A stretch of DNA of 35,872 nt from a virus (taxonomy: Duplodnaviria; Heunggongvirae; Uroviricota; Caudoviricetes). The DNA lies in the IMG/VR virus record IMGVR_UViG_3300036790_000265, positions 64,001-99,872 of that record; one strand, 5' to 3'. Every line of letters begins with the position of its first letter. Position 1 is the stretch's first letter. Below the pieces are notes generated by a model, which saw only the letters and a list, made by a program, of their open reading frames with translations, did no database searches and was not told where the DNA came from. Positions 1-35,872 of this stretch are shown piece after piece. Position numbers and translations under genes: made by a program.

Positions 1-1117
1 CGATCATTTTGGTCACCGGGTCGCCGCTTCCTGCGACTTTCAGGCCCGAGCCGGTGGACTGGGCACCCATCAGCGTGATCGTCTGCCCGGCCGCGACCCG
101 CAACGGCTGGCACACCGGGACGCACACACCTTGCGAACACGGCCCCGACTGGACGGCCTTACCCCAGACGGTCGGGCCGCCGCCGATGCTGAACCCGGCG
201 CAGAACGCACCCGAGGAGGAGTTCGGCGCGAACGCCACCTGGCCGTAGCAGTAGTACGACCCGGGGACCGGGGCGACGTAGCTGCCTGAGGCGGTGCTGA
301 AGCCGTTGTAGTTGTCCACCGTGGGTGTGTCCAACGGCACCGGGGTCCCGCCGGACGAGAACGTTCCGGAGGCCATCGAGAACGTCCCGGCCCGGTACGT
401 GTAGCGCAGGATCGGGGGGTAGGCGAGGAACCGGATCGCGTCCCGCACGTTCGCGTCCCCGAACGCGGCGGTGATGTAGTCGGGTGGCACCGGCCACGGC
501 GGGTTCGGCGGCACCGGCAACGGCGCGGTGCCCGACAGGGCGCTGACCCACCGGATCGACATCCGCGGGACCAGGTTGCCGGACGGGCCGTCCAGGTTCA
601 CCGACGAGCCGCTGTACTGCGCAGCGCCCAGGCACACGGTGTCACCGCCGCCGATGCCCGGCGCGGCGGTGCGCTCGAGCTGGCACAGTTCGGCGGTGTA
701 GCAGCCGGGGTTTTTGCCGCTGGCGATGGCGGACTGCTCACCGGTCCACACGCTGACCCCGCCGGCCAGGCTTTGCCGGATCGCCGCCCCGAACGTCGCG
801 TTCGCTGTGGAGGTGTAGGCGTACGGGATGTACCCCTCGGCCAGGTGCCAGCCGGGCGCCTGGCAGTTGTAGAACGCCGGGTAGGTGGCGGTCCAGTGCC
901 CGCCCCAGGTGTCGAACACTTCGGTGTCGAGGCCGACCTCGAGAAGTGTCCCGCTGCCAGACACTGCGGGTGTGCCGGTGCAGTACCCCTCGAAACTCGG
1001 CCGGTTCGCGAGGAACAGGACGTCGTTGGTCATGTCGTCGCGGAGCTGGCCGACGAGCAGGGGCCCGTCCGCCCAGGTAGCCGGCGCGGGAAGGTTCGGG
1101 TATGGGGGGAAAGACAT
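1..1117 (-). CDS. Minor tail / tail-fibre-like protein (3' end outside window; missing from ORF track)
   Basis: Read by hand: GGAGGAG RBS, ATG at 1117 (MSFPPYPNLPAPATWADGPLLVGQLRDDMTNDVLFLANRP...), open to position 1. It lies directly after the large tail-tip gene and has an internal duplication (…VRDAIRFLAYPP). Confidence 0.8.
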   Translation of the reverse strand, partial: MSFPPYPNLPAPATWADGPLLVGQLRDDMTNDVLFLANRPSFEGYCTGTPAVSGSGTLLEVGLDTEVFDTWGGHWTATYPAFYNCQAPGWHLAEGYIPYAYTSTANATFGAAIRQSLAGGVSVWTGEQSAIASGKNPGCYTAELCQLERTAAPGIGGGDTVCLGAAQYSGSSVNLDGPSGNLVPRMSIRWVSALSGTAPLPVPPNPPWPVPPDYITAAFGDANVRDAIRFLAYPPILRYTYRAGTFSMASGTFSSGGTPVPLDTPTVDNYNGFSTASGSYVAPVPGSYYCYGQVAFAPNSSSGAFCAGFSIGGGPTVWGKAVQSGPCSQGVCVPVCQPLRVAAGQTITLMGAQSTGSGLKVAGSGDPVTKMI

Positions 1118-1163
1118 GCCCGCTCCTCCCTGGCCACAGATCGGGGTGAAGCGGGCGGTTGTT

Positions 1164-4100
1164 TTACCAGGCGAGCGGGTGCGTGCCGTCGAGTTGCCCC
1201 TTGACCGGGTCGCCGACCGTCAGCACGTTGCCTTCGGGGAACGAGTCGGTGACCACTTTCGCGGACGCTTTCCCGGCTCCGAAGTTGAACGTCTTCACGA
1301 CCTGGCACGCGACCGCTTGCACGGGCCCGACTGGTTCGCTGGCCGTGATCGGCCGGCGGATGAGCTGGCAGGGGTCTGCCGGGTTGACACCGAGAACGAA
1401 CGGCCAGTTCGCCGCGTTAGGGCCTGCGTCGACGGTTGCCTGCTCGGCGTGGTTGGACGGTTCACCGCGGGTGTTCACGATCCAGTTCGCCTGGTCTTCG
1501 ATCTGGTCGATGTCGTCTTGGTAGGCGGTGGCGGTGTAGATGACCGCCGAGTGCTGGTTGACGCTGGCCGAGTCCTGCGCGTTGACTGGTGTGCCCGACC
1601 CGATGGACGGGGTGAGTTGGGCGACGTTGTAGAGCTTGGTCTTGTCGTTCGCGATCGTCACATCGGCCAGGTAGGAGTACTCGCCGTCGTCCACGAGCTC
1701 GCCGAGCAGCCACATCGGGCCTCGCCCGTACTGGTCACCCCGGGACAGGTAGCACAGGACGCCGTTGCCGTCGACGTTGCACCAGCCGCTGTCGCTGGTG
1801 ACGATGTTCGTGATCGCCTGCGACCCGGCCTGCCCGCCGCCTTGGGTGATCACCCCGGACGCGGAGATCGACCCGGATTGGCCTTGGATGTCGCTGATCG
1901 GGGCCATGAGGGTGCTCGACTGGGTGGAGATGGCGCGTGGGCCGGCCCACCCGGTGTAGCCGGCGAGTCGTTCGATCCGCAGGTTCGGATCTTCTGGGAA
2001 CTGGCCGCCGATCGTGGTCGGGTATCCGGCGACGACGATCTGGTTGATCGCGTCTTGCGGTAGCAGGCCTGGGTAGACGCCGATGTCCTGGACTCCGGCG
2101 TTGCACATGCCGCCGGTGTACCAGCGGTCCGCTGATCCCAGGAAGGTGAGCCATTGCAGGTCAGCGGGCAGGTTGCAGGTCCCCGAAGCGCCGGTGAACG
2201 CGCCCGCGTCGATGATCACTTCCCATGTGGTCTGGGTGAGCAGGATCGTGATGTGGGTGTTGCCGCCTTCTTCCCAGTCGTAGGTGATGTTGACGGGGGT
2301 GTCGGTCGGCTGGCGGGTCACCCGGTCGTAGGTGCGGAAGTAGATGCCGCCTGTGTCGTAGCCGGACCGGTTGCCGAGGAACAGGGCGAACGCGTCACCG
2401 GTCGCGTTGTTGGAGCCTTTGGCGAGGTACAGGTTGAGGCCGGCGGGCTGCGCGCCGCTGGACGGGTTCTCCGGGTTGAACCAGCCCATGATCGTGATGC
2501 CGTCTGCCAGGGTCGGGTAGTTGTCGTCCTGGCACAGCAGGCAGTAGCCGAGGCTGCCGTTCGTCAGCCCGGTCTGCGCCCATGTGGTCGCGTCCGGGTC
2601 GCCCGGGTTGACGCCGCTGTTCTGCCCGAACCCGGCCGTGGCGCTCCCCGCGCCGCCTTTGGACTCGATCATCAGCAGCGTGTTGCTGTTACCGGGCGCA
2701 GCGTTCTGCGCCGCGGTCGCCCCGGACGCGTCGTCGCACGCCCACAACGCATACGGTGCGCGGGTCAGCATCTCCTCCTGCTGGCAGGAGTTGAGTTGGT
2801 TGGTCAACAGCGACCAGGCGTCGGCGAGCTGGATCTGGGCGACACCGCGGCGGGTGTCGGACGTCCACGCCTGCGGGATCCGGGAGACGTACTGGTTGAA
2901 CACTGAGTAGGTGCGGCCAAGCCAGGTCATCAGCATCCGGACCGGTGTGTCAGCGACCATCAGGCCGGCCCACGGGTTCGCAGGGGCGGTGTTTTCCGGG
3001 TCGAGGAAGCCGTCTTTGTTGTCCATGGTGAGGGTGACGGACCCGGCTTGCGGCTGCCCGAGTTCGTAAGGCTGGCCGTACGTGACGGTCAGGTCGGCGT
3101 CGCCGTTCAGCCGGGACGTCATATCCGTCCAGGTGATCTGATCCGGTGGCGTCGACGCGCCGCTGCCGAACCCGAACTGAAGTTGCGTCACCGGCCAGTT
3201 CGGGTTCGGTTGCGCGGGGCCGGTGTTGCTGACCAGGATCATCGCGACACAGCAGGACAGGTCCGATCCTTCGGTGACCGTCCAGGCGGCGGTGGCGTCC
3301 CCGGTGGATACCTGCCATCCGACAGAGGTCCAGTGGATGACCGGTGAGCCTTCGTCGATCCCGACACCAGGCAGCACTTCCCACCCGGGCCCGGCGCTGG
3401 CCGGCAACTGGGCGTTGTCGCTGGCGGCGACCGCGAGCAGCAACGCTTGCGACGTTGGGGTGCCCGGATCGGCGGTGATGCTGTCGGCGTCTGCGAGGCT
3501 GGCGGTGGCCACAGCCGGGATCCCGGCGTACGGGCTCATCCCTTCGACTTCGATCACCGTGACCCCGATCGCGGCCGGGTAGATCGGGCCGGGTTCACCG
3601 GTCGGGTACACGTATACGTGGCTGCCGCCTGGGACCGGGTTGTCCGGGCCGCCTCCGGGCCGCGCCCAGATCGCGCAGGTCGTGAGCCCGGACAAGGCAC
3701 TCGTGCCGTTCGGGATGCCGAGCGGTATCCAGTGCCCGTGCACGTCGTCGCAGACACCGAGCGTGCTTCCGGCGTAGGCGGCGAGCTGGGTTTGGGTGGC
3801 GTAGGCGATCAGCCAGTTCCCGTCAGCGGGCGCGACCTCGCAGTCCACCGAACCGATCGTTGAAGCACCGGGGACGAGGGATGTGCTGGTGATCGCCCTG
3901 CTGGCGGTCCACGACCCGACGACCTGGACGCCGCTGTTGTTGATCGCGGCCGGGCGGCCGGACATGGTGACGCCGCGGCGCAGCCGCCGTAGCAGGCTGA
4001 CCGGTTCGGTGACCGGACGGTCGAGCGTCTTCGTCTTGGCTGTGACGACACCAGTCCGCAACCCGGCCGTGACCGCGCCGGCACGCATCTTCCGCAGGGT

Positions 4101-6206
4101 CCGCGCGACCGGGTGGCCGAGGGTCCGTGCTGGTACAGAGGCCAGCGGCGCGCGGGCCCCGGCCATGACACCGGCCCGCACCTTCCGCAGCGTCCGGGCG
4201 ACTGGCCGGCCGAGGGACACCGCTGGCACGCTGGCCAGCGGCGTCCGCCTGGTCTCGGTGACACCCGGGCGGGTGCGGCGGTGCGGCATCGTCGAGGGCT
4301 GCTGGGCGCCCTGCGGCGGCACGAACGGCGGGATGACCGGAACTGCCGCGTTGCTGATGACGCCACGGCGGCGTTTGCGGCCGGGCGGGCTGGCAGCCGG
4401 CTGGCCACCAGCCGAAGGCAGAACCGGAGGCTGGATGACCGGTACAGCGGTACCCTGCACGGTTCCGCGTCGTGCGCGGCGGTGCGGGGCTGTGACCGGT
4501 TCACCTGGCGCGATGACCGGGACCGGCGGCGGCGGCGCGGTGTAGGGGGTGCCGGTCAGGGCTTGGACCTTGCCGCGGCGGCGGTAGAACAGGTCAGCCA
4601 GCCGGCGGACCGGGTTCTGCGGCGCGGTGACCAGTTCTGGGATCGCGCCGATGCGGATCGGCAGGATCACCGCTGACCAGCCAGGCGTCCCAGCGATCGT
4701 GGCCGACAGGGTAACCGGTGTGGCCGCGGTGGCCACGTAGAACGCGACCGCTGTCCATTCCTGGGTGCCGGTGCGGAACGGCGCGCACAGGGGCACCCAT
4801 CCGGACGCGTAGCCGATGGTCGCGCCGCCCTGGTTGCCGTACGACACGACACCGAGTACGACCTCACCAGGGCCGGCGAGTTGCCCGGACGTGACCGAAG
4901 GCGTGCCGCTGGTCCCTGACGCCGCAGCGACCGCGCCAGAGTCCACCGCGCCGGCACCAGGGATGCCGACCGCGACAGCGTTCTTGGATCCCGCGTTGGC
5001 CGAGTACGCGACGGCGATCGTGTCCCCGGCCGCGAGCAGCGCAGGTTGGAGGCAGTCGGCGAAGCTGGACGTCGGGTCACCAGCGACAGATTCGGTTGCC
5101 GCAACCACGTAGGTGTTGCCTACGGTGTCGGTGGTCCCGGTGGCGAGTACCGCGCCGCTTCCGCCGCCCGCGATGAAGATCGCGTCCCCGGGCCCGGGTG
5201 CGGTGGTGACCGGGACGTCGAGGACGCTCGATCCGGACGCCTCGGTGGCGGTGCCGATCAGGTAGGCCAGTACCGGCGGGTTACCGCGCTGCGACTGGAC
5301 CGTGCCCTGCCGTTTGCGCCTGTGCGGCGTCACCGAAGGCTGGTCGATCCCTTCGGGGGCGAGGGTGGCCAGCGGCGGCGGTTCGGGTGGCTGTATCTGG
5401 CTGACGCCCTGGCGGGTCCGCCGATGCGGCGTCGCGGCCGGCTGGTCGGTCCCCTCGGGGGCGACGGGCTGCAAAGGCGTCGCGGCAGGCGCGGGTTGCG
5501 GCTGGACAGCGCCGGGGCGCCTGCGGCGGTGCGGCATCGCGGCGGGCTGCTGACGGCCCTCCGGGGGCACGGTGAGCGGGAACGTCGCGACGACAGCGGC
5601 CCACACGGAACCGGAGGTGGTCGCGGCGGCCTCGACCGCTGCGTCGGTCGTGAAGATCGCGTCGATCTCGGACAGGTACGAACCCTGCAAGATCGTCTCT
5701 AGGTTGCCCCATGACGGGCTGGTGGGTGCGCCTCCGGTCGAGGTGTTCGCCAGGCCACCCACAGCGAGTTGCGGGGCGCTGTCGAGGGTGGGCGTGTACC
5801 CGGAGGCTGGTGACCCGCTGGGGTTGGCGTTGTTCGCGGTCTTGTCCGCGGTGGCGGACGCCACGCCGGTGCACGCGCGGGCGATGAACGACTTCGCGCC
5901 GCTGTTGCTCGCGTAACTGATCTTGATCCAGTCGGTGCCCGCGACCAGGGGCTTGGTGGTCATCGTGGTCAAGATCGCGACCGAGTTCGCGTTCGACCCG
6001 TTGTCCACCTGGACCGTGTAGACGTGCCCTTGCGAGTCGATCCCACCAGTCGGCAGGTTGCTGGAACCGCGGGCGACGACCCACACCATGTCCCCGGCAG
6101 CGGTGCCCTGCGGGCTGCCGATCGAACCGCTGCCGACCGTGACCTGGAGGTAGTTGTTGGTGGTGCTGGCGGTGCTGCCGTCGAGGACGTCATACGCAGC
6201 GGACAT
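1164..6206 (-). CDS. Large tail-tip/minor tail protein (1680 aa): beta-rich N-terminal domains, Arg/Pro-rich repeats, C-terminal tail hub with a probable LamG/concanavalin-like insert
   Basis: Long ORF two genes after the tape measure. The C-terminal ~680 aa begin NPNWPVTQLQFGFG...TWTDMTSRL, resembling actinophage minor tail proteins; YALWACDD...ITIMGWFN...HITILLT is LamG-like. Confidence 0.8.
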   Translation of the reverse strand: MSAAYDVLDGSTASTTNNYLQVTVGSGSIGSPQGTAAGDMVWVVARGSSNLPTGGIDSQGHVYTVQVDNGSNANSVAILTTMTTKPLVAGTDWIKISYASNSGAKSFIARACTGVASATADKTANNANPSGSPASGYTPTLDSAPQLAVGGLANTSTGGAPTSPSWGNLETILQGSYLSEIDAIFTTDAAVEAAATTSGSVWAAVVATFPLTVPPEGRQQPAAMPHRRRRPGAVQPQPAPAATPLQPVAPEGTDQPAATPHRRTRQGVSQIQPPEPPPLATLAPEGIDQPSVTPHRRKRQGTVQSQRGNPPVLAYLIGTATEASGSSVLDVPVTTAPGPGDAIFIAGGGSGAVLATGTTDTVGNTYVVAATESVAGDPTSSFADCLQPALLAAGDTIAVAYSANAGSKNAVAVGIPGAGAVDSGAVAAASGTSGTPSVTSGQLAGPGEVVLGVVSYGNQGGATIGYASGWVPLCAPFRTGTQEWTAVAFYVATAATPVTLSATIAGTPGWSAVILPIRIGAIPELVTAPQNPVRRLADLFYRRRGKVQALTGTPYTAPPPPVPVIAPGEPVTAPHRRARRGTVQGTAVPVIQPPVLPSAGGQPAASPPGRKRRRGVISNAAVPVIPPFVPPQGAQQPSTMPHRRTRPGVTETRRTPLASVPAVSLGRPVARTLRKVRAGVMAGARAPLASVPARTLGHPVARTLRKMRAGAVTAGLRTGVVTAKTKTLDRPVTEPVSLLRRLRRGVTMSGRPAAINNSGVQVVGSWTASRAITSTSLVPGASTIGSVDCEVAPADGNWLIAYATQTQLAAYAGSTLGVCDDVHGHWIPLGIPNGTSALSGLTTCAIWARPGGGPDNPVPGGSHVYVYPTGEPGPIYPAAIGVTVIEVEGMSPYAGIPAVATASLADADSITADPGTPTSQALLLAVAASDNAQLPASAGPGWEVLPGVGIDEGSPVIHWTSVGWQVSTGDATAAWTVTEGSDLSCCVAMILVSNTGPAQPNPNWPVTQLQFGFGSGASTPPDQITWTDMTSRLNGDADLTVTYGQPYELGQPQAGSVTLTMDNKDGFLDPENTAPANPWAGLMVADTPVRMLMTWLGRTYSVFNQYVSRIPQAWTSDTRRGVAQIQLADAWSLLTNQLNSCQQEEMLTRAPYALWACDDASGATAAQNAAPGNSNTLLMIESKGGAGSATAGFGQNSGVNPGDPDATTWAQTGLTNGSLGYCLLCQDDNYPTLADGITIMGWFNPENPSSGAQPAGLNLYLAKGSNNATGDAFALFLGNRSGYDTGGIYFRTYDRVTRQPTDTPVNITYDWEEGGNTHITILLTQTTWEVIIDAGAFTGASGTCNLPADLQWLTFLGSADRWYTGGMCNAGVQDIGVYPGLLPQDAINQIVVAGYPTTIGGQFPEDPNLRIERLAGYTGWAGPRAISTQSSTLMAPISDIQGQSGSISASGVITQGGGQAGSQAITNIVTSDSGWCNVDGNGVLCYLSRGDQYGRGPMWLLGELVDDGEYSYLADVTIANDKTKLYNVAQLTPSIGSGTPVNAQDSASVNQHSAVIYTATAYQDDIDQIEDQANWIVNTRGEPSNHAEQATVDAGPNAANWPFVLGVNPADPCQLIRRPITASEPVGPVQAVACQVVKTFNFGAGKASAKVVTDSFPEGNVLTVGDPVKGQLDGTHPLAW

Positions 6207-6253
6207 GACTCACCCCGTCCGCCGGTCCAGTCCTCACCTGCACTTCCTGCCGT

Positions 6254-6292
6254 GGTCCCCATGCACCCCCAGTCCGGAGGCGCAGGGGGACC
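6254..6292 (-). other. Intergenic stem-loop
   Basis: GGTCCCC/GGGGACC outer stem plus a 9-bp inner stem with G-U pairs, between the 163-aa gene and the tail-tip gene. Confidence 0.45.
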
Positions 6293-6301
6293 CGGCGGGG
6301 C

Positions 6302-6793
6302 TTACTCTGCGAAGTTGGCGGTCGTCGAGAACGCCATCCCAGAGCCGTAACCGGCCGCCGCCGAGTAGCAGATAGCGATCAGGGTCGAGGGGGCGCACGG
6401 GATCTCGAACGAGTCAGGGAACCACTCGCCCCACCCGGAACCGCCACCGGTGCCGATCGGCTGTTCCCACAGCTCGGCGCCCAGTGTCAGGCCTGTGATC
6501 GCCGCCGACGACGCCGACGTCCACGTGGACTTGGCCCCCAGCGTGTTACCGCCGAGCTGCTGCGGGGTCACGCTTGCGCCGCCGGCGAGGGTGCCGGTGA
6601 CGACGTACACGGCGCCCAGGATCGATCCGTTGTTCTGCGGGCTCGGGCTCGACACGGCCTGGCTGGCGACCCGCAGGCCGACGAGGTTGAAGTCAGCGGT
6701 TGAGGGAGCCGACCCGACCAGGACCGGGATCATGGACGTCGAGTTGAGGGTGACCGCACCGGACTTGACGAAGTAGGTACGCCTGCTGGCCAT
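6302..6793 (-). CDS. Small beta-rich virion protein (163 aa), probable tail-associated
   Basis: GGAG RBS before ATG 6793 (MASRRTYFVKSG...); Gly/Ser/Ala-rich beta-strand pattern; immediately after the tape measure. Confidence 0.75.
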   Translation of the reverse strand: MASRRTYFVKSGAVTLNSTSMIPVLVGSAPSTADFNLVGLRVASQAVSSPSPQNNGSILGAVYVVTGTLAGGASVTPQQLGGNTLGAKSTWTSASSAAITGLTLGAELWEQPIGTGGGSGWGEWFPDSFEIPCAPSTLIAICYSAAAGYGSGMAFSTTANFAE

Positions 6794-6885
6794 GTGCTCT
6801 CCAGGGTTGGTTGAGGGCACGCGGGCGCGCGCCAGTGATGGATGGGAGGGAGGCCCGCGCGCCCTGGCGCGGAGAAGTGGCGGTG

Positions 6886-9800
6886 CTAGTGGGCCGGGGT
6901 GGTCCCGGTGTTGGCGTTCAGCCGCCAGTACTGGAGGAGGAGTTTCTGCACGACCGGCGTGAGCAGGTTCACCAGTTCCTGCGGCGACCCGACGAACCCG
7001 CCGGGCACCTCGACCTTGAGGTTGACCTGCGTTGTGCCGCCGCCACCCGCGGCCGGGGCCGCGAGCGCAGCCACACCCGCGACACCAGGCAGGGACGCCA
7101 GCCGAGTACCCGACGACGGGGCGAACGCGCCTGTGGCCGCTTGGGCGAGACGTTGCGACGCGGAGACGACCAGGCTTCGGCCGTCGTTCATGGCGTTGAC
7201 CAGCCCAAGGACGATGTTCCGGCCGTGCTGGTAGAACACCCGCGACGGGGAGAAGATCCCCAGCACCTTCGAAAACGCCCCGGCTACGTCAGAGCCCAGG
7301 TGCTCGACACTGCTGACCGCCCCGCTGACCATCGACTCGACCCCGTGAATCAGCCCGAGGACCAGGTTCCGGCCTGCGTCGTACAGCATCGTGCCGAAGT
7401 CGGAAACCGCCCCACGGATCATGGAGGAGATTTCGCCGAGAAGCGCCTTACCGGTGGACAGCAGCTCGTGCCAGGCCGCTGACCAGTGCCCTTCTAGCAG
7501 GTCAACGAAGATCTCGAAGATGCCCGAGATCGTGGTCCAGGCCTCACGGATCGCACCGACGATGACGTCGAGGATGACCTCGACGGTCCCGCGCATCAGG
7601 TCCCAGGCCGCCTCGAACACCCCGGCGATGACGTCCCAGATTCCGCGCAGGAACCCGAACAGGCCGTCGAGTTCAGCGACGATGTACGTGACGATGAAGT
7701 GCAGGATCGGCAGGACGATTCCGCGGATGTGCTGCCACACGAACTCGAACGCGTGCTCGATCGCGGTCAGGTGAAGCAGTACCTCGGTGACAATGATCCC
7801 GAGCGGGCCGAGGAAGATCGCGGGCAGCAGCCGCCAGTTCTTTTCGATCCACCGGATTGCGGTATCGACGATCCGGGTGACGTCATGCCACAGATCTATC
7901 CAAAAATCCCTAAAAGCTTTGCAATGGTCCCAAAGCAGGATGAAACCGGCAACGAGGGCGGCGACAGCGACGATGACGAGCCCGATCGGGTTGAGCTCCA
8001 TCGCCACGTCGAGGCCTTCTTGCGCCTCAGTGGCCGCCTCGGTCGCTGCGGTCTGCGCCTCGGTCGCGGCGGTTTGCAGCTCCTCCGCTGCGGTCTGCGC
8101 CTCGGTCGCGGCGGTGGTCTTGACGAACAAGCCAGCCAGCCCGGACCAGGCCGATTGCAGCATCGACCAGGCGTTCTTGCCGACGTCACCGACCTTGGTG
8201 ATCATCTGCGAGAAGTCGGACGCCTCGTCCTTGCTGGACTGGAAGAACTTGATCACGTCGCCGCCGGTGTCGGCCATGTCCTTCAGGCCCTTGGTGGCGA
8301 ACGACAGGCCCTTGACCAGCGTCTTCTCTAGCGCGCCAGCGAGGAGGACCCCGACAACGACCGCGAGGGCTTTGCAGGCGATCGTGTGCCGGGCGATCAT
8401 CGACGCGAACGACGCCAGCCCGTGCATGACGACCGATACCGCGGGCAGAAGCGCTTGGCCGAAACTGACGGCCATCGCCTGAGCGGCTTTACCGGCCTGC
8501 CCCAACTGGAAATTGAAGTTCTTCTGGATCAGGCCCCAGTTGTTGACGTTCGAGCCGGCGTGCTGCGCGCTGTCGCCGACCGCTTTCACGTTGGCTGCGA
8601 AGACGCTCGCGTGGGCGCCGCCGAGCATCAGCGCTACCTGGGCGCTGGTAAGACCACCGGTCGCTTTCGACAACGCGGCGTTGAACGTCTGCGCGTCGCT
8701 TCCGCCTGCGTCGAGCTGGCTGTTGAACCCGTGCGCGGCGTTGGTCGTCGCGGCGAACTGCTTGAGCAGATTGACCTGCTCGGCGGGCAGCGACCCCTTG
8801 TACATGATCTGCTGCCACTGGGCGACGGAGATTTTGCCCTGCTGGTAGGCCTCAGCGAGCTTCGCCAGGGACGGCGGCATCGCCGCGATCTGCTCTTGCG
8901 CCGACTGGGCGGCGAGTTTGCTCTTGTTGAAGGCCGACAGCAGGACCGTCCCGGCCGGCCCCATGTGCTGGAGGATCGCCTGCTCAAGCTGCTGGAGCGT
9001 GCCGGTCAGGCCGTTTTTGCCCAGGTTCTTCGCCAGGTCGATGCTGTTGATCCCGAGCTGGCCGAGTTCCTGAGACTGGACCTCGGTCGGGTTCTGCAAC
9101 GACTGGATCGCGTGCCGCAGGTCGAGGCTGGCCTGCTGCGCGGACATGCCCTGGCTGGTCATCGTCGCGATCGCGCCGGTCACCTGCGCGAGGCTCAGCC
9201 CGGCCTTGGCCGCGACCGGCAACACCGTCGAGATCGACGACGCCAGGTCTTGCATGGTCATCTTGCCGCGGCCGACCGCGGTCACCAGTTCGTCGGTGAC
9301 AGCGGTCGCGGACCCGGCCTTGAGGCCGTAGGCATTCAACGCGCTGGTGACCGCGTTCGCGACGGTCGCCAGGTCGGCACCTTCGGCCTGGGCGCCTTCG
9401 GCGGCGGCCTTGAGGACGGTCAGCCCGTTCGCCCCGTGGAACCCGGCCGATTCGACGTAGTACATGCCGGAGGCGAGTTGCGACATGCTGGTGTTGGTCG
9501 CGACGGACATCTGCTCGATGCCCTGCGACACCATCGCCAGGTTCCGCTGGCTCTCGCCCGCGCTGGTCACCAGACGCGTCATGGACTGCTGGAAATTCGC
9601 GGCCATCTTGATCGAGATCGCGGCGCCAGCGACCAGCGCGAGACCGAGCAGGTGGAATTTGCCGCCTGCGGTTTCGGCCTTGTCCCCTGACTCTTCGGTC
9701 TTGTTCCCGGTGGTCTCGGCGGCGTCCCCAGCGGCGGTTTCGCTGGCCACGAACCGGCCGTTAGCGGCCCGCAGCCGGCCTTGGGCGTCGGTGTAGACAC

Positions 9801-10230
9801 CCGCTGCATCAGCGGCGCGGCCCAGCCCGGCGGCGGCCTCGTCGCTCGCTCCAGCGGTCGCCTGAAGCCCTTCAGCGGCGCCCGCTGCGGTGTCGGTGAT
9901 CCGCTGCTGGGCGTCCGCGACACCGGTCGCCGCGTCCGCGTTTTCCTTCGCGACCGCCGCCGCATCGGACTGGGCTTCTGTGACCCCAGCGATAGCGTCG
10001 GTTGCGATCTTGGCCGACTCGGCGATGGCGTCCGAGGATTCGGCGGCGACCTCTCCAGTCCGCGTGATCGCTTCGGCGAGGTTGTCCTCAGCGCCGGTGA
10101 CTTCTTCGAGGCCGGCGAGGAACTTTTCCGCGAACTCCTCACCAGCCGTGGCGCTTTCGTCCAGCCCGGACATGAGCGGGGCGTTCTGAAGCGACAGGAT
10201 GACGTACAGATCAGAGAGGGCGTCCGCCAT
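6886..10230 (-). CDS. Tape measure protein (1114 aa)
   Basis: Ala-rich helical protein with a TP901-type core (FQQSMTRLVTSAG...), hydrophobic periodic C-terminal repeats, and the expected position after the chaperone genes. Confidence 0.95.
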   Translation of the reverse strand: MADALSDLYVILSLQNAPLMSGLDESATAGEEFAEKFLAGLEEVTGAEDNLAEAITRTGEVAAESSDAIAESAKIATDAIAGVTEAQSDAAAVAKENADAATGVADAQQRITDTAAGAAEGLQATAGASDEAAAGLGRAADAAGVYTDAQGRLRAANGRFVASETAAGDAAETTGNKTEESGDKAETAGGKFHLLGLALVAGAAISIKMAANFQQSMTRLVTSAGESQRNLAMVSQGIEQMSVATNTSMSQLASGMYYVESAGFHGANGLTVLKAAAEGAQAEGADLATVANAVTSALNAYGLKAGSATAVTDELVTAVGRGKMTMQDLASSISTVLPVAAKAGLSLAQVTGAIATMTSQGMSAQQASLDLRHAIQSLQNPTEVQSQELGQLGINSIDLAKNLGKNGLTGTLQQLEQAILQHMGPAGTVLLSAFNKSKLAAQSAQEQIAAMPPSLAKLAEAYQQGKISVAQWQQIMYKGSLPAEQVNLLKQFAATTNAAHGFNSQLDAGGSDAQTFNAALSKATGGLTSAQVALMLGGAHASVFAANVKAVGDSAQHAGSNVNNWGLIQKNFNFQLGQAGKAAQAMAVSFGQALLPAVSVVMHGLASFASMIARHTIACKALAVVVGVLLAGALEKTLVKGLSFATKGLKDMADTGGDVIKFFQSSKDEASDFSQMITKVGDVGKNAWSMLQSAWSGLAGLFVKTTAATEAQTAAEELQTAATEAQTAATEAATEAQEGLDVAMELNPIGLVIVAVAALVAGFILLWDHCKAFRDFWIDLWHDVTRIVDTAIRWIEKNWRLLPAIFLGPLGIIVTEVLLHLTAIEHAFEFVWQHIRGIVLPILHFIVTYIVAELDGLFGFLRGIWDVIAGVFEAAWDLMRGTVEVILDVIVGAIREAWTTISGIFEIFVDLLEGHWSAAWHELLSTGKALLGEISSMIRGAVSDFGTMLYDAGRNLVLGLIHGVESMVSGAVSSVEHLGSDVAGAFSKVLGIFSPSRVFYQHGRNIVLGLVNAMNDGRSLVVSASQRLAQAATGAFAPSSGTRLASLPGVAGVAALAAPAAGGGGTTQVNLKVEVPGGFVGSPQELVNLLTPVVQKLLLQYWRLNANTGTTPAH

Positions 10231-10251
10231 GACCGGCCCCCTCGCGCAGGA

Positions 10252-10740
10252 TCAGAACGTCGGCCAGGGGGCGTTGAACACCTCACGCAAGATCACCGGG
10301 GCGGCGACAGCGCGGCAGAACTCCAGCGCCGGACCCATGAACGGGTATGTCCGCCCCCAGTCCCCGGTCTCGAGGTAGAACGCGTATTTCGCCGAGTCCG
10401 CAGGCGGCTTGGGATGCGGCTTGTAGTGGTGTTTCGGGAACGCGTACGGCGGCCAGAACCCGGGCACCATCCCGACCATCGCCGTGTACCCACCCAGGAA
10501 CGCGACGGTGGGAGTGTGCGAGATGGTGCGCCGCAGCGTCCCTGACACCACTGCTGGCCCTTGGCCCGGGATCGCTGGTGTCGGCGTGTTCACCGCGTGC
10601 GAGCCGTTGGACGCGTTGATCTTCGCTTGCCGTTCGGTGACGAGCGTCATCATCGTCACGGCACGCTGAGACCGGACCTGCGCCTCAGCGGCCACCGCGT
10701 CGAATATCTCGGTGAAAACCCCGGGTTCGAGTTTGGGCAT
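10252..10740 (-). CDS. HK97 gp10-like tail completion/neck protein (162 aa)
   Basis: Motifs PAVVSGTLRRTI, YAFYLETG and YPFMGPA resemble the HK97-gp10 family. Confidence 0.6.
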   Translation of the reverse strand: MPKLEPGVFTEIFDAVAAEAQVRSQRAVTMMTLVTERQAKINASNGSHAVNTPTPAIPGQGPAVVSGTLRRTISHTPTVAFLGGYTAMVGMVPGFWPPYAFPKHHYKPHPKPPADSAKYAFYLETGDWGRTYPFMGPALEFCRAVAAPVILREVFNAPWPTF

Positions 10741-10743
10741 GGG

Positions 10744-10986
10744 TCACCCCCGGTTAGCTCGGGCCCGTGCCTCCGCTCGCATGAGGAGGAAGTCGATGCA
10801 GTACCGCCTGACGTAAGCAGGGGTTTCCTGGAGGTCGCGGAACGTCCAGCCCATTTCGCGCATCAACTCGAAGTCGGTCAGTTCGGCCGGCGCGGCTTCG
10901 TTACCCGACCACGTGCCGTCGTAGATGCTCGTGGCCGGGGCGTAAACCTCCTCGAAGTACTCCTCGCCCGGGGTTATTGAGGGTTT
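10744..10986 (-). CDS. Tail assembly chaperone frameshift extension (gpT-like, -1 frame)
   Basis: The -1 frame relative to the chaperone ORF is open from 10986 to TGA 10744-10746 and reads ...ELTDFELMREMGWTFRDLQETPAYVRRYCIDFLL.... An X XXY YYZ heptamer (A AAC CCT, 10986-10980) sits just before the chaperone stop. Confidence 0.7.
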   Translation of the reverse strand, partial: KPSITPGEEYFEEVYAPATSIYDGTWSGNEAAPAELTDFELMREMGWTFRDLQETPAYVRRYCIDFLLMRAEARARANRG

Positions 10987-11372
10987 GTGGCCCCCGAGAT
11001 CTTCTTGGTGATCTCGGTGATGATCGCAGTCGGCAGTTTGGCGCTGTTCGCCGCGGTGAACGCCGACTTCTCGTTCGGCAGCAGCCTTGGGACGGTGACG
11101 TCGTTACCGGCGGCGTCGAGCTCGACGTCCTGGGTGGCGTCGTAGACATGCCAGCCGACGATCAGTTTGGCCAGGATGCGGTGCATCGAGTCGACGGCAG
11201 CCTCCGGGTTCGCGGGCATGCCGTCCACGATCGGGGTGTCCTGGTCCGGGGTCAGCTCACCGGGAGGGACGAGCTTCGGGTTCCGGATGGTGATCCAGAT
11301 CAGGTCGCCATCCGGGTCGTCGGACAACTCAGGGAACGGGAGGGTGAGGACACGCTGGGCGTAACCGGACAT
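10974..11372 (-). CDS. Tail assembly chaperone (gpG-like, 132 aa)
   Basis: AGGAG RBS before ATG 11372; lies between tail tube and tape measure; IVGWHVYD motif. Confidence 0.8.
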   Translation of the reverse strand: MSGYAQRVLTLPFPELSDDPDGDLIWITIRNPKLVPPGELTPDQDTPIVDGMPANPEAAVDSMHRILAKLIVGWHVYDATQDVELDAAGNDVTVPRLLPNEKSAFTAANSAKLPTAIITEITKKISGATNPQ

Positions 11373-11420
11373 GGTTCTGCTCCTGGATGAGGGTGACAGG
11401 GTGGTGAGGGGTGGACATGC

Positions 11421-11453
11421 CACAGGCGCGGTCCCGATAGGGCCGCGCCTGTG
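11421..11453 (-). terminator. Strong hairpin after the tail tube gene (attenuator/terminator-like)
   Basis: Perfect 11-bp stem CACAGGCGCGG/CCGCGCCTGTG, extendable by 3 bp. Confidence 0.55.
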
Positions 11454-11472
11454 AGGGGAAAAGGGGATGCGG

Positions 11473-12678
11473 TCAGTAGCCGGCGGTGACCCAGTTTTGG
11501 AGGGACACCTGCGCGACGCCGCCGAGGCTGGAGTCGGTCGCGTTCGTGATGCCGGACAGGTCGAAACTGGCCTGGACGTACTCGCCGCCGAGTTCGCGCT
11601 TGCCGGTCGTGTAACCCGAGCTGGTCAGGGTGATCGCCAGGACAGCGCCGCCGGAAAGGACCGGCTGCGTGACGGTGCACACGGTCGGTTCCTGGGTCGC
11701 CTGCTCGTACAAGTTCATGTCGAGCTGGTTCTCGAAGATGGCCTTGTAGGAGGCGTCGCATTCCAACGCGCCGGGGAAGATTTCGCGGGGCGCCTGGGTG
11801 CCGGTGGACGCGGGGATCGCCTCGACAGCCCGCTTGAGGCTGATGTCCATCGTCATGCCGCGGGTCGAGCTCGCCCCGGCGTTCTGGACGGTCCAGCCCC
11901 AGCCGACGAGCGACTGCGCGTTGCTCGCCGCGTAGGAGAACGTCGATTCGGACTGGGCCGGGAAGCCGAGGAACTTCGGCGCGATGGTGACGTACGCCTT
12001 CGGGTCCAGCTTGATCGACAGGTCGCTGCACACCTGCCCAGGCCAGCCGAGCTGGTCACCCGTGGGGCCGTCATCGGTGGTGAGCGAGTACGTCGGCCAT
12101 ACTGTGCTGAACGTCCTGTTCTGCTGGAACAGGTGAGTAGTCGGAGTGGTCACGCTGCCACCCGCGGCGGTGTGCGCGTACTTGGTGCTGGTGCCCCCGG
12201 TGCCACCGCCGACCACGACCGGCGCGACGTAAGGGTTGCTACCGGTGATGGTGCCGATCTGGACGTACTCCGAATTCACGCCGGCCGCGTCGGCGATCTT
12301 GACGGTGGCGTTCGACCCGGGCGACGCGGTGAACGACAGCGACGTCGCGTTGGCCGCCGAGTTGACGGACAAGGTGGTCGAGATCCCGGCGGTCACGCTG
12401 TCCGGGCCGATCATGGCGCGGAACCAGTAGCCCATCAGGTCCGGGTAGCCGTTCGACTCGATCTCCCACGCGGAGAACCGCACGCCCTGCTGTATCGCCT
12501 GGAGTACGGTGTCGGTCGCGCGGAACGAGGTGTCCTTGAGCGGGTCGACGGTGTTGGTGTACTGGGCCGTGTTGAACGGGATCGAGAATGTCGGCGCCGC
12601 GTAGGTGGCGACACCGTTCGCGGGGGGTGTGCCTTCTTTCGCGCCGCCGAGCTTGGCGAGCCGGGACAGGTAGGTCAT
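11473..12678 (-). CDS. Major tail (tube) protein (401 aa)
   Basis: Position before the chaperones. Motifs LKDTSFR...GYPDLMGYWF and REIFPGALECDASYKAIFE resemble phage tail tube proteins, with a Thr/Gly-rich beta insertion in the middle. Confidence 0.85.
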   Translation of the reverse strand: MTYLSRLAKLGGAKEGTPPANGVATYAAPTFSIPFNTAQYTNTVDPLKDTSFRATDTVLQAIQQGVRFSAWEIESNGYPDLMGYWFRAMIGPDSVTAGISTTLSVNSAANATSLSFTASPGSNATVKIADAAGVNSEYVQIGTITGSNPYVAPVVVGGGTGGTSTKYAHTAAGGSVTTPTTHLFQQNRTFSTVWPTYSLTTDDGPTGDQLGWPGQVCSDLSIKLDPKAYVTIAPKFLGFPAQSESTFSYAASNAQSLVGWGWTVQNAGASSTRGMTMDISLKRAVEAIPASTGTQAPREIFPGALECDASYKAIFENQLDMNLYEQATQEPTVCTVTQPVLSGGAVLAITLTSSGYTTGKRELGGEYVQASFDLSGITNATDSSLGGVAQVSLQNWVTAGY

Positions 12679-12971
12679 GATGCGTCTCCGTCCTGGCCCG
12701 CCCCGCGCCTGCGGCGGCTGGCCTTCGGTGGATTGGCCACGGCCGGGTCGTCGTCTTCCTGGCCGTCGTCGCTCTGCTGGCCCTGGTCGCCGTCGTCGCC
12801 TTCTTCGCCGCTGCCCGCATCCCGGCCGGCGTCGGGGACCTCGCTGTCTTCGGCGTAGAGCTGCGTGCAGCCGGTGACTCGATCGGGGTGCTCGAACTTT
12901 TCGCCGTCGCCGATCACGCGGCCGACGTCGTGGGAGAAGACCGGGTATCCGTGGTCGTTGCGCTGCCGCAT
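12675..12971 (-). CDS. Small hypothetical protein with acidic/Pro-rich tail (98 aa)
   Basis: AGGAGG RBS; its stop overlaps the tail tube ATG (ATGA). Confidence 0.7.
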   Translation of the reverse strand: MRQRNDHGYPVFSHDVGRVIGDGEKFEHPDRVTGCTQLYAEDSEVPDAGRDAGSGEEGDDGDQGQQSDDGQEDDDPAVANPPKASRRRRGAGQDGDAS

Positions 12972-13032
12972 AGGGGCCTCCTGGGCGGGCTAGTGCGGGG
13001 ATGGGATCGCCGGGAGGCGGTGGGGCGGCAGG

Positions 13033-13554
13033 TCAGCCGTTGAACTCGAGGTCGTCGGCGTAGTAAGTGGCCGACGCGCGCAGCGTGGGGTCCCGTTGCA
13101 GGGACACCTCCGGGTCTTCCTTGCGGAACCGGAGTGCCGCACCCCTCGGCACCTGGCCAACGCTGAGGAACCGGCCGCCGTGGGACTTGTCGATCTCGGG
13201 GCCGTCGATCCGCTGCCGCAGCAACTCGAGCGCGATGTCGAGGTTCTGCTGCTCGGTTTCGGCGATCGGCGCAGCGGTGGCTTTGATCGGCCAGTAGACC
13301 TTGACCGTGAAGACGTACTGCGGCCGGAGGCGGACGTTGGCGACCTTCGGGTCGGACCAGTCGCCGTGATCCACGTACACGCCGGTCGCGCGGGCCCGGA
13401 ACTTCGAACCTGGCCAGTACGCCTGCACGACCTCAAACGGTCCGCCGTCGCTGGCCAGGAGCGCAGGCAGGCCGTCACCGGAGGTTTGGAGCCACGCGGC
13501 TTCGCGGGCTACTGCGTCGGCGGTGAACGGCGGGTCGGGCATGGTGAGGCTCAT
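13033..13554 (-). CDS. Probable tail terminator/neck protein
   Basis: ~173 aa at the usual position before the tail tube; ATGA-coupled to the upstream gene; ends in a beta-strand (ASATYYADD). Confidence 0.6.
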   Translation of the reverse strand: MSLTMPDPPFTADAVAREAAWLQTSGDGLPALLASDGGPFEVVQAYWPGSKFRARATGVYVDHGDWSDPKVANVRLRPQYVFTVKVYWPIKATAAPIAETEQQNLDIALELLRQRIDGPEIDKSHGGRFLSVGQVPRGAALRFRKEDPEVSLQRDPTLRASATYYADDLEFNG

Positions 13555-13724
13555 GCCGCGCACCTCGCAAGCGACGGAGGGGCGGCCGGTGGCCGCGGTA
13601 GCGCGGGAACGCCGGCGGGCGGCGGGTCGTCAGGTGATTCCGGAGGCGGCCAGGTCCAGCTCATCGTCTGAGCGATGGGCCAACTGGATGAATCGAGCAG
13701 GTAGGTCACGACGCTGTGTTCCAT
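13551..13724 (-). CDS. Small Pro-rich hypothetical protein (57 aa)
   Basis: GAGGAG RBS overlapping the upstream stop, ATG 13724; its stop is coupled to the next start. Confidence 0.5.
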   Translation of the reverse strand: MEHSVVTYLLDSSSWPIAQTMSWTWPPPESPDDPPPAGVPALPRPPAAPPSLARCAA

Positions 13725-13732
13725 GTGGCTCC

Positions 13733-14419
13733 TCACCAGTCGATCGACCACGCCTCGACGGCGTGCTCGAGTAGCCGGGCCGGCCAGAGCGCGCCCCAGG
13801 AGACGGGCCCGGCGGGGGCGATGGCGACGGCGTGCGGTGCCCAGCCGGGGACGAGCACGACGGCTACCGCCCCTGCGGGCAGCGGCCGGTCGACTGGCCA
13901 CGCGCTGATCGACCGGGGCCGGAAGCCGGCCAGCCCGCGGCCGGCCAGCACGTCCAGGACGTCACCCAGGGCCGCGCCGGCCGTGTCAGTGCCACCAGCG
14001 GCGAAGTGCAACCGGGCCACGTCGTCGCCGCCGGGCCGCCAATACTGAGGAAATTCCTCAGCATTGATCGCGGCCAGCAGCGAGTTCGCGACCGCTGCGG
14101 CACCGCACGCGGGGATCTGATCGTTGCCGCCGAGCAGCCAGCCGTCCGCGGCCGTGCCAGGCCGGGCCCAGCCGACTTGATGGGCCTTCAGGACTTCCTT
14201 GGCTGCCTTGGCCAGTTGGTGTTTGGCCTTGGCCACGTCATGCGCGGCGGTTGTGGTGTGGCCGAGGGTTCGCTCGGCTGCGGCGATCTGGTCGTACGCT
14301 CTCGCCTTGGTGGTGTCTTTCCGGGCGCTGGCCAGGTCGCGGGCGACTTTCTGCGCGTTCGTCAGCGTCGGCCCGGTGATCGACCCCGAGGACGTTTTCG
14401 ACGACTTGGGTTTCTTCAC
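13733..14419 (-). CDS. Basic N-terminal helix plus papain-like/C39-like cysteine peptidase domain (228 aa)
   Basis: LGGNDQIPACGAAAVAN (candidate catalytic Cys), WAPHAVAI (candidate catalytic His), VSWG; starts immediately after the adaptor stop. Confidence 0.55.
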   Translation of the reverse strand: MKKPKSSKTSSGSITGPTLTNAQKVARDLASARKDTTKARAYDQIAAAERTLGHTTTAAHDVAKAKHQLAKAAKEVLKAHQVGWARPGTAADGWLLGGNDQIPACGAAAVANSLLAAINAEEFPQYWRPGGDDVARLHFAAGGTDTAGAALGDVLDVLAGRGLAGFRPRSISAWPVDRPLPAGAVAVVLVPGWAPHAVAIAPAGPVSWGALWPARLLEHAVEAWSIDW

Positions 14420-15106
14420 CTAGTCGTCCTGGACGAATGGTGCGAGCCGGATCAGCGCGTCGGCGTGAAGCTGGTCCGGGTCATGCTGGGTGGTCGCGTC
14501 CGGGTCCAGGTCCCGCACGCAGAAGTAGGCGGCCATGAACCGGCACGCCCGCACCAGTCCCGCGGGGACGGTCTGGTAGCCACCGGAGTAGGTGACCCGC
14601 AGCCGGGAGCCGAGGGGGATGAACTGGCCGAGCTGGAACCAGATGTGCCCTTGGTCGTCGGGGCCGTCGAGAATCTGCGCGGCGCTGAGTGTCTGCGGGG
14701 TGCCACCGTAGGACAGGATCACCTCGACCGTGACGTCGCTGTACGCCCACAGGTCCGCGTACTTCGACCCCGGGTACTGCTCGACCCACATGTGGCGGAC
14801 CAGGTTGGTTGCGCCGATCGACGTGGCGAACGACCAGCCGAGCGTGCCCTGGATCGGCATCGGCAGGCCGGCGGCGTCGGCGTATTCGTCGGCGTCGGTG
14901 GAGTCGGCCCGGTGGGTTTCCTGGAGGCCGGTGAATGGGGCGAGCCTGCGGTGTACCTCGTCTTCGCAGGCGCGGGTGGCCTCGATCATGATGTCGTTGA
15001 GGGCTTCGGTGGTGTACTGGCTGGCCAAGTCCTGGTAGGGGCCTTCGTTGAACTGGTCGGCGGTGCAGAGCGGGGTTACGGTGTCGGCGTCGGGCACGGC
15101 CATCAC
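14420..15106 (-). CDS. Head-to-tail adaptor protein (228 aa)
   Basis: GGAGG RBS; ATRACEDEVHRR...LRVTYSGGYQTVPAGLVRAC pattern typical of gp6/gp15-type adaptors; lies after the capsid gene. Confidence 0.8.
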   Translation of the reverse strand: MMAVPDADTVTPLCTADQFNEGPYQDLASQYTTEALNDIMIEATRACEDEVHRRLAPFTGLQETHRADSTDADEYADAAGLPMPIQGTLGWSFATSIGATNLVRHMWVEQYPGSKYADLWAYSDVTVEVILSYGGTPQTLSAAQILDGPDDQGHIWFQLGQFIPLGSRLRVTYSGGYQTVPAGLVRACRFMAAYFCVRDLDPDATTQHDPDQLHADALIRLAPFVQDD

Positions 15107-15135
15107 CTCCCGGACCTGGTGAGATGATGGGTGGC

Positions 15136-15309
15136 ATGGACGATCAGGTGGTGACGCTCGACTGCGAACCGTTCGACCCGGCCACCATCAGCGCAACCGC
15201 GTGGGTGTGTCCCGGGGACGGCTGGTACGAGTTCCGGCCGGGCCACGCGCCCCGCAAGGTCGGTGATCTAGGCGCGCAGCCAGTCAGGCGTGAACGCCTC
15301 AGCGATTGA
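15136..15309 (+). CDS. Possible leaderless antisense small gene (57 aa)
   Basis: Fills a ~160-bp minus-strand gap. A GATGAT hexamer (15123-15128) lies 7 nt before ATG 15136. The 3' end overlaps the convergent gene by 42 nt. Confidence 0.35.
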   Translation: MDDQVVTLDCEPFDPATISATAWVCPGDGWYEFRPGHAPRKVGDLGAQPVRRERLSD

Positions 15310-15474
15310 GTGGCGGCCGTCCTGCGGGATGGGTGAGCAGCACGCCGGGCAGGGCATCCCGGCGCCGCCACAGTGCCCGCTGTGACCTTCGACGGTGATG
15401 CCCCACGGGTATTGCGGGTGGTCTTCGCACACCAGCCCGTCGTCGAGGCAGTGCAGGCAGCGTGGCGTGGTCAC
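15268..15474 (-). CDS. Small Cys/His-rich (zinc-binding-like) protein (68 aa)
   Basis: CLHC...VCEDHP..PW...HCGGAGMPCPAC pattern. Confidence 0.65.
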   Translation of the reverse strand: MTTPRCLHCLDDGLVCEDHPQYPWGITVEGHSGHCGGAGMPCPACCSPIPQDGRHSIAEAFTPDWLRA

Positions 15475-15489
15475 GGAGGCTGTTCCGGC

Positions 15490-15825
15490 CTACCCGGCCG
15501 CCTTCGCGGTGGCGCGGCCCCGGCCGCGAGTGGTGGTCTTGGCCTTGGTCTCGGTCTCGGTTTCCGCTGCCGGGTCCTGGTCGCCGTCCTGGGCGTCCGG
15601 GTCGGCCTCGGCCACCTTCTCGCTGTCGCCGGGGTCCGGTTCGGTGACCTTGGTCTTCTTGGCCGGCGCAGGCTCCCCTTCGCTGTAGCCGCCACCCTGG
15701 ATGGCCAGCAGTGCCATGCCCAGATCGTCGGGGACCTCCACGATGTCGCCGTCGTGTTCCCACGTGTAGGAGACGCGCATGTGGGTGATCGAGCAACCAC
15801 CCTGGTCCTTGCGTAGCAGCATCAC
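15490..15825 (-). CDS. Small capsid-associated hypothetical protein with charged tail (~111 aa)
   Basis: AAGGGA RBS before GTG/ATG 15825/15822; directly after the capsid gene; TWEHDGDIVEVPDDLG followed by a low-complexity tail. Confidence 0.65.
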   Translation of the reverse strand: MMLLRKDQGGCSITHMRVSYTWEHDGDIVEVPDDLGMALLAIQGGGYSEGEPAPAKKTKVTEPDPGDSEKVAEADPDAQDGDQDPAAETETETKAKTTTRGRGRATAKAAG

Positions 15826-15920
15826 GGTTTCCCTTGCTCGGGGCGGAAGTGGGAGGGGTGGAACTGGCCGCCCCGGCAGGGAGCAGTGACTGTCGGGGCG
15901 GCCAGGCTCAGGAGGCCGGG

Positions 15921-17306
15921 TTAGGCGGAGACGCTGCACCGGTAGCCGCGGCCGACAAACTTGGGCGTGCGGACCGCGAGGCAGCAGTCGCCCATGATCG
16001 CGAACGGCAGCGAGTCGGGCGAGCTGGCCGTCGGGTAAATGTCCAGCGGCCGGGCTTCCCTGACGTACGGGCGGACGATGTTGCCGGGGTCGCGGGACAT
16101 CAGGTAGATGTTCTCCTCACCCGCGCCGGGAGGCAGCATGTTCGCGTTCTGGCCGATGTAGGCGGCCGGCAGCGGGTTCGGCACCACGGAACCCACAGAC
16201 TGCTGCGGGATCAGCGCCGACCCCGTGTCGACGATCTGGTTGGTGTAGATCGGGGTCACGCCATCGGTGTTCAGGCCCACCGTCGCGTCCACGTAGCCGA
16301 GGAGCGTCTCCGAGCCTGGGGCGCCGTTCGCGGCGGTCCGCCACACCTTGTACAGCTGCGCCGACGCGCCGTCCTGGCCGGTGGGCGGGGTGAACGACAG
16401 GGTGATCGTGTTCGCGTTCCCGCCGGAACCGACCGTCTCCGACACCTCAGCGGAGGGCAGGATCTCTCCCTGCCGGGCGATGATCGGGCTGATCATGTAC
16501 CGGTAGGTGGTGGACGCGGCGATCGACCCGCCCGTCGTGGCGGTGGCCGCGGTGACCGCATCCATGCTGTAGCCGCGCGTGGACAGGAACGAGGACGCGA
16601 CGATCGGCACCCGCTTGTAGGTGGGGACGATCAGCCCGGCCGCGACCTCGACATCGTTGTACCGCTGCTGCGCCGTGAGCAGTTGCCCGATCCTCGCCTC
16701 GACGGTGGTCGAGCACACGAACATCCACGACGGGTCCGACACCGGCTCAGCGGCGTTACCCGACACCATGTCGATCAGCTCGTCGAGGGTGGCGAGGCTG
16801 AACGACCGGCCGGCGTAGTCGATGACGTTCTGGCTGCCGCCGGGGCCGAACGCGTTGATCTGGGTGTCCAGACCGTCGAACTGAGGCTGCGCACCATTCG
16901 CGGTCGAGGCGCTGTTGCCCCAGCCCATGAACGTTTCGCAGTCCCAGTAGTAGCCCTTGATCGCGCCGTTGATTTCAGTGGCACGCAGGTCTTCGATGAC
17001 CTCCTGCGTGACCTCCTGCGCGTAACCGGTGACGGAGCCCACGGCCTGGATGTGGGCCATCTGGAACTCGTTCTGGTTGTACGTGCTGGTGGACACCGGC
17101 CGGGCGCCACCGTCAGGGACGGCACCGCCCTGGACCACGACGGTCCGGGTGTTGAAGAAGTAGGTCGTGCTGTTCCACTTCTTGGTGGGGATGGACCGGC
17201 ACCAGGGCGCGAAACGCCGCTGGTACTCCACCAGAACCGGGTCGATGATCTTGGGGACGAATGGGGCTGCACCGGCAGCGGTCAGCGCCTCGCGAAGCTC
17301 AGACAT
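15921..17306 (-). CDS. Major capsid protein (SU10/DUF5309-like, 461 aa) with an internal Ig/FN3-like insertion
   Basis: GGAAGGGA RBS, ATG 17306 (MSELREAL). HK97-fold-like motifs (QFDGL, LDELIDMV, VPIVASSFL) flank a ~140-aa beta-rich insertion (TYRYMISP...ITLSFT...YKVWRT). Confidence 0.88.
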   Translation of the reverse strand: MSELREALTAAGAAPFVPKIIDPVLVEYQRRFAPWCRSIPTKKWNSTTYFFNTRTVVVQGGAVPDGGARPVSTSTYNQNEFQMAHIQAVGSVTGYAQEVTQEVIEDLRATEINGAIKGYYWDCETFMGWGNSASTANGAQPQFDGLDTQINAFGPGGSQNVIDYAGRSFSLATLDELIDMVSGNAAEPVSDPSWMFVCSTTVEARIGQLLTAQQRYNDVEVAAGLIVPTYKRVPIVASSFLSTRGYSMDAVTAATATTGGSIAASTTYRYMISPIIARQGEILPSAEVSETVGSGGNANTITLSFTPPTGQDGASAQLYKVWRTAANGAPGSETLLGYVDATVGLNTDGVTPIYTNQIVDTGSALIPQQSVGSVVPNPLPAAYIGQNANMLPPGAGEENIYLMSRDPGNIVRPYVREARPLDIYPTASSPDSLPFAIMGDCCLAVRTPKFVGRGYRCSVSA

Positions 17307-17349
17307 GAGCGTGTTCCCTTCCGGGCGGGGTCTGGGGTTTGGGCATGCG

Positions 17350-17379
17350 AAAGCCCCGGCCATGTGGGTTGGCCGGGGC
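17350..17379 (-). terminator. Hairpin with short U tail upstream of the capsid gene
   Basis: 10-bp stem GCCCCGGCCA/TGGCCGGGGC followed by TTT on the minus strand. Confidence 0.5.
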
Positions 17380-17457
17380 CTGGCGACCGTCTCCGCCGGA
17401 AGGGGCACCAGCGCGCGGGGCGCTGGCGGTCAGGTGATGCTTGCGGGGGTGTTCAGG

Positions 17458-19380
17458 TCAGCGGTGGGTGCCCTTCGGGCCGAACGCGCGGCCCGCGGCC
17501 TCCTTCAGCTCGTCGTTGGTCGCCTTGGCGAGCGCCTCCGGGGTGGCCGCCTCGACGAGCTTGTCCGCGGCTTCCTGCGCGGACAGGCCCTTGCGCTGGA
17601 CACCGCCGCCCTCGGCTGCGGCCTGGCGCAGCGGGACGAGCTTCTTCTCGAGCAGCCGGGCCACGATCTGCTCGTCGGACTCGTCCACGGCCAGCCCTTC
17701 CTTGGCGGCGGCTTCGGCGACCCGCTGGTCAACCAGGGCCGCCAGGCGCGCCTCGCGCGCTTCCCTGGTCTCGGCGACGGGTGCGGTCTCGGCAGCCGGG
17801 GCCGCGGGAGCGGCTGGGGCGGCAGCGGCCGGGGCCGCGGCAGCCGGGGCGGTCTCCGTCGCCGGAGCGCCGGTACCCGCGTTGAAGGCTTCACGCGCGG
17901 CCTTCTTCGCCAGCTTCCTCGTCTCCTTCTCCAGGAGCCGCTTGTACAGCTCCGGGTCGACGCCAGCAGGGGTGCTTTCGGCTGCCGGGGTCGTCCCGGC
18001 CGCCGGGGTGTTGGTGGCTCCGCTCACGGCGGGTACCTCCTCCTGTGTTGCGGCAGCCGGGTCGGATGCCGGGTCTGTGCTGGTCTCGGTCACGTCGGGC
18101 TCGTCGTCGTCGGCCTCGTCCGGGGTGTCGTCGTCGGGGTCGCTGTTGGGGCCGACACCGGGGACATCGACATCACCGTCCATGTCCGGATCAAGCTGGG
18201 CGAGCGCATCCCCTGCGGCCTTGCCGGCCGCGAGGAGGATGACCCGCAGGTCAGCCGGGTCCATGCAGTACGAGGAGATGTAGATGGACACGGGGCCGTT
18301 GCTGGCGCTGATGCCCCACGACCCGGACCGCCGGGCGTCCTCACCTGGGGACATCCACTCGACGACCGACTCGCCGACCTGGCGGGCGGGTTCGAACGTC
18401 CAGCCGCGGCACTCGTTGGAGACCGAGACCCCGAACTTCGTGAGCGCCTTCCGGATCCGGCCCTTGATCCGCTTGAGCTGGTCACGGCTGTAAGGCTTCG
18501 CCTTGTCGGCCTGGTGGATGTACGACCAGGCCGCTTTGGCGTTGTCCTTGGTCGAGATGTCGTACCGCTGCTTGCCGTCTTCCTGGTAGCCCGGGTCAGC
18601 CCACTGCCGGCCCGCGCCAGACAAGCCCTTGCCGCGCTTGCCCATCGGCGCTGTCGCCTCGTCGGCGTCGGCGTCCAGGTCGCCGTCTGGCCAGCAGGTG
18701 ACACACAGGCCGTCTTCGAGCACATGCGAAGGCGGGTGCAGGATGCCTTCCAGGAGAGCCCGCACGTCAGCCGGTGCGGCTTCGGTGGTTTCCTCAGTGA
18801 TCACGGTTACCTGCGCCTCCTGCACGCTCTCGGTGATGGCGACCCGCTCTGTGGTCTCGGTCTGGCCTGGCCGTTTCACCCACGCGAAGGTGTCCACCCC
18901 TGCGCCGGGCACCCCCGGCGACTTGGTGTAATCGAGCCCGGCGAGTTCGAGCCCGTCAGCGGTGACGGCCTGCTTGCCATCGGGGCCTTTGACCTCACGG
19001 ACGGTGCCCTTGAAGAAACCGCGGATCGACACGCCCTTGAGGAACGGCTGCTGGCCATCGGTGGTGTCGAGCAGGGCGGCGATCGTCCGGCCAGCGTCGG
19101 TGTCGGCCAGGTCGGCGGTGAACCTGGCCGCCCCGTCCTCGGCCACGCTCATCGACGTCAGCCGGCCGACGATCTGGGTTGAGTCGTCTTCGGCGGCGTG
19201 GTGAGTGAGCTGGGACAGTGGGTATTGCCGGTCGGTGATGTCGATTCCCGCGCCTGAGCCGATCCGTTCCTGCGCGTCTTTGACCGCCGTGGCGATCATC
19301 TCGGCGGTGTACCAGCGGCGGTTCAGGGATACGCCTGGCCGCAGCGCGACCCCGCTGACGGTTGCGATGACTCCAGCCAC
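17458..19380 (-). CDS. Prohead protease-scaffold fusion (640 aa) with an internal DUF6582-like domain
   Basis: AAGGAGG RBS, GTG start. N-terminal protease-like fold (LTHHAAEDD...IVGRL...LKGVSIRG...LDYTKSPGV), central WADPGY...KRIKGRIRKALTKFGV domain, and an Ala/Glu-rich helical scaffold at the C-terminus. Confidence 0.82.
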   Translation of the reverse strand: MAGVIATVSGVALRPGVSLNRRWYTAEMIATAVKDAQERIGSGAGIDITDRQYPLSQLTHHAAEDDSTQIVGRLTSMSVAEDGAARFTADLADTDAGRTIAALLDTTDGQQPFLKGVSIRGFFKGTVREVKGPDGKQAVTADGLELAGLDYTKSPGVPGAGVDTFAWVKRPGQTETTERVAITESVQEAQVTVITEETTEAAPADVRALLEGILHPPSHVLEDGLCVTCWPDGDLDADADEATAPMGKRGKGLSGAGRQWADPGYQEDGKQRYDISTKDNAKAAWSYIHQADKAKPYSRDQLKRIKGRIRKALTKFGVSVSNECRGWTFEPARQVGESVVEWMSPGEDARRSGSWGISASNGPVSIYISSYCMDPADLRVILLAAGKAAGDALAQLDPDMDGDVDVPGVGPNSDPDDDTPDEADDDEPDVTETSTDPASDPAAATQEEVPAVSGATNTPAAGTTPAAESTPAGVDPELYKRLLEKETRKLAKKAAREAFNAGTGAPATETAPAAAAPAAAAPAAPAAPAAETAPVAETREAREARLAALVDQRVAEAAAKEGLAVDESDEQIVARLLEKKLVPLRQAAAEGGGVQRKGLSAQEAADKLVEAATPEALAKATNDELKEAAGRAFGPKGTHR

Positions 19381-19450
19381 GGCGCGCGCCTCCTTACGTG
19401 CGGCAGCGCGCCGCGGTCAGACGGACAGGGACGAGAGGGAGGCGGGCCGG

Positions 19451-19780
19451 CTAGTTGTAGCCGAGGGTGAACGCTGGGCCGGAGGCGACGTTGACGACGA
19501 CGATGCTGTTCGCGGCGGGCATCTGGATCGTGATCTGCGTGCCCACGGCGGCGCTGCCGAGGATCACGGCCAGCACGGTGCCGGACGCGCCATCGGTGAT
19601 GGTGGCGTTGTCGCCGCCGGTGCCCGCGGTGGTGACCAGCGCGTTGACCACGCGGCCGGGGGCGTTCTTGACGGTGTAGGTACCGGCGCCAGCGGCGATC
19701 GCGTAGGACGCCTCGGCGTAGATCGAGTTGCCGTGGTCGTCCAACTGAGCGAACCAGGTGACTGGGGAACGTTGCGGCAT
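19451..19780 (-). CDS. Small beta-rich protein (109 aa), possible capsid decoration
   Basis: GAGAGG RBS; Gly/Ala/Thr/Val-rich beta pattern; located in the head module. Confidence 0.7.
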   Translation of the reverse strand: MPQRSPVTWFAQLDDHGNSIYAEASYAIAAGAGTYTVKNAPGRVVNALVTTAGTGGDNATITDGASGTVLAVILGSAAVGTQITIQMPAANSIVVVNVASGPAFTLGYN

Positions 19781-19844
19781 GGCGGAGCCCCTCTCGTGGG
19801 CGTGGGGATGGCGAACAGGGACAGGCAGGAGGAAAGCGGGCGGC

Positions 19845-20276
19845 TTACCGGCCGTACAAGACGATCTGGGCGCCCGTGACCGTGCCGCCGGTCAGCGTCC
19901 ACGACACGCGACCCCAGTCAGGGAGAACGAGGTACGTGGACGCTGACCCGCCGTGCAGGCCACCCGCGGCGGACTTCGACCCGGCCCCGGTCAGGGCTGC
20001 GGTGGACAGGACCGCGGGGAACAGGTTGCCGAGGTTGTCGTAGACGTCGAGGTTCACCACCAGCGACGGGCTACCCGTGATCCCCGCGGCGGTGACGTAG
20101 AGGGCGACGTCGGGGATTTCCCGCAGGTCAACGTTCGTCTCGGCGTTGTTGCTGTTCGGCCAGCCTCCGGTGACGCCTTGCCAGCCGCCGGAGTTCCCAG
20201 CTTCGGTGAGGGTGTCGCCGATGTTGGTGGCCGCGAGGGACCAGACGATCTTGGAGCGTGGCTGTAGGTTGCCCAC
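19845..20276 (-). CDS. Small beta-rich protein (143 aa), possible virion structural protein
   Basis: AGGAGG RBS, GTG start; jelly-roll-like alternating pattern (WGRVSWTLTGG). Confidence 0.7.
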   Translation of the reverse strand: MGNLQPRSKIVWSLAATNIGDTLTEAGNSGGWQGVTGGWPNSNNAETNVDLREIPDVALYVTAAGITGSPSLVVNLDVYDNLGNLFPAVLSTAALTGAGSKSAAGGLHGGSASTYLVLPDWGRVSWTLTGGTVTGAQIVLYGR

Positions 20277-20289
20277 GGTGACCTCCTGG

Positions 20290-21777
20290 TCAGGCGACGG
20301 CTTTGAGGAACATGGAGAACGCGCTGAACGGGAGCGCCTTCATCGCTGCGGCGACAGCGCAGCGGCACAGCGGGTGAGCAGGCACAATCGGCTCAGCACC
20401 AGGCGCCAGGTCATGGGGGTTGTCTTCCTGCGCCTGCTCACAGAACGGGCACACCCGCCCGTCACCAGCGGTCATCACGTCGTACGCTTCGACACCTTCG
20501 GAGGCGTAAAGGGCGAGCGCGCCGGCGTTCGCCGACCCGGACATGGCGTAGTCGATCAGCGTTGTCACGGCGCGGATACTGTCGCCGCTGGTCAGCGCCT
20601 CGACAGCCGAGACCATCTCGTCGTAGGTGCCGCCGTTCGCTGCGAGCGAAGCCAGCGTGCGGCCAATGTCGGCGGCGTTGCCGGCGATCAGCGCCTCAAC
20701 CCACGGGTCGGCCATGCCGGGCAGGTCTTCCAGGTGGGTGAGGGGTTCGTACATGTGCGCGAACGCGGTGTCCCAGTCGAACCCTGTATGTCCCGCCTCG
20801 GCGGCAGCGACCGCGAGCGCACCGGTTTTCCCTTCGGCGGTGGCCGCGGCGATCGCGACCTCGATCGCGAGGGTCAGCTGTTCGTGTTCGGGGCTGTACC
20901 GGATCGCGGCCAGCATCCCGGCCGCGAGCATTTTCGCCTGGGCGCGGACCTCATCGGTCCAGGCGTCTTCGGTGAGCATGCCGGTGAGGCGGCGGAACGA
21001 CTTGACCATGCGGGGGACGCTGATGTGTTTCACCGCGGCCCGCCACGCGGTTTCGACCTTGGCGACGTGCTCACGGATCAGGTCGTCGCGGCGCTGATGC
21101 ACGCTGGCCCAGGTGCCGTCGATGTGGCCGACCTCGAGCAGTGCCTCCAGGACCCGCGGGTCATCGGAGTGTTCGAGCGCAGCGGTTACCGCCGTGGTGC
21201 ACCGCTGGTCGAGTTGGGGTGTGGCGGGCCCGCCGGATAGGGCGTAGCCGGTGAGGTATGCCTCGGCTGCGTCGTCGGCCAGGCCGCCGGTGAGCTCGTA
21301 GTCGCTGCGGTCGGTGCCGTGCACCGCGGAGATGCGGTCGAACACGAAGGTGATCGGGGCGATCCGCTGCACGGGGCTGGCTGTGTCTCGGTACAGGTAG
21401 ATCAGGGAGATGTGGGCGAGGTAGCCGTGTTCGGACGCCACGTGCAGGCCGTGTTCGGCGAGGGCGGCTTCGGCGTCGCGGCGGAGTTGGTCCAGGTCGG
21501 GTGAATCGACGAGGGCTACCACGATGTCGGCGTCTTCGCTGCCGGTAAGGCGGGCGTGGCCGGCGATCGTGGCGGTGATGGGCCCGCGGTCGGCCAGGGC
21601 CTCGGCGACGGCGTTGAGTGCGCTGATGTCGACGTGGTCGGCTTTGCCGGTGTAGGCGAGGGTGAGGTGCAGGTCGGCGGGGTTGAGGCCGTCGTCGATG
21701 GCGAGTGCCTTGGCCAGGGCGGGGGGCGGGTAGAGGGCGATCATGCTGTGCCCGCTGTGTTCTGGCTGGGCGCTCAT
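20290..21777 (-). CDS. 2H phosphoesterase (2'-5' RNA ligase/Acb1-like) fused to a MuF (Mu gpF/SPP1 gp7-like) minor head protein (495 aa)
   Basis: Two 2H motifs, DLHLTLAY and LAHISLIY, ~85 aa apart in the N-terminal 165 aa; C-terminal MuF Cys/His motif DGRVCPFC...PAHPLCRC. Confidence 0.8.
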   Translation of the reverse strand: MSAQPEHSGHSMIALYPPPALAKALAIDDGLNPADLHLTLAYTGKADHVDISALNAVAEALADRGPITATIAGHARLTGSEDADIVVALVDSPDLDQLRRDAEAALAEHGLHVASEHGYLAHISLIYLYRDTASPVQRIAPITFVFDRISAVHGTDRSDYELTGGLADDAAEAYLTGYALSGGPATPQLDQRCTTAVTAALEHSDDPRVLEALLEVGHIDGTWASVHQRRDDLIREHVAKVETAWRAAVKHISVPRMVKSFRRLTGMLTEDAWTDEVRAQAKMLAAGMLAAIRYSPEHEQLTLAIEVAIAAATAEGKTGALAVAAAEAGHTGFDWDTAFAHMYEPLTHLEDLPGMADPWVEALIAGNAADIGRTLASLAANGGTYDEMVSAVEALTSGDSIRAVTTLIDYAMSGSANAGALALYASEGVEAYDVMTAGDGRVCPFCEQAQEDNPHDLAPGAEPIVPAHPLCRCAVAAAMKALPFSAFSMFLKAVA

Positions 21778-21811
21778 GTCACCGCCTGGCCGTAGGTCCC
21801 GAATTGCCCGA

Positions 21812-21873
21812 GGTGTATATACGAAAACCTTGCGAGGTGTAAGTACACCCGAGTATGATGGTGTCTATACACC
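21812..21873. promoter_or_regulatory. Three 14-bp palindromic operator-like sites at exact 24-bp spacing
   Basis: GGTGTATATACGAA (21812), GGTGTAAGTACACC (21836), GGTGTCTATACACC (21860); consensus GGTGTA-NN-TACACC. Confidence 0.75.
21830..21859 (+). promoter_or_regulatory. Housekeeping-sigma-type promoter for the plus-strand cassette
   Basis: TTGCGA (21830-35), 18-nt spacer, TATGAT (21854-59) in an AT-rich island; AAGGAG RBS and ATG 21893 follow. Confidence 0.7.
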
Positions 21874-21892
21874 AGACAAGGAGCCGAAAGAC

Positions 21893-22147
21893 ATGGCCAT
21901 CGACCAGCCCCTCGCAGACCTCGACGAGCAGACCGCTTTCGACGGCATCACCACATGGTTCGCCGAAGCCCCCCGAGGCTCATTTGCGTGGGTGATCACC
22001 TGGTTCCCCACTACCGGCAACATCGCCGCATGGCAGGCCGGCACCAAGGGCCGCACAGGCTACCGGGCAACCGCAGCGGACCTCGGCACCGCACGTGCCG
22101 AAGCCCAGCGGATCGCGGACCTGATCGCAGCCGGAAAGAAGGCGTGA
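21893..22147 (+). CDS. Hypothetical protein (84 aa), first gene of the inverted cassette
   Basis: AAGGAG RBS, ATG 21893 (MAIDQPLADL...). Confidence 0.75.
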   Translation: MAIDQPLADLDEQTAFDGITTWFAEAPRGSFAWVITWFPTTGNIAAWQAGTKGRTGYRATAADLGTARAEAQRIADLIAAGKKA

Positions 22148-22665
22148 CGATGACCATCGCAGAAACCCTGATCACCACCGCACTCCAGCTCCGCTGCGTC
22201 TGGTGCGCCACCACACAGCCCGCCGCGGCAATGCAGCCGGTCAACGCGACCAGCACAGCGTCCCAGTGCCGCGACAGCGAAGCCTGCTACGAACGGTCCG
22301 CCGCCGCCATGGGCAACCTCGGCCACGACCAGGCCGCCCGGTGGCTGCCCGCGCCGTCCGCGACCGCGTACGCGATGCGGCTGCTGGACACGACCCAAGA
22401 CGCTGACGTTGCGGTGATCCCGATGGTGATGCCCGGTAAGGTCCCCGGCCGGTGGGCAACCGACCAGGAAGTCGAGACGGTGGCTGGGGCGGTGTTCCTG
22501 GCCACCGACCCCGACTCACCGGGATCGTGCCTGCTGCCAGGATTTGAGACGGCTCGCGATCTGGCGCTTGCGCTGGCCCGTGCGGCGCTCGGTGAGCGGC
22601 CCGGGATGATCGGGTGGGCGACGGTGGAGCGAGACGGGACGGTCAGTGCAACCGAGGAAGCATGA
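22144..22665 (+). CDS. Hypothetical protein (173 aa) with an N-terminal CxxC...Cx5C motif
   Basis: GTGA coupling to the upstream gene; RCVWC...QCRDSEAC. Confidence 0.7.
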   Translation: MTMTIAETLITTALQLRCVWCATTQPAAAMQPVNATSTASQCRDSEACYERSAAAMGNLGHDQAARWLPAPSATAYAMRLLDTTQDADVAVIPMVMPGKVPGRWATDQEVETVAGAVFLATDPDSPGSCLLPGFETARDLALALARAALGERPGMIGWATVERDGTVSATEEA

Positions 22666-22901
22666 TCGGACAGCCAGCCTTGACGCTGGCCGGCCGAAGC
22701 CCCGCAGGACCGAGGAAGGAAACGAGTAGCGATGGCAGGACGCGCATATCGGTCTCGACACCGATCGGGCCGTTCCGGGCCCGGATCAGTGCTCCGCTGA
22801 ACGGCCGGGGCAACGTGTGGGGATCGCTCGGAACGTGGATCGGCCGGGACTGGGTCAGCATCGGTCGGCCACTGACCCAGCGGGGACGGCGGTCCCGATG
22901 A
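22662..22901 (+). CDS. Small basic hypothetical protein (79 aa)
   Basis: ATGA overlaps at both ends. Confidence 0.6.
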   Translation: MIGQPALTLAGRSPAGPRKETSSDGRTRISVSTPIGPFRARISAPLNGRGNVWGSLGTWIGRDWVSIGRPLTQRGRRSR

Positions 22902-23137
22902 ACGCATACCGGGCCGTGGCCGGGCTGTGGGACACGATCAAGTGGGCGATCGCCCGCCGGACAGGCCTGTACCGGCTCGACGTCGCCGCGATGCGGCGGT
23001 CCGCGCGCCGGCTGGAAGAGGTCGCCACGCTCGCCCGTAGCGTCGGCCTCGACGATCGGGCGGCCGAAGCAGCTGCGTCAGCCGCTGGGCGCCGGGCGAC
23101 CGCTACAGCCATGATTCAGGCCGCGCGTCAACCGTGA
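22898..23137 (+). CDS. Small Ala/Arg-rich helical hypothetical protein (79 aa)
   Basis: ATGA overlap with the upstream gene. Confidence 0.6.
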   Translation: MNAYRAVAGLWDTIKWAIARRTGLYRLDVAAMRRSARRLEEVATLARSVGLDDRAAEAAASAAGRRATATAMIQAARQP

Positions 23138-23162
23138 CCGCTGTCCAGGCGTCTAAGGATGC

Positions 23163-23429
23163 GTGAAGAGACTCGCCGCAGCATTAGTCGTTCTCGCCGC
23201 CGCCGTTGCCCTGTCCGGGTGCGGTGGCGGTGGTCATCTCACCGCGACCCAGCAGTGCACCGCCGACTATCAGGTGCTTGTCACAGACGGCCTGTACGGT
23301 GATTCACCAGCTGAGGTCCGGGCGGATGGCACTTCCGCGCAGGTGCAGGCGTACGACACCGCGATGCGGGTGTGTGATTCGCTTACTCCTGCTCAGGCGA
23401 AACAGGCCGCCCTGGCTGTGCATCCGTAG
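23163..23429 (+). CDS. Small lipoprotein (88 aa)
   Basis: AAGGA RBS, GTG start; basic N-terminus, hydrophobic stretch and lipobox LSG-C; two further Cys. Confidence 0.75.
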   Translation: MKRLAAALVVLAAAVALSGCGGGGHLTATQQCTADYQVLVTDGLYGDSPAEVRADGTSAQVQAYDTAMRVCDSLTPAQAKQAALAVHP

Positions 23430-23437
23430 GTTTGCAG

Positions 23438-23508
23438 CTCCCCGCCGTGGATTCGAATCACGACAACCGGCACCAGAAACCGGGGCCCTGCCGTTAGGTG
23501 AACGGGGG
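23438..23508 (-). tRNA. tRNA-Gln(CTG)-like gene, probably degenerate
   Basis: Cloverleaf: acceptor CCCCCGT/GCGGGGA, D-loop TAACGGCA, anticodon stem CCGGT/GCCGG with loop TT-CTG-GT, T-loop TTCGAAT. Mismatches at 1:72, 10:25 and 53:61; no encoded CCA. Confidence 0.7.
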
Positions 23509-23513
23509 ATCGG

Positions 23514-23603
23514 CAGAGAGGCGCACCCGGTGGCTGGCACGGCTCGGCTTCACCGACCGGACGCAGGTCAAAGCCGTAGAAGGCCCTGCTGTGCGCCTCT
23601 CTG
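23514..23603 (-). ncRNA. Candidate structured RNA (three-way junction with possible kissing loops)
   Basis: Perfect 13-bp closing stem CAGAGAGGCGCAC/GTGCGCCTCTCTG, two internal 5-bp stems and complementary loop hexamers; non-coding gap 5 nt upstream of the tRNA. Strand is inferred from the neighbours. Confidence 0.45.
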
Positions 23604-23607
23604 GCTA

Positions 23608-23724
23608 TTACGAGACGTCCCGCTCAGGCTCGGACGTCTTGTCGTCGGGGTGGGTGCAAGCGCAGTCGACGACCTCACAGCCGTCACAATCACCGGCCAG
23701 GCAAGCCCGGCAGAACCAGATCAC
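23608..23724 (-). CDS. Tiny Cys-rich peptide (38 aa)
   Basis: GTG overlapping the upstream stop (GTGA); IWFCRACLAGDCDGCEVVDCACTHP. Confidence 0.5.
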   Translation of the reverse strand: MIWFCRACLAGDCDGCEVVDCACTHPDDKTSEPERDVS

Positions 23725-24221
23725 AGGTCGCCTTCCACGTGCGGCGGCTCGCGCTGGTCGAGCTCGTAATCGACGCCGGACTTGATCGTGATCCTGGACA
23801 TCGGACTGATCGGTCGTTCCGTGCTGGTGCCGTCGCTGAACTCGACCCGCAGCACAGTCCGGACCGGCACCCTCGGGCCAATCCGGCGAAGCTGCCGGCC
23901 GAACGCGGCGGCGAACACGCCGAGGAGGGCGAGGCCACCGACCACGAGAGCGCCGTTGAACGCGTCGTTGGCTGCTGCGACCGTGGCCTGCCAATGGGAG
24001 CGGCCCCATGGCGTCCAGGCGACGGCCACACTGGCCGCGACCATGGCCCAGGCGATGGCGACGGACAGCCACAGCGCCCTCGGCAGCGGTGTCGTCTCGC
24101 GGGGTGGCCGCTCGGCGAACAGCCAGTGCAGCGCGCCATGCAGGTGGCGGCGGTCGAACTCGGCCAGGTTCGCCGCGGCCCACGCGCAGGTGTGAACGAT
24201 GGCGAGGGTTCGGCGGTTCAT
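23721..24221 (-). CDS. Membrane protein, ~2 TM helices (166 aa)
   Basis: TGATG coupling to the upstream gene; hydrophobic segments LWLSVAIAWAMVAASVAVAW and ALVVGGLALLGVFAAAF. Confidence 0.65.
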   Translation of the reverse strand: MNRRTLAIVHTCAWAAANLAEFDRRHLHGALHWLFAERPPRETTPLPRALWLSVAIAWAMVAASVAVAWTPWGRSHWQATVAAANDAFNGALVVGGLALLGVFAAAFGRQLRRIGPRVPVRTVLRVEFSDGTSTERPISPMSRITIKSGVDYELDQREPPHVEGDL

Positions 24222-24745
24222 CAGGCGGGCTTAGCCACGACCACAGGCTTATCGGCCAGGCGGATTTCCTCGGGGAGATGACTGCCATAGTCCGGCTGCA
24301 AAGTTCTCGTGACCACATACCTGTGCTCGGTACCGTCCGCGAACTTGAAGTCCACCTGGCAGGCCATCCCGTCAAGCGACCCGCGATGGATGCGGATTTG
24401 CCTAGCGGTGGTCGGCTGCTCGGCCTCTGCGGACTTCCGCTCGATGCTGAGCACGTCGCTGGCCTTGACCGCTGTCACCATCACGTGGTCCTGGTCTACG
24501 AAAACCGTGAAGCCGGGCAGATCATCGTCGGTGGTCCAGCCGTTGGCGGTGAACTCCTGCGGCGAACGGCCCGGGTCGATGAATGTGACGCGGTAGTGGT
24601 GGCTCTTGGACGGCATGTGGGCGTTCATGGTTCCCTCGGTCGGGGTGGCGTCTTCACAGGGCCAGTAGCAGCCGCCAGCGGCAAGCGGCCTGGGGGTCAA
24701 GCTCTCGACCATCACGTCAGCGAGCGTCCGATACCGCACGTTCAC
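24221..24745 (-). CDS. Hypothetical protein (alternative start ATG 24628)
   Basis: GTGA-coupled start at 24745, or GAGGGA RBS with ATG 24628; two small beta domains. Confidence 0.65.
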   Translation of the reverse strand: MNVRYRTLADVMVESLTPRPLAAGGCYWPCEDATPTEGTMNAHMPSKSHHYRVTFIDPGRSPQEFTANGWTTDDDLPGFTVFVDQDHVMVTAVKASDVLSIERKSAEAEQPTTARQIRIHRGSLDGMACQVDFKFADGTEHRYVVTRTLQPDYGSHLPEEIRLADKPVVVAKPA

Positions 24746-25329
24746 ACCGCTTCGGTGCTCAGGCCGGTACGCTTCACCAGGGCCGACGTGGGTTCGAAGA
24801 CGACACCAGAGCCGGCCGGTCCTCCTGTGGCAATACCCACGCCCAGTTTCAGGCAGCGGACGTTACCCAGGGCACACCCTGAGTCATCCGTGACCGCGTA
24901 GTAGTGCTTCGACCCGTCCGCCAAGTCGATCTGCACCTCACAGAGGCGTCCACCCCCGGGGGCGGACGACAGCGCTATCGCTGTCGCGGGTGTCGCGGGT
25001 GTCGCGGAGGGCTCGGCAGGCTGCTCGGCTGCGGTCTTGAGCAGTTCGAGGCATGGATTGCCGTGAACCTCTTCGCCAGGATTGATCACGTACAGCTCGT
25101 CCGCTGGCGGTGTCCAGCCCATCGCGATCAGCGCCTCGCGAGTCTCCTCAACGACACCCATCTTCGGGTCGGTCAGCGTGATGACCGCGCCGTCCCAGAC
25201 AGGGAGTTTCACGGTCAGCAGCGGGAGCGTGTCCTCGCCTTGGTGCACGCTGACCTCGTTGTAGGGCAGCAGATGCCCGTCGATGGTGAGCTTCCCGTTG
25301 TACGGCTGACTGGACAGTTCAACGCGCAT
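24742..25329 (-). CDS. Hypothetical phage protein (195 aa)
   Basis: Closely packed ORF; REALIAMGWTPP motif; the PAT-PAT linker is encoded by a 9-bp tandem repeat at 24982-25007. Confidence 0.7.
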   Translation of the reverse strand: MRVELSSQPYNGKLTIDGHLLPYNEVSVHQGEDTLPLLTVKLPVWDGAVITLTDPKMGVVEETREALIAMGWTPPADELYVINPGEEVHGNPCLELLKTAAEQPAEPSATPATPATAIALSSAPGGGRLCEVQIDLADGSKHYYAVTDDSGCALGNVRCLKLGVGIATGGPAGSGVVFEPTSALVKRTGLSTEAV

Positions 25330-25332
25330 GGG

Positions 25333-25461
25333 TTAGCCGATCTCCTTCGGGACGAACGGTGCGGCCTTGGCCGCGGTGAGGTCAGGGACAGGCGGGTTCG
25401 GCGCGGGCTGCGTGTCGGGCAGCTCGTACGGCTCCTCGCCTTCCGGATCGGGCTCAGTCAC
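25333..25461 (-). CDS. Small Pro/Glu-rich peptide (42 aa)
   Basis: GTG 25461 overlapping the upstream stop; begins MTEPDP like two neighbouring genes. Confidence 0.45.
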   Translation of the reverse strand: MTEPDPEGEEPYELPDTQPAPNPPVPDLTAAKAAPFVPKEIG

Positions 25462-25889
25462 GGGTACCTCCAGCCGCCAGGGGTCTTCCGCCACCCGCGG
25501 CGACGTTTCCGCCAGTCCTCGAATGGGCGTCGCAGACGGCGAGCGATCCGTTCCGGCAGCGGCCACGGCTGACGGCCGCCTTTGTCGCCGTACATGACCC
25601 GGCTCGCGGCCGATTCGATAGGCCACGCCGGGTCACCGGTCGCGCTGGTGGGCTTGTTCCCGCCCCAGCGGCGGTGATCCGCTGGCGAACCAGCCGGGCG
25701 GGCTGCGTCGGCCGGGCACGGGAGCTGGCCGAAGTACGGCGGGTGGCCGGTGAAGGCGATACCCATGCGACGGCGGGCAGCCTGCTTGTCCGGGTACAGG
25801 TCGCAGAACTCGCACTCGCCGGGGCCGTGGAGCACCCGCTCGTCACAGTGCGGGAAGGGGGCGCGTGGACGAGGATCGGGCTCGGTCAT
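25458..25889 (-). CDS. Hypothetical Cys/His-containing protein (143 aa)
   Basis: ATGA coupling; HCDERVLH...CEFC...H...PCP...WGGN. Confidence 0.7.
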   Translation of the reverse strand: MTEPDPRPRAPFPHCDERVLHGPGECEFCDLYPDKQAARRRMGIAFTGHPPYFGQLPCPADAARPAGSPADHRRWGGNKPTSATGDPAWPIESAASRVMYGDKGGRQPWPLPERIARRLRRPFEDWRKRRRGWRKTPGGWRYP

Positions 25890-26353
25890 CGCGGTGGCCA
25901 GTGCCAGCCGTAACGGCGGCAGACGGTCGTGAGCGCATGAACGACAGCGCGCTCGATCTCGGCGTGGCTGATGCTGTGGTGGACGTGGGAATGCGTGTCT
26001 GGCGGGGGTGATATCCCGGCCGGTGGCAGCCCCATGGCGGCACGGAGTTCATTGAATGTCGGGTAGTTGCACGCCGGAGGCCGCTCGTCGGCCGCCGCGA
26101 CCAGCCAGTCATCGGCCAGCAGGTCCGTGCCGGTGGCTGACCAGGGTGCACAAGACCCGTCCGCGGTCCGCAGGTCGATGTGCGGCAGGTATCTGATCTC
26201 TGTGCCCTCGGGGTAGATGCCGAGCAGCGGCGGCCGGTTGACCTCGAACGTGCTGCCGGGCACGAGGTACAGGAACTGGCCCTTGCCGTTCCAGCCGGCC
26301 CGGGTGACGCGCTTGCCGTCCTTCAGGGCTGCCAGTGCCTGGCCGAAGTCCAT
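25886..26353 (-). CDS. DUF2829 / Tad2-like (Thoeris anti-defence 2) protein with C-terminal extension (155 aa)
   Basis: TGATG-coupled ATG 26353. MDFGQALAALKDGKRVTRAGWNGKGQFLYL...IDLRTADG...PWSATGTDLLADDW matches the DUF2829 signature. Confidence 0.8.
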   Translation of the reverse strand: MDFGQALAALKDGKRVTRAGWNGKGQFLYLVPGSTFEVNRPPLLGIYPEGTEIRYLPHIDLRTADGSCAPWSATGTDLLADDWLVAAADERPPACNYPTFNELRAAMGLPPAGISPPPDTHSHVHHSISHAEIERAVVHALTTVCRRYGWHWPPR

Positions 26354-26595
26354 CAGTCGTCGTCCTCGCTGTCGTCGGGGGTGAACGGGGTGTAGGTGCG
26401 GGTCCGGGCGACCCACTCGCCAGCGGCTGGGAGCACGTAGCCGTGGCGGGTCTCGACGATGCCGTGGCGCAACCTCACCTTCAGGCCGGCCCGGGCGCAG
26501 GCGTTGAGCGCGTCGGCCACGCGAGCCAGCGCGTCGGCCGCTGCCGTCGCGGACGTGGCGACCTGGCGCATCGTGTCGGCGGTCAGCTCAGCCAC
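26353..26595 (-). CDS. Hypothetical protein (80 aa)
   Basis: Coupled at both ends to its neighbours. Confidence 0.65.
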   Translation of the reverse strand: MAELTADTMRQVATSATAAADALARVADALNACARAGLKVRLRHGIVETRHGYVLPAAGEWVARTRTYTPFTPDDSEDDD

Positions 26596-26824
26596 GCTGG
26601 ATGACCAGCTCGTCAGCTCTCACCACGACAACATGGGCGGCGGGGGCGTGTGACTGCACCATCAGGCGCATGTTCTCCCGGTCCTGCGGGGTGAAGTTCC
26701 GGTCTGGGCTGATCCGGATAATCAGGGTGTCGCCTGGGCGGAGGACCCTCGTCTCTTCTGCCAGCAGTTCGCTGAGCGGCCGCGGTCCGGTTTCCACGAT
26801 GGTCAGCGGGTCGGGCTCGGTCAT
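26588..26824 (-). CDS. Hypothetical protein (78 aa)
   Basis: ATG 26824 overlaps the portal stop (ATGA); begins MTEPDP; LRPGDTLIIRI motif. Confidence 0.65.
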   Translation of the reverse strand: MTEPDPLTIVETGPRPLSELLAEETRVLRPGDTLIIRISPDRNFTPQDRENMRLMVQSHAPAAHVVVVRADELVIQRG

Positions 26825-28800
26825 GCTGCTGTCCGATCTTGGTAGTCGTGCAGGTTGTCCCAGTCGCCCGCCTTGGCCTTGGCCACGCCCGTGTACGCCC
26901 ACACCGGCAGCTCTTCCTTCATCGCTGCGAGGGCGTGGTGGTGGCCGTCCACGATCACGTACTTCGCGGACCCGGCCGGGCGCACCAGCACCACGGGCTT
27001 CAGATGCAGGCCCTCAGCAGCGCGCTTCTTGGCCTTCTTGCGCAGCCGCGCAATGTCCGGCCCGTCGTGGTCAGCGGCCCAGTCTTCGAGGTGGTCGGTG
27101 TCGATCTCGTCCGCATCGACCTCCGCGGGCCCGTGCCATTCCACCGTGTCGGCATCCTTGACCCACCCGAGTTTGCTGGCGGGGAAGCATCCTGCGAGGC
27201 GGCGGTACACAAGCTGGGTGACCGAGACAACCTCCAGAAGCGGGCTGCCGTGGAGGCGTTCGTTGAGACGGCGCCGGTAGTTGGCCAGTTGCACGACACG
27301 CACGCTCTCCCGCGAGCCCTTCTTCCCGGCCAGCTGCTTGCCCTTCCCCGCGGGCAGGGCAGGCGGTGCGGGTGCTCCTGGCTTCTGCTGAGGCAGATCG
27401 TCGTCATCGTCGTCTTGCATCGGCTCGTCACCGGGAGGCTGCTCACCGGCGGCGACCGCGGGTGCGCCCTTGGACGCGATCATCGCCTTCGACATGTCTG
27501 ACATGTCCGACCAGAGCACGAGGTTCTGCCGGTCCACCAGCACCGCATCATCGCCGCCAGGAACCGGAGGCTCACCGATGCTGGCGCGGTACTTGTTGAG
27601 CGTCCAGGAGCCGTTCCGCAGCCTCGTGTCGCGGATTTCCTCCACGGTCTTGGAATCGCGGTAGTCGACCTCGCCGAACTTCGACTTCCAGCCCTTGACG
27701 CCGAACCCTTCGACAGCGATGTGGAAGTTCAGCTTCTCCAGGAGGATCGCGCCGATCGGGTCACACGTGTTGATCATGAACGAGCGGTGCTGGCTATCAC
27801 CAGTACCGCCGCCCAGGTTGCCCGACTCGATGATGTTCGCCTCAGCCGGCGGGACACCGTACCCGGCGACGATCGTGTCCCGTTCCTTGTCTTTCGCCTC
27901 CAGCACGTCAGACAACTTCCCGGCTTGCAACTCGGTCAGCTTCCCACCGCCGACCGTGATCCACGGGTTGCCGATGTTGCGGGCGCCCAGGTTCTGCGCC
28001 ATCACCTTGTCCCGCCACCTGGTCCGCTCCGCGGACGGCGGCAGGTCAGCATGGATCGTCGGGGGCAAGCCCTTCCGCAGCATCTCCTTCTCGGTGGCCG
28101 CGGCGAACAGCCAGGACGTGATCGGCTGCATCATCGCCTGCGTCGGCGACACCCCGTACACGCCCGGCCGGGCGGAGTCCAGCGAGATGTGGATGACTTC
28201 GCGGGTTTCGAACGTCGCGCGCTGCCCGAACTCGGTCACCTGCACATAGCCGGTGATTTTCCCGTGCTCGTCCGCTACTGGTGTGGTGGTCACCACGTCG
28301 AGGTTCCACAACGCGACTGGTGTCGGCCCAGACCAGGTGACCTCAAGCAGCGCGTCGCCGAAGACGAGCAGGTCCGCGATCGCGTTCCGCAGCACCTGGC
28401 GGATGTCTTGGGTGGGGTTGCAGAACCCGTAGAACCGTTCCAAGGCGATGACCTCGGCCGGCTTGTCGGGTTCCTCCTCACCTTCGCCGCTGTCCGCATC
28501 CCAGTCGGAGATCAGGCCACCCGCGGTGATGGTGCGGGCGATCACCTGCACGCACGTCCACGACCACGGGCACGTCAGGTAGGCGTCGTTCAGTTCCTGC
28601 ATCAACGTCTGCCGGTCAGTGCCGGTCGAGGCGCCGATAGCGGACTGGTACTCGTTCAGGCCGCCCTGCGGGACACCTGGAACATACCCGGCGCGTTCGA
28701 GATCGGCGGCGCTGGTCGCGACCTGGGCGGCGACCCGGTCCTTTTTCTTCTCGGTGACGCCGCGGCGGAACGCGGGCGGGATCCAGCCTGGGAGCGGCAA
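26821..28800 (-). CDS. Portal protein with a C-terminal ParB/sulfiredoxin-like domain (659 aa)
   Basis: GGAGG RBS, TTG start, directly after TerL. Portal motifs (DLLVFGDA, GVSP, IVAGYGVPP, TLNKYRASIGEPP) are followed by a linker and KPVVLV...YVIVDGHHHALAA. Confidence 0.85.
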   Translation of the reverse strand: MPLPGWIPPAFRRGVTEKKKDRVAAQVATSAADLERAGYVPGVPQGGLNEYQSAIGASTGTDRQTLMQELNDAYLTCPWSWTCVQVIARTITAGGLISDWDADSGEGEEEPDKPAEVIALERFYGFCNPTQDIRQVLRNAIADLLVFGDALLEVTWSGPTPVALWNLDVVTTTPVADEHGKITGYVQVTEFGQRATFETREVIHISLDSARPGVYGVSPTQAMMQPITSWLFAAATEKEMLRKGLPPTIHADLPPSAERTRWRDKVMAQNLGARNIGNPWITVGGGKLTELQAGKLSDVLEAKDKERDTIVAGYGVPPAEANIIESGNLGGGTGDSQHRSFMINTCDPIGAILLEKLNFHIAVEGFGVKGWKSKFGEVDYRDSKTVEEIRDTRLRNGSWTLNKYRASIGEPPVPGGDDAVLVDRQNLVLWSDMSDMSKAMIASKGAPAVAAGEQPPGDEPMQDDDDDDLPQQKPGAPAPPALPAGKGKQLAGKKGSRESVRVVQLANYRRRLNERLHGSPLLEVVSVTQLVYRRLAGCFPASKLGWVKDADTVEWHGPAEVDADEIDTDHLEDWAADHDGPDIARLRKKAKKRAAEGLHLKPVVLVRPAGSAKYVIVDGHHHALAAMKEELPVWAYTGVAKAKAGDWDNLHDYQDRTAA

Positions 28801-28820
28801 CGCAACCTCCAGGCTGGGTG

Positions 28821-30518
28821 TCAGGTGAAGGGAGACTTCGCGACCGTCCCGGGTGGTGGCCGGTCGTCGTCGTCGTCATCAGGGGGCCGGTTCCAGGGGG
28901 CGCCCGGCTCGTCGGGCCGGACCGCGTACTGGCCCCTCGGCTGCAACAGATTCTCGGAGCCCTCCGCGGGCACGTCGTCGTCGACGGGGAACTGGGGGCC
29001 GCCACCAAGGTTGATCAGCAAGTACCGGGAGCCGTCCATCGCGTGGTCAGCGGCGTTGGTGTCGGCGTCCTCAACGTTGCCGGTCTTCGCGTGCGGCAAC
29101 GCGGGAAGCTCCATGATCAGGCTCTTGACGGTCCGGAAGATGTGGACCATCGGGCACGTTTCCCACCCGAGCGCGCGGTGGTGCGGGCACGCAGGCCCTT
29201 CCTTCAGGTAGGAGTGCCACCGCTGCCAGCCCGCGACCCGGGAACCGGGGCCTTTCCCCGCTTCGGTCAGATAGACGCCGTTCTCGGCGTACACCTCGGA
29301 GATCGGTTTCGCGTCACCGCGGGTGGCCCACATGGCGTCGTCAGCCCACCGGACCAGCACCCGCTCGTCATCGGCCTCAGCCGCGAGTATCCGCTTGGCC
29401 TGGTCAGCTTCACCGACCTGCGTTTCGTACAGGTCGCGGTAGAACCACACCCGGCCGTCCTCGTCGACCGCGGCCCACACCACCGCCCACGGCTTCGCGA
29501 ACCCCCAGTCGATGCCCTGGTAGCGACGCCACCCGGCAGGCAACGTGATCGGGTCGAGGGTGTGACGGTCATACCGGTACTCGGTGAACATCTGGCCCGC
29601 GAACTGATCCCAGTCACCGTCGCGCATCGCTGCCCGGCGGGCCGGGTCGGGGATCGCGTCGAGCTGCCGGAAGTAACCGGCGTTCAGGTGAGGGTTATCG
29701 GTGGCCTTCGCCGGGATGAACCGGCGGGTCAGCCCGAAATCGTCGGTGACCACCTGCGCGCCGTAGACGGTGGGCTTGATGTACCGCTCTTTAACCTCAC
29801 CGTGGCCAGGGCCACCCGGGTTCGACGACGACCGGATACCCAGCACGGGAACACCATGCGCGGCCCGGAGCCGTTCCAACGCGATCACGTCCACGATCCC
29901 CGGCGCCAGCAACGTCCGCTCGTCCACCAGGAGCAGCTGATACTCGCCGCCTTGCCGGCGGGACGCGTCGTCAAACGACTCCATGTACCGGAGCCGGATC
30001 ACCGACCCGTTAGGAAACGTGACCTCTTTATCGGTCTTGTTCCAATGGCCGCCGACCTTGGCACCCCACTGGTACCGCTGAAACTCCGGGTAGATCGACT
30101 CCGCGAGCTCGTCATACGAGCGGCGCAGCATCAGCACCCGGATCCCGGGATACCGGACCGCCGCCCGGATCGCCTCCATGACCAGGCCGACTGTTTTCCC
30201 GCCACCGGCCGCGCCGCCGTACAGCACGTCGTACTCGGTCGCAGCGTGGAACAGCTCCTGCGGGCAGTTCCCGCACGGCGCCGGTAGCCTGCCGGCCGCG
30301 GCCTCGGTCACCCGCTCGTCGAACGGGGACTCGACCCCGATCTCCGCGGCTACCTGCTTACGGACCGCGACCCGCGGGAGGCACGTCGGCTCATACCCCA
30401 GCTCGGCGAAGACGTCGATCTTGGCGAGGCGTTCCGCCTCGCGGCGTTCATGTTCCTGGTGGAGGCGCTGGAGGTAGCGCAAGCGGTCCAGTTTCAGATC
30501 CGCCAGGGAGCCGGCCAA
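28821..30518 (-). CDS. terL: Terminase large subunit (565 aa)
   Basis: Walker A GGAAGGGKT, Walker B LLLVDE, SSNPGG coupling motif, nuclease GIDWG and DHAMDGSRY. Confidence 0.95.
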   Translation of the reverse strand: MAGSLADLKLDRLRYLQRLHQEHERREAERLAKIDVFAELGYEPTCLPRVAVRKQVAAEIGVESPFDERVTEAAAGRLPAPCGNCPQELFHAATEYDVLYGGAAGGGKTVGLVMEAIRAAVRYPGIRVLMLRRSYDELAESIYPEFQRYQWGAKVGGHWNKTDKEVTFPNGSVIRLRYMESFDDASRRQGGEYQLLLVDERTLLAPGIVDVIALERLRAAHGVPVLGIRSSSNPGGPGHGEVKERYIKPTVYGAQVVTDDFGLTRRFIPAKATDNPHLNAGYFRQLDAIPDPARRAAMRDGDWDQFAGQMFTEYRYDRHTLDPITLPAGWRRYQGIDWGFAKPWAVVWAAVDEDGRVWFYRDLYETQVGEADQAKRILAAEADDERVLVRWADDAMWATRGDAKPISEVYAENGVYLTEAGKGPGSRVAGWQRWHSYLKEGPACPHHRALGWETCPMVHIFRTVKSLIMELPALPHAKTGNVEDADTNAADHAMDGSRYLLINLGGGPQFPVDDDVPAEGSENLLQPRGQYAVRPDEPGAPWNRPPDDDDDDRPPPGTVAKSPFT

Positions 30519-30978
30519 TCTGGGCCTCCATCTGCGCTATGGCGGCCTCGATCCAGCCCAGGGTGATGACCTCATGCTTGGTGGGGGCGTCCAGGCCGTG
30601 GAGTTTCGCCCGCCGCTCCGACACCCGCAGCAACGCGAGCACAGCCTGGATCACCGGCCCGTCATCAAGAAGCGGCTCCTCCGTCTCCGGGTGCAGCACC
30701 ACAATCCCTGACGACGACACGCAGTAGTGCTTCCTGCCCAGCACTTCCTGCAACCTCTGCATCAGGTCGTCCAGCCGCGCATCCTCAAGCTGCCGCAACT
30801 CCTCAACAGCCTCACGAGCGCTATCGGCCAGGGCCCGCTGCACCGCCTCATACGCCGACGACGACGACCGCCACGACATCGCGGCAGCGATCTGCTCGTA
30901 CGACTTCCCCTCACGCCGCAGCTTGAGAGCCTCGATATCCCGTTCCCGGGTGGCGACAGACCGGCGACGACCAGCCAA
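30448..30978 (-). CDS. terS: Terminase small subunit (176 aa)
   Basis: N-terminal HTH (LRREGKSYEQIAAAM), RRAKLHGLDAP motif, directly upstream of and overlapping terL. Confidence 0.8.
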   Translation of the reverse strand: MAGRRRSVATRERDIEALKLRREGKSYEQIAAAMSWRSSSSAYEAVQRALADSAREAVEELRQLEDARLDDLMQRLQEVLGRKHYCVSSSGIVVLHPETEEPLLDDGPVIQAVLALLRVSERRAKLHGLDAPTKHEVITLGWIEAAIAQMEAQIGRLPGGSETGPLALPPAPPPGT

Positions 30979-31029
30979 TGGGTCACCGCCTCAGGTTCGG
31001 GTGTCCATGCGTTCGGCGAATGAGCCCAG

Positions 31030-31305
31030 CTAGTTGGCGTTCTGGCGGAGGATCAGGAACCGGCGGGTCTCGGCCGCGATGTGGTGGTGGGCCCACTTCG
31101 CATACTTGGGGTCTTGGTGGCCGTGGGCCGCGGCGATGTCCCGCCAGGTCGCACCGGCCTGGGTGGCCAGGTCGGTAAGGTGAGTTATCGCGACCGCGAC
31201 GCCCATCACGGACTGGCGGGACACGTCGGGGATTTCCTTGAGGTGGGCCAGCTGGGCGAGGGCTGTCACGACCTCCTGCTGCGACGGGCCGGCCGGGCTG
31301 CTCAC
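31030..31305 (-). CDS. Small helical, possibly HTH-like protein (91 aa)
   Basis: GTGA-coupled start; AGATWRDIAAAHG resembles an HTH. Confidence 0.55.
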   Translation of the reverse strand: MSSPAGPSQQEVVTALAQLAHLKEIPDVSRQSVMGVAVAITHLTDLATQAGATWRDIAAAHGHQDPKYAKWAHHHIAAETRRFLILRQNAN

Positions 31306-31868
31306 CGGAGCTGGCTCAGCATCTCGTGCGTGACGGGGCCGCTCACCACAAGGAACGGTCGCCGGCCGGTGGCCTCGGGTACCAGGTGGTCGACGCACTT
31401 CGACTCGCCCTGGTGGATGGCGACCGAGTCGTACATTGCGGGCATCGCGGTCGGCGAGTCAGTGCCAGGGCGCAGGTGCTCGGGGAGGAACCCGGTCGCG
31501 TCGATCTGGGCGGCGCGGGGATCGTCCGGAGCGATACCGCTGGCCGCGCAGGCGGCCTCGTGGGCGGCCTCAGCGTCGGCGCCGTACTTCTTGCTCCACA
31601 TCACCCGCGTCCGGACACACTCGGCGCATTTGTCTCTGCGGGGTGTCACGGCGCGCAGGGCACTGGTCAGGGTGTCGCCCAGGATCGCGGGAAGCATCTG
31701 GGTCAGCACCGGCACGAGCGCGCCGTTGACCGCCTGGGCGATCGCCGCGGCGAGCGGGTCGATCCGGGGCGGCTGGCCCGGGTCGCCGGTTGTGGTGGGC
31801 TCGCTGGCCGTGGCGGCCTGGGCGGGCTGGGCCTTGGCCAGGAGACCGGCCGGGACTTGCTGCTGCAC
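31302..31868 (-). CDS. Hypothetical protein with split CxxC...CxxH motif (188 aa)
   Basis: AGGAG RBS, GTG 31868; KCAEC...KCVDH. Confidence 0.65.
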   Translation of the reverse strand: MQQQVPAGLLAKAQPAQAATASEPTTTGDPGQPPRIDPLAAAIAQAVNGALVPVLTQMLPAILGDTLTSALRAVTPRRDKCAECVRTRVMWSKKYGADAEAAHEAACAASGIAPDDPRAAQIDATGFLPEHLRPGTDSPTAMPAMYDSVAIHQGESKCVDHLVPEATGRRPFLVVSGPVTHEMLSQLR

Positions 31869-31875
31869 TGGGCTC

Positions 31876-32202
31876 CTATACGGGGGTGTTTTCAGAGTCG
31901 GAATCGGCCGACTCTGCGGCGGTGTCGATCGCGCTAGGGTCATCCGCCCACGCTTGGAACGGGTTGCGGGGCAGCACTTGCACGAGCTGGCGGCGGCGGC
32001 CGACCAGCGGCTCGATCTGCTCTTGCACAGCGGACCGGCCGGCGGGGGTTCGGCAGCGGCGGGCGACCTTGACCAGCTCGGCGACCTGGGCGTTGATGTC
32101 GCGTATCTCGTTGCGGATCCGGGTGTCGCGGTCCCACGCCAGTTCCCGCGCCCACCGGCGGAAGTCCGCGGTCTCGCTGCGGGGTGCCTGGTCAAGCATC
32201 AC
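31876..32202 (-). CDS. Hypothetical helical protein (108 aa)
   Basis: Coupled start; coiled-coil-like sequence. Confidence 0.6.
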   Translation of the reverse strand: MMLDQAPRSETADFRRWARELAWDRDTRIRNEIRDINAQVAELVKVARRCRTPAGRSAVQEQIEPLVGRRRQLVQVLPRNPFQAWADDPSAIDTAAESADSDSENTPV

Positions 32203-32327
32203 GCTGTCCCGTCGCCCTGGCCGGGGCGTTCGACGCAGCCGGCGACGAGCCAGAACAGCAGCCGGTGCAGTTCAGGGGGACACCGGTCCATTGCGTCCCG
32301 CACCTGGGCAGGTGTCATCGGTGACAA
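32199..32327 (-). CDS. Tiny hypothetical protein (~40 aa)
   Basis: GAGGAG RBS, TTG 32327 or ATG 32318 (MTPAQVRDAMDRCPPELHRLLFWL...); its stop overlaps the next GTG. Confidence 0.45.
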   Translation of the reverse strand: MSPMTPAQVRDAMDRCPPELHRLLFWLVAGCVERPGQGDGTA

Positions 32328-32345
32328 GGCGCTCCTCGGGCAAGG

Positions 32346-32558
32346 TCAGGCAGCGGCGGCGCGCTGAGCGTGCAATCTGGCTTCGATCGCGGCCAGGTCA
32401 CGGAAGTCGTACACGTTCCACCGGCCAATCTGGCCGAGGCGCTGCACCTTGTACCGGTGTATCCAGACCCGGATCGTGGATTCGGGCACGTCCAAGGCGG
32501 CAGCGATCTGCTTGGGGGTCATCACGTCGCTGGGGTCAATCCCCGGGCGTGGCGGCAT
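32346..32558 (-). CDS. MerR/excisionase-like HTH DNA-binding protein (70 aa)
   Basis: VMTPKQIAAALDVPESTIRVWIHR...GRWNVYDFRDL. Confidence 0.8.
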   Translation of the reverse strand: MPPRPGIDPSDVMTPKQIAAALDVPESTIRVWIHRYKVQRLGQIGRWNVYDFRDLAAIEARLHAQRAAAA

Positions 32559-32579
32559 TGATCACCGCCCCCGGCATGG

Positions 32580-32612
32580 AAAAGGCCCGCCCCGGCTGAA
32601 CCGGTGACGGGC
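32580..32612 (-). terminator. Intrinsic-terminator-like hairpin at the head of the late operon
   Basis: GCCCG/CGGGC plus CCGG/CCGG stem followed by CTTTT, downstream of an AT-richer promoter-like tract (32625-32670). Confidence 0.5.
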
Positions 32613-32682
32613 ACACTTCTCTCAGCACTGATCGTTACACACACGAGTGTTCCATCAAAAAGATGCTGGTCACAGCGGCGTG

Positions 32683-33615
32683 TCACACGACGCGAGTGGT
32701 GGTTTCCGGGTTGCCTGCCTGCGCGGCCTGAGCAGCGATATCGATCTGGTAGATGCGGCTCATGAGGAGGGTGAACCGGGAACCGGTGTAGACGTTCGGG
32801 CAGTTGGTGCAGACCACCTTGTCTTCCCAGCCGCCCGACCGGGCACCAGGTTGCACGAGGGTGGCCTTGCCGTTGCAGCCGTCGCAGCGGACCTCGGTGA
32901 TCCGCCTGCGGGGGAGAGTCAGGCCGAGAGCGCCACGGACCTTACCAGTCAGGGCGAAGAACTCGGCCGCGGCCTGAGTGCCGTTGAGGGAGACACGTTC
33001 CCACGCCTGCCCGGACCGGTCGATGACGAACCGGCCCCGCTCGGTGCCTTCCTTGTCGGCGTTGATGATCTCCTCGACGCGGCTCTGAGGGATGGCCCGT
33101 TTCATCAGTTGCGGGCCGAGGCTGAGGAGGACATCGAAGTTGCCGCCGATGTACTCGCGGCCGTCCCACCGGCCGGCCATCGTCTCGCACGCGACAGCGA
33201 GGCGCACGCCGTCGCGGCGGCGGTGATCCGGGCCGGCCGGGTGGGGGGTGAGGCGCGCCTGGGTACGGACCGCGGTCTCCCACGAGCAGGCGATATGCAC
33301 GATCTCGCACATGAGCGCTTCGACGTCAGCGGCCAGCGGGATCGGTGCTTCCCTGGACCCGGACACCCGTTCGTCGCCGCCCTGGCCGATCCGGCCGAGG
33401 ATGAGCCGCAACTCGACGTACCGCTGCGGTAGCTCGCCGATGTCCTGGCGGAGGTACCGGGTGTCGGTGACACACAGGTTCCGGGGCCCCTGTTTCGGAG
33501 TGCCGAGGTAGTCGCGTTCCTCGCACCGGTTCCCGCGGGCGCACGGGATCGTCCCGGTTTCGTCGTCGTGGCTGGTGTCTGGCTCTGGTGCATGCCCTTT
33601 GTGACGACGTGACAC
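32683..33615 (-). CDS. Zinc-ribbon protein, probable late transcription regulator (310 aa)
   Basis: AGGGAGG RBS, GTG 33615. N-terminal C-x5-C...C and C-terminal RCDGC...VCTNC motifs; typical position before the terminase genes. Confidence 0.6.
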   Translation of the reverse strand: MSRRHKGHAPEPDTSHDDETGTIPCARGNRCEERDYLGTPKQGPRNLCVTDTRYLRQDIGELPQRYVELRLILGRIGQGGDERVSGSREAPIPLAADVEALMCEIVHIACSWETAVRTQARLTPHPAGPDHRRRDGVRLAVACETMAGRWDGREYIGGNFDVLLSLGPQLMKRAIPQSRVEEIINADKEGTERGRFVIDRSGQAWERVSLNGTQAAAEFFALTGKVRGALGLTLPRRRITEVRCDGCNGKATLVQPGARSGGWEDKVVCTNCPNVYTGSRFTLLMSRIYQIDIAAQAAQAGNPETTTRVV

Positions 33616-33713
33616 TCGTGCGCCCTCCCTGGTCAGTCCCTTGATCAGGTGAACTACACGGACGTGATTTCGATTCCAGCAGGCCGGCCAGCGGACGGGG
33701 CAGCACATGATCA

Positions 33714-33752
33714 GGCCCGGCCGTCCCCGCTTGCGGTGGGGCCGGCCGGGCC
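33714..33752 (-). terminator. Strong GC hairpin after the RCC1-repeat gene
   Basis: 10-bp perfect stem GGCCCGGCCG/CGGCCGGGCC extended by CCCC/GGGG. Confidence 0.55.
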
Positions 33753-33770
33753 GTCTTGCCGCCTACGGGG

Positions 33771-35057
33771 CTAGGCGGCGAGCGCGACGTCGTTCGCGGT
33801 TGTGCTGATCATCGGCGTCCCTCCTGGGACGTTGATCGTTTCGACGTGGACCGGTGCCAGGTTGACCGCAGTGGTCGAGCCGTCACCGATCTGCCGGTAC
33901 TGGCCGTTCCCCCACGCCCACACCTGACCGCTTGTGTCGATCGCGTAGCTGGTGGCTCCGCCGGAGGCCAGGATCGAGTACGTCACGCCGGCTGGTGCGT
34001 AGAACTGGACCGGCAGGGTCTCGTTCGTGGTGCCGCCGTCGCCGAGCTGGCCCCATTGATCGTTACCCCACGCGAGCAAGGTCCCGTTGCTGCACATCAC
34101 GAGCATCTGCCCGTTCGCAGGCGCCGACCCGCCTTGCGTCATCTGGGTCACGTCGCAGCCGGTGTTCACCTGCTGCGGGACGTCGGCGTTCGTGGTGGTG
34201 CCGTTGCCGAGCTGCCCGGAGGAGTTCTCACCCATGGTGAACACCTGCCCGGAAGTGGTCAAGATCGCCGCGTCGTCCTGCGATTCGGTGAGCGCCGCCA
34301 CCGTTGAGGTAGTGGCCCCCGCGAAGCCTTTGACTGTGACGGGGCTGGTGTAGTCCTTGCCCTTAGTGCCGTTGCCTGCCACACCATCGGTGCCCTGGCC
34401 GCAGAACTGGACACCAGCGGAATCGAGCACGTCCAGGTGCTCGTCGGCCGCCGCGACCTCGCTCACGGTTCCGAACGCGGTCAGTTCCTCGGGCTGGTCC
34501 TGCATCTGGGTGGTGCCGTCGCACAGCCAGCCGCCGAGGTTGTACCCCCAGCCCCAGAGGTTGCCTGCGGTGTCTACGGCCAGGCCGCCGTCGAACGGCA
34601 TCGCGTCAGTGGGGATGAACTGGATGAGCGTCGCCGAGCCGTCCGCCTGCGGCGGGAACTGCACCTGGACAGGTGTGGTGAGCGAATCGGCGGTGGTGCC
34701 GTTGCCGAGCTGGCCTTTGGTACCTTGGCCCCACGCCCAGAGAGTGCCGTCCGTCAGGAGCGCGTACTGGGTGGAGTTGGATGTGCCGACCTGCTTGACT
34801 GGGGCCGGGAAGGTGAACGCGGCCGGGGCCGGGATCGGGTCGGTGTCGCCGCCGCCGTTCGAGCCGAAGTACTGGCCCCAGTGGTCCGCCTCGTCGGGTG
34901 ACGTGAGGACGTACGGCGGTGGCGGCGCTTTCTTGGCGACGTAGATGTGCGCTACGGCGGCGGCCGGGGCGTGCACTGTCGCAGCGGATACGGGGGCCAC
35001 GGCCAGCGCGGGGAGCGTGAGCGCGGCGAGGACGGTCAGGGCATGCCTGATCGACAT
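33771..35057 (-). CDS. Secreted RCC1/BLIP-II-like beta-propeller protein (428 aa)
   Basis: AAAGGA RBS, ATG 35057, signal peptide (MSIRHALTVLAALTLPALAVAPVSA). At least five RCC1 repeats, e.g. LLTDGTLWAWGQGTKGQLGNGT and IDTSGQVWAWGNGQYRQIGDGS. Confidence 0.85.
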   Translation of the reverse strand: MSIRHALTVLAALTLPALAVAPVSAATVHAPAAAVAHIYVAKKAPPPPYVLTSPDEADHWGQYFGSNGGGDTDPIPAPAAFTFPAPVKQVGTSNSTQYALLTDGTLWAWGQGTKGQLGNGTTADSLTTPVQVQFPPQADGSATLIQFIPTDAMPFDGGLAVDTAGNLWGWGYNLGGWLCDGTTQMQDQPEELTAFGTVSEVAAADEHLDVLDSAGVQFCGQGTDGVAGNGTKGKDYTSPVTVKGFAGATTSTVAALTESQDDAAILTTSGQVFTMGENSSGQLGNGTTTNADVPQQVNTGCDVTQMTQGGSAPANGQMLVMCSNGTLLAWGNDQWGQLGDGGTTNETLPVQFYAPAGVTYSILASGGATSYAIDTSGQVWAWGNGQYRQIGDGSTTAVNLAPVHVETINVPGGTPMISTTANDVALAA

Positions 35058-35114
35058 GGGATCCTTTCCCATACATTGGTGGGTTGCGGGGACCTATCAG
35101 CGGGGGGTCAGAGA

Positions 35115-35510
35115 TCAGCGGCCCGGGTCCGCTGAGAGAACGCGCGCATTTCCGGGTGCTCGGCCACCGATCCGGAGAAGCAGGCTGGAGTACTCGAGGG
35201 CTTCGGATTCGTCGGGGCCATCTGCTGCCTCAGCGGCGAGAAGCCGGATCAGGGTCCAGTCGCGTTCGGTGAGGCACTGGCCGCCGTCGATGATCGCCAA
35301 CAGGGCGGGGATCAGCGCGCCGGCGACGCCAACAATGTGGGCCATGAGGTTGGCGTCATCGAGGCAGGGTTCGCCGACCGGCTTATGGTCGGGGAAGTAG
35401 GCGCGTAGCGCGTCGCGGCCGGGGGCGGTGAGCGCGGTCACGAGCTGGCGGGCCTCGGTGAGGATGCGCTGACGGTCGTCAGCGGCCGGCGGGTCGTCGA
35501 CAGTGGTCAC
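35115..35510 (-). CDS. Hypothetical helical protein (131 aa)
   Basis: GTG 35510 overlapping the upstream stop (GTGA). Confidence 0.55.
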   Translation of the reverse strand: MTTVDDPPAADDRQRILTEARQLVTALTAPGRDALRAYFPDHKPVGEPCLDDANLMAHIVGVAGALIPALLAIIDGGQCLTERDWTLIRLLAAEAADGPDESEALEYSSLLLRIGGRAPGNARVLSADPGR

Positions 35511-35698
35511 GCTGCGGCCACCAGTTCGCAGGCGGGTGCGCAGTCGCGGCACACCTTGACCGGCTGTCGGTCTGGGGTGTGGCCGATAGTGACGGCGGTC
35601 GAGCCGAGGCGGCGGCGGCAGTTGGGGGTGGCGCAGCGGTGGCCCGCGTGCTGGGCGGGGGTTAGACTGCGCGGGTCGATTCGTGGGGTGGCGGGCAC
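35507..35698 (-). CDS. Small zinc-binding-like protein (63 aa)
   Basis: AGGAGG RBS, GTG start; LTPAQHAGHRCATPNC...VKVCRDC. Confidence 0.7.
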   Translation of the reverse strand: MPATPRIDPRSLTPAQHAGHRCATPNCRRRLGSTAVTIGHTPDRQPVKVCRDCAPACELVAAA

Positions 35699-35747
35699 TG
35701 TTTAGCCTCCTGACCAGCGCCTATGTCTTGATTACCCTCACGTATCC

Positions 35748-35872
35748 GGTGGCGTGGTAGCCGACCGGGTCGATAAGAGGCGCCTGATGGTCGGGCTGCA
35801 GATCGCCATGGGATTCCAGGCGCTGGCGCTCGGCCTGCTCACGGTGACCGGCTCGGTGCGGTTCTGGGAGGT
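35748..35872 (+). pseudogene. 5'-truncated MFS transporter gene fragment (probably host), runs off the right edge
   Basis: The frame reads GGVVADRVDKRRLMVGLQIAMGFQALALGLLTVTGSVRFWE (MFS motif A followed by a TM helix). Upstream the frame turns non-MFS-like and hits TAG at 35703-35705. Confidence 0.7.

Follow-up and report, generated by a model that had tools for sequence, protein, structure and literature searches.

The fusion of 2H phosphoesterase domains to the MuF or portal proteins of phage heads was described by Iyer et al. (2017, PMC5512222; 2022, PMC9503650), who proposed that the head-fused 2H domain is packaged, injected and counters nucleotide signals. The 2017 study (PMC5512222) also raised an Usb1-like RNase role for the 2H domain, and noted that the head-fused clade is never associated with RNA ligases. 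The central idea considered here, that a head-fused 2H domain acts against nucleotide signals, is already published by these authors. A virion protein inhibiting CBASS has also been reported (Chen et al. 2025, preprint). Acb1 of phages T4 and FBB1 (PF23474; PDB 7t26-7t28, 9q2g) is a free anti-CBASS 2H protein of ~150 aa, and Tad2 (PDB 8sme, 8v3e, 9eib) is a sponge for the Thoeris signal gcADPR and some cyclic dinucleotides (preprints of Yirmiya et al. 2023, 10.1101/2023.05.01.538930, and Li et al. 2023, 10.1101/2023.11.15.567273).

Here we analyse a window comprising the final 35.9 kb of a 99,872-bp IMG/VR virus record. An initial annotation had read its interval 20290-28800 as a kit directed against nucleotide-signal immunity, and the four parts that it named, a portal-ParB/Srx fusion, a Tad2-like gene, a tRNA with an adjacent hairpin and a 2H-MuF fusion, were all present. 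The interval would represent the front of the operon for late head morphogenesis in an actinomycete siphophage that is large (~100 kb or more) and high in GC. We consider it probable that it is built in two layers, head-internal cargo domains and an insertion-tolerant mosaic island, with the four elements not co-inherited; the first layer would consist of domains added to structural proteins of the portal vertex, and the second of an accessory-gene recombination hotspot between them.

The late genes on the minus strand follow the order TerS, TerL, portal, island, MuF, protease/scaffold, major capsid protein and tape measure. Of the two fusions, the portal one occupies the high-coordinate end of the interval and the 2H-MuF one the low-coordinate end, which is the transcription order of the phage. 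The gene for the large terminase subunit (28821..30518, minus strand; Terminase_3 E 1.3e-7, phrog_979 E 4e-31) forms the upstream boundary of the head operon.

Domains added to the MuF and portal proteins

The gene at 20290-21777 encodes a 2H phosphoesterase fused to MuF. The 2H domain (aa 1-165; 21283..21777, minus strand) matched PF13563 at aa 28-149 (E 1.9e-8), was modelled with a pLDDT of 92.4, and carries both 2H motifs, HLT at aa 37-39 and HIS at aa 122-124. The remainder (aa 166-495; 20290..21282, minus strand) is a MuF/SPP1 gp7-type minor head protein that matched phrog_4728 (E 3e-7) and, below the cut-off of the model, TIGR01641 (SPP1 gp7; aa 375-477, E 3e-5); it ends in the pattern C-x2-C...H-x2-C-R-C. 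The fusion was found in ~30 protein clusters; in these the first HxT motif never varies, and 24 of 25 fused members retain the second histidine. MuF-only relatives are 43-63% identical to the window's protein, an indication that the 2H domain was gained or lost within the family. The same 2H clade occurs one ORF past the portal in the cultured actinophages Hanem (Gordonia) and Cantare (Brevibacterium), and inside actinophage proteins of 880-1100 aa annotated as 'structural' or 'capsid morphogenesis'.

Like Acb1, the domain is phage-encoded and has the 2H fold with two H-x-T/S motifs, and the initial annotation had read it in terms of Acb1. The comparisons did not show it to be specifically Acb1-like: a Pfam search of the 2H-MuF protein gave no match to PF23474, and the best structural matches were LigT/ThpR cyclic phosphodiesterases. 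In Foldseek, drCPDase (5h7e, E 5e-9) and LigT were the best PDB matches of the model, with Acb1-type structures at E 1.6e-5 (9q2g) and 1.5e-4 (7t27); 1iuh was a further fold match. Profile matches were to 1iuh and PH0099 and, weakly, to 9q2g (E 0.005), and TIGR02258 was matched at E 4.8e-8, its 33 bits falling short of the equivalog cut-off (65.7). The domain shares motif spacing and a size of ~170 aa with LigT/ThpR (TIGR02258; PDB 5h7e, 1iuh, 5ldm), but identity is just 17-20%, and unlike those enzymes it is MuF-fused and encoded in a phage head operon. It differs from Acb1 in its fusion to a structural protein and in being nearer to LigT/ThpR by both sequence and structure. The gap is small (E 5e-9 against 1.6e-5, with TM 0.5-0.7 for both), leaving the domain slightly closer to LigT-type cyclic phosphodiesterases than to Acb1. 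Its predicted substrates are most likely nucleotide second messengers, or 2',3'-cyclic-phosphate or 2'-5' RNA ends from host defence nucleases; the sequence fits either.

The portal and its C-terminal ParB/Srx-fold domain are encoded by one gene (26821-28800). The N-terminal part with the core portal domain (aa 1-406; 27583..28800, minus strand) matched PF04860 (Phage_portal; aa 81-406, E 1.7e-22) and phrog_12 (E 2.7e-36), and the start codon position is kept in one relative (L005). An acidic, proline-rich linker joins this core to the C-terminal domain (aa 515-659; 26824..27258, minus strand). All top Foldseek and VIA matches of its AlphaFold model (pLDDT 85.5) were ParB/Srx proteins (Noc, sulfiredoxin, ParB, PadC, KorB), and the fold is like that of the nearest ParBc_2/SerK/SbnI branch (PF08857; PDB 1vk1, 5x0b) and of the CTP-binding N-domains of ParB, Noc and KorB (Z ~8 over 88-97 residues). 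Pfam ParB models gave no match above cut-off, ParBc_2 (E 0.007) and SerK (E 6e-4) both falling below it. Unlike its ParB/Srx relatives, the domain has neither an HTH nor a dimerisation domain, is attached to a portal, shows only sequence matches below cut-off and carries an Arg to His change. Its DGHH[R/H] box occupies the position of the nucleotide-binding GxxR motif of the superfamily; the wider ParB-like family has DGHHR there, with the Arg retained in at least 90% of members, whereas the window's portal has DGHHH, the replacement being common to it and three close relatives. On this change, the window's domain may be non-catalytic. A profile of the ParB-like domain gathered 731 representative clusters, with proteins of 109-2401 aa. 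In the 57 clusters scanned, it was accompanied by the portal family (19), NUDIX (8), ADP-ribosyltransferase (5), MuF (4), Mu-type prohead protease (3) and 2H domains (2), and zeta-toxin domains were also among its partners.

The two fusions belong together as putative head-internal cargo. In a metagenomic phage (locus L013), portal, 2H, ParB-like and MuF domains lie in one ORF of 1288 aa (P0051), whose 2H and ParB-like domains are 49% and 39% identical to those of the window. In known portals the C-terminus faces the capsid interior. The portal with its linker and ParB/Srx fold, and MuF with its N-terminal 2H domain, would constitute cargo of the phage polyvalent protein type, made late and incorporated at the portal vertex of the capsid, and would thus already be in the next host cell on DNA entry, ahead of any phage gene expression. 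We infer packaging and ejection of both domains from their fusion partners alone, and the portal-attached domain may never leave the capsid unless cleaved; no cleavage site was identified. As in the head-packaged effector fusions of Iyer et al. (2017, 2022), 2H is carried on MuF in a terminase-portal late context, a ParB/Srx-superfamily domain is carried on a head protein, and in relatives NUDIX and ADP-ribosyltransferase domains are joined to them. In contrast to those polyvalent proteins, the window's 2H is N-terminal to MuF and each protein has two domains, not many; hhalign detected no similarity between the ParB-like domain and the prototype of their DdrB-like ParB family, DdrB of P1 (probability 0.1%).

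The island between portal and MuF

Overlapping codons (ATGA, GTGA or TGATG, with one 3-nt gap) chain the portal gene through the Tad2-like gene to the last island ORF, all on the minus strand. A 78-aa ORF (26588..26824) starts with an ATG that forms an ATGA with the stop codon of the portal gene; searches of Pfam, PHROGs, NCBIfam and PADLOC assigned its product to no family, and its only match, a weak one, was in L010. The neighbouring 80-aa ORF (26353..26595; GC3 0.93) gave tblastn matches in L004, L005 and L011. Past the Tad2-like gene lies a 143-aa Cys/His-containing ORF (25458..25889) found in the window's phage only, for which the searches gave no family or relative and a poor Atlas model gave no usable hit. 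An ORF of ~42 aa (25333..25461), overlapping the preceding stop codon as GTGA, was the most conserved island gene by tblastn and clustering (6 loci). Two tandem paralogues of 195 aa and 174 aa (24221..25329; BLASTP cluster), joined by a GTGA overlap, have relatives in L002, L003 and L007. At 23608..24221, a 166-aa ORF common to 6 loci is coupled with a 38-aa Cys-rich ORF.

The Tad2-family (DUF2829) gene (25886..26353, minus strand) scored 85 bits against PF11195 (cut-off 25), and its translation likely starts at the ATG (26353) rather than the GTG (26416). Its 85-aa sponge domain aligns end to end with Tad2 and matches the solved structures 9eib and 8v3e at E 6e-21; phage homologues number in the thousands and are up to 82% identical to it. 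The 70-aa C-terminal tail is common to no homologue, and the 4109 homologues, nearly all of 87-90 aa, cover just ~55% of the query. Besides this tail, the gene differs from known Tad2 in its location in a late head operon and its translational coupling to the portal gene, a coupling by which the protein would probably be made late and in quantity. Since DUF2829 also includes AcrIIA7, the target of the window's protein is not certain.

Between the last island ORF and a tRNA gene sits a stable stem-loop RNA (23514..23603, minus strand; 13-bp stem, MFE -51.2 kcal/mol, z -3.6), the sequence of which is not conserved in L002, where the equivalent folds at z -0.9. The tRNA-Gln(CUG) (23437..23508, minus strand) was detected by ARAGORN and scored 26.1 bits against Rfam tRNA, below the gathering score of 29; it is somewhat degenerate (C1.A72, G53 to A), and L002 has a well-formed orthologue in the equivalent position. 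Next comes a cassette in the reverse orientation (21893..23429, plus strand), made up of about four small genes, with weaker coding signal and no relatives; it includes a lipoprotein-signal gene (23163-23429; lipobox, weak signal-peptide matches), and a promoter-like site lies beside it at 21830-21859. Because this cassette separates the island from MuF, MuF is probably transcribed apart from the portal and island genes. The late-gene placement assumed by the initial annotation thus holds for the Tad2-like gene, by its codon overlaps, but not for 21893-23429, which is a reverse-strand cassette.

Related loci and alternative explanations

Co-occurrence was examined in 12 loci, the relatives having been picked via 2H-MuF homologues, so that the sample is biased towards fusion-bearing loci. 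The relatives share the order terminase, portal, variable island, (2H)MuF, DUF6582 protease and major capsid protein, and the portal-to-MuF island ranges from 0.1 to 5 kb, being smallest in L012 with one small ORF (~0.1 kb). No counterpart was found in any relative for 8 of the 14 island ORFs (four of the ten operon-sense small genes and all four reverse-oriented genes). The portal-to-MuF interval is a mosaic hotspot; it would have gathered by recombination a handful of semi-conserved small ORFs, numerous unique ORFs, the reverse-strand cassette and a Tad2 gene particular to the window's phage. Because the interval is variable, its small genes are reasonable accessory or anti-defence candidates, as had been suggested. 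The Tad2 gene was found in none of the 11 related loci, and the tRNA-Gln in two of 12 loci (the window and the close relative L002). The ParB-like domain is present in seven related loci and missing from L008 and L012, where 2H-MuF accompanies a short portal; conversely, L007 has a ParB-type portal with an unfused MuF and no 2H. The physical attachment of accessory domains to head proteins was confirmed in both fusions, and conservation of such add-on enzyme domains in the lineage is supported.

A single coordinated kit against nucleotide-signal immunity (CBASS, Thoeris, Pycsar, type III CRISPR), made up of the four elements and set within the head module for timing or for attachment to immunity triggers, is very unlikely. 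The solid Tad2-family membership, the intact 2H catalytic motifs, the location of both in or beside the late operon, the union of 2H and ParB-like domains with portal and MuF in P0051, and the signal-degrading role predicted for head-fused 2H by Iyer et al. all argue for such a kit. The parts are real and two are fused, but they are not co-inherited as a system, and the kit is weakened because its elements fail to co-occur: Tad2 and the tRNA are rare among the loci, each fusion is also found without the other, and the island is a mosaic. The missing Acb1 match and the structural proximity of 2H to LigT/ThpR point the same way. We know of no ParB/Srx protein that acts on immune signals, and nothing ties such a domain to nucleotide-signal immunity; nor does a tRNA have any bearing on nucleotide signalling. 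That the 2H domain is instead an RNA-end enzyme, delivered with the DNA and opening 2',3'-cyclic phosphate ends or trimming RNA against RNA- or tRNA-targeting defences, alongside the tRNA-Gln, is possible, if tentative. RNA 2',3'-cyclic phosphodiesterases are its closest matches in sequence and structure (TIGR02258, 1iuh, PH0099, 5h7e, LigT), the island holds a tRNA gene, and the Usb1-like role was raised by Iyer et al. (2017); the small LigT/Acb1 difference, by which the fold does not settle the substrate, and the absence of RNA ligases from the head-fused clade (PMC5512222) count against it. As a further objection, RtcB takes 3'-phosphate or 2',3'-cyclic-phosphate ends directly for ligation, and so would not be supplied by a cyclic phosphodiesterase whose product is a 2'-phosphate.

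More doubtful is a role in the virion itself, in which the portal ParB/Srx domain (12 copies in the capsid) and MuF would hold or organise the packaged DNA end and 2H would be a structural or regulatory relic. Consistent with this role, ParB-N domains act as nucleotide-gated clamps on DNA and SPP1 gp7 (MuF) binds portal and DNA; the replacement of the catalytic-site Arg by His in the window's sub-lineage and the covalent tie of the ParB-like domain to structural proteins in most architectures found also fit it. However, the partners of the ParB-like domain include NUDIX, ADP-ribosyltransferase, zeta-toxin and 2H, typical host-directed effectors, and the 2H catalytic histidines are clearly conserved. 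L008 and L012 lack the ParB-like domain and L007 lacks 2H, and therefore neither is needed for assembly.

Under the favoured explanation of cargo domains and a mosaic island, the four elements share an insertion-tolerant place and probably a broad counter-defence theme. The head-gene operon is a mosaic of a known kind, and not a conserved defence-breaking kit.

The late module and the related loci

The source record (IMGVR_UViG_3300036790_000265) has a length of 99,872 bp and an estimated completeness of 83% (IMG/VR), and the G+C content of the window ranges from 64 to 73%. Third-codon-position GC revealed an unbroken late module on the minus strand. It comprises the likely small terminase gene (30448-30978), the genes for the large terminase (28821-30518) and the portal protein (26821-28800), a 5 kb stretch of small genes between the portal gene and a MuF-type gene (20290-21777), two small conserved genes after the latter, the genes for a DUF6582 protease/scaffold (17458-19380) and an SU10-type major capsid protein (15921-17408), and tail genes, among them that of the tape measure protein (6886-10230). 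The 8.5-kb interval from portal to MuF (20290-28800) had no megablast match among 50,697 phage records. Approximately 2.8 kb upstream of the small terminase gene a 433-aa RCC1-repeat protein is encoded (33771-35072, minus strand; PF00415, E 3.5e-39), an unusual cargo for a phage.

Eleven related loci, found via homologues of the 2H-MuF fusion protein and one Rosetta-stone protein, were retrieved by exact-protein look-ups and compared with the window using tblastn, profile HMMs and ARAGORN. A fusion-protein locus search with closer alignment yielded one viral locus, and such a search of species-representative genomes yielded none. The gene order terminase, portal, variable island, MuF, protease and capsid was found in every locus extending far enough, and MuF lies between the portal gene and the genes for protease/scaffold and capsid both in the window and in 10 of the related loci.

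Domains fused to the MuF and portal proteins

The 495-aa product of the MuF-type gene was confirmed as a fusion of an N-terminal 2H domain (aa 1-165) with a probable MuF region (aa 166-495). Both H-x-T/S motifs of the 2H superfamily are present (HLT, aa 37-39; HIS, aa 122-124), PF13563 scored 34.9 bits (cut-off 27), and the C-terminal region is probably of the SPP1 gp7 type. Across 25 fused homologues the 2H motifs were kept, although in several of them motif 2 has Ala instead of Ser/Thr and one lacks the second His. For the MuF part, PF04233 reached 17 bits (cut-off 29.6) and TIGR01641 24.3 bits (cut-off 39.65), the latter spanning model positions 5-107 of 109, while PHROG head-morphogenesis families matched with E values of 3e-7 and 1e-6. 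PF04233 is carried by the homologues P0019 and P0026, and two homologues have been named SPP1 gp7 family by JGI.

The 2H domain had been labelled Acb1-like, that is, as an enzyme degrading immune second messengers. The structural model (pLDDT 92.4) matched 45 PDB 2H chains at E<=0.001, and the best solved matches were LigT/ThpR RNA 2',3'-cyclic phosphodiesterases (5h7e, E 5e-9, then 1iuh and 5ldm), whereas the Acb1-type entries 9q2g (1.6e-5) and 7t27 (1.5e-4) ranked below them, followed by Usb1 and viral 2'-5' phosphodiesterases. The profile-search ranking, with marginal scores, agreed with this order. PF23474 (Acb1) had no match at E<=0.01 in the protein, and the relatives P0018 and P0051 gave weak or below-cut-off matches to it. 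The Acb1-like label therefore lacks specific support, since LigT/ThpR-type structures rank first and the Acb1 model is unmatched. The LigT/ThpR equivalog TIGR02258 in turn reached 33.1 bits, its cut-off being 65.7. The domain is a member of the 2H superfamily with an intact active site. Cleavage of nucleotide messengers is tentatively proposed as its activity, action on RNA ends appears slightly less likely, and the remaining options are other substrates or an inactive domain.

The closest viral structural relatives of the 2H domain are actinophage proteins (TM up to 0.88). In Gordonia phage Hanem and Brevibacterium phage Cantare a 2H homologue, annotated as 'RNA ligase', lies one ORF past the portal gene, and in Hanem it is followed by a gene for a VIP2-like ADP-ribosyltransferase. 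In other actinophages the 2H domain is embedded in proteins of 880-1100 aa annotated as 'structural' or 'capsid morphogenesis'. A 2H domain in the head module is thus common among actinophages. One 2H-MuF homologue, the 738-aa protein P0023 (locus L012, 9001-11217), has approximately 240 additional C-terminal residues with a faint PI3/PI4-kinase match only, and comes after a short portal without the ParB-like domain.

The portal fusion was likewise upheld. The 659-aa protein matches Pfam Phage_portal over aa 81-406, and aa 515-659 form a separate domain beyond an acidic, Pro-rich linker. This linker (aa 455-514; 27259-27440, minus strand) contains six consecutive Asp and a stretch rich in Pro/Ala/Gly/Lys whose length differs between relatives; the linker may serve as a flexible tether or contain a site for a protease. 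The C-terminal domain was modelled with AlphaFold from a 7-sequence alignment (pLDDT 85.5), and the top of the Foldseek list consisted exclusively of ParB/Srx-fold proteins (PadC, 1vk1, sulfiredoxin, Noc, KorB, SerK, SbnI and ParB). For these proteins VIA-align gave Z scores of 7-8.3 across 88-97 residues, the best alignments being with Noc 7ol9 (Z 8.3, 95 residues, rmsd 3.0) and Srx 6ky4 (Z 8.3). Among the chains retrieved by Foldseek, 52 aligned at Z>=5, the entries listed all being ParB/Srx members. The fold was assigned because this list is uniform, a Z score of about 8 being middling by itself. Sequence models on the domain all remained below their cut-offs (ParBc_2, E 0.007; SerK, E 6e-4).

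An exhaustive profile search with the ParB-like domain retrieved 731 representative clusters, of which 597 had E<=1e-10; a word-indexed search with the portal C-terminal region had returned one relative, and the family was revealed by the exhaustive search only. By tblastn, the domain had no match in cultured phages. A DGHH box is invariant in the family, and the next residue is Arg in at least 90% of 57 members, as well as in the related loci L003, L006 and L007. In the window the box reads DGHHH, with His, also found in three close relatives, where the GxxR box of the superfamily has its active-site Arg. The host proteins are 109-2401 aa long, and the domain may occupy any position in them. 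Pfam scans covered 10 + 57 + 5 proteins with the domain; among the 57, its partners were the portal family (19), MuF (4) and Mu-type prohead protease (3), and other companions were NUDIX (8), ADP-ribosyltransferase (5), 2H (2) and zeta toxin (1). These fusions show that the domain resides mainly on head proteins, namely portals, MuF proteins and prohead proteases.

The protein P0040 combines the ParB-like domain with DUF6582 and a Mu-type prohead protease, and the ParB-like domain can therefore sit on three head-internal proteins: portal, MuF and protease. P0042, a portal-MuF protein of 1855 aa with two ParB-like matches, carries a LAGLIDADG match at aa 532-607, before the portal match, which could be an intein within the portal fusion.

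As no Pfam model matched the ParB-like domain above its cut-off, the family may be undescribed so far, and no description of it was found in the papers searched. The prototype of the ParB family of Iyer et al. 2017, P1 DdrB, had no detectable similarity to the domain: hhalign of the shallow 7-sequence profile against the single DdrB sequence gave a probability of 0.1%, which is a weak test, and the ddrB-ParBD Pfam model had no match in the 57 family members.

The variable island between the two fusion genes

The island between the two fusion genes ranges from approximately 0.1 kb with a single small ORF, in locus L012, to 5 kb in the window. Clustering of the island ORFs gave a few families common to 3-6 loci, most ORFs being singletons. 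Of the 14 island ORFs in the window, eight, the Tad2-like gene included, are without a relative, one of these eight having a single weak match in locus L010. Ten island ORFs searched against NCBIfam and PADLOC gave nothing, save weak signal-peptide-type matches for a lipoprotein, and a 143-aa ORF gave no usable hit in an Atlas search. Two adjacent paralogues of 195 and 174 aa (24221-25329, minus strand) have single-copy relatives in loci L002, L003 and L007, and therefore represent a tandem duplication inside the hotspot. A 38-aa ORF (23608-23724, minus strand) that overlaps the preceding stop codon in a GTGA contains seven Cys, and over its first 28 residues shares 57% identity with a frame at the corresponding position in L002; its product may be a small zinc-binding protein.

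The Tad2-like gene proved genuine, with PF11195 (DUF2829) at 85.3 bits against a cut-off of 25 and alignment of the full domain to the solved Tad2 structures 9eib and 8v3e (E 6e-21). Homologues number in the thousands, with up to 82% identity to the 85-aa domain of the window, and almost all of them stand alone, with a length of 87-90 aa; in contrast, the window's protein has 155 aa, owing to an extra 70-aa tail. This tail is covered by none of the best 120 homologues, and its codon bias is still of the coding type. The probable start codon of the gene, an ATG at 26353, overlaps the stop codon of the preceding ORF, in a chain of stop/start overlaps from the portal gene through ORFs of 78 and 80 aa, Tad2 and the 143-aa ORF to a 42-aa ORF; beyond a 3-nt gap, four more chained ORFs follow. 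The chain back to the portal gene supports the proposal that Tad2 belongs to the late operon. According to Yirmiya et al. (10.1101/2023.05.01.538930), sponges have to build up over time ahead of the signal, and the late placement is therefore mildly unusual; since Thoeris and CBASS are described in the same passage as firing late in infection, the two do not conflict.

A cassette of about four genes on the reverse strand (21893-23429, plus strand) intervenes between the island genes and MuF, and MuF is therefore unlikely to share a transcript with the portal and island genes. The cassette has a weaker coding signal and no relatives. Just upstream lies a sigma-70-like site (21830-21859), one being found where 0.5 was expected by chance. 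The last cassette gene encodes a lipoprotein-type signal with the lipobox LSGC, and may be a moron expressed in the lysogen, for example a superinfection-exclusion lipoprotein. At this position the related loci carry two to four small, unrelated reverse-strand genes, and it looks like a moron slot.

The tRNA-like gene and the adjacent structured RNA were also recovered. ARAGORN called a tRNA-Gln(CUG), which scored 26.1 bits in Rfam, below the gathering score of 29, and has a C1.A72 mismatch and G53 changed to A; its orthologue in L002 is canonical, with U1-A72 and G73. The hairpin beside it is thermodynamically unusual (z -3.6), and an Rfam search over 21700-24000 returned the sub-threshold tRNA alone. 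The hairpin was rejected as a conserved RNA element, as L002, the sole relative with the tRNA, has unrelated sequence with ordinary folding there. A further ARAGORN call outside the window, an 82-nt tRNA-Gln(UUG) at C1:60877-60958 of the genome, has several mismatched stems and was discounted as probably false.

Co-occurrence of the elements and proposed counter-defence at the portal vertex

In the initial annotation, the portal fusion, the Tad2-like gene, the tRNA-like gene with its structured RNA and the 2H-MuF fusion were regarded as one candidate head-module kit against nucleotide-signal immunity, whose members should co-occur in relatives. The ParB-like portal domain is present in the window and in loci L003-L007 and L011, and the short portals of L008 and L012 lack it; the 2H domain is on MuF in all loci except L007, whose unfused MuF is 52% identical over aa 154-495. 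The two fusions are thus separable, L007 combining a ParB-type portal with an unfused MuF, and L008 and L012 a 2H-MuF with a short portal. Tad2 occurred in the window alone (1/12 loci, window included) and the tRNA-Gln(CUG) in the window and its closest relative at the locus, L002 (2/12), in a small set of loci ascertained through the fusion protein. Across the relatives these two elements do not co-occur with the rest, and the conserved four-part kit was abandoned, along with the specific Acb1 label of the 2H domain; enzyme domains fused to head proteins and a late-operon Tad2 were retained. In the 1288-aa protein P0051 of locus L013, encoded right after the terminase gene, portal, 2H, ParB-like and MuF domains share one reading frame, with 49% (2H) and 39% (ParB-like) identity to the window. 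There is good comparative evidence from this arrangement that the four domains would act at one place, the portal vertex within the capsid.

Effector domains, including 2H, fused to MuF and portal proteins have been described by Iyer et al. 2017 (PMC5512222), and Iyer et al. 2022 (PMC9503650) reported NUDIX and ADP-ribosyltransferase domains fused to MuF, portal and capsid protease, and restated the prediction explicitly for SMODS, cyclic-mononucleotide and CRISPR signalling. The proposal of counter-defence attached to head proteins is therefore a rediscovery of this published computational prediction. Experimentally, a protein ejected from the virion of a Vibrio phage was found to inhibit a CBASS effector (Chen et al., 2025 preprint). 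A literature search linking Acb1 with MuF returned unrelated papers alone. We know of no experimental test of the computational prediction for a 2H-MuF protein.

Our preferred interpretation divides the interval into two layers. One is a pair of conserved proteins of the portal vertex with cargo domains, of a known kind; the other, between them, is a mosaic hotspot of accessory genes, into which a Tad2 homologue has been acquired by this phage alone. A more far-reaching reading, which we consider improbable, is that the interval is a late counter-defence hotspot, that the DGHHR ParB/Srx-like domain is a new nucleotide-handling effector which, together with 2H (in relatives, NUDIX and ADP-ribosyltransferase), acts on immune nucleotides or NAD-derived signals at DNA entry, and that the unique ORFs near Tad2 include new anti-defence proteins.

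None of these findings overturns current ideas. In an uncultured actinomycete phage, the window clearly illustrates the published prediction that enzymes carried on portal-vertex proteins serve counter-defence entering with the DNA. The small, well-conserved 2H-MuF family, with its natural unfused controls, offers a good system for finding the cleavage targets of head-delivered 2H domains, and the portal-to-MuF interval a variable slot in which to search for accessory and anti-defence genes of actinophages.
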